From an uncultured Ignavibacteriales bacterium (GTDB lineage Bacteria > Zixibacteria > MSB-5A5 > GN15 > FEB-12): a stretch of DNA of 64,000 nucleotides. Made by a program: the position numbers and the translations under genes. The notes beneath the pieces were generated by a model that saw nothing but the letters and a program-made list of their open reading frames with translations, was not told the origin of the DNA and did not search any database. The stretch is taken from NCBI GenBank assembly GCA_964397415.1, contig CAYNIJ010000010.1, forward strand, positions 22,021 through 86,020, written 5' to 3'. This document shows positions 1-64,000 of the stretch, piece by piece; within the stretch, counting starts at the first letter, position 1, and the number at the start of each line of letters is the position of its first letter.

Positions 1-461
1 CCACCCGGTCCACGTGGCTCAATTTCGCTGGCGATGAACTTGGAAAACTCCGGATTCACGAAAGGCTGACCGTTAACACTGAGAACCTTGTCTTTGACCA
101 GAATTGTGTCTCCCGGTACCCCAACACATCGCTTAATATATTTGGTCTGTTGATCCCCCGGCCAGACAAAGATGACAACTTCGCCCCGCTCCGGGTCGCT
201 GATAGCGGGCATCCGCCAGTTCACCAGAGGGAGCCTCGCGCCATAGACAAATTTGTTGGCTAGCAGAAAGTCTCCGATGAGGAGAGTGTCCTCCATCGAA
301 GAGGTCGGGATCTTGTAGGCTTCAACGACCGACGTCTTGATGAACAACGCTAGAACGATGGCGATAAGAAACTGCTTGAGATTGTCCCATATCGCGTCCC
401 CTCGACCATGTCGGCGAGCCGTCTCTTGGGAGGGGCGGGTTATTTTCTGAATTTCAGCCAT
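1..461 (-). CDS. lepB: Signal peptidase I, N-terminal part (gene runs off the left edge)
   Basis: Not in the ORF track because it is truncated. Reverse-complement translation from the ATG at 461-459 gives MAEIQKITRP...LFIKTSVVEAYKIPTSSMEDTLLIGDFLLANKFVYG...KYIKRCVGVPGDTI. It shows one TM helix, the catalytic Ser box (PTSSMEDTL) and the KRxxGxPGD box of S26 peptidases. AGGAG lies 6 nt upstream of the ATG. Confidence 0.85.
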   Translation of the reverse strand, partial: MAEIQKITRPSQETARRHGRGDAIWDNLKQFLIAIVLALFIKTSVVEAYKIPTSSMEDTLLIGDFLLANKFVYGARLPLVNWRMPAISDPERGEVVIFVWPGDQQTKYIKRCVGVPGDTILVKDKVLSVNGQPFVNPEFSKFIASEIEPRGPG

Positions 462-529
462 TCAGACTCCTGTAAAGGGCGAGTGTGCATCCGTAGCTTT
501 ATACGCTAAATCGGGATAATAGTGCCCGA

Positions 530-1597
530 TCAAAAGCCCTTGAACATACGCATTATGTCGTTGTATGTCACGAGGATAATCAGGCCGAACAGGAAGACCA
601 TGCCGACCTGCTGCGCGATTGCCCTGGCCCTGACCGACAGCGGCTCACCCCGCAACTTCTCAATCGCCAGAAAGACCAAGTGCCCGCCATCCAATATCGG
701 AATCGGGAGAACATTGAGCACCGCCAGGTTCACTGACAGCAGGGCCATAAAGAAGAACAGGCTCGAGGGCCCTTTCTCTGCTTCTTTACCGGACTGTTTG
801 GCTATGAACAGCGGGCCACCGATCATCTTGGGCGAGACCTGTCCGGTGACAAATCGCTTAACGAATTTTACCGTCTCCCAGACGATGACATGCGACATAA
901 CAAAGCCGGATTTGACCGACTCGATAACCCCGTAGCTCTCTCGTCTAATGACTTTCTGTCCGAAACCTATTACGCCAATGGAATCTACATTCCCCGCCTC
1001 ATCCATAATCGGCTCAGCCTTCGTGACGATCTGCGCGGTGGTTGTATCATTCCCGCGTAACCAGGTCAAGGACAACGGTTCGGCTACGTGGCGATTAATG
1101 CCGGCTCGAAGCGAGTCGAAACTAGCAACCGGAACGCCATCCAGAGCGATTATCTGATCCCCTTCGCGCATGCCGGCCGCGTACGCCGGACCATCGTCAG
1201 ATACGGTGCCGACCAGCACCCTGGTGGTATCGAAGATCGGCTTGCCGCCGATGAGATAGATCCCGATCATGATGACTATCGCCAAAAGGTAGTTCATGAA
1301 CGGTCCGGCGAAAATAACCGCCGCGCGCTGACCGATCGTCTTGGACATGAACTCCTCAGATGAACCAGTGGTCTCATCATCCGGATTCTCGCCGATCATC
1401 TTGACATAGCCGCCAAGCGGAATGATGCCGATGCAGTACGTCGTATCGCCCCACTTCTTGGCGAAGATGTTGGGCGGGAAACCAAGCGAGAACTTCTCGA
1501 CCTTTATCCCCACTTTCTTGGCGACCAGAAAATGGCCCAATTCATGGATGAAGATCAGAATGCCCAAAACAAAGATGAATGACAGAATTGTCAGCAT
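530..1597 (-). CDS. rseP: Site-2 zinc metalloprotease RseP (M50 family)
   Basis: 355 aa. HELGHF (HExxH) in the first TM helix, a central PDZ-like segment and the C-terminal NVLPIPILDGGH motif. Overlaps the dxr stop by 7 nt. Confidence 0.9.
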   Translation of the reverse strand: MLTILSFIFVLGILIFIHELGHFLVAKKVGIKVEKFSLGFPPNIFAKKWGDTTYCIGIIPLGGYVKMIGENPDDETTGSSEEFMSKTIGQRAAVIFAGPFMNYLLAIVIMIGIYLIGGKPIFDTTRVLVGTVSDDGPAYAAGMREGDQIIALDGVPVASFDSLRAGINRHVAEPLSLTWLRGNDTTTAQIVTKAEPIMDEAGNVDSIGVIGFGQKVIRRESYGVIESVKSGFVMSHVIVWETVKFVKRFVTGQVSPKMIGGPLFIAKQSGKEAEKGPSSLFFFMALLSVNLAVLNVLPIPILDGGHLVFLAIEKLRGEPLSVRARAIAQQVGMVFLFGLIILVTYNDIMRMFKGF

Positions 1598-2757
1598 CGA
1601 ACGCTCTCCAGAGATTTACGCGCGATCTTCCTTGCCTCAATGTCGGCATCTTGGATGTCGGCGATCGTTGGTTCGGTGACGGGGGCAAATGCGGCCACGG
1701 TCGCCGAGACTACCTCATATATGTCGGTAAACCCGATAGCTCTATTCAGGAACGCCTCAACGGCGATCTCATTGGCTGCATTATATACGGCAGGAAGGGT
1801 GGATCCGGTTCCCGCAACTTCATAGGCCAAGCGCAATAATGGAAATCGGTCGAAATCCGGTCGTTCAAAGGTCAGATTGGCGGCCTGCGTCCAATCAAGA
1901 CGTCCAAACTCCGATTTCACCCGGTCCGGCCAGAACAAAGCGTATGTTATCGGTAACCGCATATCCGGCCTGGATAATTGAGCGATCACCGACGAGTCGA
2001 CAAACTCGACCATCGAATGAACCACCGACTGTGGGTGAATGACAACTTTAATTTTGTCGGCTGGCACGCCAAAAAGAGTGGTCGCTTCTATGATCTCTAG
2101 TCCCTTATTGACCATGGTGGCCGAATCAATCGTGATCTTTGCCCCCATGTTCCAGGTCGGGTGATTGAGCGCTTGCTCAATCGTGACCTCCCGAAACTTT
2201 TCCAACGGGAGTTCGCGAAAGGGACCTCCCGAGGCCGTCAATATCAGGTTGCGAATCTCGTCCTTCTTCCCTGCCAGAAGCGACTGCCAGATGGCCGAAT
2301 GCTCTGAATCGATCGGGAGAACTCTGGCCTGTCCCGATTCTATGAGCGGTCGAAAGATCGGGCCACCTGTAACCAGGGACTCCTTGTTAGCCAAAGCCAG
2401 TGTGATATTATGGCGCACAGCTTCAAGCGATGCATTAAGTCCGGCCGCGCCGACTATGGCATTGACTACCAGGTCAACGTCGGGAAGGCCGGCCAGACTA
2501 ATGATAGCGTCGGCGCCAACCACCACGCGCACAGACTCGCCTGCTACCGCGGCGGCAAGCTGTTTGGACTTTGATTCATCGACAATGCAGAGGTACTCGG
2601 GGCGGAATTGATGGAACTGTTGAACGAGCAGATCAACATTACTGTACGCCGCTAGCGCCTTGATGTTGAACACGCCGGGATGAGCGGAAATAACATCCAG
2701 ACAGGATTTGCCGATCGAGCCAGTCGAGCCAAGGAGCGAGAGCTTGCGTGGTTTCAT
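1591..2757 (-). CDS. dxr: 1-deoxy-D-xylulose 5-phosphate reductoisomerase
   Basis: 388 aa. N-terminal LLGSTGSIGKS NADPH fold, PIDSEHSAIWQ and NKGLE motifs; classic dxr-rseP synteny. Confidence 0.92.
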   Translation of the reverse strand: MKPRKLSLLGSTGSIGKSCLDVISAHPGVFNIKALAAYSNVDLLVQQFHQFRPEYLCIVDESKSKQLAAAVAGESVRVVVGADAIISLAGLPDVDLVVNAIVGAAGLNASLEAVRHNITLALANKESLVTGGPIFRPLIESGQARVLPIDSEHSAIWQSLLAGKKDEIRNLILTASGGPFRELPLEKFREVTIEQALNHPTWNMGAKITIDSATMVNKGLEIIEATTLFGVPADKIKVVIHPQSVVHSMVEFVDSSVIAQLSRPDMRLPITYALFWPDRVKSEFGRLDWTQAANLTFERPDFDRFPLLRLAYEVAGTGSTLPAVYNAANEIAVEAFLNRAIGFTDIYEVVSATVAAFAPVTEPTIADIQDADIEARKIARKSLESVRC

Positions 2758-2819
2758 GTCTGCTTCTGTAACGAGCGTTCGCTGTTAGGGTTCCGTCGGA
2801 GATCCACCCGGAAATAGAA

Positions 2820-2845
2820 CAGGCAGAGGGATGAACCCCTGCCTG
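2820..2845 (-). terminator. Hairpin downstream of the cyclophilin gene (putative intrinsic terminator)
   Basis: Stem caggcag(a)ggg / cccctgcctg, 10 bp with one bulge, 5-nt loop. Lies 25 nt after the stop. Followed on the minus strand by UUCUAUUUCC. Confidence 0.45.
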
Positions 2846-2870
2846 ATCCAGCCTATTCAAACCAAGTCTC

Positions 2871-3500
2871 TTACTTCTTCTCGTCCTTCTTTTCCGCCTT
2901 CTTTTCGCCAAGCGGATTTCCCTGGGCATCGGACATGTATGCCTTAACGATCTTCACCTCTGTGGTCGGACGGGACTTTTCGCCGCCATACGGCTGGGGA
3001 CCAACCGGAACCTTTCCAAGATCGCGCAGAGTCTTATAGCCGTTCACAAGATGACCGAAGACCGTGTACTGGTTATCCAAGGTCTTGGCTCTCCCCAAAC
3101 AGACAAAGAATTGGCAAGAGGCGGAGTTGGGATCCGCGGCCCGCGCCATAGAGAGTGTCCCCTCAACATGGGGAAGCTCGTTGAATTCGGCCTTGAGCCT
3201 GTAGCCGGCGTCGCCGGTACCTGTGCCAGTTGGGTCGCCCCCCTGGATCATGAAACCGTCGATGATTCGATGGAAGATCACGTTATCGTAGAAACCTTTT
3301 TTGGTCAATGACGCGAACGAATCAGCGTGCGCCGGGGCGACATCGCGATACAGTTCGAGAGTCATTTTTCCAAGCGTTGTCTCAAGAGTAACGAATTGAT
3401 TGGTCTCTTTCCGGATGGGGGCTTCGGTTTTGTCCACTTGGGCACTTCCTGTTTCAATCAGCACGGCGGCTGCGGCTACGAGTAATACGGTTTTGAACAC
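2871..3500 (-). CDS. Exported cyclophilin-type peptidyl-prolyl cis-trans isomerase
   Basis: 209 aa. Signal peptide MFKTVLLVAAAAVLIETGSAQ, cyclophilin core FHRIIDGFMIQGGDP, Lys/Glu-rich C-terminus. GTG start at 3500 with AGAGGAGA 8 nt upstream. Confidence 0.88.
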   Translation of the reverse strand: MFKTVLLVAAAAVLIETGSAQVDKTEAPIRKETNQFVTLETTLGKMTLELYRDVAPAHADSFASLTKKGFYDNVIFHRIIDGFMIQGGDPTGTGTGDAGYRLKAEFNELPHVEGTLSMARAADPNSASCQFFVCLGRAKTLDNQYTVFGHLVNGYKTLRDLGKVPVGPQPYGGEKSRPTTEVKIVKAYMSDAQGNPLGEKKAEKKDEKK

Positions 3501-3544
3501 GAAATTGTCTCCTCTATTGTTTTCTTGTCATATTTGCCGGTCAA

Positions 3545-3572
3545 TATATAGGAATCCGTCTGCACTGGTCAA
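3545..3572 (-). promoter_or_regulatory. Putative sigma70-type promoter TTGACC-16-TATATA for the cyclophilin gene
   Basis: Read on the minus strand: ggtcaa at 3567-3572, tatata at 3545-3550. Lies in the 80-nt gap after the lipoprotein stop. Confidence 0.45.
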
Positions 3573-3581
3573 GCGAAGCGG

Positions 3582-4961
3582 CTATCGCTGGCGCTGCAAT
3601 CGTGGCAGCTTGGCTGCAACGGTCGGTTGCGCTTCGACTACGTGAACTTCGAAAACGGTTCGCTCTGATTCGGTAGCCTGGTCCGTTGAATAGGCAGTAA
3701 GCCCGTAGGTAGGCCATTCATAGCGATACGCGGCGGGCGGCGTGGGGTCATAGATAGGGATCACCACACCATATTCGGTCAACAAATCCTGAATTGGCGA
3801 GCCTATCCCCCAGCCACTTTGTGAAGTGTCCGCATAGACCGTATTAAGTATCACGCCGTAGATTGGTTCAAATTCCTGCGCGGTGCTATCTTGATTTGTA
3901 TCCGCAACTATGCCCACAAAGCCGAGCTGTGACTCATAATCAACATAGTTGAGCCAGTAAGTAGGGTCGGGGGTGTTGGCGAGTTCACTACCATTAAACA
4001 GTCTCACCAATGCGAAATCATCCCCGTTTTTGATGTATTGTCCCTGGAAAGCGACTCCGGGGGCGATCGTACTGGCGCGCACCGTCAAGTCAAGGGTATC
4101 AACTCCGGGGACCATCGCGCGAATCAGCGCATGCCCCTCCGTTCCGGAGAAATTGTAAGTGAGAAGCGCATTCCCCGCGGCAGCCGTCTGCAAGGATTCA
4201 GCCGACAATTGCCCATCCCCCTCCACTAAACTGAATTTAATCCATACCTTGTACAGAATATTGGCCGTGGCATCGACAACCTTCAATCGGATCAGCGGAT
4301 CCTGATTGCTTGAGCCAAATGCGCCTTTGAAAAACTGACGATTGATTATGTGCTGTACCGCCGCCGGCACCTCGACCCGCATAAGGACTCGTGCGGTGTC
4401 AGTACCGTATGCATTGTAAGCAATGAGGTTTAGCTGACCATTGACCGGTGGGACAGTCCAGACTGTCGCGCCCGTTGCCGGAGTCAGTTTGGCGCCGCCA
4501 TTCAGTTTGATCGAATCGGTTCGAATTGCGGTCCAGGTCACCTGGGTTGAATCTCCAACTACCACGGTATCTTCGCTGACGGTCATGGCGGTGATGGATG
4601 GGACCGCTGCGTTCATGGTTACTGATACGAACGCGGAATCCTGACCTCCCCGGTTATAAGCCCGCAGAGTATACGTGGTAACGCCGGTCGGTTTAACATA
4701 CAGACTCCCGGATCCGGTATTCGAAAGCGACTGACCGGACGGGAACAGCTTGAGAGAATCAGTCCGTACCGCGACGTAACTTAGCAGTACAGAGTCACCG
4801 GGCACAATGTCAGCAGGGGTGCCGGTGAAGGTAGTAATCTCCGGCGGCGTGATAGTCGGCGGTTTGGTCGGTTTGTCCGACGAGCAACCACCCACCAGGA
4901 GAAATAAAGCGCACAATGCAGGCGCGATTGTTCTGAGACGCAGTATACTCGTAAGTGTCAC
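3582..4961 (-). CDS. Surface/periplasmic lipoprotein with tandem Ig-like repeats, function unknown
   Basis: 459 aa. Lipobox LVGGC. Two about 85-aa repeats (ITTFTGTPADIVPGDSVLLSY...YTLRAYNRGGQDSAFVSVTM and ITAMTVSEDTVVVGDSTQVTW...LNLIAYNAYGTDTARVLMRV), then a further beta-rich region. Starts 15 nt downstream of the OMP gene stop. Confidence 0.6.
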   Translation of the reverse strand: MTLTSILRLRTIAPALCALFLLVGGCSSDKPTKPPTITPPEITTFTGTPADIVPGDSVLLSYVAVRTDSLKLFPSGQSLSNTGSGSLYVKPTGVTTYTLRAYNRGGQDSAFVSVTMNAAVPSITAMTVSEDTVVVGDSTQVTWTAIRTDSIKLNGGAKLTPATGATVWTVPPVNGQLNLIAYNAYGTDTARVLMRVEVPAAVQHIINRQFFKGAFGSSNQDPLIRLKVVDATANILYKVWIKFSLVEGDGQLSAESLQTAAAGNALLTYNFSGTEGHALIRAMVPGVDTLDLTVRASTIAPGVAFQGQYIKNGDDFALVRLFNGSELANTPDPTYWLNYVDYESQLGFVGIVADTNQDSTAQEFEPIYGVILNTVYADTSQSGWGIGSPIQDLLTEYGVVIPIYDPTPPAAYRYEWPTYGLTAYSTDQATESERTVFEVHVVEAQPTVAAKLPRLQRQR

Positions 4962-4976
4962 CAGCGAAAATCCTTG

Positions 4977-5639
4977 TTAAGGTCTCACGTAAAAACGAAG
5001 GGCGAGTCCAATGTTCAAATATCGAGGCCGCTCCGAGGTCGCGATCATGTCGTATCGGTTCATAGACACGAGACTTATCTGCGAGCCATCGGCATTGCGC
5101 GCCAGGCGCAGATCAAATCCAAAATTCAGGCCTGCCAGCGCCTTTGCTTCGGTCTCGCCATCGATATTGGAATCATCGAATCCAGCCGTCATCAGGCCGG
5201 CGGTTACGCCCAAACCTACGTACGGCGCAAAATCCGAGTTGGCTATATCAGTGAAGTAGTAATTCATGTTCAGGTCGAGATCGTACGAGTTCAGGCTCAG
5301 GCCATCCTCGACCGTGACAATTACTTCATTATTCTCGAACCGGCTCTCGACATCATGATGCGTATAGCGGAAGTCCAACGACCAGGCGACCGCGCCATAG
5401 CGGACCTGGCCGATTCCGACACCGAGTGAAAAGGTCGGATCGTAGACATCGTCAGCGTCAAATTCGCCGTTGTAGTCTGGCAGATTGAAGAACTCGAGCT
5501 CTCCGACCGGGGCGGAGCGAGCACCAAAAACTTCGATAAAATTAAGGCTACGGCCAACGCGTGAGAATGCGCCGGCGTCGGAGACGGCCACCGACAAAAC
5601 CAGCGTGGCCAACAGGGCGAGGGTCAGAAGTCTGGACAT
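4977..5639 (-). CDS. Small outer-membrane beta-barrel protein (OmpW/OmpA-barrel-like), function unknown
   Basis: The track ORF runs to 5699, but a TTGACA-17-TATACT promoter lies inside that extension. The ATG at 5639 (GGGAGA SD) gives MSRLLTLALLATLVLSVAVSDAGA, a signal peptide followed by alternating-hydrophobic strands. Confidence 0.6.
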   Translation of the reverse strand: MSRLLTLALLATLVLSVAVSDAGAFSRVGRSLNFIEVFGARSAPVGELEFFNLPDYNGEFDADDVYDPTFSLGVGIGQVRYGAVAWSLDFRYTHHDVESRFENNEVIVTVEDGLSLNSYDLDLNMNYYFTDIANSDFAPYVGLGVTAGLMTAGFDDSNIDGETEAKALAGLNFGFDLRLARNADGSQISLVSMNRYDMIATSERPRYLNIGLALRFYVRP

Positions 5640-5670
5640 ATTGTCTCCCAAAGCGTTACGCGACTTTCGC

Positions 5671-5699
5671 AGTATACGGTGTTGAGGCTTCCCTGTCAA
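5671..5699 (-). promoter_or_regulatory. Putative sigma70-type promoter TTGACA-17-TATACT for the OMP/lipoprotein operon
   Basis: tgtcaa at 5694-5699, agtata at 5671-5676. Gives a roughly 30-nt leader with a GGGAGA SD before the ATG at 5639. Confidence 0.55.
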
Positions 5700-5801
5700 C
5701 CACTGTCCGGTTTAAGGTTAGCCATATCTTTGTACCCCAAAGTACTGATTTTGCCCACTTTTCCTTCCCGAGATGTGCTTAGTTCTTTATAGAAATATGA
5801 C

Positions 5802-5829
5802 TTGCACCGATACAGGAAATGCCTATATA
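5802..5829 (+). promoter_or_regulatory. Putative sigma70-type promoter TTGCAC-16-TATATA upstream of hbd-ackA
   Basis: ttgcac at 5802-5807, tatata at 5824-5829. Caveat: the predicted TSS would fall inside the AAGGAAGG SD of a 10-codon uORF. Confidence 0.35.
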
Positions 5830-5879
5830 AGGAAGGCGAAAAAATGTTTGTTACATATTTCACAATTACGAGTTGAGTT

Positions 5880-6782
5880 ATGGCAAAGTCAAAAATAGTC
5901 GTAATCGGAGCCGGAGTGATGGGGCAAGGTCTCGCTGAGGCTATCGCCACCACCGGCCACGATGTTACCCTGGTCGATCGGACCACCAAACTGGCGGAAA
6001 AAGGGATCAAGGGAATCAGCGAATCGATCGATCGTGAGATCAAGCGGTGGGGGCTGACCAAGTCTGACAAGAAAGCGATTCTGGCGCGCATCTCCCCTTC
6101 CAGCGACCTTTCGGTCGCCGAGGATGCGGAGATCGTACTGGAAGCAATCTACGAGGATCGCGAGAAAAAACGCGCTCTGTTTGAGAAACTTGATTCGATC
6201 TGCGGCCCCGATACCGTGATGATCACCAATACCGGCGTCCTGTCGGTCTCGGAAATCGCTGCGGCGACAGAACGACCGGAAAAAGTGATAGGCATGCACT
6301 TCCTCAATCCGGTCACCAAGATCCCGCTTGTTGAGATAGTCAAGGGCCTGAAAACCGATGAAACCACGTTCAAGAAAGCGGTCGAGTTCGCGACCAGCCT
6401 GGAAAAGAAGTGGATCACGGTCAACGAATATCCCGGTTATGTGACGACCCGCATCATTGTTCCGTTACTGAACGAAGCAATGCACGTTCTCATGGAAGGT
6501 GTCGCCTCGGCGGAAGATATCGATGAAGCGATGAAACTTGGATTCGGATTCAATGTCGGCCCGCTTGCCCTCGCCGATATGATGGGGCTTGATGTTGTGA
6601 TGTCATGGGAAATGAATCTCCTGAATGAACTCTCCGACCACAAATACAACCCGTGCCCGATCCTTCGAAAGATGGTCCGCGCGGGACATTTGGGGGTCAA
6701 GACCGGACGCGGTTTCTTTACCTACGATGCTGAAGGGAATCGGCTCAACGGTCACAAGACAATGGCGGAGGTAACCAAGTGA
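5880..6782 (+). CDS. hbd: 3-hydroxybutyryl-CoA / 3-hydroxyacyl-CoA dehydrogenase
   Basis: 300 aa. IVVIGAGVMGQGLA Rossmann N-terminus and GMHFLNPV motif of the 3HCDH family. Confidence 0.85.
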   Translation: MAKSKIVVIGAGVMGQGLAEAIATTGHDVTLVDRTTKLAEKGIKGISESIDREIKRWGLTKSDKKAILARISPSSDLSVAEDAEIVLEAIYEDREKKRALFEKLDSICGPDTVMITNTGVLSVSEIAAATERPEKVIGMHFLNPVTKIPLVEIVKGLKTDETTFKKAVEFATSLEKKWITVNEYPGYVTTRIIVPLLNEAMHVLMEGVASAEDIDEAMKLGFGFNVGPLALADMMGLDVVMSWEMNLLNELSDHKYNPCPILRKMVRAGHLGVKTGRGFFTYDAEGNRLNGHKTMAEVTK

Positions 6783-7990
6783 AAATACTTATTCTCAATT
6801 GCGGTTCATCATCGGTCAAGTACCAGTTAATCGACACCGATACGCAGATCGCGCTGGCCAAGGGGTTGGTTTCCCGAATTGGAATGTCCGAGTCAGTCCT
6901 AACTCACAAACCGTGGGATCGTCCGGAGATCAAGGTCTCCGCGGAGATCCTCGACCATATCGTGGCGGTAGAGTATGTCGTCTCGATGCTCCTCTCCCCC
7001 AATCACGGGGTGATCAAGGACAAAAACGAGATCGATGCGATAGGTCACCGTGTGGTGCATGGCGGCGAGGAGTTCACCGATTCGGTGCTTATTACGCCGG
7101 ATCTGATGTCAACTCTCCGTTCGCTCATCGAACTGGCGCCGTTGCATAATCCGCACAATATTCGCGGTATCAACGCCTGCCTTAAGACTATGCCGAAAGT
7201 TCCGCAGGTGGCGGTGTTTGATACGGCGTTTCACTGGCGGATGCCCCCGCACGCTTATATCTATGGCATTCCGTATGTCTTCTACAAGCGCTACGCCATT
7301 CGTCGGTATGGCTTCCACGGAACCTCGCACAAATATGTTTGCACTCGCGCGGCGCACATGCTTGGGAGACCACAGGAAGAACTGAAACTGATCACCGCGC
7401 ATCTGGGGAACGGGGCGTCGATGGCGGCGGTCAATGGCGGCGTATCGATTGATACCTCCATGGGGTTCACCCCCCTCGAGGGTCTTCTGATGGGGACTCG
7501 CTCCGGCGATCTTGACCCGGCAATCATCCTGCATATCATGGCGCGAGAAGAGCTCTCGCTTCACGAAGGAAACACGATGCTGAACAAGCATTCCGGTCTG
7601 GTCGGCATCTCGGGTGTTTCCTCAGACATGCGCGAGATAATCACTGCCGCGAATGGCGGCAATAGCAACGCCAAGCTGGCGCTGGATATCTTCTGCTACC
7701 GCATCAAGAAGTATATCGGGTCGTATTGGGCGGCCTTGGGCGATCTTGACGCACTCATCTTTACCGCCGGTGTCGGGGAGAACTCAGCGGTGGTCCGCGC
7801 GCTCTCCTGCGCCGGTATGGAGAAGATGGGGATCAAGATCGACGAGGCAAAAAACAACGCCGCGGTCAGCAAAGAGATGGATATCTCGACACCCGATTCA
7901 AAAGTGCGCGTGCTGGTGATCCCAACCAACGAAGAGCTGGTGATCGCGCAGGATACACAGCGGATTGTCGAGGAAAAGCTCAAGAAGTAG
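6779..7990 (+). CDS. ackA: Acetate kinase
   Basis: 403 aa. MKILILNCGSSSVKYQL, HRVVHGG, GFHGTSH, AHLGNGAS. The GTG start overlaps the hbd TGA (GTGA). Confidence 0.93.
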   Translation: MKILILNCGSSSVKYQLIDTDTQIALAKGLVSRIGMSESVLTHKPWDRPEIKVSAEILDHIVAVEYVVSMLLSPNHGVIKDKNEIDAIGHRVVHGGEEFTDSVLITPDLMSTLRSLIELAPLHNPHNIRGINACLKTMPKVPQVAVFDTAFHWRMPPHAYIYGIPYVFYKRYAIRRYGFHGTSHKYVCTRAAHMLGRPQEELKLITAHLGNGASMAAVNGGVSIDTSMGFTPLEGLLMGTRSGDLDPAIILHIMAREELSLHEGNTMLNKHSGLVGISGVSSDMREIITAANGGNSNAKLALDIFCYRIKKYIGSYWAALGDLDALIFTAGVGENSAVVRALSCAGMEKMGIKIDEAKNNAAVSKEMDISTPDSKVRVLVIPTNEELVIAQDTQRIVEEKLKK

Positions 7991-8036
7991 GTTTGTCACC
8001 CGCCAATAAAAGGTGGGGTACGGTTTCGATACATCA

Positions 8037-8056
8037 AGGGCCTCGTTTGAGGCCCT
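8037..8056 (+). terminator. Hairpin after ackA (putative intrinsic terminator between convergent genes)
   Basis: agggcctc gttt gaggccct: perfect 8-bp stem with a 4-nt loop, followed by cttcattt. Confidence 0.55.
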
Positions 8057-8090
8057 CTTCATTTGGACGTCGGTCAGGATTTGAGAGTAC

Positions 8091-8570
8091 TCAGCGCTTG
8101 ATCAGTCTTCCCTCGTCATCGCGGTCGGCTATCCCCCACTTGCTCAGGTCCCCTTCGGTGCGAAGAACCGGCAGCGCGTTGAGTTTCTCGGCGATCTTTC
8201 TAGTCACCTCATCAAAGCGCTCAATGTCTGGTCGAATGCGGACCTTCTGAGTTGGACCATGCAGAAACAACATCCGCTTCCGTTCTTTGGCCTGGAGAAT
8301 TTCGGTGAACAGCAATTTCCCGCTTCGAAAGAGGGATTTTTGCTCGATCTCTTGCTCAGTGACAGTAATGCGATAAAGAAGCAACTGCAGAGAACCAAAG
8401 ATGGCCATCGCGATGAGAGCACCGCCGGTGAGCATCGATGGCGTGTGGTTCAGCTTGATCCCATCGGCCAATCGCATTCCGCCATAGACGACGACCGCCG
8501 CAAAGAGAATCAGATTGAACCACCTACGACCGGGGGTGTAGGTAACAGAAAGGTCAATGGAAGAATACAT
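8091..8570 (-). CDS. Small membrane protein: two TM helices plus a PH-like (bPH/YdbS-like) C-terminal domain, function unknown
   Basis: 159 aa. Two hydrophobic helices (FNLILFAAVVVYGG, GGALIAMAIFGSLQLLLY) followed by a soluble roughly 90-aa domain. Architecture only; no catalytic motif. Confidence 0.5.
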   Translation of the reverse strand: MYSSIDLSVTYTPGRRWFNLILFAAVVVYGGMRLADGIKLNHTPSMLTGGALIAMAIFGSLQLLLYRITVTEQEIEQKSLFRSGKLLFTEILQAKERKRMLFLHGPTQKVRIRPDIERFDEVTRKIAEKLNALPVLRTEGDLSKWGIADRDDEGRLIKR

Positions 8571-8626
8571 AAAGCAAATGCCCTTTCCACGAACTGCTAT
8601 GGCGCATCAATCAATTGCTTAAACAC

Positions 8627-9487
8627 TCAACCCTCCGAATTCGGCTCTTTGGAGGCAGTATCGGATCCTTTTGGTTTTGCCTTTGACGCTTTGGTATTCT
8701 CGTTTTTTCCGGCAGGCTCAGATGACTCAATCGGCAGAAGTGTTCCATCAGAAGTAATAAAAAAGGATGAGGAATGCGGATACACTCTGAAGGGAGTGCC
8801 TTCAGCAGACCCTACATGAAGTTTTCCCATATTGGCCCAGTTAGCTCCTCTCAATGAAGTCTGACCGAACATCAAAGATTGGTATGCACTTTGGTCAATT
8901 GTACTGCTAATTGACGAAATCGCACCCATTATGGATGAGGTTCTGGCTGCTAGTTCCGAAACGGCCTCTTGCAGAGCCGCAAGAGACCTTTCTACTGGCT
9001 GACCGCTCGAGCGCAGGCTCTGCAGGTCTATTGCGGTTGAAATCGGCGACTCAATCGGAGTGTCACTGGATTCCAAGTGTCGTATGTGTGCAATAATCTC
9101 CGTCTTGGCGATTTCAACCGAATCAAGATCTGTGTGGTCCAACTGAATAGTCCTAAGTGACGCAACATCGAAGGGAATCCTCTGACCCTTTTCTATTATC
9201 TGTATGAACGGCTTTCGAAGCGCGTGCCTGACGGCAAGTTCATAGAAGACATTTGGATTCCATTCAGTCAAATCTGCAATCACAAGGGCGTCATCAACTA
9301 TATGCTGGATTATCTGACTAGTGATCAGACCCGGTTCCGAAATCTCATCAGCTCTAGTAGTGTGGTAACCACACTCAGCGGTTGCGGGCCGAATGACATG
9401 CTTGAGGATCTTGTCCGACCGTTTACGAGTCGCTGAATCCAACTCACCTATTGGGGCAATTACGAAACACCTTTTAATCTCCGCCAT
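8627..9487 (-). CDS. Hypothetical protein with an N-terminal TIR / nucleoside 2-deoxyribosyltransferase-like Rossmannoid domain
   Basis: 286 aa. N-terminus CFVIAPIG...RADEI...VIADLTEWNPNVFYELAVRHALRKPFIQI matches, from memory, the FVIMPF...ADLT..NxNVxYElGxxHA signature. The C-terminal half is Ser-rich coil with a Lys-rich tail. GGGAGG SD 5 nt upstream. Lower GC than flanks. Confidence 0.55.
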   Translation of the reverse strand: MAEIKRCFVIAPIGELDSATRKRSDKILKHVIRPATAECGYHTTRADEISEPGLITSQIIQHIVDDALVIADLTEWNPNVFYELAVRHALRKPFIQIIEKGQRIPFDVASLRTIQLDHTDLDSVEIAKTEIIAHIRHLESSDTPIESPISTAIDLQSLRSSGQPVERSLAALQEAVSELAARTSSIMGAISSISSTIDQSAYQSLMFGQTSLRGANWANMGKLHVGSAEGTPFRVYPHSSSFFITSDGTLLPIESSEPAGKNENTKASKAKPKGSDTASKEPNSEG

Positions 9488-9550
9488 CAGGCCTCCCGTT
9501 AAACTACAGTATAAAGGTATTCTATAACAACACTCACGAAAATCACTTGT

Positions 9551-10324
9551 CTAATTCTCAACTCCTACATCAATTTCATACTTTTCTGGACCAGAGGGCT
9601 CAGGTAACGAGAGCGATACGCTCCCCGCAACCTGGCTAATCTTCGACTGCAGCGGAATCATCCGAATCGTATTGTACTTGTTACCAGACAGATCTTCGTA
9701 TTCTACGAACGCATACAACAGAAAATCAAGAGCACCAGAAGTAGACTTCAACTTCTCAAATTCGCTGATTGGCACTCTTCGACCAAAGCCAATTGTAAGG
9801 TTTGCGTCTGTGCTGTCATTCTGTACGATTATTACGTCAGGCTGAATGGACTCTCTGTCTTCAAGCATCCTAATTGAACTAACAAGATCGACAAATGATC
9901 TCTTATAAGTCTCATTCCATTCTCTATATGTAATTGATGAAAAAGTGACACTCTTGACCTTTGCCGGAGTCGTTCCACAATTCTTCAATTTCGCCAATCC
10001 CTGAGTCGAGTAATAGAAGTTTCGCACTGAAAGGTATTCGTTGCTGTTTATCTGAACCGACTCAATGGGAACAACAATAGAGTCCTGTTTGTCTGATTTG
10101 CCAACTCTGTAGTTAAAACTGAAAAGCACTTGAGTTGGGTCAACTAGTACATAGGGTCGGAATTGCAGCTCCTGAAAACGTCGCGTCAGATCAAGTTGTT
10201 TCTTAACATCACGTTGAGTAAGATAGAGTCCAAGCCCCGTAATTATGACCAGAATGAGATTACATCCCGCCATGACAATCGTGGCCCAGTAGATGCCTCT
10301 CTGCGAAGGTTGTCTCGCTGGCAT
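9551..10324 (-). CDS. Single-pass membrane protein, beta-rich extracytoplasmic domain, no recognisable family
   Basis: The track ORF extends to 10396. The ATG at 10324 is preceded by GGGAGGAA and gives MPARQPSQRGIYWATIVMAGCNLILVIITGLGLYL (one TM helix). Lowest-GC gene in the window. Confidence 0.55.
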   Translation of the reverse strand: MPARQPSQRGIYWATIVMAGCNLILVIITGLGLYLTQRDVKKQLDLTRRFQELQFRPYVLVDPTQVLFSFNYRVGKSDKQDSIVVPIESVQINSNEYLSVRNFYYSTQGLAKLKNCGTTPAKVKSVTFSSITYREWNETYKRSFVDLVSSIRMLEDRESIQPDVIIVQNDSTDANLTIGFGRRVPISEFEKLKSTSGALDFLLYAFVEYEDLSGNKYNTIRMIPLQSKISQVAGSVSLSLPEPSGPEKYEIDVGVEN

Positions 10325-10399
10325 ATTATAGGGTTCCTCCCGTTTGTTGAAAATCAGTACTGCAAGAATTGGGTTGCCACTTTGTTCAAGCAACAACCC

Positions 10400-10428
10400 A
10401 ATTTAGTTGATCAGCCTAACAGAGTCAA
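10400..10428 (-). promoter_or_regulatory. Putative sigma70-type promoter TTGACT-17-TAAATT for the low-GC two-gene cassette
   Basis: agtcaa at 10423-10428 (11 nt after the icd stop), aattta at 10400-10405. Confidence 0.45.
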
Positions 10429-10438
10429 TATCCTGCAA

Positions 10439-11683
10439 CTACAGATTCTTTATGATCGCGCTCGCGAAGCCCGAAGTCGGGACCTTCGTCGCACCGCTCA
10501 TCTGGCGCTCCAGATCGTACGTCACGGTCTTTTGACCGATCGTCTTCTCCAGCGCCTTCTCGATCGCGTCCGCGGATTCGCCCCAGCCCATATACCTGAG
10601 CATCAGCACCGCCGACAGCAACAGCGATCCGGGGTTCGCCATATCCTTGTCGGTGTACTTGGGAGCGGAACCGTGGGTAGCTTCGAACAGGCCGATGAAA
10701 TCGCCGATATTGGCACCCGGCGCCATGCCGAGTCCGCCCACCTGCGCCGCGCAGGCATCGGATAGATAGTCACCGTTCAAGTTCGGTGTGGCAAGGACGT
10801 CGTATTCCTCCGGACGCAACAGCGCCTGTTGGAACATCGAATCGGCAATGCGATCCTTGATGACGATCTTCCCATCCGGCACTTTGCCGCCGAATTTGTC
10901 GAACTGGTCGGCCTCAGTAATGAACTTGTCACCGAATTCCTTCTTGGCGACTTCGTATCCCCAATCACGGAACGCACCTTCGGTGTATTTCATGATATTC
11001 CCCTTGTGCACCAGGGTCACCGACGCGCGCTTGTTATCTATCGCGTAGTTGAGCGCTTTTCTCACGAGACGTTTCGAACCGGTCACCGAGATCGGCTTGA
11101 TACCGATACCGGAGTCCGGACGGATGTTCGTCTTCATGGTCTTATTCAACCAGCCAATCACCTTGGCGACATCCTTGGAGCCTTTTTTCCACTCGATTCC
11201 AGCATAAACGTCTTCGGTATTCTCGCGGAAGATGACGACGTTCATTTTCTCCGGATGCACGACCGGCGAACCGACACCGGGGAAATAGCGGACCGGACGG
11301 ACACATGCATAAAGATTCATTACCTGACGAAGCGTCACATTTATGGAACGGAAACCACCACCGACCGGGGTCGTCAGCGGCCCTTTCAGCGCGACATAAT
11401 ACTTCTTGATCGCGTCGATCGTCTCTTTCGGCAGCACTTCGCCATAGAGTTCAATCGCCTTTTCGCCGGCGTAGACATCCATCCAGTTGATCGACCGTTT
11501 ACCGTTATAGGTCTTTTGCACTGCGGCGTCGACCACGCGGCGGGTCGCCTTCATGATATCGCGTCCAATTCCATCACCCTCGATAACCGGAATGATCGGG
11601 TCGTTCGGCACCACCATCTTCTTGTTCTTGACCGTGATCGCGGAGCCTTTGGGCACGACGATATGTTTGTATTTTGAAGCCAT
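10439..11683 (-). CDS. icd: NADP-dependent isocitrate dehydrogenase
   Basis: 414 aa. [13 protein letters not shown]...CVRPV and [10 protein letters not shown] motifs of prokaryotic homodimeric IDH. Confidence 0.93.
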
Positions 11684-11694
11684 CTCTTCCTCTC

Positions 11695-12621
11695 TTAGTA
11701 CTTCAACACCTGAAGGTGTTCTTTGTAAGTAGCGGCAGATTTCTGCAGCGCTTCCAGTTCGTTTTTGTCAAGCTTCAGTTCGAGGATCTTCTCGATACCG
11801 TTGGCGCCCAATACAACCGGCACACCGATGTAGATATCCTTGATGCCGTACTGACCGGTGAGCATAGCCGACGCGGCCAACACACGCTTCTCATCCGAGA
11901 AAACTGACTTGACCATGTCAACCGAAGCCGCCGCCGGGGCATAAAACGCGGAGCCGGTCTTAAGCAGACGGACGATCTCGCCACCGCCATCCGCCGTGCG
12001 GGCGCAAATGGCATCGATCTTCTCTTTGGGGAGCAGTTCAGAGATCGGCACACCGCCAACGGTGGTGTAGCGCGGAAGCGGGACCATCGTGTCGCCGTGG
12101 CCGCCGAGCACCATCGCCTGGACATCGGTCACCGCCACACCGAGTTCCATCGCGATGAACGTGCGGAACCGGATTGAATCGAGCACGCCGGCCTGACCGA
12201 ACACCTTGTTGGTCTTGAAACCGGTGACCTTGAACATGTGGAACGTCATCAAGTCGAGCGGGTTGGAGACGACCAGGACAAACGCGTTCGGGGCGTACTT
12301 CTTGATATTCTCCGCGGCCATGCCGACGATCTCGGCGTTCTTGATGAGCAGATCTTCGCGAGTCATGCCGGGCTTGCGAGCCAGACCGGCGGTCATGACA
12401 ACGATATCCGCGCCCTTGATATCCGCGTAGTCATTCGATCCAGTTACACGGCTATTGTAGCCACGCACCGGACCGGCCTGCGTCAAGTCGAGAGCTTTCC
12501 CCTGCGGAATCCCTTCGACGATATCTACCAGGACGACATCGGCAAAATTAGCTTCTGCCAGATAGAGCGCGCATGACGCGCCCACGTTACCAGCGCCGAT
12601 AACGGCGATCTTCTTATTCAT
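11695..12621 (-). CDS. mdh: Malate dehydrogenase (LDH-like MDH family)
   Basis: 308 aa. [25 protein letters not shown] (Arg of malate-specific enzymes), GGHGDTMVP. Confidence 0.9.
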
Positions 12622-13892
12622 AGTACCCTCTCTTGGGTTGAACTAGTTGTATATGTTGAATGATCTAATGACAGAACGGTATGTGCGGCATCCCGGACCA
12701 CCGCGACACGGGCATCACGGCTCAGCAGCTTGGCGAGATGAGCCCCGACATCTGTGACAGGATGATAAAACACGGCGCTGACATCCGCATCCGGGAGTTC
12801 AGACTTGAGACAGACGTTGATACGGCGTTGATGGAGTACCATACGGGTCAACTTGTGGGAACCGAATCGGTAGACGCCATCGCCCGGCTGATTGTTGACG
12901 GTATCCCATCGTGCAGCTTCATCGAAAAAGTGTTCTGAGCCGATCCCCTCTCTGCACGAGGCTACATTGACCAGCGCGCCACCGTCTTTGACTGCCGCCT
13001 GGCAATTCTCAACTGCCTTTTGCACTTGGTACATGTTCTTGTCGAGCGGCGGGAGAACTTCGCAGAGAACGGCGTCATAGGGCGCGGCCACGAAGCTCGC
13101 ATATGCTTTTGCAGCGATCTCCACGGCCCTCGTGAAACTGTTCTCAAGCGAGCCGATACAAATGGAGCCGATGCGATGTGAGATGTCCGCCACGACCTGA
13201 ATGGAAAGGACATTCAGGTCGGACACAAACGCCAAAAGCGACTGCAAGTGATCGGCAACGGGATTCCCCTTGAGTCGAAGCGGCATCGCCTCGAGCGAAT
13301 TCGCCATGTTATGATTGCGAGTGGTGGTTGCCAAGTCGCAGAGTCCGGGGAAAATTCCTTTGCGGCCACCGGTGTAGCCCGCAAAATAGTGCGGCTCGAC
13401 GGATCCAATGACGATCACCGCCGCGAAATCTCTGAGCATCCTATTCAGGTAAACTGGCTGGCCCAACCAGTCGGTACCGACTTGCGCAAGTGAGTCATTA
13501 TCGGTCGCCACATGAAAATGCACACGCGAGCGTACCTGGCCAAGCAGAGTTCCAAAAATGCTCCTCAGGTGCTCCTCGGTCGGTTTCTTGTGTGTTCCGG
13601 TGGCTATCAGGAAATGCGCACGATCGAGAGTGCCTGGATGGCGCCGCTCTGTCCACTCAAGGATCTGGGCTGTCGGCGTGTGGCGGTATCCGTCGTTGAC
13701 GACAAACAGTAATGAAGAAGCGGAGAGGAATTGCTCCACTCCGCTTTGATCAGCTTCCAGGCAAAATTCGTCATAGGATACAGGCGAGGCGAACGGCATA
13801 GGCGCAAACTGGTCAACCACCACCGATTCCGGGAGTGTGACTTTCAGTTCAGACCCTCCATATGCCAAATGAATCTCCATGATCCACGCCAA
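12618..13892 (-). CDS. LarA-family nickel-pincer-nucleotide dependent 2-hydroxyacid racemase/epimerase
   Basis: 424 aa. Alignable from memory to L. plantarum LarA: NDGYRHTP, ATGTHKKPTEEH (His108 equivalent), EPHYFAGYTGGRKGIFPG (His174/Lys184 equivalents), TRNHNM (His200 equivalent), YQVQKA. The stop overlaps the mdh start (ATGA). Start uncertain: TTG 13892 or ATG 13880. Confidence 0.8.
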   Translation of the reverse strand: MAWIMEIHLAYGGSELKVTLPESVVVDQFAPMPFASPVSYDEFCLEADQSGVEQFLSASSLLFVVNDGYRHTPTAQILEWTERRHPGTLDRAHFLIATGTHKKPTEEHLRSIFGTLLGQVRSRVHFHVATDNDSLAQVGTDWLGQPVYLNRMLRDFAAVIVIGSVEPHYFAGYTGGRKGIFPGLCDLATTTRNHNMANSLEAMPLRLKGNPVADHLQSLLAFVSDLNVLSIQVVADISHRIGSICIGSLENSFTRAVEIAAKAYASFVAAPYDAVLCEVLPPLDKNMYQVQKAVENCQAAVKDGGALVNVASCREGIGSEHFFDEAARWDTVNNQPGDGVYRFGSHKLTRMVLHQRRINVCLKSELPDADVSAVFYHPVTDVGAHLAKLLSRDARVAVVRDAAHTVLSLDHSTYTTSSTQERVL

Positions 13893-13942
13893 CCCAAAGT
13901 CCTATGTCGTGCCCATTCTATGTGCGGGCGAAACCAGAGTGC

Positions 13943-14362
13943 TTACTTCAATTCCGGGAAGAAAAACGCGATCTCGATCTTCGCGTTGTCATCCGAATCC
14001 GACGCATGCACGGAATTCTTCTCGATATTCAAGCCGATCTCCCAGCGCAGCGTGCCACAGGCCGCCTTCTCGGGATTCGTGGCGCCGATAAGAGCTCGGG
14101 TATCTTCGACCGCGTTCTCTTTCTCCAGCACCATCGGAACAACCAGACCGGAGGTCATGAAGGCGACCAGATCGTTGAGGAACGGCTTTCCTTCATGCAC
14201 CGCATAGAAGCGTCGGGCGTCAGCTTCGGTCAGGCGGAGCATACGGAGCGCCACCAGTTTGAAGCGGGCTTTTTCCAGACGGTTAATGACGTGGCCGATC
14301 AGGTTACGATCGGTCGCGTCCGGCTTGATCATCAGCAGAGTTCTTGTTTTCAAACAGGTCAC
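13943..14362 (-). CDS. ndk: Nucleoside diphosphate kinase
   Basis: 139 aa. RTLLMIKPDA and NSVHASDS (catalytic His). Confidence 0.92.
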   Translation of the reverse strand: MTCLKTRTLLMIKPDATDRNLIGHVINRLEKARFKLVALRMLRLTEADARRFYAVHEGKPFLNDLVAFMTSGLVVPMVLEKENAVEDTRALIGATNPEKAACGTLRWEIGLNIEKNSVHASDSDDNAKIEIAFFFPELK

Positions 14363-14379
14363 CTCGAATATAATGTTCG

Positions 14380-14952
14380 TTATTTCTTGATCTTGGCCGC
14401 TTCGCGGAAACCGATCTCGATCGCCTTGCGATTTTTGTCTTCGGTCCCTCGCGGAGCGCGCGCCAGCACTGCTTCGGTCAGCGCTTCACGGGAGACACAC
14501 CCGGTCAGTTCGCCGATCGCGGCCAGCGCGATAACATTGGCCACCATCACATGTCCGGCCTCTTCCCGAGCTAGACGAGTGAATGGCAGACCGTAGTAAT
14601 TCTCAGTCGGAACGTGCGTCACCAGAGTCGTGTCGACAACCAGTGTTCCACCTTCTTTCAGGTCTTCGTAGTACTTGTCCATCGCCTCCTGCGTCATCGC
14701 GAGAAGCATATCGAGTTTCATCGCCTTCGGATAGAAGATCTCGTTGGAGGAGATCACGACATCCGATTTCGACGCGCCACCGCGGGCTTCCGGACCGTAC
14801 GACTGGGTCTGGACGACATTTCGTCCGTCGCCGCCGCCGATCGCTTCGCCGAGGATCACGGCCGCAAGGATCATCCCCTGACCGCCGGAACCGGAGAGAC
14901 GAACCTCGAATCGGTCCTGCGGGATCTGTACTTTGTCGAGTATTTTGGCCAT
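14380..14952 (-). CDS. korC: 2-oxoacid:ferredoxin oxidoreductase, gamma subunit (probably 2-oxoglutarate specific)
   Basis: 190 aa. GSGGQGMILAA motif of the POR/KOR gamma family. Last gene of the delta-alpha-beta-gamma set, next to sucCD. Confidence 0.8.
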   Translation of the reverse strand: MAKILDKVQIPQDRFEVRLSGSGGQGMILAAVILGEAIGGGDGRNVVQTQSYGPEARGGASKSDVVISSNEIFYPKAMKLDMLLAMTQEAMDKYYEDLKEGGTLVVDTTLVTHVPTENYYGLPFTRLAREEAGHVMVANVIALAAIGELTGCVSREALTEAVLARAPRGTEDKNRKAIEIGFREAAKIKK

Positions 14953-14954
14953 GG

Positions 14955-15803
14955 CTATTTCCTCGCCGCCAGCGTATCGACCATCTTCTGGTATTCGTCG
15001 CAGAATTCGGTCTTGATGTTATCTTCATGCAGCTCGCCGGTGATGATCTTGCCGCGCAGTTCTTCTGGCGACATAGTTTTCGCTTTGGAAAGCGGCACCG
15101 CGAGCTCCTTGAACATTTTGATCATCGCAACCGCGTCCCCCTGTTTGTTCAAACGGCCATAGTAGGTATGGCAGTTGGACATCGCCTCGACCAGCGAGAA
15201 ACCATTGTGCTGGATCGCTTTCATGATCAACTTTTCGAGCTGGGGAGCATGATGGACCGTCTGACGTCCCACAAACGACGCACCCGCGGCCTGGGCCAAT
15301 GCACAGGCATCGAACGCTTTCTCAGCGTTGCCGTACGGCGTAGTCGTTGAGAAAGAGCCTGCTGGTGTGGTCGGAGAGCCCTGACCGCCCGTCATGCCGT
15401 AGATGTAGTTATTGATCAGGATGCAGGTGATGTCAATATTGCGACGGCACGCGTGGATGAAGTGGTTGCCGCCGATAGCCAGTGCGTCGCCATCGCCGGT
15501 GATCACGATCACTTTCATCTTCGGCTGGGCGAATTTGGCGCCGGTCGCGAACGCAAGCGCACGGCCATGGGTCGTGTGCAGCGAATTAAAATCAAGGTAG
15601 ACCGGCATGCGGCTGGTACAGCCGATACCGGAGACCATGATGATCTCGTCCTTGTTAAGCCCCAGATTGTCAATTGCGCGGATCAAGGCACTCATGACGA
15701 TCCCATTACCACATCCCGCGCACCAGACTGAAGGGAATTTCTTCCGCGGGCGAAGGTATGACAGGATAACGTCGGATTTATGCTTCTCAACAGTAGTCGC
15801 CAT
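14955..15803 (-). CDS. korB: 2-oxoacid:ferredoxin oxidoreductase, beta (TPP-binding) subunit
   Basis: 282 aa. WCAGCGNG cluster cysteines and GDGDALAIGGNHFIHA TPP motif. Confidence 0.85.
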   Translation of the reverse strand: MATTVEKHKSDVILSYLRPRKKFPSVWCAGCGNGIVMSALIRAIDNLGLNKDEIIMVSGIGCTSRMPVYLDFNSLHTTHGRALAFATGAKFAQPKMKVIVITGDGDALAIGGNHFIHACRRNIDITCILINNYIYGMTGGQGSPTTPAGSFSTTTPYGNAEKAFDACALAQAAGASFVGRQTVHHAPQLEKLIMKAIQHNGFSLVEAMSNCHTYYGRLNKQGDAVAMIKMFKELAVPLSKAKTMSPEELRGKIITGELHEDNIKTEFCDEYQKMVDTLAARK

Positions 15804-16939
15804 TAGATCACCTCCTCCACTTTCTCGAGCAACTGCATCGGCGTCAGGATCTCGCCATCGTAGCGTTGCACGGTGTGGATCTCGATATCGCGCGGCAGAA
15901 TGCGACGGATCTCGTGCACTATCTGCCCCATATTCAACTCAGCCACGATCACCTTGCGGCATCGGGCGCAGAGTTCTATCAGCTGTTTGTCCGGGAACGG
16001 CCAGATGGTATAGAGCTGGATCGAGCCAACCTTGGCCCCTGCCTTACGCGCAATCGATGCGGCCTGCATCGACGTGCGCGCGACCGTACCGTACGAGATG
16101 AACGCTATCTCAGCGTCATCCATCATCTCAACGCGGAGCTTTGTGATCTCATCCGTATAATGCTCTATCTTGTTTTTGAGCTTATCTAGTTTCGGCCAGA
16201 TCTCGTCGGCCCGGTTGGTCGAGAATCCCATCGTGTCGTGGGTCAGACCGGTCACGTTGTACCGATACCCTTCACCGTATGACGGCATCGGCGAGACGAG
16301 ATTCGGGGTCATGGCAAATGGTTCGAACTTCTCCGGCGGAACCGTCGGTTTGACACGGTTGAAGATCTCGTATTCACCTGGTTCCGGAATGGTCACCATC
16401 TCGCGCATATGACCGAGTACTTCGTCAAGCAGGATCGTCACCGGTGTACGGAAACGCTCTGCCAGATTAAACGCGCGGATCGTCTCGGTCAAAGTATCAT
16501 TAACGGATGACGGCGCTATCGCGATCGCGGTGTAGTCTCCGTGTGTCCCCCAGCGAGCCTGCATCGTATCAGATTGACTGACTTTGGTCGGAAGACCGGT
16601 CGATGGGCCGCCGCGCTGGACATTGACTATCACGCACGGCGTTTCGGTCATGTAGGCATAGCCGATATTTTCGAGCATCAGCGAGAATCCCGGCCCGGAG
16701 GTCGCGGTCATCGCCTTTCGCCCCGTGATGGAGGCCGCCACGACAGCGGCGATCGACGCGATCTCATCTTCCATCTGGATGAAGCGACCGCCTATCTTCG
16801 GCAGTTCGCGTGCGCTCCCTTCGGCGACTTCCGTCGAAGGCGTGATCGGGTATCCGGCGAAAAAACTCAGCCCGGAGTAGATCGCGCCCTGAACACAGGC
16901 GATATTCCCCTGCATTAATCTGCGTTTATGAGCTGCCAC
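15803..16939 (-). CDS. korA: 2-oxoacid:ferredoxin oxidoreductase, alpha subunit
   Basis: 378 aa. MQGNIACVQGAIYSG...GYPITPSTE N-terminus typical of POR/KOR alpha. 1-nt overlap with the beta subunit gene. Confidence 0.85.
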   Translation of the reverse strand: MAAHKRRLMQGNIACVQGAIYSGLSFFAGYPITPSTEVAEGSARELPKIGGRFIQMEDEIASIAAVVAASITGRKAMTATSGPGFSLMLENIGYAYMTETPCVIVNVQRGGPSTGLPTKVSQSDTMQARWGTHGDYTAIAIAPSSVNDTLTETIRAFNLAERFRTPVTILLDEVLGHMREMVTIPEPGEYEIFNRVKPTVPPEKFEPFAMTPNLVSPMPSYGEGYRYNVTGLTHDTMGFSTNRADEIWPKLDKLKNKIEHYTDEITKLRVEMMDDAEIAFISYGTVARTSMQAASIARKAGAKVGSIQLYTIWPFPDKQLIELCARCRKVIVAELNMGQIVHEIRRILPRDIEIHTVQRYDGEILTPMQLLEKVEEVI

Positions 16940-16947
16940 TCGTCACC

Positions 16948-17214
16948 TCACTTGTAATTCGAGGTTATGGCGAAATCAGGGCAATGCTCCCAACAGATCG
17001 CGCATTGAATACAGTCGGCCGGGCGGGCGAGCACTGGTTTGCCGTCGCGGTCGGGTTCGAATACCTGGGTCGGGCAGAAGGCGATACAGATATTACAGGC
17101 CTTGCACCAGCTCAGGTTAATGTTCAGCGGGGCTGGGCCGTTCGAATAATCATACTTATTCTTGATCGGCTTCTTTCCGGTCGTCGACTCGGCCCCGGTT
17201 GATTGATCAGCCAT
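16948..17214 (-). CDS. korD: 2-oxoacid:ferredoxin oxidoreductase, delta (2x[4Fe-4S] ferredoxin) subunit
   Basis: 88 aa. CKACNICIAFCP and CIQCAICWEHCP cluster motifs. AGAGGT SD upstream of the ATG at 17214. Confidence 0.82.
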   Translation of the reverse strand: MADQSTGAESTTGKKPIKNKYDYSNGPAPLNINLSWCKACNICIAFCPTQVFEPDRDGKPVLARPADCIQCAICWEHCPDFAITSNYK

Positions 17215-17236
17215 TGCGTTACCTCTATCAATTCAG

Positions 17237-17250
17237 TGTGCAGATGCACA
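17237..17250. promoter_or_regulatory. Perfect 14-bp palindrome TGTGCAGATGCACA between sucD and korD
   Basis: 6-2-6 palindrome. A 2-nt loop is too small for an RNA hairpin, so it is more likely a protein-binding site. Confidence 0.3.
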
Positions 17251-17269
17251 AGTACGACTCTTTTCTCTA

Positions 17270-18295
17270 TTATTTACGCTTTTTCGGAGAAAGCGCAACT
17301 CTTTTTGTCCCTTTTTTCACAATCTTCGACTTCCCGGATGATTTTTTCACCTTGGGCGACGATTTAGTACTTTTTGCCGGTGATTTTCCCTTTTTGGGAG
17401 AGGATTTCGCCGACTTTTTAGTACGGTTTTTCATCAATTCCGCAAGTAGGATAGGAATTTCGGTCGGCGAAAACGCAACGGGGATACCCACTTTGTTCAG
17501 CGCCTCTATCTTTTCTTTGGCTGTACCGCTGCCTCCGGAGATGATCGCGCCTGCATGCCCCATCCGCTTTCCGGGTGGCGCGGTCTGTCCGGCGATGAAC
17601 GAAACGACCGGTTTCGTTACCTTCTTCTTGATGTACTCTGCAGCCATCTCTTCATCGGAGCCGCCAATTTCACCAAGCATGACAATAGCATTGGTCTCCG
17701 GGTCGGCTTGGAAGGCTTCAAGGCAATCAATGAAGTTGGTCCCGTTGACCTGGTCGCCGCCAATACCAACACACGACGTCTGTCCCATGCCAGCCTGGGT
17801 TAGTGCCCAGATCGCCTCATATGTCAGGGTCCCGGAGCGCGATACGACGCCGACATGACCTTTCTTCACGATGTTACCCGGAAGGATCCCGACCTTGCTG
17901 AGATCCGGCGAAATGAGACCGGGGCAGTTCGGTCCAATGAGGCGAACGCCTTTTTGGCGAAGATACGGCAATACCTTCATCATGTCATTGGCCGGCACAC
18001 CTTCGGTGATGCAGACGATCAGTTTCACTCCGGCATCGGCCGCCTCAAAGATCGCGTCGACTGAAAACGCCGGCGGGACATAGATCACGGAACAGTTAGC
18101 TCCAGTCGCCTTAACCGCCTCTTCCATTGTATTGAACACCGGAATGGAACCGATCTTGGTGCCTCCCTTGCCGGGAGTCACGCCGCCGACCACATCAGTG
18201 CCGTATTTCTTCATCTGCTCCGCGTGGAAGGAACCATCACGGCCGGTGATCCCCTGGACCACCACTTTGGTCTTTTTGTCTATGAATATTGCCAT
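17270..18295 (-). CDS. sucD: Succinyl-CoA synthetase alpha subunit with a 52-aa Lys/Ser-rich C-terminal extension
   Basis: 341 aa. [33 protein letters not shown] (phospho-His loop). The canonical end near LLAELMK is followed by [52 protein letters not shown]. Confidence 0.92.
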
Positions 18296-18305
18296 GGTTG
18301 ACTCC

Positions 18306-19445
18306 TTATGCCTCCACTCCGGCCAGATTGATAGCTTTCTTCACTACTCCATCGAGCGTATCCGCAGTCGGGAGTTTATAGCTGGCCAGTATCTTCTGTG
18401 CTTCCTTTTCATTGGTACCGGTCAGACGAATGACGATCGGCACGCGCGGCTTCAATTCATTCAGGGCGGCCACGATCCCATTGGCCACGTCGTCACATCG
18501 GGTAATCCCACCAAAAATGTTGAAGAGAATCGCTTTCACATTCGGATCGCCCAGAATGATCTGCATGGCGGTGACTACTTTTTGCGGATTGGATGATCCG
18601 CCGATATCGAGGAAGTTGGCCGGCTCGCCGCCATATCGCTTCACCAGATCCATGGTCGCCATCGCCAGTCCGGCGCCGTTGACAATACAGCCGATGTTGC
18701 CGTCGAGTTTAACGAACGACAGGTCAGCCTCGCGAGCTTTCACTTCGGCCGAGTCTTCGGCGTCCAGATCGCGCATCTCGGCAATCCGCTTCTGGCGGAA
18801 AAGCCCGTTGTCATCAACATTCAACTTGGCGTCGAGCGCGATAACATTACCACCGGCGGTCGTGATGAGCGGATTTATCTCAACGAGCGAGGCATCGTAC
18901 TTCCAGAACAGGCCGTAAAGCTTCTGGATGATGTCCGCCGCCTGACGAACTTGATTGATATCGCGATACAGTTTGTATGCCAGATTGCGGGCTTCAAACG
19001 CCTGCAGACCGCGCACCGGGTCGACATACAGCTTGTGTATCTTCTCCGGGGTTTTAGCCGCGACTTCCTCAATATCTACACCACCTGCCGCGGAGACCAT
19101 GATCACCGGGCGTTTGGTGACGCGGTCAAGAATGATCCCGACATACGACTCCGAGAGGATATCCTCTGCGACCGTGACCAGTACTTTTTTGACCGTCAGC
19201 CCCTTGATATCCATGCCCAATATCTTCTGGGCGAGGACGCGCGCGGCCTCTGCGTTTTCGGCGAATTTCACGCCACCGGCTTTGCCACGGCCGCCGACAT
19301 GGACCTGCGCCTTAACCATAACCGGCTTGTTGAATTTCTCTGCGATGCTGAAGGCCTCGGCAGGGGTGGTGGCCACTGACCCGCCCGGTACCGGTATCCC
19401 GGCATCGGCAAACAGCTCTTTGGCTTGATACTCGTGGATCTTCAT
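18306..19445 (-). CDS. sucC: Succinyl-CoA synthetase beta subunit
   Basis: 379 aa. [12 protein letters not shown] and [14 protein letters not shown]-grasp motifs. Confidence 0.93.
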
Positions 19446-20851
19446 TCGTTGCTATCCTTATCGTGAATTGAATCTGCAGTCCCATCCAGGATCATCTGAT
19501 AATAGTCTCTCGCATACTTCTCGAGGACATCACGCTGATTGTCCGCAGGGTTATCCAGCACTCTCTCCATCAGATGATTCAATACCTTCCCAACCGGCGG
19601 ACTGGGCGGGATACTAAACATTGTCATAATATCATGCCCTGAGAGCGCGAGATCGCTCAGCCCGAAAGGCGGCTTTTTGTCCAGCTCTGACTTTATCTCA
19701 GCCTCGAATTGGTCAACATCGTCTGTCCTTCCCCCCATCCCCTGTCCCGAAACATCGGCGCGCCGAAGATCCAGCAGATCCCAAATGAGATCCACTCCCA
19801 CTTTGCGCACGAGACGGCGGAGTCCCTTATCGGAAACGGCTGTGGTGAACATATGTCGTTCCACCAGCGTCGAAACATCTTTGGTAAGATCATTGGAGAA
19901 GCGGAGCCTGCGCATGATGTCACGGGCAGTCTTGGCGCCACCCATTTCATGACCGTAGAACGTCGCGCGGTCCCCTTCGTCCGAGACACGGCGATGTTGC
20001 GGCTTTCTGATGTCGTGGAAAAGCGCGGCCAGGCGAAGCCGAAGCGATGGTTTGGCGGCATCGAGCACATGGAGTGTGTGCTCGAAGACATCATACTTGT
20101 GGTAGGGCCCCGGTTGGGAGACACCAACACAGGCCTCCAGCTCAGGGAGAATATGCTTGAGCAGACCGGTCGTCTGCATGATGCGGAAGCCCTCAGACGG
20201 CTTCTCCGCTCGCTCGAGTAGCTTGGTCAATTCGTCTGCGATCCGTTCCGCTGAAACGGTCTTGATGAGTTCGGCGTGCTCACGTATAGAGCGAAAAGTT
20301 TCCGGCTCGATCATGAAATTGAATCGGGCGGCAAATTGCACCGCGCGCAACATCCTCAGCGGATCTTCAACAAACGACTGCGGCGAGGTCATCCGGATCA
20401 TCCGCGCCTTGAGATCAACCTGACCCTGCAGTGGGTCGACCAACTGGTCGGTATCCAATGAAAGCGCCATGGCGTTGATCGTGAAATCGCGACGGATCAG
20501 GTCATCCTCTACCGGAATATTCGGGTCAAACGAGACATCGAAGTCTTTATGACCGACACCGGTGGAATGCTCCCGCCGTGGCAGCGAGATATCGAATGTG
20601 TACTGCGTCCCTTTGCGGAACTGCGTGAACTTGATGACGCCGAAGGAGCGCCCGACCAGATCGACCCGGCCGTGCGGTTTAAGTATAGAGGTCAGATCAT
20701 CGTACCGAATTCCCGTCACAAGATAGTCGTGGTCTTTGACCGCTCGCTGTGCCTGCAGCAATCGGTCGCGGACAGCGCCGCCTACTTCGTAAATGCGACC
20801 GGATTTCAGGATGTCATCGATCGCTTCTTGTGACAGTTTACACATGTTCAA
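19442..20851 (-). CDS. cca: CCA-adding enzyme / poly(A) polymerase family nucleotidyltransferase with HD domain
   Basis: 469 aa. GGAVRDRLL, RRDFTINAMA head domain, FHDIRKP HD motif. 4-nt overlaps on both sides. Confidence 0.85.
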   Translation of the reverse strand: MNMCKLSQEAIDDILKSGRIYEVGGAVRDRLLQAQRAVKDHDYLVTGIRYDDLTSILKPHGRVDLVGRSFGVIKFTQFRKGTQYTFDISLPRREHSTGVGHKDFDVSFDPNIPVEDDLIRRDFTINAMALSLDTDQLVDPLQGQVDLKARMIRMTSPQSFVEDPLRMLRAVQFAARFNFMIEPETFRSIREHAELIKTVSAERIADELTKLLERAEKPSEGFRIMQTTGLLKHILPELEACVGVSQPGPYHKYDVFEHTLHVLDAAKPSLRLRLAALFHDIRKPQHRRVSDEGDRATFYGHEMGGAKTARDIMRRLRFSNDLTKDVSTLVERHMFTTAVSDKGLRRLVRKVGVDLIWDLLDLRRADVSGQGMGGRTDDVDQFEAEIKSELDKKPPFGLSDLALSGHDIMTMFSIPPSPPVGKVLNHLMERVLDNPADNQRDVLEKYARDYYQMILDGTADSIHDKDSNE

Positions 20852-21864
20852 TCTGGTACGATCCGTGTCCCTGCCTCGCCGACGACCGCCTTGCGGGCGT
20901 TGCGGAACGAGGTGATGGTCACCATATCGCCGCCATCCTCTATGAATTTGATGGCGGCCAGTATCTTCGGCCCCATGGAACCGGCCGGGAAATGGCCATC
21001 AGCGTAATATTTCTTCAGCTCCGAGAGCGTCACCCGCTCCAAAATCTTTTGATCCGGTTTGTTGAAATTGATCGCGACATTGTCAACCGAGGTCAGGATG
21101 GACAAAATCCCGGCGCCGATCTCTTTGGCGAGTACTGCCGAGCCGAGATCCTTGTCAATCACCGCATCCATACCCTCAAGCAGTCCTCGCTGATCGACAT
21201 AGACCGGGATTCCGCCTCCGCCGCCCGCGATGACAATTGTGCCGCTGTCGACCAATGCTTTGATTGTCCTGGCCTCAATGGCGGTGATGGGCATCGGCGA
21301 AGGTACCACGCGGCGCCAGCCACGATTACCATCCTGCTTCATTTGCCAGTCGCGAGTCTCCGAGAAGATCTTGGCGTCTTCCTCGGTATAGAACTGGCCA
21401 ATATACTTGGTCGGATTCTGTACCGCCGGGTCATGTTCATCCACCAGCATTTGCGTGATGATAGTGACAACCGGGCGGTCGATCCCTTCCTGTTTGAGCC
21501 GGTTCTGCAGCGACTGCTCGATCATGTACCCCATGCCGCCCTCTGTATCGGCAACGAGCACGCCAAGTGGCAGGATCGGGGCTTTGCCACGGGCCAACTC
21601 AACTCTTAGCAGGCAGTTGCCGACCTGTGGTCCATTCCCGTGGGTGACGACCAGATGGTAGCCGTCACGCGCCAATTCGACGATCCCATCAAGCGAGGAT
21701 CGCGTATTGGCAAACTGATTGGCGATGGTATCTTCCTGGCCCGGTAAGGTGATCGCGTTGCCGCCAAGTGCGATGACGGCAGTCTTACTTTTCGAATGTT
21801 TCGGGTTCACTGGTGATACGCCTGAATGAACGAGCAGCCGCTTCCGGCTGCCCGCTATTCTCAT
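20848..21864 (-). CDS. arcC: Carbamate kinase
   Basis: 338 aa. AVIALGGNAI, VVTHGNGPQVG, AVIDKDL. The N-terminal roughly 18-27 codons are probably not translated; an in-frame GTG gives MNPKHSKSKTAVIALGG. Confidence 0.88.
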   Translation of the reverse strand: MRIAGSRKRLLVHSGVSPVNPKHSKSKTAVIALGGNAITLPGQEDTIANQFANTRSSLDGIVELARDGYHLVVTHGNGPQVGNCLLRVELARGKAPILPLGVLVADTEGGMGYMIEQSLQNRLKQEGIDRPVVTIITQMLVDEHDPAVQNPTKYIGQFYTEEDAKIFSETRDWQMKQDGNRGWRRVVPSPMPITAIEARTIKALVDSGTIVIAGGGGGIPVYVDQRGLLEGMDAVIDKDLGSAVLAKEIGAGILSILTSVDNVAINFNKPDQKILERVTLSELKKYYADGHFPAGSMGPKILAAIKFIEDGGDMVTITSFRNARKAVVGEAGTRIVPD

Positions 21865-21869
21865 CCGTG

Positions 21870-23231
21870 TTAGCGCTTCTTCCCTTTCCCAGCTGATTTC
21901 TTGGTCTTGAACCCGAATTTCTGGGTCAGCACTGTCTCAAGGTTGGGCGTGCCGATTTCCTGTAGGCTGTAGAAAACGCGGGCGGTCGGCTTGTTGATCT
22001 TAATGATCCGGCTCAGGTCGATCGGGGTCGCGATCAGAACCAGGTCGCACTTCGTGCGATTGATGGTCGTCTCCAAGTCCTTCACCTGCTTATCGCCGTA
22101 GCCCATCGCCGGGAGCAACGTTCCGATATTCGGATATTTCGTAAAAGTATCGGAAATTGACTGTACGGTATACGGACGCGGGTCGACCAATTCGGCCGCG
22201 CCATATTTCTCTGCGGCAACGACACCGGCGCCATAGGTCATCTCCCCATGGGTCAGGGTCGGGCCATCCTCAACCACCAGAACTCGCTTGCCACGGATCA
22301 ACTCCGGCTTGTCGACCTCGATAGGAGACGCTCCATCAATAACGACCGCAGTCGGATTGTACTTGCGGATGTTTTCGCGCAAATACGACACGTTTTCCGG
22401 GTCGGCGGAATCGATCTTGTTGATGACAATACAATCTGCCATCAGAAGGTTATTCTGACCCGGATAGTAGCTGATCTCATGACCGGGGCGATGAGGGTCA
22501 ACGACTGTGATATGGAGATCCGGCTTGTAGAACGGCATATCGTTGTTGCCGCCGTCCCACAAAACGACATCGGCCTCACGCTCCGCTTTACGGATGATCG
22601 CCTCGTAATCGACGCCCGCGTATACGGTGACGCCATTGACAATATGCGGTTCGTACTCTTCACGCTCTTCGATTGTGCATTTGTGTTTGACCAGATCCTT
22701 GAGCGAAGCGAAACGCTGAACTGCCTGGGCGGCCAGATCGCCGTACGGCATAGGGTGACGGATCGCGACGACCTTTTTCCCCATTGCCTGAAGGACCTCA
22801 GCCACCTTGCGAGTGGTCTGGGACTTACCGGAGCCGGTGCGAACGGCGCAAACAGCCACTACGGGCTTCGCGCATTTGATCATGGTCGGACGTCCGCCCT
22901 CAAGTGCGAAACGAGCGCCGGTCGCCATGACATAGGCGGCCTTTTCCATGACATACTGATAGGAAACGTCAGAATATGAAAATATCACTTCGTCCACGCC
23001 GTGCTTTTTGACCAAACCGAGCAGCTCCTTTTCGTCGTGGATCGGGATCCCTTTCGGGTAGAGCTTGCCGGCCAAAGCGGCGGGATAGCGACGGCCATCG
23101 ATGTCCGGGATCTGCGTGGCGGTGAAAGCGACTACCTCCACCGAATCATTGTCGCGATAGAGCGTATTGAAGTTATGGAAATCGCGACCCGCGGCTCCCA
23201 TGATGATGATCTTTCTCTTCTTCGTCAGCAT
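21870..23231 (-). CDS. COG2403-like P-loop NTPase (cyclic 2,3-diphosphoglycerate synthetase-like), function unknown in bacteria
   Basis: 453 aa. IIIMGAAGRDFHNFN N-terminus, Walker A RTGSGKSQT, Lys-rich C-terminus. AGGAGG SD. Family assignment from memory of the COG2403 architecture. Confidence 0.6.
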   Translation of the reverse strand: MLTKKRKIIIMGAAGRDFHNFNTLYRDNDSVEVVAFTATQIPDIDGRRYPAALAGKLYPKGIPIHDEKELLGLVKKHGVDEVIFSYSDVSYQYVMEKAAYVMATGARFALEGGRPTMIKCAKPVVAVCAVRTGSGKSQTTRKVAEVLQAMGKKVVAIRHPMPYGDLAAQAVQRFASLKDLVKHKCTIEEREEYEPHIVNGVTVYAGVDYEAIIRKAEREADVVLWDGGNNDMPFYKPDLHITVVDPHRPGHEISYYPGQNNLLMADCIVINKIDSADPENVSYLRENIRKYNPTAVVIDGASPIEVDKPELIRGKRVLVVEDGPTLTHGEMTYGAGVVAAEKYGAAELVDPRPYTVQSISDTFTKYPNIGTLLPAMGYGDKQVKDLETTINRTKCDLVLIATPIDLSRIIKINKPTARVFYSLQEIGTPNLETVLTQKFGFKTKKSAGKGKKR

Positions 23232-23298
23232 TCTAAACCTCCTGCTACAAGCTATTCGTTACTCGATTGTCAGTTCGTTCTCGATTTTGCCGGGACGG

Positions 23299-23327
23299 CT
23301 TATATCGAAGACGACTGCCAGATGTAA
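23299..23327 (-). promoter_or_regulatory. Possible internal promoter TTACAT-17-TATAAG upstream of the COG2403-like gene
   Basis: atgtaa at 23322-23327, cttata at 23299-23304, within the 209-nt gap after the aldehyde dehydrogenase stop. Confidence 0.3.
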
Positions 23328-23440
23328 CGGATCAGGTAGCATGGAACCTGATAGTGCAAAGCCATGATCATATCGCTTCCTCACAACTCCGGTCCGACAC
23401 CACGTTCCCTGTTTCCTATCTCAATTTCAACTTCTCAACA

Positions 23441-24937
23441 TCAGTCCGCGTTATCGATCTGCGCGCGCTGGATAGTACCGGAGAAATCGACATAGATCGA
23501 CTTCCACTCGGAGAAGACATCCAGTGCCGCGGTCGCCGCCTCGCGGTGTCCGTTGCCGGTCTCTTTGGTTCCGCCGAACGGCAAGTGAGTCTCCGCGCCG
23601 ATAGTCGGGGCGTTGACATAGAATATACCGGTGTAAACATCGCGCATCGCGACATACGCTTTATTGATATCGCGGGTATAGATTGAAGCCGACAACCCGT
23701 AAGCCGTATCATTGGCCAACTCGATCGCTTCTTGGAACGTGCTGAAAGTCCCCATGCCCAACACCGGGCCAAAGATCTCTTCCTTCCAAATCCGCATAGT
23801 GCGCGTCACGCCGGAAAAGACTGTCGGCTGCACAAAGAACCCTTTGTCGTACGCTCCGCCAGTCAGACGATTGCCTCCGCACTCCAGCTTGGCGCCATCA
23901 GCTTTGCCGATCTCGACATATTTCAGGACAGTGTCAAGCTGCGATTGGTTGACGACCGGTCCCATCTGGACTGAATCCTCGAGACCATTGCCAACTTTGA
24001 TCCCTTTTACCTTTTCCACCAGCATGGCGGTAAATTTGGCGGCGATATCTTTGTGCATGATGACTCGACTGGTCGCGGTGCAGCGCTGACCGGACGTACC
24101 AAACGCTCCCCAAAGGACACCTTCGGCGGCCAAACTCAAGTCGGCGTCGTCCATGATGATGATTACATTCTTGCCGCCCATCTCAAGGCAAAGATGCTTG
24201 AACTTCGGCGCGCATGCGGTCGAAACCTTGCGTCCGATCTCGGTCGAACCGGTGAAGGAGACAATGCGAACGCGATCGTCGTTCATCAGCGCGTCGCCTA
24301 CAGAACCACCCGGTCCGGTCACCATGTTGACGACTCCAGGCGGAACGCCTTCTTCCTCACATGCTTTCATCAGATTGACCACCGACATCGGTGTGTCTGT
24401 CGCGGGCTTGATAACGATAGTGTTGCCGCAAATCAGTGCCGGCATCATCTTCCAGGATGGGATCGCCATCGGGAAGTTCCAGGGGGTGATAAACCCGCAG
24501 ACGCCTACAGGCTGGCGGATCGTCATATTGAACTTGTTTGGAAGCTCCGACGGAGTGGTCATGCCGAACAAACGGCGGCCTTCGCCGGCCATGTAGTAGG
24601 TCATGTCGATCGCTTCCTGAACATCACCACGAGTTTCAATGAGGATCTTCCCCATCTCGCGCGTCATGTCACGGGAATACTGCTCCTTGTTCGCGGTCAG
24701 GCGAGCGGCGACGCGGTAGAGGATCTCACCGCGCTTCGGAGCCGGAACCAGACGCCAAGTCTTGTAAGCTTCGGAAGCGGCATCGACCGCGGCCTTAACG
24801 TCGGCCGGAGTCGACTTCTGGAAATGACCGATCACATCGTCGTGGTTGGCAGGGTTACGATTTTCGAAAGTTTGCCCGGAAGAGGAATCAACCCAGGCAC
24901 CGTTGATGTAATTTTTGTAAACAGGTACGCTACTCAT
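23441..24937 (-). CDS. NAD(P)-dependent aldehyde dehydrogenase
   Basis: [21 protein letters not shown] (catalytic Cys), PFGGTKETG. The ATG at 24937 is preferred over the GTG at 24946 because AGGGAG lies 9 nt upstream. Confidence 0.9.
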
Positions 24938-24983
24938 GGCGCACACTCCCTTGCATCAAAGTGTCGTGACCGATGCTGCGTGT

Positions 24984-24999
24984 TGTGAATTATTTCACA
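24984..24999. promoter_or_regulatory. CRP/FNR-type palindrome TGTGAA-TTAT-TTCACA in the aldehyde dehydrogenase leader
   Basis: Exact TGTGA-N6-TCACA core, 6-4-6 perfect palindrome. Lies between the predicted -10 (25019-25024) and the ATG at 24937. Confidence 0.4.
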
Positions 25000-25018
25000 G
25001 CAATTCGGCGAAAGCGCT

Positions 25019-25046
25019 AATATACCGCTTAATCGGTCGTTGTCAA
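25019..25046 (-). promoter_or_regulatory. Putative sigma70-type promoter TTGACA-16-TATATT for the aldehyde dehydrogenase string
   Basis: tgtcaa at 25041-25046, aatata at 25019-25024. Confidence 0.55.
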
Positions 25047-25340
25047 CCTGATTCGGGTTTGCAGTGGCCCGCCTTTCTAATTGGTATTCAGCATGTTACG
25101 CTGGCACAATCCGGGGTGGCAGAAGCCCGTCGAAAGAGTTTCGTAACACCCAACGCATCTCGAAGTTGCGGCGCAGATTTTTCGCCAGTCGGGACCCCAG
25201 ACCTACTTTCATTCAAAGGCTTTGAGTGCCAGAAGAAGAATCCGCAAGACCGACTGACAGATGCAACATGACAAGCATTTAGTAATTGATGGAATACGGA
25301 CTTGGAACGTGTATATTGTAGCAACACCGAAGGAGACGAT

Positions 25341-25988
25341 GTGACCACTCTGCTATTGCTTGGCTGGCTGAGCCTTCCCCTGGCACCGCTCAATCCGATC
25401 GAACAGGATACCATTGCGGCTATGAATCTTCATCTTTCCGCGGGTGTCACTAGTCCGAATGGAATTGTCTCCGTTTCGCCCGAGTTATCGGTGAAGTATG
25501 AGTTTAGCCCCGCACACCCATTCATTGTTCGAACTGAAGCTGATTTTCGCCTCGGGTCAGTTGGCACTCGATTCTGGCCAGCAGGGAATGAACGACAGCC
25601 AATGTACCTCGAAGGATCATACCGCTCTGCCTTGCTCGGACTTGACATACTCTATTACCGGGGAACCGACCGCCTCACCGCGTACTTGGGCGCGGGCATA
25701 GTACAATCATTTAACGAATTCGATGCTGATCAGGAGTCGCGAGATCTGCTCCGGTCACGTTACGGGATCGATCAGATAGATATGTCGCAGCGGGTCGGAT
25801 ATCGCTTTACTCTGGGACTTCGTTTTCACCGGACCTACGCCTTTGAGGTGGCCATCACTCAGATGGAACCGAACTTTGTTTTTGGGCGCGATTTCGGTGA
25901 TGGAAGCTACTCGAAAGAGACTGTGCCGACTCAATTCAGTTCGTTCCGCTTCACCTTTGGATATCTTTGGGAGCTTAAGGCGTTTTAG
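25341..25988 (+). CDS. Hypothetical outer-membrane beta-barrel protein
   Basis: GTG at 25341 preceded by GAAGGAG. Hydrophobic N-terminus TTLLLLGWLSLPLAPL, alternating strands, C-terminal ...FTFGYLWELKAF (terminal Phe OMP signature). Confidence 0.5.
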   Translation: MTTLLLLGWLSLPLAPLNPIEQDTIAAMNLHLSAGVTSPNGIVSVSPELSVKYEFSPAHPFIVRTEADFRLGSVGTRFWPAGNERQPMYLEGSYRSALLGLDILYYRGTDRLTAYLGAGIVQSFNEFDADQESRDLLRSRYGIDQIDMSQRVGYRFTLGLRFHRTYAFEVAITQMEPNFVFGRDFGDGSYSKETVPTQFSSFRFTFGYLWELKAF

Positions 25989-26601
25989 TCACTGGAGTAT
26001 TGCTGAGGGACCGCCAAAGGTACCAGCAAGCGACAGTCCGGTATGGCTTCCACCTTTCGCAGAACTTCCCCAGCCTTTTCAACTGCCGCTTCCCATACAG
26101 TCGCTGAACTGCCGTCTGGATGCCCAGATCTCCCGCAGCAAATATATCCGGCCGACCGAACACGAACATAAGATACATTTGCGCGGACCAGGGACCGATC
26201 CCCTTCACTTGCGTGAGATGTTCAGTTACCTCGGCATCTGACATTCTCTCGATCCTGCGGAATGAGACCTCTCGCGAACTCACTTTGGTGGCCAGATCCC
26301 GCACAGAAACTACTTTGGCGCGAGAGAGCCCGGCAGACCGAAGACTGGCGTCTGATAGCCTGCTGAGCACAGCCGGGGTGATCTTCCCCCCTGCCTCTTC
26401 TTTTAGTCGCTCAAAAATACTGGCCGCGGCTTTGGTAGAAAGTTGTTGTCCAACAATAATGCGGACCATCGAAGCGAAGCCATGCGGCAGAGTTCGAACC
26501 AGACCGGGGCCATGGTCGGCGATCAACTGCCCCATAACCGGGTCGATTTCGCATAAGTGCCGTTCGGCATCGGAATAACTTTCCATAGTTGTACTTGGCA
26601 T
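25975..26601 (-). CDS. HhH-GPD family DNA glycosylase (AlkA-like 3-methyladenine glycosylase II)
   Basis: 208 aa. VKGIGPWSAQMYLMF helix-hairpin-helix followed by the catalytic Asp context AAGDLG. Confidence 0.8.
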   Translation of the reverse strand: MPSTTMESYSDAERHLCEIDPVMGQLIADHGPGLVRTLPHGFASMVRIIVGQQLSTKAAASIFERLKEEAGGKITPAVLSRLSDASLRSAGLSRAKVVSVRDLATKVSSREVSFRRIERMSDAEVTEHLTQVKGIGPWSAQMYLMFVFGRPDIFAAGDLGIQTAVQRLYGKRQLKRLGKFCERWKPYRTVACWYLWRSLSNTPVTKTP

Positions 26602-26726
26602 GCGGCAATGTAATCTTTCAGTCGCGCTGAAACATCACTTTTTGCGGTCCATCTTGCGTAATCCTGCCGAACCAAACGAGTATCGCGGTGTTACAATCCC
26701 CAGACGAATTCATCGAAAGGGACTAC

Positions 26727-29565
<2,839 letters not shown>

Positions 29566-30324
29566 TTACGCCACCCGGATCGGTCCCTGTGCGGAACCGG
29601 AGATGAATTGTCGAAGGATCGGATTGCTGCTTGCGCGCACCTGGTCTGGTGTTCCATCGAACTCAACTTCCCCCCCATACAGCATAATTATTCTATCCGC
29701 GATCTTGAATGCCGACCGCATATCGTGCGTCACGGTTATGGATGTGACGTGCAATTTCTGATTAAGTTCAACAATGAGATCATCAATAACGTCGGAGGTA
29801 ACCGGATCAAGGCCCGAGGTCGGCTCATCATATAACATGATATCCGGGTTTGTGGCTATAGCTCGTGCCAGCCCGACCCGTTTCCGCATACCGCCGGAAA
29901 GCTCCGAAGGTAACTTTTCACTCGTGCCTGCCATTCCGACCAGTTCGAGCTTCTCGTTAACAACGACATCTATCTGTTCAAGCGTATACTGTCGCGATTC
30001 AAGCATGCTGAGGCCGACATTCTCGGCTACCGTCATCGAGTCAAATAATGCCGCTCCCTGAAACAACATGCCAAAGCGACGGCGCATCGCGGTCAATCGC
30101 TCGGTATCAAAGTGGCCAATATCCTCACCCTCGAACAGCACGCGCCCGGAATCCGGCTCCATCAGTCGTAGCAGATGCTTCAACAGGACCGATTTTCCGG
30201 TGCCGGAGAGCCCTATTACGCAGATCGACTCACCGGCATGAACCTCGATATCTATGCCATCAAGCACTCGCACGCGGCGAAAAGACTTGACTATCTGCTC
30301 GAGCTTGATGATTGGATCACCCAT
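29566..30324 (-). CDS. mlaF: ABC transporter ATP-binding protein (MlaF-like)
   Basis: 252 aa. GLSGTGKS, LSGGMRKR, IMLYDEPTSGLD. Confidence 0.8.
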   Translation of the reverse strand: MGDPIIKLEQIVKSFRRVRVLDGIDIEVHAGESICVIGLSGTGKSVLLKHLLRLMEPDSGRVLFEGEDIGHFDTERLTAMRRRFGMLFQGAALFDSMTVAENVGLSMLESRQYTLEQIDVVVNEKLELVGMAGTSEKLPSELSGGMRKRVGLARAIATNPDIMLYDEPTSGLDPVTSDVIDDLIVELNQKLHVTSITVTHDMRSAFKIADRIIMLYGGEVEFDGTPDQVRASSNPILRQFISGSAQGPIRVA

Positions 30325-30326
30325 TC

Positions 30327-31112
30327 TTATATCCTGAAAAGTATAACGGCGAAAACGAAATTGAAAACCAGCACCAGCACCATAGAGATCACTACAGAGC
30401 GCGTGGTCGCGGCGCCAACCCCTTCAGCCCCACCTTGCGTGCGGAACCCTTCGTAACAAGCGACCAGACCGATCACCAGTCCAAAGACCCAGGCTTTGAC
30501 CAGGCCGTTGACCAGATCCATGAGCCTGAACGAACTGCGGAATCCGTTGAGATATGTTTCGGTGGAAACATCGACGCCAACCACAGATACGATCAAACCG
30601 CCAATTATCGCTACAAAATCAGCAAAGATCACGAGAAGCGGCACCATTAGCATACACGCCAGCACGCGCGGCATCATGAGATAACGGTTGGGGGATATCC
30701 CCATGGCGTCCAGTGCGTCGATCTGCTCTGTAACTTTCATTGTGCCAAGTTCGGCGGTGATTCCTGCGCCAACCCGTCCGGCGAACACAAGCGCGGAGAG
30801 CACGGGTCCGAGTTCGATTATGACCGCCTTCCCCACCGCCTGTCCGAGGTAGCGAAGTGGCGCGCCGATGAATTTGAACTGGTAGGCCGCCTGCCAGGCT
30901 GAAACCGCGCCGACAAAGATAGCAATGATGACAATCAACGGAAGCGACATAACGCCGATGGCGTACAACTGCTCGAATATCACACGGAGCGAACGAGGGA
31001 TATCTTTCAGGTGAATAACGAACCGGCCCAGGAGCAGACTGATGCCGCCGATCCAAGAGACGACCGTCACACTTCGTCGTCCGATGGTGATCAATCCACG
31101 TTGCGGTTCCAT
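30327..31112 (-). CDS. mlaE: ABC transporter permease (MlaE-like)
   Basis: 261 aa. Multi-TM protein, MlaE/Ttg2B-like layout, immediately upstream of the ATPase gene. Confidence 0.75.
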   Translation of the reverse strand: MEPQRGLITIGRRSVTVVSWIGGISLLLGRFVIHLKDIPRSLRVIFEQLYAIGVMSLPLIVIIAIFVGAVSAWQAAYQFKFIGAPLRYLGQAVGKAVIIELGPVLSALVFAGRVGAGITAELGTMKVTEQIDALDAMGISPNRYLMMPRVLACMLMVPLLVIFADFVAIIGGLIVSVVGVDVSTETYLNGFRSSFRLMDLVNGLVKAWVFGLVIGLVACYEGFRTQGGAEGVGAATTRSVVISMVLVLVFNFVFAVILFRI

Positions 31113-31127
31113 TAGAGCGGATTCTCC

Positions 31128-32573
31128 CTAAAATGGCGTGTCGGTACCTTTGACAGGATCGACATCGGCCGGCAACTCCCTGTAGCCGGCGGCAAGATTC
31201 TCAAACCGCGCGAATTCTTTGACAAAGGCCATCCGGGCGGTACCGGTCGGGCCGTTTCGTTGTTTGGCGACAATGACCTCAGCCGTACCGATCTTATCGG
31301 CGTTTTTCGGGTCGCGACGTTCATCGTCGTTAAGATAATACTCCGGCCGGTACACGAACATCACAACATCGGCATCCTGCTCGATCGCTCCGGATTCGCG
31401 AAGGTCCGCCAACTGAGGGCGTTTGTCACCGCCGCGATGCTCCACCATACGGGAGAGCTGCGAACATGCGATCACCGGAAGTTGAAGCTCTTTCGCGAGC
31501 GCCTTCATGCTTCGTGAAATGACCGAGATCTCCTGCTGCCGGTTCTCAGAACGCCCGGATGCGTGCATCATCTGGATATAGTCGACGATGATCAATGAAA
31601 GATGCGGGAATTGGGCCTTGAGTCGTCGCGCTTTGGCGCGCATCTGGAGTGAAGTCAGTGTCGCGGAGTCGTCGATGAAAATATCCATCTGCGAGAGTGT
31701 ATTACCATGTTTGGTCAACTGGGCAAACTCAGCATCTGTCAATTTGCGCGAGCGAAGTTTCTGCTGACTGATCTTGGCCCTCCCGCAGAGGATACGGAGC
31801 GCCAATTGCTCCTTGGACATTTCCACCGAAAAGATGGCAACACCCTTCTTGGTCTTCTCATTGGACGCGATACTCTCGGCGATATTGACCGCTAGTGCGG
31901 ACTTTCCCATCGATGGGCGACCGGCGACCACCACAAAGTCGCCATTGTGCAGACCTTGAGTGAGCATATCAAGTTCGGTATAGCCGGTCATCACTCCCTC
32001 AAGCGCGCCATCACCGGATTGGAATCGCTCTATCTGTTCGAAAGAGTGATGTACAAGCTGCTTGAGCGGCACAAACCCCTGACGCAAACGACTCTCGGAA
32101 ATGCGGAAGATATTTGCCTCGGCAGCATCCAAAAGATCTTCGACCGGGTTTTCCGAGACATACGCTGAGCGCGATATCTCATTTGAGGTCTCGATCAGTC
32201 GGCGAAGCAGTGATTTGTCCAGGACGATTGTCGCATACGCAAGCACGTTGGCAGTCGATGCCACAGACTCAGCAAGCTCCACCAGATAGACGCGGCCACC
32301 CGCCTTTTCCAGTTGATTGTCCCGTTGCATCATATTGGCGACAGTTGTAATATCGCACGGCTCAGAGCGGTTATATAGCTCCAGCATGGACTTGTAGATA
32401 ATGCGATGGCGAGGCGAATAGAAATGCTCCTCGGAGTCGATCACTCCGATGACCTGGTGAATCGCTTCGTCATCCTTGAGGATCGAACCTAACAGCGCTT
32501 GTTCGGCGTCGCCGGACTGCGGCGGCTGAAGGTGTTGAACATCTTTATCTGATTTGGCTTGAAATGCCATCAC
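31128..32573 (-). CDS. dnaB: Replicative DNA helicase
   Basis: 481 aa. PPQSGDAEQALLGSIL N-terminus, Walker A GRPSMGKSA, IVDYIQ. No intein-sized insertion. Confidence 0.95.
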   Translation of the reverse strand: MMAFQAKSDKDVQHLQPPQSGDAEQALLGSILKDDEAIHQVIGVIDSEEHFYSPRHRIIYKSMLELYNRSEPCDITTVANMMQRDNQLEKAGGRVYLVELAESVASTANVLAYATIVLDKSLLRRLIETSNEISRSAYVSENPVEDLLDAAEANIFRISESRLRQGFVPLKQLVHHSFEQIERFQSGDGALEGVMTGYTELDMLTQGLHNGDFVVVAGRPSMGKSALAVNIAESIASNEKTKKGVAIFSVEMSKEQLALRILCGRAKISQQKLRSRKLTDAEFAQLTKHGNTLSQMDIFIDDSATLTSLQMRAKARRLKAQFPHLSLIIVDYIQMMHASGRSENRQQEISVISRSMKALAKELQLPVIACSQLSRMVEHRGGDKRPQLADLRESGAIEQDADVVMFVYRPEYYLNDDERRDPKNADKIGTAEVIVAKQRNGPTGTARMAFVKEFARFENLAAGYRELPADVDPVKGTDTPF

Positions 32574-32589
32574 TCCACCAATTCACTTT

Positions 32590-33393
32590 CTAAACCTGGT
32601 CGTACTTGGCTTTCAGCATCTTCATGTCTTCCCATGTCTCCTTCTTGTATTCGGGGAAACGAAGGAGCGCGGCCGGGTGATAGGTCACCAGCATCGGTAT
32701 CCCATGATAGTTGAGCCAGGATTTGCGCAATTTACTCAGGGGCGTGGTTGTCTGCAAGAGCGATTGTACCGCGATGCGCCCCAGACAGCAGATCAGTTTC
32801 GGCTGAATTAGCCTGATCTGTTCATGCAGATACGGGAGACACGCGGCGACCTCATCGGGCTGGGGGTCACGATTGTTCGGCGGCCGGCACTTGAGGATAT
32901 TCGCTATATAGACTTCCTGCCTCGACAGTTGGATGGCTGCAAGGATCTTGTCCAGCAATTTCCCCGCGGCTCCCACGAAAGGCTCCCCTTGAAGGTCTTC
33001 TTGCGCCCCCGGCGCCTCGCCAATAAAGAGCAATTTTGCCTTCGGATTGCCCACACCATAAACAAACTTAGTGCGAGTCTTGCCGAGCGGGCATTTCAGG
33101 CAATTGCAGATTGCGGCATTGTGCTCGTCGGTAGACCCAAAGGTCGCGTCACCGAGAGGGATGGTAATATCATCACGGACAACTGTCTTGGCCATCCTGG
33201 CGGTTTCCTCCATAGCGAACAACGTTGGTTCCGTGGTTGCGGTCGGGCTCACCGCTTCGGCTGCCTGTGGCGAGACGTCGGCGGCCACCTTTCGCTCGAC
33301 ATGATTGAGCACAATTTCGTCAGTGCCCAGTTCGATCTGCGCCTTCAGCGCACGACGCACCAGGTCGAGTATGTCCTGGGGATTGTCAGCCAC
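32590..33393 (-). CDS. Family 4 uracil-DNA glycosylase
   Basis: 267 aa. GEAPGAQEDLQGEPFVGAAG and HPAALLR motifs, Cys ligands (CNCLKCPL). About 90-aa N-terminal extension. Confidence 0.85.
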   Translation of the reverse strand: MADNPQDILDLVRRALKAQIELGTDEIVLNHVERKVAADVSPQAAEAVSPTATTEPTLFAMEETARMAKTVVRDDITIPLGDATFGSTDEHNAAICNCLKCPLGKTRTKFVYGVGNPKAKLLFIGEAPGAQEDLQGEPFVGAAGKLLDKILAAIQLSRQEVYIANILKCRPPNNRDPQPDEVAACLPYLHEQIRLIQPKLICCLGRIAVQSLLQTTTPLSKLRKSWLNYHGIPMLVTYHPAALLRFPEYKKETWEDMKMLKAKYDQV

Positions 33394-34636
33394 GCGATCT
33401 GGATTTTGCGCCGGACGGGCGGCTGGACATCAATTGAGAAATTCGTTCGATAAGGCGAGCAGCCACTTCGGACTTCGAGAGGAGCGGCCAAGTCTCCGCG
33501 ATCATATCGGGGGCAAGAACCATCACCTGGTTGGTGTCATGGTCAAATCCGGCACCTTCGGAACGCGGATTGTTCACCAATATAAGGTCGAGTTGTTTTT
33601 CGGTCAGTTTCTTTCGGCCATTCACTTCCGCGTTCTCGGTCTCCAGCGCAAATCCGACCACGATCTGACCTTCTCTGCGCTTCCCCGCAACTTGCTTCAG
33701 GATATCAGTTGTTGGGGTCAAGGTCAGGTGCAGCGCGTCTTTGGTTCGCTTGATCTTCTGCTCGGCTGAAACCTCTGGTGTGAAATCCGAAGGTGCCGCA
33801 GCCATGATGAGGCAGTCAGCCTCTGCGAACTCCTTCTTCACTGCATCAGCCATCTGAGCAGTCGTTTCGACACTGATAGAGCGAAGGCCAGCCGGGTGGG
33901 TCAATTGAGTCGGGCCAGAGATAAGCGTCACTTCAGCGCCCGCTTCACGCGCGGCTTCAGCGATCGCATACCCCATTTTGCCGGATGACCTGTTCGAGAT
34001 GAAGCGAACCGGGTCGATAGCTTCACGGCACGGACCAGCCGTAACAAGAACCTTCTTCCCCGCCAGTTTGCCGGATCGTCGACGAGCCTCTGCCTCAAAA
34101 AACAGCTTCACCTGCTCGAATATCTCCAATGGCTCCAACATTCGACCAATCCCAAACTGCTTTTCCGCCATCTCTCCCTCGGCTGGTCCCACAAAATGGT
34201 AGCCTAACTCAAGTAGTGAACCGACATTTCGCTGCGTGATAGGATTGTGCCACATCCCGGGATTCATTGCCGGCGCGATTATCACCGGTGCGGGAGAGGC
34301 ACAGACAATCGTGGTCAGCAGGTCATCAGAAACACCGGATGCGGTCTTTCCGATAAAATTCGCCGTTGCCGGCGCAATTACCATCAGGTCGGCCCAACGG
34401 GCCAGTTCAATATGCCGGGTCGCTATCTCATCCCGTTCGGCCCACATATCGGTATAGACAGGATTGCGGGAAGTTGCCGCAAGCGTCATCGGAGTGACAA
34501 ACTTGGTGGCGTTGGCCGTCATAATAACGCGGACCTCGGCCCCCGCCTTTATGAGCGAGCGAACCAGATACGGCACCTTATAACAGGCAATGCCGCCGGT
34601 CATCCCGACGATTATCTTTTTGCCGGAAAGTGACAT
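33386..34636 (-). CDS. coaBC: Bifunctional phosphopantothenoylcysteine decarboxylase / synthetase
   Basis: 416 aa. GGIACYK flavoprotein N-domain and [10 protein letters not shown] CoaB domain. Confidence 0.92.
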
Positions 34637-34637
34637 C

Positions 34638-35114
34638 TCAGTTGATCGTTAACGTTGGGTCGATCTTCGGATCAAGCAAAGCCAGCGATTCCATCTCGCT
34701 GAACTCATTGAACAGAACCGCCGCGGTCACCAGTTTGACCTGCTCGAGGTCGACTCGCTGCGGCGATACCGAAAACGCCCGCTCCAGCACCGTCTCAAAC
34801 TGCTCGTCATCGATGACCGAAAGCGCGATCAGTTTCACCAAGAAACCGTACGCTTCGGGGCTCAATTGAAGCCGCTCATATTGGGTCAAGACTCGGTTTG
34901 AGTGATGCTCTTCGGGGAACTGGGCAAAGAATGGTTCGTCGTTATGTTCGAATCGGTCGATAACCCAGGAATAGGCGGAAGATATCTCGCTGTCGGAATA
35001 CCCCATGCTCTGGAGGTCCGGCGTGAGGTCATCCATGCTTGGAAGTATCCCCTGGTGCTCCCGCATATGATCTATCAGATAAACAACAATTTCCAGAACT
35101 CGGTTACCCATCAT
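34638..35114 (-). CDS. smg: Smg (DUF494) family protein
   Basis: 158 aa, acidic. N-terminus MMGNRVLEIVVYLIDHM and overall layout resemble Smg. Family call from memory. Confidence 0.6.
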   Translation of the reverse strand: MMGNRVLEIVVYLIDHMREHQGILPSMDDLTPDLQSMGYSDSEISSAYSWVIDRFEHNDEPFFAQFPEEHHSNRVLTQYERLQLSPEAYGFLVKLIALSVIDDEQFETVLERAFSVSPQRVDLEQVKLVTAAVLFNEFSEMESLALLDPKIDPTLTIN

Positions 35115-35141
35115 CCCTTCTCGTCCACCCCCACATCGGGT

Positions 35142-35170
35142 AAGATAGATGTCCAGGGCTGGGCGGTCAA
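35142..35170 (-). promoter_or_regulatory. Putative sigma70-type promoter TTGACC-17-TATCTT for smg-coaBC-udg-dnaB...
   Basis: ggtcaa at 35165-35170, aagata at 35142-35147, in the 95-nt gap after the yceI stop. Confidence 0.45.
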
Positions 35171-35209
35171 CGGTAGAGTATCGTGGACGCAGAGAAATGG
35201 TGTGAAGAC

Positions 35210-35842
35210 CTATTCCTTGGCGGGCCAGTCAGGGAGCGAAATATCGGTTGCCGGTAAGTTGTTGTAGCCGGAGAAAATGCACTCAACCTCGATCGTTTCC
35301 GCCAATTTGAGGAACAGTGCTTTTGGGCGCGGAATATCGTACTCGTCAAGAATGATCTGGAATCGGGTACGAATTGACACCTTTTCTCCCCCTTGCTCGG
35401 ACGTTATGCTAACCTCAATTGGCGCGGAAAGCTGGCGTTTGACGCCATGGATATAGAACCAGCCGCGCACTTCTCCGCTGTCCTTTGCACCGGCATGAAG
35501 CGGTTCAAGCCCGGTCACTCCTTTCAATTCAAAATAGGCATACGGGAATTTCTCCGTATTCAGATGCCGGTCGCGCATGTGTTCATCCCGCGTGTCAATC
35601 CCGGTCTTGAGAGTTCGCAGGTCCACGCGCAGGAGCCCAGAGGCATTTGAGTCAGGTCTGGCCGGATCGAACGAAATTGAGCCGTCAATCGCCGCGCTTT
35701 TCCCCTCAATGAACTCCAATTTCGCGGTGGAACGGAAGTAAACCGAGTCCTGCCTTGCTGCCGGATTCAATTGGAAATCGGCCGCAGATATCGGCGCCGC
35801 GAAGAGAAAGAGTAGCGTACATACACTGGAAAACTTGTTCAT
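35210..35842 (-). CDS. yceI: YceI-like periplasmic polyisoprenoid/quinone-binding protein
   Basis: ATG at 35842 (GAGGT SD) gives the signal peptide MNKFSSVCTLLFLFAAPISA. YceI-like pattern SVYFRSTAKLEFIEGKS...GSISFD...LRTLKTGIDTRDEHMR. Starts 13 nt after the stop of the upstream gene. Confidence 0.75.
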   Translation of the reverse strand: MNKFSSVCTLLFLFAAPISAADFQLNPAARQDSVYFRSTAKLEFIEGKSAAIDGSISFDPARPDSNASGLLRVDLRTLKTGIDTRDEHMRDRHLNTEKFPYAYFELKGVTGLEPLHAGAKDSGEVRGWFYIHGVKRQLSAPIEVSITSEQGGEKVSIRTRFQIILDEYDIPRPKALFLKLAETIEVECIFSGYNNLPATDISLPDWPAKE

Positions 35843-35855
35843 GGGACACCTCTGG

Positions 35856-36917
35856 TTAATTGTCGGGCGCGCCGGCATTGATCCAGTCGCGGAGCTTGTT
35901 CAGGTCAGTCGTCGAGATGTATGGTCCACCCGGAGGCATTCGTGAGCCGAATTGAGGCGAGGTTGTGGCCTTGAAATAAAGGCTACTAGTGCCGGCACTT
36001 CCCGGCACAACGGCTGCGCCGTGGCCGCCACTCGCATGAAACACCGCATGATAGGTAGCTGAGCCGAGATTGAGCCCTCCCTCGGCCGAACTTCCGCCGT
36101 GACACCCGGTAATCGCGCACCTCGCCAACAGTAGTGGCTGGATATGGCTCGCGAAACTGGGGGCATCGTCATCCAGAATCGTACAGGTCGCCATACTATC
36201 CAAAAACATCCCGTTAGACAGCGCGGTCAGCCTGATGGTGAACTCCTCAATCGGCTCAAAAACTGCATCCTCGGATGTGACAATAGACAACACTGCGGAG
36301 AGCTGACCCGGCGGAATTGTATCTCTCCCGCTTGCCATAATGAAATCAGCAGGTGCCGTCGCGGACCCCGCCACCAGACTGAAGTCAAAGATAACCGGTA
36401 AGATGCCGGCCTTATTGAGTTCGACCGTGACCTGAGCCATCTCACCCTCAACAGCCGATGTGTCTCGTATGGTGACAAACGGCACCCCGTCGTCGTCCAG
36501 TATGACACATGTGGCCTCAGCTTGTGTAATGACGGCGTTTGTGGCGCTGAGTATCTTAATCGTGACCTCTTCCAGGGGCTCAATCTGGTCATCTTGAAGA
36601 AACTCCAGCCCGACATGAATATGATTCTCCGCATGACCGCTGCCATCGGATGCTTCTATCGTCACCGTGTCGGTTCGTGCCTCAAAATCCTGACCCGCGG
36701 TAGCGGTGATCCCTTCAAAGGTATAGATGATAGTCACCGGACGAGGAGCCTCAAAACTGAGTTCAAACTCGCACTCGGCGATGTCACCCTCGTTGGTCGT
36801 GTCGCTGTGAACCGTCAGTTCCGGAACTGGTATCTCTGGCAAACTTCCAAAATCTGTACATCCTGATACCAGGACGACCACGACGATTGCGAATATCAGC
36901 AGCGGTTTCATTTTCAT
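35856..36917 (-). CDS. Lipoprotein with two Calx-beta domains and a C-terminal Planctomycete-cytochrome-C (PSCyt1)-like domain
   Basis: 353 aa. Lipobox LVSGC. Two Calx-beta modules ending ATCVILDDDG and ATCTILDDDA. C-terminus HIQPLLLARCAITGCHGG...GGLNLGS...VVPGSAGTSSLY...RMPPGGPYISTTDLNKLRDWINAGAP. CAITGCH verified at nt 36099-36119. Confidence 0.7.
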   Translation of the reverse strand: MKMKPLLIFAIVVVVLVSGCTDFGSLPEIPVPELTVHSDTTNEGDIAECEFELSFEAPRPVTIIYTFEGITATAGQDFEARTDTVTIEASDGSGHAENHIHVGLEFLQDDQIEPLEEVTIKILSATNAVITQAEATCVILDDDGVPFVTIRDTSAVEGEMAQVTVELNKAGILPVIFDFSLVAGSATAPADFIMASGRDTIPPGQLSAVLSIVTSEDAVFEPIEEFTIRLTALSNGMFLDSMATCTILDDDAPSFASHIQPLLLARCAITGCHGGSSAEGGLNLGSATYHAVFHASGGHGAAVVPGSAGTSSLYFKATTSPQFGSRMPPGGPYISTTDLNKLRDWINAGAPDN

Positions 36918-36920
36918 TCC

Positions 36921-37955
36921 TCAATAGCCGACATGGAATTGCACGAAAAACAGGTCCTCGCCATCCAGAAAACCTCGCGTGTACTTCGTGTACGATGGGC
37001 GGATCTGCACAAACGGCATGGGATAAAAATCGATGGAGAAACGAAGATATTCGTCCACTCCGGTCTCCAGTCGCCGGTCAGGGTCGAAGAAATTGTACTC
37101 GCCGACTAGATAGAAACCGTATTCGATTCTCCCGACAAGACTCGCGTACATAGCGATCTGATCATTTCCCTTCCCTACGACATCCATCTCTCCCATCGCG
37201 GTGAAGCGATCATACGCCAGCCCTCCATACAGCGATTTTGCATGCGGGAAGAGGCCGAAGTCATCTGGTCCGATCTCATCCGTAAAACGGTAGGAGCTCC
37301 CAACCAGGTAGCTGAACGCGCCCAATGTCCCCGGCCGATAGAGATTGAGATTGATGACCTTCTGCTCGTTTGGATTGAACGCCTCGGCTATGAGATTTAC
37401 TCCAGCAAATTCACCCGACAGGGATACGCCATCCAAATAGACTTCAGCGCCATTCCCCGTCCTTTCCCGGACAAATGACTTGTGATCCTCCACATGCAGG
37501 CCGAACGAAGGCGTGAAGGTCCCAAACTTGGCGGAGTATTTATTATCATCGAAGGTCATAAGCGCATAGTTCTCAGTGACGCCATTTGCGCCTATGCGCA
37601 TATGATAGAACATATTTCGAAGCGGCTCGGCCGTGACGAACCCATCCGTCTGCATCCGGAAGATCCTGCCATCATCTATTGCCAGATAACGGACATCGAA
37701 CCCGAGAATCAGTAATTCTCCAACCCGAGGTTTCCGATACTGCGACGCCAGCCACTTCTTGGTGCTTGGTAGTGTCAGTTCGTTGAAAGCAGTGGTAAAG
37801 TTACCGTACTCCGTACGGGCACCTCCCCCTGCCGGCGAAAAGTGGCAGTTCTTACAAGGCTCAGCATGCTCCACCGACAGTCGCGGATATGCGAGGAGTG
37901 AAGCCGCACAGATAAGAAGCAACCCAACCACAGGGATGGCGATTTGACGATTCAT
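36921..37955 (-). CDS. Outer-membrane beta-barrel with an N-terminal CXXCH heme motif (Cyc2-like fused cytochrome-porin candidate)
   Basis: 344 aa. Signal peptide MNRQIAIPVVGLLLICAASLLAYP. CKNCH at residues 34-38 (nt 37842-37856, verified TGT AAG AAC TGC CAC). About 300 aa of amphipathic strands. C-terminus FFVQFHVGY with alternating hydrophobics and a terminal aromatic. Confidence 0.6.
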   Translation of the reverse strand: MNRQIAIPVVGLLLICAASLLAYPRLSVEHAEPCKNCHFSPAGGGARTEYGNFTTAFNELTLPSTKKWLASQYRKPRVGELLILGFDVRYLAIDDGRIFRMQTDGFVTAEPLRNMFYHMRIGANGVTENYALMTFDDNKYSAKFGTFTPSFGLHVEDHKSFVRERTGNGAEVYLDGVSLSGEFAGVNLIAEAFNPNEQKVINLNLYRPGTLGAFSYLVGSSYRFTDEIGPDDFGLFPHAKSLYGGLAYDRFTAMGEMDVVGKGNDQIAMYASLVGRIEYGFYLVGEYNFFDPDRRLETGVDEYLRFSIDFYPMPFVQIRPSYTKYTRGFLDGEDLFFVQFHVGY

Positions 37956-38047
37956 GACTGCGCTTTCTTCTAACGGTCACACGGAATGAGATAACTGAGC
38001 CAGCCGCCCGCCCGGCTGAGTCTGGCCGGCCTTGTTGTACAGAGAGT

Positions 38048-38075
38048 CCGCAGGCTGCTATCGTACAGCCTGCGG
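38048..38075 (-). terminator. Strong hairpin 39 nt downstream of purH (terminator-like, no U-tract)
   Basis: ccgcaggctg ctatcgta cagcctgcgg: perfect 10-bp GC-rich stem with an 8-nt loop. A second 6-bp hairpin (cagccg/cggctg) lies at 38001-38018. Confidence 0.4.
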
Positions 38076-38113
38076 TCAGATTTCAAGTGAATTCAATAGG
38101 TCGACCGGGACGG

Positions 38114-39694
38114 TCAATGTTTGAAATGACGGATTCCGGTGAAGACCATGGCGATACCGAGTTTGTCGGCGGTGGCAATGACCTCTTCATCCCCTTTGGA
38201 CCCGCCAGGTTGTATGACTGCCGTCACCCCGGCTTGCGCGGCGACCTCAAGCCCGTCTGGCATCGGGAAGAACGCGTCTGAAGCCAGGACTGCCCCCTTG
38301 GCCCGGTCTCCCGCGCGCTTCACCGCCAGGAAGGATGAATCGACCCGCGACGTCTGCCCCATCCCGATACCGACCGTCGCCAGGTCCTTAGCGATAACAA
38401 TGGCATTCGATTTGGTATGCTTTACCACGCTCCATGCAAACAGGAGCGATTGGAGTTGTTGCGGGGTCGGCGCTACTTTGGTCACAGTCTGCAGCGATTT
38501 TGGGTCAAGCTTGTGGTCATCAGCCGTCTGCGCCAAAAGCCCGCCCTGGATAAACCGGTAATTGGCCAGCCCCTGTTTACGTCCATGCGCTATGTCTGGG
38601 AGAGCCAGGAGTCGGCGTGTTTTCTTTTTCACCAGCAGTTCGAGCGCATCAGGCGCAAAGCCGGGCGCCAGCATGCATTCGACAAACGGAGTCTCGTGCA
38701 GCAGCCTGGCGGTCTCCATATCGACCATCTTATTAAGGCCGATTATCGAACCATATGCTGACAACGGATCAGACTCATATGCTCGGGCATATGCCTCGGC
38801 CAGGGTTTTCCCCTGTGCCGCGCCACACGGATTGGTATGCTTCAGGATGCAGGCGAATGGCTCCGAGAACTCGAGCAAAAGATCCAGGCAGGCATCCAGA
38901 TCACTGTAATTATTGTACGACAGCTCTTTACCCGCCAAAACTTCGGCATGAACTAACGTCGGCGCCGCGTACGTTGGATCTGAAAAGAGCGAAGCCTCTT
39001 GATGCGGGTTTTCGCCGTATCGAAGCGGCGATGCCTTGCGATACTCCATCTTCAGCACTTCGGGGAAATGCTCGGCCCGTTGTTGGATCGGAGCGGTACT
39101 GTCAAGAGCAAACCAGTTGGCCACAGCGCGATCATAGTCCGCGGTCAGAGCATAGGCGCGACCGGCGCACCGACGACGGAACTCAAACGACGTGGTCCCG
39201 TCATGCTTCTTCATCTCTTCCAGCAGTTCAGCGTAATCCGATGGATCCGCTATGACCGTCACGGAGTCGTGGTTTTTCGCCGCCGCACGGATCATGGACG
39301 GTCCACCGATATCGATGTTCTCGATTATCTCTTCCTCCGTAGCGTCCGGCTTGGCGACCGTCTGCTTGAATGGATAGAGATTGACTACGACCAGATCGAT
39401 CCCGCGATAATCGGCCGACTGCATTTGCTCGACATCCTCCACCACATGGCGGCGGTACAATATCCCGGCATGGATCTTCGGGTGGAGCGTTTTCACCCGC
39501 CCGCCCAGTATCTCCGGCGAACCGGTAAAAGTAGAGACCGAGATCGCGTGGATCCCCGCGTCGCGCAGGGTCTTCAGTGTTCCCCCGGTCGAGAGTATCT
39601 CGACACCCATTTTATCCAACGCGAGTCCGAGGTCGACAATACCGGTTTTGTCGGAGACCGATATCAATGCCCGTTTGATCTTGATGGTATCCAT
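38114..39694 (-). CDS. purH: Bifunctional AICAR transformylase / IMP cyclohydrolase
   Basis: 526 aa. KRALISVSDKTG N-terminus and GIRHFKH C-terminus. Confidence 0.95.
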   Translation of the reverse strand: MDTIKIKRALISVSDKTGIVDLGLALDKMGVEILSTGGTLKTLRDAGIHAISVSTFTGSPEILGGRVKTLHPKIHAGILYRRHVVEDVEQMQSADYRGIDLVVVNLYPFKQTVAKPDATEEEIIENIDIGGPSMIRAAAKNHDSVTVIADPSDYAELLEEMKKHDGTTSFEFRRRCAGRAYALTADYDRAVANWFALDSTAPIQQRAEHFPEVLKMEYRKASPLRYGENPHQEASLFSDPTYAAPTLVHAEVLAGKELSYNNYSDLDACLDLLLEFSEPFACILKHTNPCGAAQGKTLAEAYARAYESDPLSAYGSIIGLNKMVDMETARLLHETPFVECMLAPGFAPDALELLVKKKTRRLLALPDIAHGRKQGLANYRFIQGGLLAQTADDHKLDPKSLQTVTKVAPTPQQLQSLLFAWSVVKHTKSNAIVIAKDLATVGIGMGQTSRVDSSFLAVKRAGDRAKGAVLASDAFFPMPDGLEVAAQAGVTAVIQPGGSKGDEEVIATADKLGIAMVFTGIRHFKH

Positions 39695-39701
39695 GGATTG
39701 C

Positions 39702-40613
39702 TTACTTGCCTGTCAAAAGTCGTTGTGCTTCGCGATACCGTGAGGCCGATGCGTTGACCACTTCATCCGGAAGCACCGGCGCCGGTGGCTTCTTGTCCCA
39801 GCCGGTTGATTCGAGATAGTCACGGATCGGCTGTTTATCAAAGGATGGCTGGCTCTTCCCGATCTCATATTTGTCGACCGGCCAGAAACGGCTGGAGTCT
39901 GGGGATAATACTTCATCGATGAGGATAAACTTGCTGTTCTTGTATCCGAACTCGAATTTGGTGTCGGCGATGATGATCCCCTTGGTCAGGGCGTAATCCG
40001 CTGCCTTCTGGTACACGGCGAGCGACTTGTCGCGGCACAACTCAGCCGTATCACGGCCGACCATCTCAACCATCTGCTCAAAACTGATATTTTCGTCGTG
40101 GCCGTCATCGTTCTTTGAAGACGGCGTGAAAAGAGTCGTAGGGAGCTTCTCGGATTCTCTCAATGCTGCAGGGAACTCGAATCCATGCACAGAATTCGAA
40201 CCCGACTTGCGCGCGGTCTGCAGCTCCTTCCACATCGAGCCGGAGATATATCCACGGACGATGCACTCGGCATCGATCCGATCCGCCTTGACCACGATCA
40301 TCGAACGCCCCTCAAGCTGATCGCGATAGGCGCGGAGCTTGACCGGGTACTCGTCGACATTGGCCGTCACGAGATGGTTGTCCACGACATCCTTGAGGAA
40401 ATCGAACCAGAACAGCGAGGTCTGCGTCAGCACTCGTCCCTTCCCCGGAATGCCATTCGGCATGACGACATCAAATGCGGATATACGATCCGACGCGATG
40501 AACAGCAGTGTCTCCCCGAGGTCATAAATGTCGCGGACTTTACCGCGACGGATCAGCGGATACTCTTTGATATCCGTGGTCAGCACGACACGGTCGGTAG
40601 CGGCATTACTCAT
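39702..40613 (-). CDS. purC: SAICAR synthetase (long form)
   Basis: 303 aa. GKVRDIYD and SDRISAFD motifs. Confidence 0.92.
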   Translation of the reverse strand: MSNAATDRVVLTTDIKEYPLIRRGKVRDIYDLGETLLFIASDRISAFDVVMPNGIPGKGRVLTQTSLFWFDFLKDVVDNHLVTANVDEYPVKLRAYRDQLEGRSMIVVKADRIDAECIVRGYISGSMWKELQTARKSGSNSVHGFEFPAALRESEKLPTTLFTPSSKNDDGHDENISFEQMVEMVGRDTAELCRDKSLAVYQKAADYALTKGIIIADTKFEFGYKNSKFILIDEVLSPDSSRFWPVDKYEIGKSQPSFDKQPIRDYLESTGWDKKPPAPVLPDEVVNASASRYREAQRLLTGK

Positions 40614-41214
40614 GATTGCTATATTCTCCTGTAATGAGTTTTTGCAGAGCGATTGGATAAATGCGGTGTTCTTCGGTCAACACACGCGCGGCAAGCGTGT
40701 CTGGTGTATCGTTTGGAAGCACCGGCACTCGAACCTGTTCTAGTATTTTCCCATGATCGTAGATCTCGTCGGCCAGATGCACCGTACAGCCGGACTCTTT
40801 CTCTTTGGCCGCCAAGACGGCTTCGTGTACAAAATGTCCGTACATACCGGGTCCCCCGTATTTCGGAAGTAACCCGGGGTGAATATTCACGACTCGATTG
40901 TGAAATGCTTTAAGCACTTCAATCGGCATCAATTTCAGATAGCCGGCCATCACCACGTAATCGATCGCGCGCGCGCGAAGCTGACTTACCAATTCTGTTC
41001 CAGCTTGCTCGAGTGAGTCGTACTTCTTCGCGCTGAACACCCAGGTTTCTATACCCTGGTCGGACGCACGCTGCAGTCCCAATGCTTTGGACGTATTCGA
41101 CACCGCCCATACTACTTTCGCGGCAAGTTCGCCGCGGTCGGTCGCATCGATGATCGCCTGCATATCAGAGCCGCGCCCTGAGATAAAGACAGCCAATCGC
41201 GCCGGAAGTGGCAT
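40606..41214 (-). CDS. purN: Phosphoribosylglycinamide formyltransferase
   Basis: 202 aa. VFISGRGSDMQAII and NIHPGLLPKYGG. The ATG overlaps the gatB TAA (TAATG). Confidence 0.9.
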   Translation of the reverse strand: MPLPARLAVFISGRGSDMQAIIDATDRGELAAKVVWAVSNTSKALGLQRASDQGIETWVFSAKKYDSLEQAGTELVSQLRARAIDYVVMAGYLKLMPIEVLKAFHNRVVNIHPGLLPKYGGPGMYGHFVHEAVLAAKEKESGCTVHLADEIYDHGKILEQVRVPVLPNDTPDTLAARVLTEEHRIYPIALQKLITGEYSNHE

Positions 41215-42662
41215 TAACTGTCCAGCCTCTCTCTCAGCAAGCGATTGACCGCCTCCGGATTGGCTTGCCCCTTGGTTGCCTTCATAACCTGACCAACAAA
41301 GAAGCCGAACACATTGGTTTTTCCGGATCGATATTGCGCGACACTGTCCGGACTGGAAGTCAGCACTTGCTCGACTATCGGGATGATCGCAGAATCATCG
41401 GAGATCTGCACTAGTCCCTTTTCCTTGATGATGTCCGACGGATGCTTGCCAGTCTCCACCATTTCCGCGAACACGGTCTTGGCGATCTTGCCTGAGATCT
41501 CACCTGAAGCGATCTTGTTCACCAGTTCGGCCAGCATTGCCGGACGTACCTTGGACTCGGTGATATCTTCGCCGGACTTGTTTATGACGCCCAGTAATTC
41601 TACTTGAAGCCAGTTGGCGGCACCGATCCCGTCACTGGTGTGCCGCAACATCTCTTCGTAGTATTCCGCCAACGCGCGAGAGTCGGTCAGTACATGGGCA
41701 TCGTATTCCCGGATCCCGAACTGCTCAACAAACCGCTTTGCTTTAGCCTCCGCAAGCTCGGGCAAGTCACGACGGGTCTCCTCTATCCATTCATCGGAGA
41801 CGACCAGATTGACCAGATCCGGCTCAGGAAAGTAGCGGTAATCGTGCGACTCCTCTTTTCCGCGCATCGCCTCCGCGACCTGCTTTTTCTCGTTCCACAG
41901 GAGCGTCTCCTGCTCCACTTGACCGCCTGACTTGATCAGTTTGATCTGACGGTCTATCTCATACTTGAGCGCCCGCTCAACTCCCTTGAAGGAGTTCATA
42001 TTTTTGAGTTCCGTGCGGGTACCGAACTTCTCTTGTCCCGCCGGGCGAACAGAGACATTGGCGTCGCACCGCAAATGCCCTTTCTCCATATCACCCGAAC
42101 AGACGCCCAGATACTGCACGATCTGCTTCAGTTTTGTCAAATAGCCGTAGGCTTCTTCTGGAGAGCGGATATCAGCATGCGACACTATTTCCATGAGCGG
42201 AGAACCGCAGCGATTCAGGTCGACTTTGGTGTGGGAGCCGCCATCTTCGGGGTGCATCAGTTTGCCGGCATCCTCTTCAAGGTGAATGCGAATCAGGCGA
42301 ACAGCCTTCTCATCACCAGACTCAAGCCTGAATCGGATCTCCCCCCCCTCGCCTATCGGACGGTCAAACTGCGAAATCTGGTAGCCTTTCGGAAGGTCGG
42401 GATAAAAGTAGTTCTTACGGGCAAAGACCGATCGATTGCGCACAGTGCCACCAATTGCGAGGATCATCTTCATAGCGAACTCAGCCGCCCGCTTATTCAT
42501 TACCGGCAACGCACCAGGAAGACCGAGACAAACCGGGCAAGTTCGGCTGTTCGGTTCTGCGCCGTATTCCACTTTGCAGGAACAGAATATCTTCGATTCG
42601 GTCTGAAGTTGTGCGTGAACCTCGAGACCGATAACCGGCTCGAAGCCCTCGTAGATCGCCAC
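41214..42662 (-). CDS. gatB: Asp/Glu-tRNA amidotransferase subunit B
   Basis: 482 aa. GLEVHAQL, CPVCLGLPGALP, C-terminal YqeY-like tail. GTG start with AGGAGGA SD. Confidence 0.93.
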   Translation of the reverse strand: MAIYEGFEPVIGLEVHAQLQTESKIFCSCKVEYGAEPNSRTCPVCLGLPGALPVMNKRAAEFAMKMILAIGGTVRNRSVFARKNYFYPDLPKGYQISQFDRPIGEGGEIRFRLESGDEKAVRLIRIHLEEDAGKLMHPEDGGSHTKVDLNRCGSPLMEIVSHADIRSPEEAYGYLTKLKQIVQYLGVCSGDMEKGHLRCDANVSVRPAGQEKFGTRTELKNMNSFKGVERALKYEIDRQIKLIKSGGQVEQETLLWNEKKQVAEAMRGKEESHDYRYFPEPDLVNLVVSDEWIEETRRDLPELAEAKAKRFVEQFGIREYDAHVLTDSRALAEYYEEMLRHTSDGIGAANWLQVELLGVINKSGEDITESKVRPAMLAELVNKIASGEISGKIAKTVFAEMVETGKHPSDIIKEKGLVQISDDSAIIPIVEQVLTSSPDSVAQYRSGKTNVFGFFVGQVMKATKGQANPEAVNRLLRERLDS

Positions 42663-42688
42663 GCGTTGCTATCCTCCTGAAAGCGGGA

Positions 42689-42716
42689 AATATAGGGGGC
42701 CCCGACCCAAGGTCAA
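42689..42716 (-). promoter_or_regulatory. Putative sigma70-type promoter TTGACC-16-TATATT for gatB-purNCH
   Basis: ggtcaa at 42711-42716, aatata at 42689-42694. The -10 is embedded in CCCCCTATATTTCCC. Confidence 0.5.
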
Positions 42717-42744
42717 GCGATTCCGGCAGCCACCCAACCCGATA

Positions 42745-43377
42745 TCAGAACCAGACTTGGAGCATGTGAAGCTCCTCACGCAACTGCGCTGCCGAACGGA
42801 ATACGATGAAGTGCATACCGGCCTTCCGCACAGCATCGCCATATGCCGTCGTATCATCAATGAACACGATCTCTTCCGGACGCATACAGCATTGCAACAC
42901 CAGCTTTTCGAAGATGGCCGACTCCGGCTTCCGAGCGCCAACCTCATAGGACATCATCACGAAGTCAAACCCCTCTCGCAGGTTGAGGCGCTTCTGCAGA
43001 TCATGCTCCCATGCGCAATTGTTGGAAAGCATCCCCAGGAGAAATCTCCCTTTAAGTTGATCCTTGATTCGGAGGGAGTCTGGCATGGGATGGAACATGC
43101 CGACAAACATCTCGTGCAGATCCTCATCAGCTTGACTGATTCCACCTGCTTGGCGAAATGCGGCCCAATACGTCGGTTCGTCAATCTCTCCCCGCTCAAA
43201 CTCGGCGATACGGGATTCCCACGCCGCCTCCGCCCGTTCAACGGAGATGCCGAGATGTGAGGAGAAGTGCTCCAGCGATTGACGGTAATTGTAGGTGTAG
43301 AGAACACCCCCGAAGTCGAACACTACTGCTCGAACAGGAGTCGAAAGTCGACTGGAAGCTAGCTGTGGTCCAGGCAT
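42745..43377 (-). CDS. HAD-superfamily hydrolase (subfamily IA-like)
   Basis: 210 aa. Motif I VVFDFGGVL and motif IV-like FIDDT. Substrate unknown. Confidence 0.7.
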   Translation of the reverse strand: MPGPQLASSRLSTPVRAVVFDFGGVLYTYNYRQSLEHFSSHLGISVERAEAAWESRIAEFERGEIDEPTYWAAFRQAGGISQADEDLHEMFVGMFHPMPDSLRIKDQLKGRFLLGMLSNNCAWEHDLQKRLNLREGFDFVMMSYEVGARKPESAIFEKLVLQCCMRPEEIVFIDDTTAYGDAVRKAGMHFIVFRSAAQLREELHMLQVWF

Positions 43378-44147
43378 AGCAGGAATGAATGGAGATGGTT
43401 ATCGAACAGCCGGGGCGCTTCGAGGTTGATGAGATGACCGATATCGGGGAACTCCACCAGCCGCGATCCGGCGATCCGCTTGTGAAGCTCTCGGGATAGA
43501 GGCACAAAGACCTTATCTAACTCGCCGATCATTATCGCAGTCGGCACTGTGATACGGTGCACCTGCTCGGTGTAAACCTGCGTACGGTACTTACCGCGCA
43601 TTGGGTCCTTCCATATCTCCCCGGTGTGGTCATCGATCATCTGAGTGACCAGTTCGGCAATATGCGCTCGATCACCCTTCAGCCATGCCAGGGTCATCTC
43701 TTTCCAGGCCGACTTGGCGGCTTCAAGTGACTGCTCACGAGCCAGCTTGTCGAACTTCTGATACTTCTTCCCAATGTCGTACCCCGACGCTCCCGTGCTG
43801 ACGAGCGTCAGTGAAGCTAATCTATCCTGATGTTCCAGCGCGTACCCGATCCCCGTCGAGCCTCCCATGGAGAGTCCAACCAAATGTATCCGCGAAAGAC
43901 CAAGCGTTTCGAAAAATGTGTGAAGATCCTCCACCCGCTCAAACCGTCCATATCGGCCGGGCGCGGCATCGGACTTGCCGTGCCCCATGGCATCGACCAA
44001 TATCACACGGTAATGCGTCTTGAAAAACTCCGCCTGGGCGTACCAGGACCGTCGATCCAACGTGAACCCATGCAGGAAAACGAGCGGTTCGCCCTCGCCG
44101 AACTCCTCGTAAAACATCCGATAACCGCCAAGATCCGCGTAGGGCAT
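43359..44147 (-). CDS. Alpha/beta-fold hydrolase
   Basis: 262 aa. HGFTLD oxyanion region, GLSMGG nucleophile elbow, C-terminal GH. Confidence 0.75.
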   Translation of the reverse strand: MPYADLGGYRMFYEEFGEGEPLVFLHGFTLDRRSWYAQAEFFKTHYRVILVDAMGHGKSDAAPGRYGRFERVEDLHTFFETLGLSRIHLVGLSMGGSTGIGYALEHQDRLASLTLVSTGASGYDIGKKYQKFDKLAREQSLEAAKSAWKEMTLAWLKGDRAHIAELVTQMIDDHTGEIWKDPMRGKYRTQVYTEQVHRITVPTAIMIGELDKVFVPLSRELHKRIAGSRLVEFPDIGHLINLEAPRLFDNHLHSFLLCLDHS

Positions 44148-44149
44148 GA

Positions 44150-45583
44150 TTACCTCAGTCTCTCCAGATTATGCGCCACCTGAAAGAGTGATAACTCGTC
44201 AAGATAGCGCCCCATGAACTGCACACCTATCGGGCGTCCATCGGAGGATACGCCGTACGGCACCGAGATTGCCGGATGACCCGTCAGACTCGCGGTGACC
44301 GTATAAACATCGGAAAGATACATCGCCAGCGGGTCGCTGATCTTTTCCCCCAGCTTAAAGGCGGGAGTCGGCGAAGTGGGGCAAATGATCAGGTCGCATT
44401 TCTCGAATGCCATCTCTACCTCGCGTCGCAACAACTCGCGCACTTTGGATGCCTTGATATAGTATGCGTCGTAATAACCGGTGGAAAGCGTGTAGGTCCC
44501 CAGCATGATCCGCCGTTTGACTTCGCGGCCGAATCCTTTGGCGCGCGTGTCGCTGTACATCTCAGCCAGCGATTTGTCGCCGGACTGCCGAATCCCGTAT
44601 TTCACGCCGTCAAAACGCGCCAGGTTGGCGGAAGCCTCGGCGCATGCCACTACATAGTAGACGGCGATCCCCTTGTCGGTCGACGGCAATGAAACATCGA
44701 CGATCGTGTGACCGGACTTCTTCAGTGCGGTGATCGCATTTTGCACCACTTGATTGACTTCACGGTCCAGACCGTCGGGGAAATACTCCTTGGGAATGCC
44801 GATCCGGAATTTTCTTTCGGACTTCACCATTTTGAGATAGTCGGGGTGCTCGAAAGCCACCGACGTAGAATCACGCCGGTCGCGACCTGCCACTGCCCGA
44901 TAGACCAATGCAATATCCTCTGCTTTGCGCGCGAATGGCGAGATCTGGTCGGTCGACGACGCAAACGCTACCAGTCCGTACCGTGAAACAGAGCCATACG
45001 ACGGCTTCAGACCGAATATCCCGCAGAACGAGGCTGGCTGTCTGACCGAACCCCCGGTCTCTGAGCCGAACGCAAGCGGCACTATCCCCTGCGCGACAGC
45101 CGCCGCCGAGCCGCCCGATGACCCACCCGGCGCTAAATCGCGACGAATTGGATTGTGAACTGGCCCGAAAAAGCTGTTCTCATTGGATGACCCCATCGCG
45201 AACTCATCCATATTGGTCTTGCCGATGATCACTGCCCCTTCGGCGATCAATCGCGTTACGAGTGTTGCATCGTATGGTGGGATATAACCTTCGAGAATGT
45301 GCGATCCGCAGGTGCACGGGTAATCGGTGTAAGAGATATTATCTTTTATGGCGACCGGCACTCCCGCCAGTCTCCCCACCGCTTCCTTGCCCTTCACCCT
45401 CTCGTCAACCTCCGCCGCCTGTCTGAGCGCCTTCTCTTCGCAGATCGTGACAAAGGCGTTCAGTTCTTTCCCTTCGGTCGTGGCCAGACGAATCGCTTCC
45501 TTGGCGATCTCGACCGCGGAGCGCTTTCCGGCTTTGACTGATTCAGCTATTTCTGTCGCGGTGAGTGACTTGTAGTCAGACAT
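44150..45583 (-). CDS. gatA: Asp/Glu-tRNA amidotransferase subunit A
   Basis: Amidase signature GGSSGGSAAAVA. The ATG at 45583 (MSDYKSLTATEIAESV...) fits GatA N-termini. The track start at 45604 (GTG) would lie inside the predicted promoter. Confidence 0.92.
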   Translation of the reverse strand: MSDYKSLTATEIAESVKAGKRSAVEIAKEAIRLATTEGKELNAFVTICEEKALRQAAEVDERVKGKEAVGRLAGVPVAIKDNISYTDYPCTCGSHILEGYIPPYDATLVTRLIAEGAVIIGKTNMDEFAMGSSNENSFFGPVHNPIRRDLAPGGSSGGSAAAVAQGIVPLAFGSETGGSVRQPASFCGIFGLKPSYGSVSRYGLVAFASSTDQISPFARKAEDIALVYRAVAGRDRRDSTSVAFEHPDYLKMVKSERKFRIGIPKEYFPDGLDREVNQVVQNAITALKKSGHTIVDVSLPSTDKGIAVYYVVACAEASANLARFDGVKYGIRQSGDKSLAEMYSDTRAKGFGREVKRRIMLGTYTLSTGYYDAYYIKASKVRELLRREVEMAFEKCDLIICPTSPTPAFKLGEKISDPLAMYLSDVYTVTASLTGHPAISVPYGVSSDGRPIGVQFMGRYLDELSLFQVAHNLERLR

Positions 45584-45589
45584 GAGGGG

Positions 45590-45617
45590 AATATAGGGGC
45601 GCACAAGGTGTAGGCAA
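45590..45617 (-). promoter_or_regulatory. Putative sigma70-type promoter TTGCCT-16-TATATT, with the -10 box 6 nt from the gatA ATG (leaderless geometry)
   Basis: aggcaa at 45612-45617, aatata at 45590-45595, then cccctc, then ATG (45583). The -10 is embedded in CCCCTATATTCCCC. Confidence 0.45.
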
Positions 45618-45637
45618 GCCTCATTTCCATCCCAAGA

Positions 45638-46816
45638 TCACTCTTGGTTGGGTAGACTATCAGGCGCTGTGTAAGAGATGGAGATTGGTTGGAGTTGCTC
45701 ACTTTGCAACCTGAATTTCACTTCCACAGTGCCGCCTCTCTTGAGTCCCACGGGATCGCCTCTCTTCCAAGAAGGTGTTTTGTACGTGAGGCTCCTTTCG
45801 TCCCAGTAGGCTGGATGTAGTACTTGGATGTAGACACTGTCTGGGAGAAGTTCTTTTGCGTACTTCGCTAACACTTCGCCTACTGCCCATTCGAAAGGCA
45901 ACTGCGTGGAGCCCGAATCCTGACTCTCTAATGTATCGAAAAACGAACTGTCAACGTATCTTGGTGGTTGTTTGACGTAGCTGCTGTCTCCGCTTCTGCG
46001 CACTTTGTATTCGATCCGTTCTTCAAGATCGGAATAATCAAAGGTGCCCCACTTCACATACGGCTTTGCATTCTTGAGTCCCAGTTGAATTCGTACTTTG
46101 CCACCAGACGGACAACAATTCCCGTCGCCATCGCGCCAGGTCCACTTCTCGTAGAAAAGTGTACGAATATTTGGACCGCCGCCTTTCCATATCCCGTGCC
46201 CTTCTGGGAGAAGTACGTCTAGTGCTTTCCAGAATGGCCGATAGAGTTCCAGCTCTCTTGGTACACATTTGACTGAGTCCCAGACCCAGTACTTTTCCTC
46301 ACGCAAAGCTCCAGTCCCACTTACCTGACGGTCGGTGCACAGGATCCAGTGGCCATCGGTCTCTACAAAGAAAGACGGCTTAATAATGTAGGTGTATAGA
46401 TCTCCTCCAAGTACATAGAGAAGTCGGTATCTCCCGGAAGCAGTTTCACCCGCAATTGCTTTCAATATAGAAGTTCTGTGGCGTTTAGTAGTGTCATCCC
46501 ATACGCGAAACTCACCTGAGAGCATCAAGTCTACAGTCAAGAGGCTACCCAGATAGCCAATTGTATCTATTGACCATTGAGGAAGGTCATCTTCTTTTAA
46601 CCTGTACAGAAGAGAGGGGTCGATAAAAGAGAATATGATACTGTCCTGAAGCTCTTGTAAGCTGGCGGAACTTGGTGCCGGTGTCCCGGAGTTGGTAAAC
46701 CACTCCGCCGACTCAAGCGTGTCCGTGATTATGATCTCCCCAGCTGTCAATGAAATTGGTCCACAAGCCAAAAAAACGGAGATGGTAAAGACGGCCGCAA
46801 TATGTCGAATCGTCAT
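45638..46816 (-). CDS. Hypothetical Trp-rich lipoprotein, no recognisable family
   Basis: ATG at 46816 with GGGGAG SD gives MTIRHIAAVFTISVFLACG (lipobox). Lower GC: one hand-counted 100-nt sample (46401-46500) is 46 percent. Sits between the glnA terminator and the gatA promoter. Confidence 0.5.
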   Translation of the reverse strand: MTIRHIAAVFTISVFLACGPISLTAGEIIITDTLESAEWFTNSGTPAPSSASLQELQDSIIFSFIDPSLLYRLKEDDLPQWSIDTIGYLGSLLTVDLMLSGEFRVWDDTTKRHRTSILKAIAGETASGRYRLLYVLGGDLYTYIIKPSFFVETDGHWILCTDRQVSGTGALREEKYWVWDSVKCVPRELELYRPFWKALDVLLPEGHGIWKGGGPNIRTLFYEKWTWRDGDGNCCPSGGKVRIQLGLKNAKPYVKWGTFDYSDLEERIEYKVRRSGDSSYVKQPPRYVDSSFFDTLESQDSGSTQLPFEWAVGEVLAKYAKELLPDSVYIQVLHPAYWDERSLTYKTPSWKRGDPVGLKRGGTVEVKFRLQSEQLQPISISYTAPDSLPNQE

Positions 46817-46882
46817 TCTGACTCCCCAGTTCATTGCTTTCAACTTCTAATCTAGGCTCGGTCCGACTGGCAAAACAAGCAC

Positions 46883-46912
46883 AAAAAAAAACAGGCCCCT
46901 CTCAGGGCCTGT
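46883..46912 (-). terminator. Rho-independent terminator of glnA
   Basis: Minus strand: acaggccc ugagag gggccugu followed by nine U (the a-run at 46883-46891, whose last base is also the first stem base). Perfect 8-bp stem. Lies 27 nt after the glnA stop. Confidence 0.85.
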
Positions 46913-46938
46913 CCGGTACCAATTTCAACACCGGGGCT

Positions 46939-48264
46939 CTATAGCATCTTCTGATACATGTCAGTCTCGTACTGGCTGACATGAATGCGATAGCGATCCC
47001 ATTCCATCTTCTTATTCTCGATCAACTTGTTGAAGACATGTTCGCCAAGCGCTTCCTTGACCAGCTTCGATCCTTCGGCCAGCGCGATCGCCTGCTCGAG
47101 CGAACCCGGCAGCGTGTCGATCTTCAGCTTGTCTTTCTGCGCCTGGGTCATCTCGAATATGTTCTCTTCGATCGGGCCCGGCAGGGTGTACTTCCCTTCG
47201 ATTCCTTTCAACCCGGCGGCTAGGATGAGGGCAAATGTCAGATACGGGTTGGCAGCCGGGTCCGGCGAGCGCAGCTCGATACGGGTGGCGCGCTCTTTGC
47301 CAACGCGGTACATCGGGACACGGACCAGACTCGAGCGATTACGACGGCCCCATCCGACATAAACCGGAGCTTCATATCCCGGCACTAACCGCTTGTAGGA
47401 GTTGACCCACTGGTTAAGCACCAGTGTGATCTCGCGGACGTGGGTCAACACGCCAGCCATAAAGTGGCGGGCAGTCTCGGAGAGCAGATGGTCCCCTTTG
47501 GGGTCGAAGAAGAGGTTCTTATCACCTTTGAAGAGCGACACATGGCAGTGCATCCCAGAGCCGTTTTCGCCGAAGATCGGCTTCGGCATGAAGCTGGCAT
47601 AGACGCCGTTCTCCATGGCGATCTCTTTGACCACAAACTTGTAGACCTGGGCGAAATCGGCCATCACCAGCGCTTCCTGGTATTTCAGGTCGATCTCGTG
47701 CTGGCTCGGCGCCACTTCGTGGTGCGAGCACTCAACGGCTATATCCATCATCTCGAGCGCGGCGACCGTCTTCTTGCGAAGCTGCGTGCCGACATCAACC
47801 AGTTCGTAGTCGAAATAACCGGCATCATCCAGGGTCTTCGGCTCATGTTGGTTCTCGAAGTAGAAATATTCCAACTCCGGACCAACATACATGGTCCAGC
47901 CTTTTTCTTTGACTTTGGCGAGCTGACGTTTCAGCACGTAGCGTGGGTCGCCATCATAGGGAGTGCCATCGGGGTTCTGAATATCGCAGAACATCATGGC
48001 TACCTTCTCACCGGCGATCTCCCACGGGATAACACGGAACGTCAGCGGGTCCGGTATCGCCATTAAATCGGATTCATCAATACGGGCGAAACCTTCGACA
48101 GAGGAGCCGTCAAACCCCTGCCCTTCCTCCAGCACCTGCTCGAACTCGGAGCGGGTGATGGACATTCCCTTGATCTTGCCCAGGATGTCGGTAAAACAGA
48201 GCCTGATATAACGCACGCCGGCTTCGTCAACTAAACGAAGGACATCTTCTTTGGTTTTGGTCAT
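46939..48264 (-). CDS. glnA: Glutamine synthetase type I (short, GSI-alpha-like)
   Basis: 441 aa. FMPKPIFGENGSGMHCHVSL and RVPMYR motifs. AGGAG SD. Confidence 0.93.
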   Translation of the reverse strand: MTKTKEDVLRLVDEAGVRYIRLCFTDILGKIKGMSITRSEFEQVLEEGQGFDGSSVEGFARIDESDLMAIPDPLTFRVIPWEIAGEKVAMMFCDIQNPDGTPYDGDPRYVLKRQLAKVKEKGWTMYVGPELEYFYFENQHEPKTLDDAGYFDYELVDVGTQLRKKTVAALEMMDIAVECSHHEVAPSQHEIDLKYQEALVMADFAQVYKFVVKEIAMENGVYASFMPKPIFGENGSGMHCHVSLFKGDKNLFFDPKGDHLLSETARHFMAGVLTHVREITLVLNQWVNSYKRLVPGYEAPVYVGWGRRNRSSLVRVPMYRVGKERATRIELRSPDPAANPYLTFALILAAGLKGIEGKYTLPGPIEENIFEMTQAQKDKLKIDTLPGSLEQAIALAEGSKLVKEALGEHVFNKLIENKKMEWDRYRIHVSQYETDMYQKML

Positions 48265-48405
48265 GGACGTTGCTCCTGCCTGAAGTCTGGGTTCTGGAAA
48301 GGCGGCAATTTATATGGTTAAATCGGGAACGCAAGGCAAAAGTGCACTGAATTAGTGTCCAAAATTAGAGCATTTCGGCCCATATTCAGCTGCTGGGCAC
48401 TGACT

Positions 48406-48424
48406 TTGTGAAAACCGTTCACAA
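48406..48424. promoter_or_regulatory. Perfect 7-5-7 palindrome TTGTGAA-AACCG-TTCACAA upstream of glnA
   Basis: Contains TGTGA-N7-TCACA, which fits the TnrA/GlnR-type pattern TGTNA-N7-TNACA. Centred about 150 nt upstream of the glnA ATG. Confidence 0.4.
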
Positions 48425-48511
48425 GGACTACGATTTGTAAGGGAAACCCTGAATCCTTTCCCCGAATTTCCCGATTTGCCGATTGGTGAAGCTCTGCGGG
48501 CTCGACCCCGC

Positions 48512-49006
48512 CTACTCCGAGAGCTTTAGACTGATAGTCTTTCTGTCCGGGGTAAGCTGTCTGGTCTTCACCCCTGCCATGGCAAATATCCGCTGCGCGG
48601 CTATAAACTTATCGTCATGAGCATACTTATCCGAGAGGTAGACCACCTCTTTGATCCCGACCTGGACGATCAGTTTGGCGCATTCATTACAGGGGTAAAG
48701 CGAAACATACAGCGAAGCACCATCCAGATCCGGCTTATTCGACGCGTTGGTGATGGCGTTCATTTCTGCATGACAGACATAGGCGTACTTGGTTTCGAGG
48801 AAATTCCCTTCCCGCGCCCACGGGAGTTCATCATCGGAGCAACCCGCGGGAAAGCCATTGTAGCCGATGCCAATGATCCGCTTGGTTTTGTTGACGATAC
48901 AGGCGCCAACTTGGGTGCCGGGGTCCTTGGACCGTTGGGCGGAAAGCTGGGCCACCGCCATAAAGTAATCATCCCAGCTCAAATAGTCGGTTCGTTTACT
49001 GGTCAT
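48512..49006 (-). CDS. dCMP deaminase (ComEB-like cytidine/deoxycytidylate deaminase)
   Basis: 164 aa. CHAEMNAI and PCNECAK zinc motifs. Confidence 0.88.
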
Positions 49007-49012
49007 GGCGGG

Positions 49013-49041
49013 AGTATATCAGGTCGAATTAAGGCAGTCAA
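49013..49041 (-). promoter_or_regulatory. Putative sigma70-type promoter TTGACT-17-TATACT, with the -10 box 6 nt from the dCMP deaminase ATG (leaderless geometry)
   Basis: agtcaa at 49036-49041, agtata at 49013-49018, then cccgcc, then ATG (49006). No SD is possible in that space. Confidence 0.5.
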
Positions 49042-49054
49042 GCCTCGGACCGGC

Positions 49055-49084
49055 TTGACGTGTCGCTATCCACCGCACTAACTT
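49055..49084 (+). promoter_or_regulatory. Putative divergent promoter TTGACG-18-TAACTT for the exported nucleosidase gene
   Basis: ttgacg at 49055-49060, taactt at 49079-49084. Its -35 box is the other arm of the inverted repeat gtcaagcc/ggcttgac (49037-49059). Confidence 0.35.
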
Positions 49085-49140
49085 GGACAGCACGACGTGT
49101 GGCAGACGATGAATCACGTGCCTTCTTGGATGCGAGGAAT

Positions 49141-49986
49141 ATGATGACCAAGCCAATCTGTCGAATCCTGCTGTTTCTGGTCGTATGCGGCGCTTTCTCT
49201 ATTGCCGGCGCACAGGAGAAACCGGTGCTCCTGCTTTATGCCTTCTCTGAAGAAGGGAAAACAGTCGCCGCCTCAATGGCTGTCAACGACCGCGACACAG
49301 TACTCGGCCGCGAGGTCCTGATCGGCACTCTCTCCGGCCAATCGATCATCTTTGCCGAAACTGGCGTCGGTATGTCCAATGCCGCCATGACCACTCAGTC
49401 GCTAATCGACCGCTACTCCCCCCGCTGTCTGTTGCTGACTGGCATCGCGGGTGGAATTGATACAGCGGTGAATATCGGCGACATAACCGCGCCTTCGGTC
49501 TGGATCGAGCACGATTACGGCTATTTTGGGGAAAATGGATTCGAGCCGGAGAGCCTGAAGATATTCGATGCCGCCCTCGGCAAACTGGTCCGGGCACGAG
49601 AGTTTAATGCCGACGGTTCGCTGTTGGCGATCGCTCAGAAGATTCCCATTGACTCCCTCACCATGAGCCCGATCAACGGCCGCACGCCGCGATTGACCAT
49701 CGGAGGTGTCGGGGTAAGCGGGAATCAGTTCATCGACAATAAAGAACACCGCGCCTGGTTGAGCGCGGAGTTCGCTGCTTTGGTCACCGATATGGAGTCG
49801 GCCGCAGTAGCGCAGGTCTGCACCGTTAACGGACTGCCGTTTCTGATATTCCGTTCAGCTTCCGACCTGGCCGGCGGGTCTGGCTCCTCGACCGCCGATA
49901 CAGAGATCAAAGAGTTCTTCACGGTGGCGGCGAAAAACTCTTCAGTGGTGCTGTTAGCTTTCCTGGAACAGATGGGTCACGAATAA
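49141..49986 (+). CDS. Exported PNP/UDP-family nucleosidase (MTA/SAH-nucleosidase-like)
   Basis: ATG at 49141 gives the signal peptide MMTKPICRILLFLVVCGAFSIAGAQ. LLLTGIAGGID and FRSASDLAGG motifs of the PNP_UDP_1 fold. Confidence 0.65.
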   Translation: MMTKPICRILLFLVVCGAFSIAGAQEKPVLLLYAFSEEGKTVAASMAVNDRDTVLGREVLIGTLSGQSIIFAETGVGMSNAAMTTQSLIDRYSPRCLLLTGIAGGIDTAVNIGDITAPSVWIEHDYGYFGENGFEPESLKIFDAALGKLVRAREFNADGSLLAIAQKIPIDSLTMSPINGRTPRLTIGGVGVSGNQFIDNKEHRAWLSAEFAALVTDMESAAVAQVCTVNGLPFLIFRSASDLAGGSGSSTADTEIKEFFTVAAKNSSVVLLAFLEQMGHE

Positions 49987-49991
49987 ACGCT

Positions 49992-50612
49992 CTACCGCAT
50001 TATCACCGCACGGGTCGAGTCGAACATCAATAGCTCATCCGCGTTATAACGGCCGAATAGCTCTTGAAATCCCATATCCCCCTTGTCCGCGAATGAGATG
50101 CGGTAGATAGCTCGTATTGTCGCCCCCTCCAACCGCTTGTTCTGCGGCCAGTAGAACTTCTTCGGCTTCAATGAGCTACTAACTACCTGAACGCGCATGT
50201 CGTTGAACGGCGATTGGAGCGTGTCCAGCACAGAATCGGGGTAATATTCAAGGGTATCATTCGGGTTCCTACGCGCGCAGAGGCTGTCGACATAAAACTC
50301 GATCTGGGTTGAGTCGTCGGTAATGATAACCGTCAGGTCATGCAGGCAGAACGGGTTGATCGCCCCTGAGAGCATTGCCATGGTCGGGTCGACCACCAGC
50401 CCACGGTTCATTATCTCATGCGAGACCGCCCAGGCCGACACTTGTAGCGCCACCGGCACCCGCTTGAGCGCCTCAGGGTAGACCATCATGGAATCCCGCT
50501 TGTAAACCGGACCCGGCTTGTCACGGGCAACCGTGGTTTCCGCGGATACAATCAGGGCCAGATAGGCGAATAGCAACAGCTTCATATACACAGGTCGAAT
50601 AGTCGACATCAT
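49992..50612 (-). CDS. Hypothetical secreted protein
   Basis: 206 aa. AAGGA SD. Hydrophobic N-terminus KLLLFAYLALIVSAETTVA. No recognisable motif. Confidence 0.45.
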   Translation of the reverse strand: MMSTIRPVYMKLLLFAYLALIVSAETTVARDKPGPVYKRDSMMVYPEALKRVPVALQVSAWAVSHEIMNRGLVVDPTMAMLSGAINPFCLHDLTVIITDDSTQIEFYVDSLCARRNPNDTLEYYPDSVLDTLQSPFNDMRVQVVSSSLKPKKFYWPQNKRLEGATIRAIYRISFADKGDMGFQELFGRYNADELLMFDSTRAVIMR

Positions 50613-50633
50613 TTGTTCCTTTAGTTACTCAAA

Positions 50634-50666
50634 CGGCGAGAGACATCTGTTATACGTCCCTCGCCG
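50634..50666 (-). terminator. Hairpin after the SPFH gene (putative terminator)
   Basis: cggcgag / ctcgccg 7-bp stem plus 3 further pairs after one mismatch. Followed on the minus strand by UUUGAG. Lies 23 nt after the stop. Confidence 0.4.
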
Positions 50667-50688
50667 TAAAATCTCCCGCGCATGGGTG

Positions 50689-51471
50689 TTATTTCTGCGG
50701 CGTGTTTGCCTCAAGATAATTCTTGAACGCGCCGAGCAGGTCGATCGGGACAGGGAAGATAAGCGTACTGTTCTTTTCCGCCGAAACCTCGACCAAGGTC
50801 TGCAGGAATCTCAACTGCATCGCGTTCGGGGCCGTCGACATGACGTTGGCCGCATCGGCCAGCTTCTGCGAAGCCTGGAATTCACCTTCGGCATGGATGA
50901 CTTTCGAGCGGCGTTCGCGCTCGGCTTCGGCTTGACGGGCCATCGCGCGGGTCATTTCCGGCGCCAGATCAACATTCTTGACCTCGACCACCGAAACCTT
51001 TACTCCCCACGGTTCAGTCTGGCCATCAATGATCTTCTGTAGTTCGACATTGATCTTCTCACGGTTGGCCAGCAGGTCATCCAGTTCGACCTGGCCAAGC
51101 ACCGAGCGAAGCGTTGTCTGGGCGATTTGATTGGTCGCCTCAAAGAAGTTCGCGACCGACACGACCGCCTTGTTCGGGTCTACCACTTGAAAATAAAGCA
51201 CCGCGTTGACTTTGATAGAGACGTTGTCACGGGTGATTACATCTTGTGGCGGGACATCGTAGGTGATCGTTCGAAGGTCGATTCGCATCATCTTATCGAT
51301 GATCGGGATCAGGATGATCAATCCCGGCCCTTTGGCGCCGATCAAGCGACCCAACCGGAAAATGACGCCCCGTTCATACTCCCGCAATATCTTGAGCATG
51401 TTGAACAGAAGTATCAACACGAAGAAGATGACAATCGCCGCCGGCAGAAAATTCAGATTCGGACCTTCCAT
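50689..51471 (-). CDS. SPFH/Band-7 (stomatin-like) membrane protein
   Basis: 260 aa. N-terminal TM helix, [13 protein letters not shown] start of the SPFH domain, Ala/Glu-rich coiled tail. Paired with NfeD upstream. Confidence 0.88.
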
Positions 51472-51485
51472 ATCACTATCCTCCG

Positions 51486-52913
51486 TTATGATTGATGCTT
51501 GCGTACTTTCAACGTAAGGCTGTCGACCGAGATCACTTCCACTTCGTCACCGGTCGCGATCGCCTCATCCGAGGTCACTTTCCAGAGCGCCCCTTCTATA
51601 TAGACAAATCCCTCACTGTGCATGGTCCCGGTTCGCCCGATCATGGCAGATTGACCAGAAAAAGGCTTCCGCATCCTCGCTTTGTACACCAGATAAAACA
51701 TCACGACAAGCGTGATGCCGATCAACAGAGATACAGTTGTCAAAATCGATTTGGAAACCCTCAGGTTCGGGTCGACAGTATCAACCAGCATGAGCCCGCC
51801 AAGGAAAAGAGCGATAACTCCCCCGACTGTTAGCAAACCATGACTGACCACTTTTATCTCCGCAATGAACAAGATGATCGCCAGCACAATCAGCGCCGCC
51901 CCCGCCCAGTTGATCGGCAATGTCTGGAACGAGTAGAAAGCGAGGATCAACGCGATTGCGCCAATCACACCGGGAAGTATCGAACCGGGGTTGTATAGCT
52001 CCAGCACAATACCCAACCCGCCGATCGAGAACAGAATGAATGCGATATCCGGCTGGGTCAGCAATTCCAGTAGCTTGTAGGCGAACGATATTCTCACTGT
52101 CTCCGTGCGGGCATTGGTGAGATTCATTACTAACTTGCCGGACGGTAATTCTGTCTCCCGCCCGTTTATCTGGCGAAGCAGATCGTCGTAGTTTTCGGCG
52201 CGAATATCGATCACATTTGAATCCAGCGCTTCTTTGTCAGTTATGGATACTGACTGCCGTACCGCCTGCTCTGCCCAGGTAACATTTCTTCCGCGCTTGT
52301 CGGCAAACGCCTTTATCTGTGCGGCCGCGTCGTTGGTGATCTTCTCGTTCATCACCGAATCGATCTCCTGCCCGCCGCCGGCGACCGGGTGTGCCGCGCC
52401 GATATTCGTAGAGTGCGCCATCGCCGCGAAATGCGCCGCATACGTCATATAGACACCTGCCGAGCCGGCTCTTGCTCCCGATGGCGCTATATAGATACAG
52501 ATCGGCACTGGACTATTGAGGAAACGCTTGGTTATCGACCATGTCGGTTTGGTGAACCCGCCCGGGGTATCCAGATAGATCACTAGAAGCGCCGCATGCT
52601 CCTTCTCCGCCTTCTCTATTGCATCCTCGATTCGATTGTCGGTGACCGCTCCGATAGTGCCATCAATATCCAGTCGAATGACCAAAGGACGTTCGCCAGT
52701 TCGAATCAGCGAATCGATATCGGGTCTGGTATGCTTCGATGTGTCGCCCGGTTGTCGGACCGCCGAATCTACCTGCGCCAGCACCGACTCAATCGGCTGG
52801 TAGTAGCCGGACTGCGCATATGCAGGCTCGGCGACAATCAGTTTGATTGTGAACGAAATGATCGGACTGACGAGTAGGAATCCGAAGAGAATCAGGAGAA
52901 GCTTCTTTTTCAT
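51486..52913 (-). CDS. NfeD-family membrane-bound ClpP-class serine protease
   Basis: The ATG at 52913 (GGGGAAAGG SD) gives [15 protein letters not shown]. ClpP-like N-domain, 4-5 TM helices, C-terminal NfeD OB domain ([23 protein letters not shown]). Confidence 0.85.
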
Positions 52914-52938
52914 AGGTCGACCTTTCCCCGATAGTAAC

Positions 52939-52968
52939 AATATGACTCCCCAATCCCTGCCGTGTCAA
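52939..52968 (-). promoter_or_regulatory. Putative promoter TTGACA-18-CATATT for the NfeD/SPFH operon
   Basis: tgtcaa at 52963-52968, aatatg at 52939-52944. Places the track start codon (52940) inside the -10 box, which supports the ATG at 52913. Confidence 0.4.
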
Positions 52969-53017
52969 CCTAAATACTTGTGATTAAATAGATTATTCAA
53001 TCACATCCGAGGTCTAT

Positions 53018-54607
53018 TTATCGCCAATCCTTGCCCGACCTGGAGTATACCGGCCGCCCGTTTAGTACTGTTGAGTGGACAGCCAGGTCGTAGAGCTTGG
53101 AGGCCGCCACACGGGTCGGATCTTCAGCCAGCACCACAAAGTCTGCCGGATAACCGGGAAGCAGGTATCCCCGCTCATGTTCTTGCCCGCATGCGATGGC
53201 CGGGCCAACCGTAAACCGAAACAGCGCTTCCGCCGCGGTGATCCTCTCTTCAGGATAAAGTGTATCGTTGGATCCCTGGCGAGCCCGACGGACTGCCGCC
53301 CCTATCCCGGCTAGCGGGTCCAGTGGTTCGATAGGCGCATCGGAGCCAAAAGCCAAATCGATCCCCTTGTCGATAAGAGTGCGGAAGACGTATGCGTCCT
53401 TACCCCGCTCTCCCCAGTATTTCCGGACGATCCCGATGTCTGAAGGACAGTGCGATGGTTGCATAGATGCCACAATGCGGAGTTTCTTCACACGCGCGAT
53501 ATCTGACCGCCTCACCAACTGGAGATGCTCAATCCGGTTGCGCGCGCCAAAGTCTGGCAGAGGAACTGCCTCAAAGGCATCAAGCACGTTGGAGACCGCC
53601 TTATCGCCGATCGCATGGATAGCGGCCGGCAAATTAAGTCGACGAGCCTCGCGAATCAGACGGATCATCTCTCTGGTCGACGTCACCTCTATGCCAAAGT
53701 TGTCTTTTGAACCAATGTACTTCTTGAAACAAAGGGCCGTCTGGCTCCCCAGCGCGCCATCGGCGAAGATCTTGACTCCGGCTATCCGAAAGAATGGCGT
53801 GCCGAGCCCGTAATAGACCTTGTTCTTGAGCAATTGCGGAAGGAGCGCCGCTCCCGGATAGTAATTCACCCGCAGTCCCATCTTCCCGGACGCCGCAAGT
53901 TCCATGTAGTACTGGTACCCATCGGGGCCATCGAACGAATGAACGCCGGTCACTCCTTTGCGGTACGCATAGTCCAGGGCTTGCTTGTACCGTCGGTCCA
54001 CTTCTTTCCGCGAAGGCTGCCCTATCTTTTGCCAAACCGGATCATAGGCTGACTTTTCTCTCAGAATGCCACTCGGGGTGCCGTCAGAAAGTCGTTCAAT
54101 CGTACCCCCCTCAGGATCGCGTGTGGATTTCTTGATTCCCGCGATCTCGAGTGCCCGGCTATTGACCCATGCGGAGTGCATATCTTTGGAGAAAATGAAC
54201 GCCGGCCGTCCCCCGGTCACCGCGTCAAGCATTTGCCTATCCGGCTCCACTCTCTTTGTGAAGCGGTCGGGCGAATAACCGTCGCCGACGATCCACTCGT
54301 CCTTAGACTGCTTGGACGAGAATTCTTTGATGCGCGCCAGACACTTTTCAATCGTCGGAAGTCCGTCCAGTTGCACACGCCCGAGCGACAGCGCGAAATA
54401 GTAGAAATGAGTGTGCGCGTCGACCAGACCGGGAACAATAGTAGCGCCTTTCAGGTCGACCTTTGAGTACCCTTTGAGATCGGGGTCCTTTTCCAGGGCA
54501 TTTCCGACCGCGACAACTCGGTCATTCGCAACCGCCATCGAATTAACTACCTGATAATCGGCCTGGATATGAACGCGGCCGTTATAGAACAAAGTCTTCA
54601 TGGTCAA
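53018..54607 (-). CDS. Metal-dependent amidohydrolase (Amidohydro_3 / YtcJ-like)
   Basis: 529 aa. GLVDAHTHFYY metal site, AIHAIGD, GSDAPIEP. Overlaps the selB 3' end by about 20-26 nt. Confidence 0.8.
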   Translation of the reverse strand: MTMKTLFYNGRVHIQADYQVVNSMAVANDRVVAVGNALEKDPDLKGYSKVDLKGATIVPGLVDAHTHFYYFALSLGRVQLDGLPTIEKCLARIKEFSSKQSKDEWIVGDGYSPDRFTKRVEPDRQMLDAVTGGRPAFIFSKDMHSAWVNSRALEIAGIKKSTRDPEGGTIERLSDGTPSGILREKSAYDPVWQKIGQPSRKEVDRRYKQALDYAYRKGVTGVHSFDGPDGYQYYMELAASGKMGLRVNYYPGAALLPQLLKNKVYYGLGTPFFRIAGVKIFADGALGSQTALCFKKYIGSKDNFGIEVTSTREMIRLIREARRLNLPAAIHAIGDKAVSNVLDAFEAVPLPDFGARNRIEHLQLVRRSDIARVKKLRIVASMQPSHCPSDIGIVRKYWGERGKDAYVFRTLIDKGIDLAFGSDAPIEPLDPLAGIGAAVRRARQGSNDTLYPEERITAAEALFRFTVGPAIACGQEHERGYLLPGYPADFVVLAEDPTRVAASKLYDLAVHSTVLNGRPVYSRSGKDWR

Positions 54608-56486
54608 AGCGTGCTCCCTTGATGCGCAGGTCCCCCTGCCGTTCCGTTAGTTTCAGGCGGTCTGATTCTTCGAGTATCGGGATCGCGTACTTGCGGCTGA
54701 AACCGAACCGCTCGCGCAATTCTGTCACCGCGAAATTACCGGATGCGTTCAGCCTCTCCCGAATATACGCCACTACTTCCTGCCAGACCTCCTCCAGAAG
54801 CAGGAACTCGGCCCCGCACTTGTGAGCTTCGCGCGATTCGATAATATAGCGGATCGCTTCCTGATAATGTTTCCCCTGCGCGGCAAAGGACTGGAGCGGC
54901 GGTGGGGCATATTTATCGGCGCGAAGAGCGGCCATGATCTTGTCATGTGCGTCCTTGTAGATGCCTTTCAAGGTCATGCCACGACCGGAAAGATCAAAGA
55001 AATCGCCGGTTCGGGTGACCTCGCCATTGGCGATCAGGTAATCAAGCAGCAACGCCACGGTATCCTGACTACGATTCATTCGCTCGGTCAGTTGCGACAA
55101 CGTGATGCCTTTGAGGTGAGGCTGTTCTTTAAGAAAGACCGTGACCGCTTCTTTCAGATGGCTGATTTCCGATTTCAAGTGATCGACCTGATACCACAGC
55201 TTCTCGAAACGCGCAACCTTTCCTTCGGCCGTAAGGGCTACCAAAATGCGCGACGCTTCCGCCTCGGACAAATCCGACTCGCGCAGAAAAGTCTCAGCGG
55301 GTGCAAGTACGCGCTTGATCAACTCCGAACTTACGAGGTCAGTGGTTGAACCTGTTGCCCGCATTCGCAAATAGCTCAGCATATCCAGTTCCCTGCGACG
55401 GGGAAACGCCGCCAAATGATCTAGCACTACCCCGCCGCCAAGTGTGACCATGGGAGTGGGCAGTCGCAGAATGCATCGGTCGTAAACCAACGAATAGACC
55501 GGGTCATCTGGTCGGAAAAACGCCAGACCAGATCGTCCAGTGCCTATCTCCGCTTGGTCGAACATCCGTATTTCCCCCTCGGCCTCGGTGGTACCGACGA
55601 TCAGTAGTACACGCCGTCGATCCTCGAGTGAGACTGGCGCGTTAGGCAGCATTTGAATCGAGAGCGCCAGCACCGGGTGTTCCCGGAAGTAGCTCAGGTC
55701 TGTACGGTCGGAGATCACTCCCCCGCGCACCAGCTCCGTCCTCTCGACTCCGGTCACGGCGACCGCCGTGCGGCTTCCTGGTGAAACAGAATTGACTTCC
55801 TCATTATGCGATTGCAGTGATCTTATCTTGCCGGTCTTGGTAGTTGGCCAAACTGACACAGGTTGTCCTACGGACAGCGTTCCTCCACGCAACGTGCCGG
55901 TCACCACCCCGCCTATCCCCTGTCGCACAAACGTCCGGTCGATATACAGCCGCGCTTTGCCGATATCCTTCCTGGCCGCAATAGTGCCAGGCAAAGTATC
56001 GAGATGCCGCCTGAGTTCTTCAAATCCCACGCCAGTTGTGGCTGAGAGCCTGAAGATAGGCGAATTCGCCAAGAATGATCCGGCCAGCCTCGAGCGGAGA
56101 TCCTTTTCCAGCAACTGCAGCCAGTCCGACTCAACCAGATCGCATTTATTCAGCGCGATCATCCCATGTTTCACGCCCAACAGCTTGACTATCTGGAAGT
56201 GCTCCTCACTCTGCGGCATCCAGCCATCATCGGCCGCAACCACCAGCATGACGGCATCGATCCCACCCGCGCCTGCGATCATATTTTTGACGAAACGCTC
56301 ATGTCCGGGAACATCAACAAATGCAATAGTGTGCTTGGTGGGAGTCTCGTAGAACGCGAATCCGAGATCGATCGTCATCCCGCGAGCCTGTTCTTCCGGG
56401 AGACGATCCGGGTCGGTACCGGTGAGTCGCTTAACGATTGACGATTTCCCGTGATCGATATGACCTGCTGTGCCGATCACCAGCAT
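54582..56486 (-). CDS. selB: Selenocysteine-specific translation elongation factor
   Basis: 634 aa. [25 protein letters not shown]-domain plus a long winged-helix C-terminus. Directly follows selA. Confidence 0.92.
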
Positions 56487-56489
56487 CGG

Positions 56490-57857
56490 TCACTCCTTCA
56501 GCGCAGCACGAATGGCCGACAGCAGATGGGGATAATCGGACACCGGGATCGCTTTGAGGTCGAGGATCAAACGATCCTCCTCGATACGACAGATTATGGG
56601 AGGAGTATGCTGGCGAAATGTCTTCAGAAGCCGCTCCGCCTTGTAGTCCTTCGAGAAGCAGATCGCCACCGAGTGGATCTCTTTTTCCGGAAGGGCTCCC
56701 CCGCCGAGGTAGACTTTTGATGCCTCCACACTGACCCCGGCCGGATTACCGGCGTCGCGAACCAGCGCTTTCCCCCGCTGGTAGAGTTCAGAATCGGGAA
56801 CAGCGAGGCACGACCAGAGTGGAATGTCCACGGTATGGGTGCCATTCAAATAGATCGAGAATAATTGCTCCAGAACAGCAAAGACAACCTTGTCCACTCG
56901 CATCGTACGGAACAATGGGTTCTTCTTGATACTCTTTATAAGTGCGGCGCGACCGACAATCATTCCGGCCTGCACCCCGCCGAGCAGTTTGTCCCCCGAA
57001 AAGCAAGTCAGATCTGCCCCGGCGCGGACCGACTGTTGCACGGTCGGTTCCGCGTATCCCATCACTGGCGCCGTTTCCACAAACACGCCGCCACCGAGAT
57101 CATTGACTACCGGCACATTGGAGCGCTTCCCTAGAGCGACCAGATCCCGGAGAGCAACTTCTTCAGAGAACCCCGCCTGTACGAAATTACTTTTGTGCAC
57201 TTTCAAAATAAGCGCGGTTTGCGAATCTATGTGTGACTCGTAATCAGCGATCGTGGTGATATTTGTGGTGCCGACCTCAATCAGCTTCCCACCGGCCCGC
57301 TTGAGAATATCGGGGATACGAAATCCACCACCTATTTGCACCAATTCCCCTCGTGAGATCAGAACATTCTTCCGATTGGCCCGCGTATTGATGATCAAGA
57401 ACAACGCCGCCGCGCAGTTATTCACGACTGTCCCGGCTTCGGCTTCAGATAATTCCGTCAGATACCGTTCGCACGCCTCACCCCTGTTGCCGCGCGCACC
57501 GGTTCGCAGATCAAACTCGACATTGCAGTAGCCGGTTAGAGTCTCTTTGAGTTTGGCAAAGACCACTTCCGGAAATGGCGCGCGCCCGAGATTAGTATGT
57601 ACCAGGATCCCGGTGGCATTGATCACGCGACGGACCTCCGCTCCCTTGGCCGCGACCAGCGCCTTCTCTATTGATCGATACATCGCGTCCGGGGCCAGTG
57701 GCTTCTTATCCGCGATCAACTTCTCCTTCATTTCCGCGACGGTCGCCTTGACGATTGATGCCGCCACCGGTCTGGGCAACGCATCAATGTACGGCGCCAA
57801 CTGCTCGCTTTGCAGAAGCTCTTCGATCGAGGGGAAATGTCGCGGTTCCGTGATCAT
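56490..57857 (-). CDS. selA: L-seryl-tRNA(Sec) selenium transferase
   Basis: 455 aa. PLP-Lys context FSGDKLLGG. VINATGILVHTNLGRAP. Confidence 0.92.
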   Translation of the reverse strand: MITEPRHFPSIEELLQSEQLAPYIDALPRPVAASIVKATVAEMKEKLIADKKPLAPDAMYRSIEKALVAAKGAEVRRVINATGILVHTNLGRAPFPEVVFAKLKETLTGYCNVEFDLRTGARGNRGEACERYLTELSEAEAGTVVNNCAAALFLIINTRANRKNVLISRGELVQIGGGFRIPDILKRAGGKLIEVGTTNITTIADYESHIDSQTALILKVHKSNFVQAGFSEEVALRDLVALGKRSNVPVVNDLGGGVFVETAPVMGYAEPTVQQSVRAGADLTCFSGDKLLGGVQAGMIVGRAALIKSIKKNPLFRTMRVDKVVFAVLEQLFSIYLNGTHTVDIPLWSCLAVPDSELYQRGKALVRDAGNPAGVSVEASKVYLGGGALPEKEIHSVAICFSKDYKAERLLKTFRQHTPPIICRIEEDRLILDLKAIPVSDYPHLLSAIRAALKE

Positions 57858-58780
57858 TGTTCCGGCCAGAGTGATTTGTTGTACGCGATCTCGGCGAGCA
57901 GTTTCCCGACCTGGCCCAACGATTCGGGAGAGCAGTTCTCCGGAAGATCTTTTTCCGTATGCCAGTACTTATAATCGAAATCGATAAGCACAATAGCCGG
58001 TACTCCTCCCGCGTTGATCGGCAGATGATCATCGATAACTGTATGCCTGACCATATCCTGGAATCCCGACAGATTGAGCCGCTTGGCGGTCTGCCAAACC
58101 ATATCGTTCAGCGGTTCGTTGTAGCGCTGCGAGTACCCTTCGCGGAATACCTGCAGATCCTTGTCGCCTATCAAGTCGATGACGATGCCAAACCGGTATT
58201 TTCCATGTATTCCCTGTTGCGCGAAATACTGCGCGCCGAGAAGATAATACTGGTGGTCACCCTCTTCTCCCCAATCTTCGCCGTCGGTCAATAGCAATTC
58301 GACATCACACGCCGGCGGCTTCTGCGTGAACATATTCGCAAGTTCCATGAGGACCGCGACTCCCGAGGCGCCATCATTGGCTCCAGGCAAAGAATCGGTT
58401 CGTCGGGTCGGATCGGAATGTCTATCCGTTCGCGGACGACTGTCGTAATGTGCCACGAAGAGCAGGGGCGGCAACGAGGCATCGCTTCCCTTGGCCCGTG
58501 CGATCACATTCACCAGCGGCTTGTCAGTCTTGGAGTACGGGTCGAAGAATTTTGTGGCCTGAAAATCGACCGGCAATCCCAGCTTACTGAAGTGGTCGTG
58601 ATAATATGCCTGGGCTTCCTGCCAGGCCAGTGAACCTGGGACCCGAGGACCGAAAGCGACCTGGGCCTCCAAATAGCCAAACGCCCGGTGACTGTCAAAG
58701 GGAGGCGGTTCAACATGGGCCGCCGTACAGCTCAACATGGCGATTACCAGCACTGCAAAAATGGATACGATCCGTTTCAC
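57854..58780 (-). CDS. M28-fold lipoprotein, animal-type glutaminyl cyclase-like
   Basis: 308 aa. Lipobox AMLSC. AHYDSRP, GANDGASGVAVLMELA, TDGEDWG, IDDHLP, YWHTEKD motifs. GTG start, no SD. Confidence 0.7.
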   Translation of the reverse strand: MKRIVSIFAVLVIAMLSCTAAHVEPPPFDSHRAFGYLEAQVAFGPRVPGSLAWQEAQAYYHDHFSKLGLPVDFQATKFFDPYSKTDKPLVNVIARAKGSDASLPPLLFVAHYDSRPRTDRHSDPTRRTDSLPGANDGASGVAVLMELANMFTQKPPACDVELLLTDGEDWGEEGDHQYYLLGAQYFAQQGIHGKYRFGIVIDLIGDKDLQVFREGYSQRYNEPLNDMVWQTAKRLNLSGFQDMVRHTVIDDHLPINAGGVPAIVLIDFDYKYWHTEKDLPENCSPESLGQVGKLLAEIAYNKSLWPEQ

Positions 58781-58786
58781 GGAGAG

Positions 58787-58815
58787 AATGTCGCCACTGG
58801 AGTGAGCAGTGTCAA
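58787..58815 (-). promoter_or_regulatory. Possible promoter TTGACA-17-GACATT, with the -10 box 6 nt from the GTG of the QC-like gene
   Basis: tgtcaa at 58810-58815 (13 nt after the sprA stop), aatgtc at 58787-58792, then ctctcc, then GTG (58780). Weak -10. Confidence 0.3.
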
Positions 58816-58827
58816 CCCAAAAGGATA

Positions 58828-61800
58828 TTAGAAGCGGATCTCCGCCCAGATCTGAAGCATGCGGACATGGCTCTTGCGTTCGCCGTCCTTGGTATCCTGC
58901 CAGGTAGCCGTCAATCCCCCCTTTATTTGCGTGCTGAAATCATAAGAGATGACTGGCGTGACCATCAGGTCCGACTTGTCAGCCGAGGGCCGCAGCGGAT
59001 TATCACCGTTTGCCGATTGGGATTCATTGGTCGTATGCCGGACGTTCAACTCAAGATTCATGGTCGACGATATTTTCATCTTGCCGAACAGCGGGAGTTT
59101 CAAACCACCCGGAGCGCGGAATGAATAGCGGCTGGTCACAGTGATACTTCTCTGCTTGGACTCCGTACGACTGGAGACACCACCGGTAGACTGGTTATAT
59201 CGAACCGCCTTCTTCTTATCCAGGCCATACGTTGCGGATAGCGAGAGCGCCTTGAACAACTTGAAATTGACGCCAAGGAGCGGATTAAAATCCTCTGACT
59301 CAGTCTCGGAAAGCGGCCGACCCAGGCTGAGGATGAAGTCTTCTGTCTTCTCTCGGCTGTACCCGGTCCGCGGCGCAAAAATGTCGATCAGTTTGTTGAC
59401 CGGCCCTTTTATCAATGGCAGCGTCTTGAATTTGCCGATTGTCACATCCAGGTCGGGCCAACTGGTCGAGGTCCGCTCCGACTTGTCACCTATCTTGACC
59501 AGGTCTCGGTTGATGGTCCGCTTGAAGCGGACCTTGGTGGATATTCCCCCCAATAACCTGAATCCCGAGTTGAATTCATAGTTCTCGGATTCACGTGCTT
59601 CCGGATTTCGACTCTCTCGTATGGTCGGAACATCGGTCGTCAACTCAAAGCCGAAGCGATACCGCCAATCCGGTCGCTCCTGCATTCCGGGAACCGAGGC
59701 CGTGTGGCCGCGACCATACTTGTATTGGATCGGATCTACCCAGCCGGTCAGTAACCGGAGCCCGGCAAACGGCAGATCGACAATATTGAGTTTGGCCTTC
59801 GGCCCACTTGACGCCTTCTTGTTCTTGTCACCAAGCTTCTTAAGATCTTCCTGGCGATACCCGCGCGCCCGTTCCTTCTCCGTCATTTGCGTCTGTTTGC
59901 TGCCTGACTTTCCTGAACCACCCTTTCGGGTCATGGAAAGCAAGTCGATATGTCGCAAGGTTCCAGAGACTGACCAGCTCCGGTTCAGGTCGCTTTTCCG
60001 GGTTTTTGAGGTTCGCTCAAAATTGTCCGAGTAGGTTGCCGTGTACCCGAACTGCGTCCCGAGCCAGGCGAAGAGCTTGGGATCATAGTTGGCTGAGAAG
60101 TTCTGTGAGTAATACGTCTGTAAGCCCAACCGGAACTCTTTGAGCCCGACCTTTACCTTGTCGTCATTCGTCAAATCGTTGCGAGTCGTAAACGCATAGG
60201 TGAATCCGAGATTCTCAAAAAGCTTGTACGCAAGGTCCGACCCACCGTCAAAATCGCGTTGCAGTGATGACGTTCGCTTCTGGTTCGCGTCATCGGACAC
60301 ATTGATCTGCCGATTGAATGTCCCGCGCCACCGCCACTGGTGCGGGAAGAACGATATTTTGGTATCCTTCAGGTCACGCAGGAAGATTATTGACTTGGTC
60401 CACTTGAGCGGCGAAATACTGGGCGGCTGCTGCCAGGACATGTCAAACGAACCGCTGAAATTGTAGTTCTCTGAGAAATTGTACGGCCGGGTGACATCGG
60501 TACGAGTGCTCCGGCTATAAGAGAAATTCACCTGCTGACGATTCAGGAAGAGGTTGAAAAGCGGGTTCTTCCCCTTGTAGCGGAATTGCTCCGAGGCGCG
60601 CACGCCGCGCGTGATCGACGTGATCCGCTCCAGTTCACGTACATCCTCGGGCAGAACGATATCCGAATTGGTTCGCAGGATCGGCAACTGGGTCGATTTG
60701 GCGTAATTGTAGCCGACCGGCAGCGACGCGTTCAACGCTCTGGGCAGGAAGCGGTCGAGATTCATGCTGACGGACCACGAATAGCTGTTATCCTCAGACC
60801 CGCTCCCTAGATTGTCCGATGATCCGCCACGAGTGGTCGCTGAGATTCCGCGGAAATATGGATTCTTTTTCTCCCACTGCAAATTGTAGGAGCCAACATC
60901 CGCCAGGTTACCCGTCAGGTCGAAGCGCGCTGCCTCTCCGACATCCTTGCGGACATTGGTAACGCGCAGTTCATCAAGCCAGATCTCGCCATTTGCTTTG
61001 GCGGTCGAATCGGTGTTGAGAACACCCGCGGCCATCCACTGCACTTGGTTGATATTCGGGTTACCTTTGATGCGGTAATTCCCTACCGCACTGTCGACCG
61101 CGCTCGGCGGTGAACCTTCAGGCAAGGCCCGCTGAAACGCGTCTTTCAGGCCCGTCAATTCCGCAAAATCGATCCTGACATGGTTGGCCGGATCCCACCC
61201 CGGACGGATCATCGTGCGATATTCGTAATAGTTCTTCTCATCGTTCCCCAGACGATAGAAGAACATCACCGAGTCAGAGGGAAGCTCGTTAGCCTTATTC
61301 CCTCCGTGGACGTACATCTCCAGCGCGCTGTAACCCGAATAGCGGTCGACCGACGGCAGTTTCTTCACTGCCATACAGGTGTCGCCAACCATTACATTCT
61401 CAAAGACCAGCCCAAGACCCTTTTGGGTCTCGGTCACGTTGTTTGTTTGGTCTTCGTACGCTTCCACTCCCGGTGGCGCGACGAATGTCCCCTCGTCCTC
61501 GCTCAGCGATGCCACCACGAACTTGGCGGTGTCATCCCGTCCGCGACGAAGAATGGTGGTATCACGCCAGTTCGATTGCACAAAATACCAGGCCGCCACC
61601 TCCACCGTATCCCAACGATCCGCCGGAGCGTCGGACTCAAACCAGACGCGGGCATGTTTGATGTTGGTCCATGCCGCCGGCAAACCCGAACTGGGCGCTA
61701 CTATCGTGTCCAGCCTGCTCGAATCTCGGATCGGAATACGGAATGTCATCCAGCCACTGTCATTGCGCGAGCCAGGCACATAAAATCCTGTGTCCGAAAG

Positions 61801-64000
61801 GTCACTCAAGTCGATGGTATAGGAAAAGTAGGCGTTCTGCTCTACGAAGTTGACCGTGGTCAACTGCTCGGCATCCGGTGTCGCCAAATTGACGATATCT
61901 TCCAGGTTCCCTTCGGTACCGTTCAAGAAGTCATAGTATCGCGGATCATTGTCGTCATCGTATCTTGAGGGATCGCAACTCGGCAACGGACATATACCCG
62001 CCCCCTCTCCACCTGCAGCTGTGTACCAGTTATCTCCCGATGGATCCGGGTTGGTAAGCGCGTCGTAGCCATCCTCAAGTGCGTCTGGTTTAAGGTCGAT
62101 CCCTACATCCTCGCCCTCTTCCAACCGACCATTCTGGAACTGATCGACCACACCATCTTCAGTGTTGTTTGAGCCGTTATCGTCGACATCTTCAGAGATT
62201 TCGCCGAAATCAAAATGCAGTTTTCCGCGGTCTCCCTTTACGCGCACCTCAAAGAGCTGAACGCGATAGGCGTCGATTCCGGCAAAGTAGGTCATTATCC
62301 CGCCATACGACGGACCCGGAAGCGTGTCCACAAGGTTCGTGTCCGCTATCTGCGGCGTACCATCGGGACGCCAGATCATTCGGAAAGTATTGACCGTCCC
62401 CTGCCCCTGACGCACATCACGGTCGTAAATCTCCTGGAGTGGTCGCCCTCCCACCGGGTTGTGCCAGAGAAGTTTTGACCGTTCGTGGTCACTCGCCAAT
62501 TGCAATGGCTTGGATGACAGCGTCCAGCCGCCACGCCCCAGCGGAAGGTTCAGTTGCTCAAGTGCCGACTCGAAATCATCAATGTACGCGACGTTGTCGA
62601 CGTTCGGGTTCGGACGCGACTGCGCTATTTCTCCCGACAGAGTCATGGTTGACGGAGCTTCGGTTCGAATCAGCGGTAGGGCATTGAGCGCTTTGGTGAT
62701 AAACTTCGGATAAAGTTTCAGCGTCCCGTCCATATCCAGCACGGTCATGGTCGCCGTTTCCTGACCTACGCGCGGCTTGCGATCCTGCGCCTTGTCGGTC
62801 TTATACAGCATCGTCGATCCAATCCTGAAATCATCACTGAACGAGTATTCACCGCGCAGACCGAAGAGTGACTTCTTCTGAATGGCCAGGAACGGCGCAT
62901 ATTCGAAATCGACCGTCACTTTGGCGTTGGGGTCGAGCGCTTCCGGTGACAACAGGGTGATGGTCCCGAAATCATACTGGATACTGTAGTCCGGCCCACG
63001 CGTCAGCACCTTGCCATCCGCAACCACACGCTCAGAACCTTCGATGATATTGGCGCGATTCAAACGAATAACCGAGCCTCTACTGCGGCTGGAATACTCT
63101 ATATAGTACAGCGAGTTTTCGGTCTTCTCTTTGGTCGAGGTATACCTGTATATCTTCTCATTTTTCTCTTCAAGCTCAGGCTGAGTCACTCCGCTGGCCG
63201 ATGTATAGACAGCATTTGTGTTAAACGGCTCGCGATCCGGGAAAATGATCAGCCCCCATTCGGACTCAAAGACTTCGCGACGGTCGTCGATCTTGCCATC
63301 CGGTTCCCGTACTTCCTGAGCATTGTATTGGTCGAGCCCAAGTATCTTGGTGAATTCCGCGGATACGCCGCCCGCTCCTGACTGATAGTCAACGGCAGCC
63401 GAGGTCCCCTCATTGCCAACCGGAGCTTTGAACACCTTGATGTTCAAGTCCGCCGCTTGTGATCCTTTGGGAATCGTATAGACATTTCGCCAGACATATG
63501 GCCAAGTTGGATGACTCGGGTTGGTCGCCTGGCCACCCGGACGAAGCATTTTGAGGATCAGCGTATCGCCCTGCGTTTGATCGCCGATCGTATCTACTCC
63601 GATGATTGCGTCCGTCAGCGTGTCGCGACGCTCCACCACCATCCAGATACCAAGCAGATAGTCGCGACGCATGGAATTGAATACGATATAATGTCTGTTT
63701 CTTTCAGCATCATCGAACCAGTCATAGAGGTTGTCATCGACCTCTTCAACCTTCTGGGTCACCTGAAATACGTCCAGAGTATCATCTGGATCGACTCGCG
63801 TGATCGCCATGGGAAGACTGGCCGCTTCCTCCGGTCGACTGTACGTGCGCCCTTCGTAGACCAACAGATTGAGCACGCGATCGTTCTTCCCAAATTCCTC
63901 CGGCAACCCCAGGTCAAAGATTCGTCCTTCGGCATAATCCCAATCACGAATCCGTTGCGCTGATTCATCCCCTGTTGCCGAGATGGAAGAACGCTCAGTT
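58828..64000 (-). CDS. sprA: SprA-like type IX secretion translocon (C-terminal ~1720 codons; N-terminus beyond the right edge)
   Basis: The track ORF starts at a TTG (63906), but the frame has no stop through 64000, so the gene is truncated by the window. Giant beta-rich protein ending ...LQIWAEIRF. Size and composition match SprA/Sov. Family call from memory. Confidence 0.75.
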   Translation of the reverse strand, partial: TERSSISATGDESAQRIRDWDYAEGRIFDLGLPEEFGKNDRVLNLLVYEGRTYSRPEEAASLPMAITRVDPDDTLDVFQVTQKVEEVDDNLYDWFDDAERNRHYIVFNSMRRDYLLGIWMVVERRDTLTDAIIGVDTIGDQTQGDTLILKMLRPGGQATNPSHPTWPYVWRNVYTIPKGSQAADLNIKVFKAPVGNEGTSAAVDYQSGAGGVSAEFTKILGLDQYNAQEVREPDGKIDDRREVFESEWGLIIFPDREPFNTNAVYTSASGVTQPELEEKNEKIYRYTSTKEKTENSLYYIEYSSRSRGSVIRLNRANIIEGSERVVADGKVLTRGPDYSIQYDFGTITLLSPEALDPNAKVTVDFEYAPFLAIQKKSLFGLRGEYSFSDDFRIGSTMLYKTDKAQDRKPRVGQETATMTVLDMDGTLKLYPKFITKALNALPLIRTEAPSTMTLSGEIAQSRPNPNVDNVAYIDDFESALEQLNLPLGRGGWTLSSKPLQLASDHERSKLLWHNPVGGRPLQEIYDRDVRQGQGTVNTFRMIWRPDGTPQIADTNLVDTLPGPSYGGIMTYFAGIDAYRVQLFEVRVKGDRGKLHFDFGEISEDVDDNGSNNTEDGVVDQFQNGRLEEGEDVGIDLKPDALEDGYDALTNPDPSGDNWYTAAGGEGAGICPLPSCDPSRYDDDNDPRYYDFLNGTEGNLEDIVNLATPDAEQLTTVNFVEQNAYFSYTIDLSDLSDTGFYVPGSRNDSGWMTFRIPIRDSSRLDTIVAPSSGLPAAWTNIKHARVWFESDAPADRWDTVEVAAWYFVQSNWRDTTILRRGRDDTAKFVVASLSEDEGTFVAPPGVEAYEDQTNNVTETQKGLGLVFENVMVGDTCMAVKKLPSVDRYSGYSALEMYVHGGNKANELPSDSVMFFYRLGNDEKNYYEYRTMIRPGWDPANHVRIDFAELTGLKDAFQRALPEGSPPSAVDSAVGNYRIKGNPNINQVQWMAAGVLNTDSTAKANGEIWLDELRVTNVRKDVGEAARFDLTGNLADVGSYNLQWEKKNPYFRGISATTRGGSSDNLGSGSEDNSYSWSVSMNLDRFLPRALNASLPVGYNYAKSTQLPILRTNSDIVLPEDVRELERITSITRGVRASEQFRYKGKNPLFNLFLNRQQVNFSYSRSTRTDVTRPYNFSENYNFSGSFDMSWQQPPSISPLKWTKSIIFLRDLKDTKISFFPHQWRWRGTFNRQINVSDDANQKRTSSLQRDFDGGSDLAYKLFENLGFTYAFTTRNDLTNDDKVKVGLKEFRLGLQTYYSQNFSANYDPKLFAWLGTQFGYTATYSDNFERTSKTRKSDLNRSWSVSGTLRHIDLLSMTRKGGSGKSGSKQTQMTEKERARGYRQEDLKKLGDKNKKASSGPKAKLNIVDLPFAGLRLLTGWVDPIQYKYGRGHTASVPGMQERPDWRYRFGFELTTDVPTIRESRNPEARESENYEFNSGFRLLGGISTKVRFKRTINRDLVKIGDKSERTSTSWPDLDVTIGKFKTLPLIKGPVNKLIDIFAPRTGYSREKTEDFILSLGRPLSETESEDFNPLLGVNFKLFKALSLSATYGLDKKKAVRYNQSTGGVSSRTESKQRSITVTSRYSFRAPGGLKLPLFGKMKISSTMNLELNVRHTTNESQSANGDNPLRPSADKSDLMVTPVISYDFSTQIKGGLTATWQDTKDGERKSHVRMLQIWAEIRF

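Follow-up and report, generated by a model that had tools for sequence, protein, structure and literature searches.

Cyc2 is a fused monohaem cytochrome-porin and Fe(II) oxidase, as described for Acidithiobacillus ferrooxidans Cyc2, Mariprofundus Cyc2PV-1 and Ghiorsea Cyc2TAG1 (PMC8406198, PMC13692758). Fused cytochrome-porins of this type are the main marker for inferring microbial iron oxidation from genomes. The criteria for Cyc2 are the motifs of Keffer et al. 2021, AXPXFAR[Q/K][T/Y] before CXXCH and PXL about 4 residues after it, and the FeGenie minimum length of 365 aa. FoxE, a His/Met dihaem Fe(II)-oxidising cytochrome (PMC10654088), is an independent second iron oxidase. It is the periplasmic c-type cytochrome of Rhodobacter ferrooxidans SW2 (PDB 5MAB).

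The YceI-family proteins are also known in company with haem proteins. The YceI protein BcnA acts with a cytochrome b561, and the Burkholderia pair bcnA-lcoA (YceI and cytochrome b561) detoxifies lipid peroxyl radicals, its E. coli counterpart being yceI-yceJ (PMC9113575). The YceI-like X158 domain of Cbp2D/E binds ubiquinone-8, and in Cbp2D it shares one chain with c-type cytochrome domains by fusion (PMC8981238). In the MtrCAB, MtoAB and PioAB systems, a barrel and cytochromes together form the electron path across the outer membrane.

Here, we analysed a block of three genes in a 64,000-nucleotide stretch of DNA, called the window below, from an uncultured bacterium placed in Zixibacteria. 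The block encodes a cytochrome-porin (A), a cytochrome lipoprotein (B) and a YceI protein (C), all three of them rightly named in a preliminary description of the window. That description did not recognize the composition as a described system, and among the papers searched we likewise found none that links YceI with Cyc2. The connection it mentions between YceI and a cytochrome b561 has literature support (PMC9113575).

The three genes are located as follows.
36921-37955, minus strand: gene A, an open reading frame of 344 aa
35856-36917, minus strand: gene B, an open reading frame of 353 aa
35210-35842, minus strand: gene C, an open reading frame of 210 aa counted from the MNKF start

Judging from the sequences, we read the block as an envelope redox module in which A and B would move electrons across the outer membrane, and give this reading a probability of about 0.55.

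The haem-porin compared with Cyc2

The gene A product starts with a signal peptide, followed by a helical N-domain and a 16-strand β-barrel, and its C-terminus reads ...FHVGY. The N-terminus is MNRQIAIPVVGLLLICAASLLA..., in which a haem-attachment motif is placed as follows.
37842-37856, minus strand: CKNCH haem-attachment motif of A at residues 34-38, then FSPAGGGAR

The motif is under strict conservation. The residues C34, C37 and H38 are invariant in 46/46 aligned homologues, and CxxCH is present in every family representative whose sequence covers the N-terminus. A longer signature, CxxCH-x-[NSD]-x-x-G-[GAS]-G-x-R, is found in 184/199 sequences. At the other end, the chain closes with Tyr or Phe in 89% of the family, and the conservation of a His at position 341 is 92%. 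The family is unnamed and amounts to 2,727 clusters at 50% identity. A tblastn search of plasmids with two of its members gave no match.

The AF2 model of A has 16 strands with pLDDT of 89.8 and pTM of 0.84. Foldseek with this model retrieved 16-strand porins such as OmpM1 (E 3.9e-10) and OprP (2o4v, query-normalised TM-score 0.60). On the model, A is most likely an outer-membrane 16-strand porin with one fused, predicted haem.

Pfam and NCBIfam returned no match for A even at E up to 1, and a PDB sequence search with the family profile returned only insignificant matches, to the CxxCH region. With no match in these three collections, A could be an ordinary porin in which CxxCH has a structural or metal-binding role, the haem of A and of B being predicted. 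The three genes would then be co-located only as genes for envelope-bound products, with no redox role. We regard this as highly implausible, since the Cys, Cys and His of A and of B do not vary over hundreds of divergent sequences, B has homologues among the cytochromes known to bind haem, and the block moves as a unit between genomic contexts.

The likeness of A to Cyc2 extends over the whole architecture. Both have a signal peptide, a single N-terminal CxxCH and a short helical cytochrome domain on a 16-strand barrel. The OprP-type porins are the structural match for A and the reported match for Cyc2. Moreover, the first Cys of A is preceded by a Pro at a distance of exactly 10 residues, and many relatives have an A-x-P-x-[FL]-[AS] run similar to the Cyc2 motif.

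However, the defining motifs differ on both sides of CxxCH. The upstream motif reads AYPRLSVEH in A, keeping only the A and the P, and P.FAR[QK][TY] occurs in 0/199 family sequences. Downstream, A reads CKNCH-FSPAGGG, and not one of the 199 sequences has PxL 2-5 residues past the motif. The family has a signature of its own there, CxxCH-x-N-P-x-GGG-x-R. With 344 aa, A is also under the 365-aa cut-off of FeGenie, as is 45% of the family. The partners differ as well, being cyc1, cox and rus in the reports on cyc2 but a PSCyt1/FoxE-type lipoprotein and YceI here.

Thus, the absent motifs and the length rule out A as a Cyc2 in the defined sense, and it is the published criteria, not sequence alignment, that set the two apart. 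The family is also invisible to surveys, as the Cyc2 filters for motifs and length exclude it and neither Pfam nor NCBIfam has a model for it. This concerns a large family that is core to Zixibacteria.

The proposed role of A and B follows the logic of MtrCAB, MtoAB and PioAB, but the parts differ. Their barrels have 26 strands and surround separate decahaem proteins, whereas A has 16 strands with one fused haem predicted and B has one predicted haem.

The tethered cytochrome and the YceI protein

Gene B encodes a predicted lipoprotein with the lipobox LVSGC, in which the Cys is residue 20 as read from the sequence. Pfam finds two Calx-beta domains (1.9e-11) and then a C-terminal cytochrome c domain of the PSCyt1/FoxE type, the PSCyt1 match (PF07635) covering residues 271-329 with E 3.5e-7 and 31.2 bits against a cut-off of 22.
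35859-36188, minus strand: haem domain of B, residues 244-353, with CAITGCH (CX4CH) at 36099-36119 and RMP at 35934-35942

In an alignment of 82 haem-domain sequences, C24, C29, H30, M84, P85 and W102 are invariant. The spacing of the two Cys is not: it is 2 residues in 39 sequences, 4 in 37 as in the CX4CH of the window, 6 in 3, 3 in 2 and 5 in 1. The AF2 model of the domain has pLDDT of 89.1.

The family profile of this domain matches both haem domains of FoxE (5mab) with E 2.5e-15 and hydrazine synthase alpha with 1.5e-8. With the window's own domain alone as query, phmmer found no solved relative and did not reach FoxE. Foldseek with the domain model gave nothing significant, hydrazine synthase being the best at E 0.098.

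The profile shares the elements C..CHG, RMP(L/P)G and WI..GA with both FoxE domains, and these point to His/Met ligation in B. By homology, gene B carries a true c-type cytochrome domain related to FoxE, its His/Met ligation being predicted. The preliminary description had called B a cytochrome-like lipoprotein; the lipoprotein with a haem motif is there, but its domain is more than cytochrome-like given the E value of the FoxE match.

B still departs from FoxE in several ways. It has one haem domain in place of two, and it is lipid-anchored, by prediction, on Calx-beta or Ig stalks whose domains differ between loci. The Cys spacing is CX4CH in the window and ranges from 2 to 6 residues across the B family. 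Moreover, neither foxY nor foxZ was found near the block.

Gene C matches Pfam YceI (PF04264) with E 7.2e-17, its 62.6 bits exceeding the cut-off of 23.7. A Sec signal peptide ending in ...PISA/AD predicts a secreted YceI-family lipocalin, for which phmmer with gene C alone found no close solved relative. As in yceI-yceJ and bcnA-lcoA, a secreted YceI-family protein is genetically coupled to haem proteins. However, gene C adjoins B and smg with no cytochrome b561 gene. Its partners are an outer-membrane haem-porin and a c-type cytochrome lipoprotein by prediction, not the inner-membrane b561.

Boundaries of the block and conservation of gene order

The genes lie on one strand with gaps of exactly 3 nt between A and B (TGA gga ATG) and exactly 13 nt between B and C (TAA ccagaggtgtccc ATG). 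Relatives of the block are transcribed in soil and sediment metatranscriptomes. Short RNA-library contigs from near-identical relatives span the A/B junction (36791-36938), and another such contig from a near-identical relative spans the B/C junction (35813-35960). These contigs are weak evidence of co-transcription because DNA carry-over is possible.

Two features flank the block.
38048-38075, minus strand: hairpin 39 nt 3′ of the purH stop codon and upstream of gene A
35142-35170, minus strand: promoter-like site TTGACC-17-TATCTT from the promoter scan with 9/12 matches, serving the downstream smg-coaBC and forming the 3′ boundary of the block

The hairpin has an 11-bp stem and a fold energy of -22.9 kcal/mol (z = -5.64), and 0/200 shuffles are equally stable. 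It is kept in the loci L001-L003, and in L003 both sides of the stem are changed. A stable hairpin stands directly 3′ of purH in most Zixibacteria loci, several of them with a U-tract behind it. The one in the window has no U-tract and is not among the results of the terminator scan, so we set it aside as an intrinsic terminator and call it terminator-like only. It is likely a terminator or RNA-end element that divides purH from the block.

At the other boundary, the TATCTT box is unchanged across six loci that are only about 50% identical at the protein level. In the window, neither a promoter upstream of A nor a terminator behind C was recognised, and all the genes neighbouring the block share its strand. 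For these reasons the block is only likely, and not certainly, a self-contained transcription unit.

The preliminary description had much of this layout right. The open reading frame coordinates and the junction sequences bear out its gaps of 3 and 13 nt on one strand, and the scan and the conserved box agree with its TTGACC-17-TATCTT site for the next operon. Its strong hairpin after purH is real by fold energy, shuffles and conservation, with a stem of 11 bp against the 10 bp given. Its self-contained operon holds as to the tight gaps, the hairpin at the 5′ side and the promoter-like site at the 3′ side, but a promoter and a terminator of its own were not recognised and the neighbours run on the same strand.

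The GC content across the block is 51-56% and not anomalous, so recent horizontal transfer was dropped. No part of the window matched an RNA family in Rfam.

Of the 40 informative loci of the Zixibacteria type, 38 have the genes in the order A-B-YceI, at identities as low as 39%. The gap from B to C ranges from -7 to +55 nt in most of these loci and reaches 100 nt at maximum. Twelve A-B-YceI loci of this type lack the purH and smg flanks, and YceI is absent in two Zixibacteria loci. The A-B pair occurs also in Gammaproteobacteria, for example in the cultured Aliidiomarina halalkaliphila, with B upstream of A.

Among metagenome loci of the wider family, B adjoins A in 18/31 well-flanked cases and YceI is present in 7/31. 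This sample is biased to one subfamily, as the 42-sequence family alignment was too divergent and a narrower one was used to find the loci. Where B is missing, the neighbours of A include further small electron carriers, namely cupredoxins, cbb3-type cytochromes and P460.

Hence, the ancient core is the A-B pair and YceI is lineage-specific. YceI is not essential to this core, being missing from two Zixibacteria loci and found in 7 of the 31 wider-family loci. The preliminary description had proposed conserved gene order and conserved haem motifs as checks. The order and the tight spacing proved conserved, and the Cys, Cys and His proved invariant in A and in B. Its three-gene unit applies to the Zixibacteria-type loci, but YceI belongs to it only in some lineages.

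In most Zixibacteria the block sits between the housekeeping genes purH, smg and coaBC, with no oxidases or bc complexes beside it. Both facts make a general envelope function a better fit than a specialised energy metabolism.

A proposed electron transfer across the outer membrane

In the envelope redox module, the N-terminal ~50 residues of A would hold one covalently bound haem c, as in Cyc2. B, anchored to the membrane, would be a FoxE/PSCyt1-type cytochrome c with a single haem ligated by His and Met, sitting on an Ig-like stalk whose domain number and type differ between genomes. A and B would pass single electrons between a small redox-active solute in the pore and the periplasm. Analogy with Cyc2 and FoxE makes Fe(II) the leading candidate for this solute. 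YceI would be a periplasmic isoprenoid-lipid-binding lipocalin. As a third partner confined to some lineages, it would most likely link the chain to a quinone or another isoprenoid lipid.

What the analysis establishes is the architectures of the proteins, the conservation of their haem ligands and the conserved linkage of the genes. From these we infer that the haems are loaded and that A contacts B, as well as the substrate, the way the electrons flow and the ligand of YceI. The conserved partners, a cytochrome related to FoxE and a YceI carrier of lipid or quinone, suggest a route for the electrons off the pore haem.

A fuller scheme can be drawn for Zixibacteria and several other lineages, which we offer tentatively and hold to be doubtful. 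It would be a previously unrecognised, quinone-coupled electron chain across the outer membrane made of single-haem parts. YceI would ferry isoprenoid quinol through the periplasm, the FoxE-type cytochrome on its adjustable Ig-like stalk would take the electrons, and the compact Cyc2-like pore haem would exchange them with extracellular iron or other redox species.

The block may instead serve as an outward conduit or as an antioxidant system, an outer-membrane counterpart of BcnA (YceI) and LcoA (cytochrome b561). What YceI carries between the inner and the outer membrane would be quinol or else an oxidised isoprenoid or lipid radical; B would oxidise or reduce that lipid, and the pore haem of A would hand electrons to oxidants outside the cell, for example Fe(III), humics or reactive oxygen. 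The YceI gene kept in nearly all the Zixibacteria-type loci with very short B-C gaps is consistent with this, and so are YceI members that bind ubiquinone-8 and polyisoprenoids and co-occur with cytochromes (PMC8981238, PMC9113575). The conserved housekeeping location across the phylum would suit envelope maintenance. However, the quinone binding of gene C is putative, the protein lacks a close solved relative, and the A-B pair does without YceI in Gammaproteobacteria and many metagenome loci. Moreover, lipid peroxidation matters less under anoxia, and many Zixibacteria live under such conditions. On balance, we consider this reading unlikely.

Another alternative is a metal-detoxifying outer-membrane oxidase. 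The pore haem would oxidise incoming Cu(I) or Fe(II) before it gets to the periplasm, and B or a cupredoxin would drain the electrons with no energy conserved. Cupredoxin/plastocyanin-type genes, at 7/84, are among the commonest other neighbours of the A family, and the block in the window is not linked with respiratory genes, both of which would agree with detoxification. However, copper-resistance genes were not found beside the Zixibacteria block and YceI is left unexplained, so that this role seems quite improbable.

If the module transfers electrons, the estimates of which uncultured bacteria in soil and sediment contribute to extracellular redox cycling would be revised, and the YceI proteins would gain a concrete role. 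If the quinone-coupled reading is true, the respiratory chain would reach the cell surface without a multihaem cytochrome, and a family with no fewer than 2,700 sequence clusters would be escaping current iron-gene surveys such as FeGenie. The module is testable in A. halalkaliphila, a cultured carrier of the A-B pair.

Layout and transcription of the block

Three minus-strand genes form the block in the window: A for a haem-porin, B for a cytochrome lipoprotein and C for a YceI protein. They come after purN, purC and purH in the minus-strand order, and smg (DUF494), coaBC and a uracil-DNA glycosylase gene lie on their 3′ side. The open reading frames bear out the same-strand gaps of the preliminary description, 3 nt between A and B and 13 nt between B and C.

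Features of the block and its surroundings
36921-37955, minus strand: gene A, haem-porin, 344 aa
35856-36917, minus strand: gene B, cytochrome lipoprotein, 353 aa
35210-35842, minus strand: gene C, YceI protein, 210 aa
38048-38075: hairpin, 39 nt past the purH stop codon
36837-36860: motif after the lipid-modified Cys of B, residues 20-27
36099-36119: haem motif CAITGCH (CX4CH) of B
35142-35170: promoter-like TTGACC-17-TATCTT, from the promoter scan

The purH-side hairpin folds at −22.9 kcal/mol (z = −5.64), and none of 200 shuffles folds equally well. It is retained in the three closest relatives; in locus L003 both stem arms are altered. A stable hairpin occupies the same place in most Zixibacteria loci and is followed by a U-tract in several of them. 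The window's copy has no U-tract and is absent from the list of the terminator scan. At the other end, the TATCTT box is unchanged in six loci that share only about 50% protein identity. No GC content anomaly and no Rfam family were found in the window.

A TATCTT −10-like box (35142-35147) with TTGnnn 17 nt upstream also precedes smg in L001, L002, L004, L010 and L018. Such conservation across divergent Zixibacteria hints at what the phylum's promoter consensus may look like.

The exact organism at depth was found in no RNA run. In a soil metatranscriptome, contigs with 95–99% identity to the window map to four stretches of A; one spans the A/B junction (36791-36938) and another extends 67 nt upstream of the A start codon. 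An identical contig lies within C in a sediment metatranscriptome, and a mud 'RNA-Seq' run has one over the B/C junction (35813-35960). These contigs are weakly consistent with co-transcription, since they are about single-read length and DNA carry-over is possible.

The haem-porin and Cyc2

A has no match in Pfam or NCBIfam. It carries a signal peptide and a CKNCH motif at residues 34–38, and C34, C37 and H38 are invariant across 46 aligned homologues of 79% down to 19% identity. An AlphaFold2 model built on this alignment (pLDDT 89.8, pTM 0.84) has a helical N-domain (residues 24–72) and 16 β-strands. With it, Foldseek retrieves 16-strand porins, namely OmpM1 (E 3.9e-10), OmpT/OmpU and OprP, the last at a query-normalised TM-score of 0.60.

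Searched by profile against 1.84 billion representative proteins, the A family numbers 2,727 clusters at E ≤ 1e-3, of which 329 reach E ≤ 1e-30; most are of 340–410 aa. CxxCH is present in all representatives whose sequence spans the N-terminus. Of 199 sequences, 195 have a Pro exactly 10 residues ahead of the first Cys and 184 have the signature CxxCH-x-[NSD]-x-x-G-[GAS]-G-x-R. H341 is conserved at 92% and an aromatic terminal residue at 89%.

Cyc2, the fused monohaem cytochrome-porin that oxidizes Fe(II), has a signal peptide, one CXXCH and a 16-strand barrel structurally similar to OprO/OprP (PMC8406198; PMC13692758), and A shares this architecture down to the OprP likeness. However, the Cyc2-defining motifs PXFAR[Q/K][T/Y] (upstream) and PXL (downstream) each occur in 0/199 A-family sequences, and 45% of the family falls under the 365-aa Cyc2 cut-off of the iron-gene survey tool FeGenie. 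Thus, with both motifs absent and a signature of its own, A is outside Cyc2 by the published definition, though its 16-strand barrel and CXXCH make it Cyc2-like in architecture.

The tethered cytochrome and the YceI protein

B has a lipobox, LVSGC, with the lipid-modified Cys20. In Pfam it shows two Calx-beta domains and a C-terminal PSCyt1 domain over the gathering threshold. When its last 110 residues are aligned over 82 loci, C24, C29, H30, S68, M84, P85, W102 and A107 are invariant. The haem ligands of A and B thus hold up as conserved, a point on which the preliminary description had staked its electron conduit. The domain is modelled as a small helical fold (pLDDT 89.1) that gave no significant structural match in Foldseek.

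With the B family profile, FoxE (5mab) is matched in both of its haem domains at E 2.5e-15 and hydrazine synthase α in its haem domain at E 1.5e-8; cytochromes c6 and c555 are weaker hits. FoxE, from Rhodobacter ferrooxidans, is a dihaem cytochrome with His/Met ligation that oxidizes Fe(II) (PMC10654088). The relationship is valid at the family level, since the window's haem domain alone as a query does not reach FoxE.

The Cys–Cys spacing within this single orthologous domain runs from CX2CH through CX3CH, CX4CH and CX5CH to CX6CH (2 residues, n = 39; 3, n = 2; 4, n = 37; 5, n = 1; 6, n = 3). The two Cys, the His and the distal Met-Pro are invariant throughout. The stalk between lipid anchor and haem domain also differs by locus: the window has two Calx-beta domains and many relatives a single one, L010 has a different type of Ig domain, and B versions of 130–155 aa have no stalk domain. 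The mature N-terminus carries a conserved C-[S/A/T]-D-x-G-x-x-P motif, which in the window reads CTDFGSLPE; of the 67 B proteins whose lipobox is recognizable, 50 have Asp at +3. The motif may serve in lipoprotein sorting or surface export, or in docking to the porin. Tandem duplication of B to two or three copies is frequent (L004, L005, L017, L051, L053, L067, L068, L069 and L076), and in L004 a glyoxalase-family gene sits between A and B.

C, a secreted protein, belongs to the YceI family (62.6 bits; Pfam cut-off 23.7) and has no close relative among solved structures. The YceI gene appears to be broken over several reading frames in L014 (5622-6201) and L023 (7776-8398), which could be frameshifts or assembly errors. 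L025 and L033 have no YceI gene, and there B is followed directly by smg.

Gene order across lineages and the proposed working

The genome scan took one genome per species and gave 48 loci, with neighbours typed by tblastn with the window's proteins. In the Zixibacteria-type loci (L001–L042), where A identity to the window goes down to 39%, B directly follows A in 40 of 40 informative cases and YceI comes next in 38, answering the neighbourhood search proposed earlier in favour of a recurrent set. About 28 of the 40 hold the block between purH and smg-coaBC; 12 (L015, L026–L032 and L034–L037) keep it intact within other flanks. Estimated spacings are 110–230 nt for purH–A, 57–95 nt for C–smg and, in most loci, −7 to +55 nt for B–C.

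Farther out, YceI lies between A and B in one unclassified marine bacterium (A-YceI-B), and Gammaproteobacteria have distant A homologues (24–27% identity) with a B-type cytochrome lipoprotein just upstream and without YceI. A metagenome scan with a different A subfamily gave 80 loci, a sample biased to the query subfamily; among the 31 flanked by 900 nt or more on each side, B was adjacent in 18, YceI in 7, both in 6 and neither in 12. Cupredoxins (7 of 84 neighbours), reaction-centre-type cytochromes, CHRD, DUF2231, cbb3-type cytochromes and cytochrome P460 are also frequent there.

An outer-membrane barrel and a tethered cytochrome, both with invariant c-type haem ligands, are thus encoded together across phyla. 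The neighbour counts point to an ancient core of the haem-porin and a small electron carrier, usually B, joined by YceI as third partner in Zixibacteria and in certain other lineages.

We infer that the pore haem of A trades electrons both with the haem of B and with a small solute entering the barrel. Judging by Cyc2 and FoxE, Fe(II) would be the first candidate solute, and the cupredoxin neighbours leave room for Cu(I) as an alternative. YceI proteins bind polyisoprenoids and ubiquinone-8 and co-occur with cytochromes (PMC8981238; PMC9113575), so C would most economically serve to couple this chain to a quinone or some other isoprenoid lipid. Sequence does not tell which way the electrons flow. 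The block's conserved place among housekeeping genes, with no oxidase or bc genes next to it, speaks for a general envelope redox function over a dedicated lithotrophic pathway.

In the library searched, none of the papers mentions 'YceI' and 'Cyc2' together, and papers on Zixibacteria and Cyc2 report FeGenie-based iron-cycling potential without describing the block. Compared with Cyc2 by its published definition, the A family is a distinct, unnamed group of fused cytochrome-porins, and its conserved partner set is undescribed.

The closest relatives bear the Zixibacteria label, and the sequence is found in rock, sediment and soil metagenomes. L001 (94% identical, fully syntenic) is labelled Ignavibacteriales and L002 (also 94%) Zixiibacteriota, while L004 is labelled Deferrimicrobium and L016 Calditrichaeota despite the shared purH/smg synteny. 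The conflicting labels of L001, L004 and L016 probably reflect mis-binned or mislabelled MAG contigs. In the subclade whose block has moved away from the purH/smg position, a rubrerythrin-family gene (L026, 8292-8789) comes immediately downstream of the block, and upstream of it is an HD-domain gene. The cultured gammaproteobacterium Aliidiomarina halalkaliphila IM 1326 carries the B-A pair (L045, 5102-7059), in which a 301-aa CxxCH lipoprotein gene, immediately preceded by an ABC-2 transporter, overlaps the start of a 351-aa haem-porin; it is a possible experimental model.

What the first reader, a model, noticed from the sequence alone, without database searches (positions are those of the whole stretch)
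36921..37955. Compact Cyc2-like fused monoheme cytochrome-porin (signal peptide, CKNCH, beta-barrel)
Seen in sequence:
- A 344-aa protein with a cleavable-looking signal peptide.
- A single canonical c-type heme motif, CKNCH, at residues 34-38 (nt 37842-37856; I re-translated the DNA to confirm it).
- About 300 residues of amphipathic beta-strand pattern ending FFVQFHVGY, the alternating-hydrophobic, terminal-aromatic signature of outer-membrane barrels.

Established: Cyc2 of Acidithiobacillus and the Zetaproteobacteria has exactly this layout, with one N-terminal CXXCH fused to a porin, and acts as an outer-membrane Fe(II) oxidase.

Inference: this is a small and possibly divergent member of that architecture, or an independent invention of it, in an FCB-type genome. 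That would imply extracellular or periplasmic-face electron exchange.
Basis: partly seen in the sequence, partly recalled or inferred. Interest (0 to 1): 0.7.

Follow-up and report, generated by a model that had tools for sequence, protein, structure and literature searches.

The report
New family of haem-bearing outer-membrane porin
The gene encodes an outer-membrane pore with a single haem group attached near its front end. It belongs to a large, unnamed family that resembles the iron-oxidising protein Cyc2 in layout but is not Cyc2, and it is usually encoded beside a small lipoprotein cytochrome, which suggests a simple route for moving electrons across the outer membrane.

Summary
ORF 36921-37955 (-) encodes 344 aa: a signal peptide, one CKNCH (residues 34-38) and a barrel ending FFVQFHVGY.

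- **Structure:** AlphaFold2 (pLDDT 83.7, pTM 0.81) gives 16 strands with very short external loops. The best PDB fold matches are 16-stranded porins, including OprP.
- **Conservation:** C34, C37 and H38 are present in all 37 full-length homologues and in 100 of 100 members of a wider superfamily. That superfamily has 415 clusters at 50% identity, spans many phyla, carries only "hypothetical" names and has no Pfam or NCBIfam model.
- **Not Cyc2 by published criteria:** it lacks PXFAR[QK][TY] and PXL, is shorter than 365 aa, and scores 0.3 bits against a surrogate Cyc2 HMM. The haem module is remotely Cyc2-like (P-x-F/L-A/S-x3-G/A-x2-CxxCH, same spacing). hhalign gives 91-96% probability; the score is 54.7 against 27±6 for shuffles.
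- **Partner:** the next gene on the same strand encodes a lipoprotein with a PSCyt1-type c-cytochrome domain. The same pairing holds in 34 of 48 scorable loci from other phyla. In Zixibacteria a YceI gene follows.

Best reading: a two-cytochrome electron conduit in the outer membrane. Its substrate and direction are unknown, and Fe(II) oxidation is unproven. Haem attachment was not tested.

The parts
36921..37955 (-). Gene for the fused monohaem cytochrome-porin (344 aa; stop codon at 36921-36923)
   Evidence: ORF and translation. 59 close homologues. AlphaFold2 model with pLDDT 83.7 and pTM 0.81.
37890..37955 (-). Signal peptide, residues 1-22 (MNRQIAIPVVGLLLICAASLLA)
   Evidence: Sequence inspection. 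The conserved mature N-terminus starts at the P-R-L/F motif across the family.
37716..37889 (-). Haem module, residues 23-80: YPRLSVEH-AEP-CKNCH-FSPAGGGARTEYGN followed by two short helices
   Evidence: Conserved motif. Profile match to the Cyc2 haem module. The same module occurs as a stand-alone mini-cytochrome elsewhere. pLDDT is only 55-76 here.
37842..37856 (-). CKNCH, the c-type haem attachment motif (residues 34-38)
   Evidence: Invariant in homologues.
36924..37715 (-). 16-stranded beta-barrel, residues 81-344, ending in the aromatic C-terminal signature FHVGY
   Evidence: DSSP strands of the model. Foldseek matches to OmpM1, OprP (2o4v), OmpT/U and Omp32, E about 1e-9 to 1e-7, TM 0.51-0.61.
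37437..37514 (-). Long loop between strands 5 and 6 (residues 148-173, TPSFGLHVEDHKSFVRERTGNGAEVY). It sits where the L3 constriction loop of classical porins lies and is the best conserved stretch of the barrel (P149, G152, D157, H158, R163).
   Evidence: Strand map. Invariant and near-invariant columns. The L3 role is inferred from the general topology of 16-strand porins.
35856..36917 (-). Partner gene, 3 nt downstream: a lipoprotein (lipobox LVSG|C20) with two Calx-beta domains and a C-terminal PSCyt1-type c-cytochrome domain (residues about 262-353)
   Evidence: Pfam Calx-beta 44.5 bits and PSCyt1 31.2 bits against a cutoff of 22. Orthologues in the same position. An adjacent same-strand partner in 34 of 48 scorable loci of other phyla.
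36099..36119 (-). CAITGCH in the partner (residues 267-273): an expanded CX4CH haem motif. M327 in the invariant MP of SRMP is the likely axial ligand.
   Evidence: Alignment A5: distant orthologues have CXXCH, the column of the first Cys is kept and two residues are inserted. Coordinates.
35210..35878 (-). YceI-like (polyisoprenoid/quinone-binding lipocalin) gene, third in the operon. The true start is probably M13 at nt 35842, which gives a signal peptide.
   Evidence: Pfam YceI 62.6 bits against a cutoff of 23.7. Same position in Zixibacterial relatives and in some distant loci (L015, L038, L085, L088, L096, L103). Start site.
37956..38113 (-). 158-nt gap between purH and the porin gene. 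This is the only sizeable gap upstream of the three-gene cluster and the presumed promoter region.
   Evidence: Gene spacing. The consensus promoter/terminator scan was no better than shuffles, so this is inference only.

Best explanation
The gene encodes an outer-membrane protein in which a mini c-type cytochrome of about 55 residues, with one haem on CKNCH at the mature N-terminus, is fused to a compact 16-stranded porin barrel. It belongs to a large, so far unnamed family, marked by 'P-R-F/L-A ... CxxCH-x-N/S-P-x-G-G-G-x-R'. This family is separate from Cyc2 but shares its layout and a remotely similar haem module. The gene is co-transcribed with an outer-membrane-anchored lipoprotein that carries a monohaem PSCyt1-type cytochrome c, and in this lineage with a periplasmic YceI lipocalin. 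Proposed mechanism: the haem sits at or inside the periplasmic mouth of the barrel and exchanges electrons through the pore with a small redox-active solute or a surface partner. The lipoprotein cytochrome relays those electrons to or from the periplasmic chain. YceI may bring in an isoprenoid quinone. Shown by computation: the architecture, the conservation, the barrel, the partner linkage and the remote likeness to Cyc2. Inferred: haem attachment, the position of the haem, and the direction and substrate of electron flow. Fe(II) oxidation is one candidate among several.
For: Architecture: ORF, signal peptide and CKNCH; 16 strands with pLDDT 83.7 and pTM 0.81; top PDB fold hits are 16-strand porins, including OprP, the template reported for Cyc2. 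Conservation: C, C and H are invariant in 37 of 37 and 100 of 100 sequences. Family size: 415 clusters at 50% identity with E<=1e-3 among 1.84 billion representatives. Link to Cyc2: hhalign of the superfamily against Cyc2 profiles gives 95.7-96.2% probability and E 2e-9 to 9e-9, or 91% and 1e-6 without the signal peptide; score 54.7 against 27.4±5.6 (max 44.6) for 60 column shuffles with CXXCH held fixed, and 22 against an unrelated cytochrome domain. Redox partner: PSCyt1 cytochrome lipoprotein 3 nt downstream, kept in Zixibacteria at 50-79% identity, in a relative at 30% identity, and adjacent on the same strand in 34 of 48 scorable loci from Gamma- and Betaproteobacteria, Ignavibacteriota, Marinimicrobia, Bacteroidota and Acidobacteriota. 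Other members sit next to a dihaem cytochrome c and Rieske/cytochrome b genes, or next to a cupredoxin and a small cytochrome c. The haem module also exists as a free-standing mini-cytochrome. Precedent for YceI working with cytochromes: BcnA/LcoA (PMC9113575) and Cbp2D/E (PMC8981238).
Against: There is no experimental or transcript evidence; only DNA runs hold the locus. Haem attachment is inferred from the motif alone. The haem region has the lowest model confidence, and coordinates could not be inspected, so the position of the haem is unknown. No cytochrome c maturation gene and no other CXXCH ORF of 100 aa or more lies in the window. The barrel shows no detectable sequence homology to the Cyc2 barrel (E 0.06), so the shared layout could be convergent. 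The neighbourhood in Zixibacteria is housekeeping (purH, coaBC, dnaB, mlaEF), not respiratory. Many carriers are ordinary aerobic heterotrophs (Cellvibrio, Roseateles, Aliiglaciecola), which argues against lithotrophic iron oxidation as the general role. The partner here has CX4CH rather than CXXCH. 14 of 48 scorable loci lack an adjacent partner.
Confidence: 0.6

Rival explanations
1. It is a true, if shortened, Cyc2-type Fe(II) oxidase. Fe2+ enters the pore, is oxidised by the haem, and the electrons feed the respiratory chain for energy.
For: Same layout as Cyc2: signal peptide, one N-terminal CXXCH and a 16-strand OprP-like barrel. Remote but specific likeness of the haem module. A downstream cytochrome c recalls the cyc2-cyc1 pairing, which I also saw in the Cyc2-like plasmid loci. 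The source is a rock or sediment metagenome. Zixibacteria have been proposed as iron cyclers (PMC9769843).
Against: It fails the published Cyc2 criteria: no PXFAR[QK][TY], no PXL, 344 aa against a minimum of 365. Best blastp E is 0.012 even in a 42-sequence database, and it scores 0.3 bits on a Cyc2 HMM. The barrel is not detectably homologous. The family is common in heterotrophs not known to oxidise iron. No oxidase, rusticyanin or cytochrome c4 genes are nearby.
Confidence: 0.12
2. It is part of an envelope-protection or lipid-redox system. YceI carries a quinone or a peroxidised lipid, and the two outer-membrane cytochromes reduce it, by analogy with the YceI-family lipocalin BcnA and cytochrome b561 LcoA.
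For: YceI is the third gene of the operon and holds that position across Zixibacteria and in several distant loci. BcnA/LcoA shows a YceI-cytochrome partnership against lipid peroxyl radicals (PMC9113575). The locus is a conserved core-genome position, as expected for a housekeeping function, with mlaEF a few genes away.
Against: YceI is adjacent in only 4 of 78 strong loci of the wider family by the automated count; L038, L070 and L103 escaped that count. YceI is therefore not a core partner. The known system uses an inner-membrane cytochrome b561, not c-type outer-membrane cytochromes. There is no evidence for lipid binding by the porin.
Confidence: 0.12
3. It is a metal-acquisition channel: a porin whose haem reduces or oxidises iron, or another metal, at the pore to aid uptake. 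It is not a respiratory conduit.
For: It is found in many non-lithotrophic heterotrophs. The Ignavibacterium album locus lies next to a TonB-dependent receptor. One member lies next to a ferritin-family gene. A conserved acidic/histidine motif (D157-H158) sits in the L3-like loop.
Against: These contexts are single cases, not a pattern. No Fur box or iron-transport genes lie in the window operon. The only neighbour kept across phyla is a cytochrome, not a transporter.
Confidence: 0.1
4. It is an ordinary diffusion porin, and the CXXCH is a metal-binding or disulfide motif, not a haem site.
For: Haem was not demonstrated. The barrel resembles general porins. No maturation genes are in the window.
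Against: C-x-x-C-H, histidine included, is invariant over more than 130 sequences at down to 20% identity. The same module occurs as free mini-cytochromes and fused to a class-I cytochrome c domain. It resembles the haem module of Cyc2, which is known to bind haem. The gene is linked to a cytochrome c partner.
Confidence: 0.05

Closest known systems
Cyc2 (fused cytochrome-porin Fe(II) oxidase of Acidithiobacillus, Zetaproteobacteria and Gallionellaceae; clusters 1-3 of McAllister 2020 and Keffer 2021)
   Same: Signal peptide, a single CXXCH a few residues into the mature protein, and a 16-strand barrel that resembles OprP. The haem module has the same spacing: A-x-P-x-F/L-A/S-x-x-x-G/A-x-x-C-x-x-C-H (hhalign 91-96%). 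The gene is often followed by a c-type cytochrome gene.
   Different: No PXFAR[QK][TY] and no PXL; NPxGGGxR follows the haem instead. It is 344 aa (family median about 370) against about 440-480. External loops are very short. The barrel has no detectable sequence homology. The partner is a PSCyt1-type lipoprotein cytochrome, not Cyc1/cytochrome c4. Carriers are mostly not iron oxidisers. Activity is untested.
Cyt572 of Leptospirillum (counted in Cyc2 cluster 3)
   Same: An outer-membrane monohaem cytochrome with a porin-like barrel (PMC10654088; PMC7005843).
   Different: No sequence comparison could be made here because no Cyt572 sequence was at hand. Cyt572 comes from an acidophile and has shown Fe(II) oxidase activity.
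MtrCAB, PioAB/MtoAB and Pcc porin-cytochrome complexes
   Same: An outer-membrane barrel plus cytochromes, with a lipoprotein cytochrome as partner (MtrC and OmcB are lipoproteins). The function is trans-outer-membrane electron transfer.
   Different: Those systems use a 26-strand barrel that sheathes a separate decahaem (or 8-12-haem) protein. Here the barrel has 16 strands, one haem is fused to it and one haem is on the partner, so a continuous haem wire across the membrane is not possible.
Phosphate/anion porins OprP/OprO and general 16-strand porins (OmpM1, OmpU/T, Omp32)
   Same: Fold: 16 strands, a long loop after strand 5, and an aromatic C-terminus (Foldseek E about 1e-9, TM 0.51-0.61).
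   Different: 8-14% identity. No Pfam Porin_O_P hit for the window protein; two relatives give sub-threshold hits. Those porins have no N-terminal haem module and have much longer external loops.
Cbp2D/Cbp2E of Cellvibrio japonicus, and BcnA/LcoA
   Same: YceI-type isoprenoid/quinone-binding domains working together with cytochromes in the cell envelope or outside the cell.
   Different: Different proteins and domain orders. Cbp2D is secreted and carries CBM2. LcoA is an inner-membrane cytochrome b561. Neither involves a porin.

Membership tests
Cyc2 (sensu Keffer et al. 2021 / FeGenie) | N-terminal signal peptide | tested here: met
   Judged by inspection of MNRQIAIPVVGLLLICAASLLA|YP; no SignalP tool was available.
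Cyc2 (sensu Keffer et al. 2021 / FeGenie) | Single CXXCH near the N-terminus | tested here: met
   CKNCH at residues 34-38 is the only CXXCH in the protein, and it is conserved.
Cyc2 (sensu Keffer et al. 2021 / FeGenie) | PXFAR[Q/K][T/Y] motif just upstream of CXXCH; sequences lacking it were removed from the published tree | tested here: not met
   The window has PRLSVEH. 0 of 37 clade members and 0 of 100 superfamily members match, against 29 of 37 in my Cyc2 set. The partial pattern P-x-[FLYM]-[AS] is present in 33 of 37.
Cyc2 (sensu Keffer et al. 2021 / FeGenie) | PXL motif about 4 residues after CXXCH | tested here: not met
   The window has CH-FS-P-A-G-G-G. 0 of 37 and 0 of 100 match, against 36 of 37 in the Cyc2 set.
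Cyc2 (sensu Keffer et al. 2021 / FeGenie) | Length of at least 365 aa (375 in the FeGenie paper) | tested here: not met
   344 aa. All 37 clade members are shorter than 365 aa.
Cyc2 (sensu Keffer et al. 2021 / FeGenie) | Sequence similarity to Cyc2 (blastp E<=1e-5, or FeGenie cluster HMMs) | tested here: not met
   Best blastp E is 0.012 in a 42-sequence Cyc2 database. The protein scores 0.3 bits on an HMM built from 37 Cyc2-like proteins. My Cyc2 set is proteobacterial, of the 'FARQT' type.
Cyc2 (sensu Keffer et al. 2021 / FeGenie) | 16-strand porin barrel structurally like OprO/OprP | tested here: met
   16 strands. OprP 2o4v is rank 2, E 1.2e-9, TMq 0.61.
Cyc2 (sensu Keffer et al. 2021 / FeGenie) | Fe(II) oxidase activity | not testable with these tools
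   Needs expression with Ccm and an Fe(II)-dependent haem reduction assay.
Unnamed 'PRF-CxxCH-NPxGGG' cytochrome-porin superfamily (defined here) | Full-length homology to members from other phyla | tested here: met
   phmmer E 1e-22 to 1e-10 over residues about 10-340 against proteins of 350-400 aa, in a library of 1.84 billion.
Unnamed 'PRF-CxxCH-NPxGGG' cytochrome-porin superfamily (defined here) | Motif P-x-[FLYM]-[AS]-x3-x-x2-CxxCH-xx-P-x-G-x-G at the mature N-terminus | tested here: met
   YPRLSVEHAEPCKNCHFSPAGGG. 33-35 of 37 in the clade and 76-85 of 100 in the superfamily match.
Unnamed 'PRF-CxxCH-NPxGGG' cytochrome-porin superfamily (defined here) | Adjacent same-strand gene for a PSCyt1-type cytochrome c, usually a lipoprotein | tested here: met
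   Window gene 35856-36917. 34 of 48 scorable loci show the pairing.
MtrB/PioB/Pcc-type porin-cytochrome complexes | Barrel of about 26 strands enclosing a separate multihaem cytochrome | tested here: not met
   16 strands and one fused haem. There is no multihaem gene in the window.
Pfam Porin_O_P (PF07396) and other porin families | Score above the family gathering threshold | tested here: not met
   No Pfam or NCBIfam hit at E<=1. Relatives P0076 and P0126 give sub-threshold Porin_O_P hits of 17.9 and 14.1 bits against 20.9.
PSCyt1 (PF07635), for the partner protein | Score above gathering threshold, and a CXXCH | tested here: inconclusive
   31.2 bits against a cutoff of 22. The motif is CX4CH (CAITGCH) in this clade, where distant orthologues have CXXCH. 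The fold search of the domain model gave only weak cytochrome hits with E>0.2.
YceI (PF04264), for the third gene | Score above gathering threshold | tested here: met
   62.6 bits against a cutoff of 23.7.

The most novel reading that the evidence does not exclude
The monohaem cytochrome-porin and its PSCyt1-type lipoprotein cytochrome form a previously unrecognised, minimal two-haem electron conduit across the outer membrane. It is widespread, from Zixibacteria, Ignavibacteriota, Marinimicrobia and Bacteroidota to Cellvibrio, Roseateles and Steroidobacteraceae, and it was built by fusing an autonomous mini-cytochrome module of about 45 residues, also found free-standing and in Cyc2, to a porin. 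In polysaccharide degraders such as Cellvibrio it could be the missing route that brings respiratory electrons to extracellular redox proteins, namely the YceI/cytochrome proteins Cbp2D/E and LPMOs. In sediment lineages it could serve exchange with iron or other redox-active solutes.
Probability: 0.3. Interest if true: 0.85.

Novelty: new variant of a known kind. Interest (0 to 1): 0.62.

Why it matters
Fused cytochrome-porins are currently recognised almost only through Cyc2, and Cyc2 is used as the marker gene for microbial iron oxidation. This locus shows a second, large family with the same layout. The Cyc2 filters exclude it: motif, length of at least 365 aa, and blastp cut-off. No Pfam or NCBIfam model covers it. 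If it carries haem and passes electrons, surveys of extracellular electron transfer miss a whole class of outer-membrane conduits. Its steady pairing with a lipoprotein cytochrome gives a simple two-protein system that can be tested genetically in cultured carriers: Roseateles agri, Aliiglaciecola sp. M165, Melioribacter, Ignavibacterium album and Cellvibrio. The shared mini-cytochrome module also bears on how Cyc2-type proteins arose, by fusion of a small haem module to a porin.

Tried and rejected
1. Pfam, NCBIfam and PDB sequence searches of the protein gave nothing, and NCBIfam gave nothing for distant members.
2. I looked for printed Cyc2 sequences or cluster-specific motifs in paper supplements and found none. 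A literature search for the NPxGGG motif found nothing relevant. Searches for a prior description of such a family in Zixibacteria, Ignavibacteria or Cellvibrio found none; this does not prove that none exists.
3. I obtained bona fide Cyc2-like proteins by tblastn of a motif recalled from memory against plasmids. I then used only the retrieved sequences, not the recalled one.
4. Barrel-only profile comparison with Cyc2 gave no signal, so homology of the barrels is not claimed.
6. The promoter/terminator scan was no better than shuffles.
7. The search for RNA runs found only DNA metagenomes.
8. The last protein search, on the partner domain, was weakly sensitive and gave 8 hits. The resulting model (pLDDT 73.9) gave only weak fold matches: hydrazine synthase haem domain, FoxE and cytochrome c551, all with E>0.2.
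9. Neighbouring genes in cultured carriers (ECF sigma with an RskA-type anti-sigma, an Alginate_exp-like barrel, a TonB receptor, a CHRD protein) showed no consistent functional theme.
10. M101 is nearly invariant, but I rejected it as the distal haem ligand because strand periodicity places it on the lipid-facing side. H341 (lumen-facing, at the periplasmic rim) and H158 (L3-like loop) remain candidates. This is inference only, because model coordinates could not be read.
Full report
**1. Observation**

The minus-strand ORF 36921-37955 starts with ATG and encodes 344 residues. The N-terminus MNRQIAIPVVGLLLICAASLLA|YP looks like a cleavable signal peptide. I judged this by eye because no SignalP tool was available. 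CKNCH is at residues 34-38, nt 37842-37856. The protein ends ...DLFFVQFHVGY.

This is the only one of 189 six-frame ORFs of 100 aa or more in the window that contains CXXCH. The window has 54.3% G+C and also encodes SprA (T9SS), SelB and many housekeeping genes. All named close homologues come from Zixibacteria MAGs, so 'FCB-type genome' holds.

**2. Structure**

I ran AlphaFold2 on a 39-sequence alignment. The model has mean pLDDT 83.7 and pTM 0.81.
- It has sixteen strands between residues 82 and 343.
- External loops are very short (2-13 residues), apart from a 26-residue loop between strands 5 and 6 (residues 148-173). That is the position of the L3 constriction loop in classical porins.
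- Residues 24-80, which carry the haem motif, form short helices and coil at lower confidence (pLDDT 55-76).
- Foldseek against the PDB returns 184 hits with E<=1e-3. The top ones are 16-stranded porins: OmpM1, OprP (2o4v; E 1.2e-9, TMq 0.61), OmpT/OmpU, Omp32 and the Rhodobacter blasticus porin.

OprP/OprO is the template family reported for the Cyc2 barrel (PMC8406198). The short loops explain why the protein is compact. I could not read the model coordinates, so barrel closure rests on the strand count, the pTM and the fold matches.

**3. Family**

There is no Pfam, NCBIfam or PDB sequence hit.
- A word-indexed search found 59 homologues of about 340-360 aa at 46-100% identity. All are 'hypothetical'. 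They come from Zixibacteria, with one labelled Nitrospinae.
- In the alignment, C34, C37 and H38 are present in every full-length sequence. The two rows lacking them are N-terminally truncated.
- A full HMMER scan of 1.84 billion cluster representatives found 415 clusters at E<=1e-3 and 88 at E<=1e-10.
- The distant members are 350-460 aa and 25-35% identical over the whole length. They carry ...A-L-P-R-F-A-x-x-x-G-x-x-C-x-x-C-H-V-N-P-x-G-G-G-x-R-N-x-Y-G... directly after the signal peptide.
Two give sub-threshold Porin_O_P hits. A few carry a second CXXCH upstream.
- In a 100-sequence alignment the invariant columns are C34, C37, H38, G43, G85 and G152. Near-invariant columns include P24, P41, R47, D87, R89, M101, P149, R163, D291 and H341.

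The best conserved stretch of the barrel is the L3-like loop, P-x-[FY]-G-L-R-x-x-D-H-x-x-F-x-R. From strand periodicity, H341 faces the lumen three residues from the C-terminus, at the periplasmic rim. M101 lies on the lipid-facing side. Both placements are inference.

**4. Is it Cyc2?**

Keffer et al. 2021 define Cyc2 by a signal peptide, one CXXCH, an upstream AXPXFAR[Q/K][T/Y] motif, a downstream PXL motif, at least 365 aa, a 16-strand OprO/P-like barrel and blastp E<=1e-5. Sequences lacking PXFAR[QK][TY] were removed from their 1,593-sequence tree. FeGenie uses 375 aa.

To get real Cyc2 sequences, I ran tblastn of a motif-based query against plasmids. It hit Methylocystis, Ralstonia, Caballeronia, Ideonella, Acidiphilium and Acidithiobacillus ferrooxidans loci. 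In the annotated loci the Cyc2-like gene was followed by a c-type cytochrome gene. A profile search from five of these found more than 6,500 relatives.

| Test | Window protein or its family | Cyc2 set |
|---|---|---|
| P.FAR[QK][TY] | 0/37 clade, 0/100 superfamily | 29/37 |
| PXL | 0/37 clade, 0/100 superfamily | 36/37 |
| Median length | 345 (clade), 370 (superfamily) | 461 |

The window protein's best blastp E is 0.012 even in this 42-sequence database, and it scores 0.3 bits on the Cyc2 HMM. By the defining sequence criteria it is therefore not a Cyc2.

The haem modules nonetheless line up residue for residue:
- Cyc2: A-V-P-S-F-A-R-Q-T-G-Q-P-C-A-T-C-H
- Superfamily: A-L-P-R-F-A-A-R-N-G-A-P-C-A-L-C-H
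- Window: A-Y-P-R-L-S-V-E-H-A-E-P-C-K-N-C-H

Profile-profile comparison of the superfamily against Cyc2 gives these results:
- 95.7-96.2% probability, E 2e-9 to 9e-9.
- 91% probability, E 1e-6, with the signal peptides removed.
- Control: shuffling the first 60 Cyc2 columns with C, C and H held fixed gives 27.4±5.6 (max 44.6 in 60 trials), against 54.7 for the real alignment. An unrelated cytochrome domain scores 22.
- The barrels alone give nothing (E 0.06).

My Cyc2 set is proteobacterial. Cluster-1 sequences and the FeGenie HMMs were not available.

**5. Operon and partners**

The next gene starts three nucleotides downstream on the same strand (35856-36917). It encodes a lipoprotein (LVSG|C) with two Calx-beta domains and a C-terminal PSCyt1 domain, 31.2 bits against a cutoff of 22. 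A YceI-family gene follows at 35210-35878 (62.6 bits). Its likely start at nt 35842 gives a signal peptide.

The order purH | cytochrome-porin | PSCyt1 lipoprotein | YceI | DUF494 | coaBC | udg | dnaB | mlaE | mlaF is kept in Zixibacterial contigs whose porin is 79%, 53% and 49% identical. The N-terminal part of the partner varies between zero and two Calx-beta domains, while the C-terminal cytochrome domain is constant.

In this clade the partner has CX4CH (R-C-A-I-T-G-C-H-G-G). More distant orthologues have CXXCH, with the first Cys in the same alignment column. The MP of S-R-M-P is invariant, which suggests His/Met ligation. A relative at 30% identity from a different, high-G+C lineage has a divergently transcribed YceI gene followed by a lipoprotein with a canonical CVGCH PSCyt1-like domain.

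**6. The pairing is general**

Local HMMs built from my alignments found a strong cytochrome-porin ORF in 78 of them.
- Of the 48 loci with at least 700 nt on both sides, 34 have a PSCyt1-like cytochrome gene immediately adjacent. Adjacent partner genes were always on the same strand and often overlapped the porin gene.
- Most partners carry canonical CXXCH, and about half show a clear lipobox.
- Carriers include Gammaproteobacteria (Cellvibrio, Cellvibrionaceae, Aliiglaciecola sp. M165, Psychrosphaera, Marinimicrobium and many Steroidobacteraceae) and Betaproteobacteria (Roseateles agri R3-3, Rhodoferax).
- They also include Ignavibacteriota (Ignavibacterium album, Melioribacter), Chlorobiota, Bacteroidota, Marinimicrobia, Acidobacteriota, Myxococcota, Bdellovibrionota, Nitrospirota and Eisenbacteria.
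- YceI is adjacent in only a handful of these loci (L038, L085, L088, L096, L103).

Other contexts vary:
- A Myxococcota member is followed by a dihaem cytochrome c and lies near Rieske/cytochrome b genes.
- Another member is preceded by a T9SS-tailed cupredoxin and followed by a small cytochrome c.
- Two Gammaproteobacteria have an ECF sigma/anti-sigma pair and an Alginate_exp-like barrel nearby, and I. album has a TonB-dependent receptor.

The weak hits of the scan show that the haem module also exists alone. It occurs as mature mini-cytochromes of about 60 residues in Alphaproteobacteria. In Chloroflexota it is fused to a class-I cytochrome c domain.

**7. Mechanism**

Shown by computation:
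- a secreted protein with an invariant c-type haem motif at its mature N-terminus, fused to a 16-strand barrel;
- membership of a large family;
- remote similarity of the haem module to that of Cyc2, a protein known to bind haem and oxidise Fe(II);
- a conserved, probably translationally coupled lipoprotein cytochrome c partner.

Inferred: the haem sits at or in the periplasmic mouth of the barrel, as proposed for Cyc2. It exchanges electrons through the pore with a small solute or a surface partner, and the lipoprotein cytochrome relays them to or from the periplasm. One haem cannot span the membrane, so the redox substrate must enter the pore. The conserved D-H loop is a candidate binding or ligation site.

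YceI proteins bind polyisoprenoids, including ubiquinone-8. They work with cytochromes in two known systems: BcnA/LcoA against lipid peroxyl radicals (PMC9113575) and Cbp2D/E of Cellvibrio (PMC8981238). The third gene therefore fits a redox role.

The direction and substrate of electron flow are open. Lithotrophic Fe(II) oxidation is possible for a rock or sediment Zixibacterium. It is unlikely to be the general function of the family, given carriers such as Cellvibrio and Roseateles. The housekeeping neighbourhood in Zixibacteria points the same way.

**8. Rivals**

The rivals are a true Cyc2-type iron oxidase, a YceI-centred envelope lipid-redox system, a metal-uptake channel, and a plain porin with a non-haem CXXCH. 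Each is weighed in its own section with the result that would refute it.

**9. Novelty**

The kind of protein, a fused monohaem cytochrome-porin, is known from Cyc2 and Cyt572. This family, its signature, its compact barrel and its conserved PSCyt1 lipoprotein partner are not covered by Pfam or NCBIfam. I found no description in the searched literature. I therefore rate it a new variant of a known kind.

**10. Limits**

- There is no experimental evidence for haem, localisation or activity.
- There are no transcript data.
- No maturation genes lie in the window.
- Model coordinates could not be inspected.
- The Cyc2 comparison set lacked cluster 1.

Noticed in passing
L019:2376-2678, L062:5302-5607, L031:2587-3195, L043:1188-1829, L052, L053, L109, L125: The N-terminal haem module (ALP[EA]YAxxxGxxCxxCHVNPGGGGPR) also occurs on its own. 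In Alphaproteobacteria MAGs it forms mature mini-cytochromes of about 60 residues. In Chloroflexota/Anaerolineales MAGs it is fused to a class-I cytochrome c domain in dihaem proteins of about 170 residues. This suggests an autonomous small cytochrome domain that was fused to porins.
   Followed up: partly
window 36099-36119 (partner gene 35856-36917, minus strand): The PSCyt1-type cytochrome domain of the partner has CAITGCH (CX4CH) in the Zixibacterial clade, where distant orthologues have CXXCH. The first Cys is kept and two residues are inserted. Whether haem is still attached through two thioether bonds is unknown.
   Followed up: partly
window 35210-35878 (minus strand): The listed YceI ORF overlaps the partner gene by 23 nt. 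An internal start at M13 (nt 35842) gives a typical signal peptide (MNKFSSVCTLLFLFAAPISA|ADF) and a 13-nt gap, and is the likelier start.
   Followed up: partly
window about 26991-45604, compared with L001, L002, L004 and L096: A long block of gene order is kept across Zixibacteria at about 50% protein identity: gatA, hydrolases, gatB, purN, purC, purH, the three-gene cytochrome cluster, DUF494, coaBC, udg, dnaB, mlaE, mlaF, a RadA/Lon_C-like ATPase and tgt. This is unusually stable synteny for such divergence.
   Followed up: no
window 58828-63906 (minus strand): A 1692-aa ORF carries an SprA_N domain (the type IX secretion translocon), which fits an FCB-superphylum genome. SelB (54582-56486) indicates use of selenocysteine.
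   Followed up: no
L054:3197-4542 and L069:1352-2649: In two Gammaproteobacteria (Aliiglaciecola sp. M165 and Cellvibrio sp. 79) the cytochrome-porin/partner pair lies near an ECF sigma factor, an RskA-type anti-sigma factor and an Alginate_exp-like outer-membrane barrel. This could be a regulatory unit.
   Followed up: partly
L070:4654-6060: One long ORF in an 'Acetofilamentum' MAG matched the YceI, PSCyt-C and cytochrome-porin models together. It could be a fusion of all three genes or a frameshifted assembly.
   Followed up: no
P0092, P0098, P0126, P0191 (superfamily members): Some distant members carry an N-terminal extension with a second CXXCH or a histidine-rich stretch ahead of the conserved haem module, so dihaem variants of the cytochrome-porin exist.
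   Followed up: no
L005-L009 (plasmids of Methylocystis, Caballeronia, A. ferrooxidans, Ralstonia, Ideonella): Cyc2-like genes are plasmid- or megaplasmid-borne. In the four annotated loci the gene is followed by a c-type cytochrome gene. One locus has a HiPIP gene upstream, and the A. ferrooxidans copy abuts a transposase. NCBIfam has no model for them, and records call them 'cytochrome C' or 'hypothetical protein'.
   Followed up: partly
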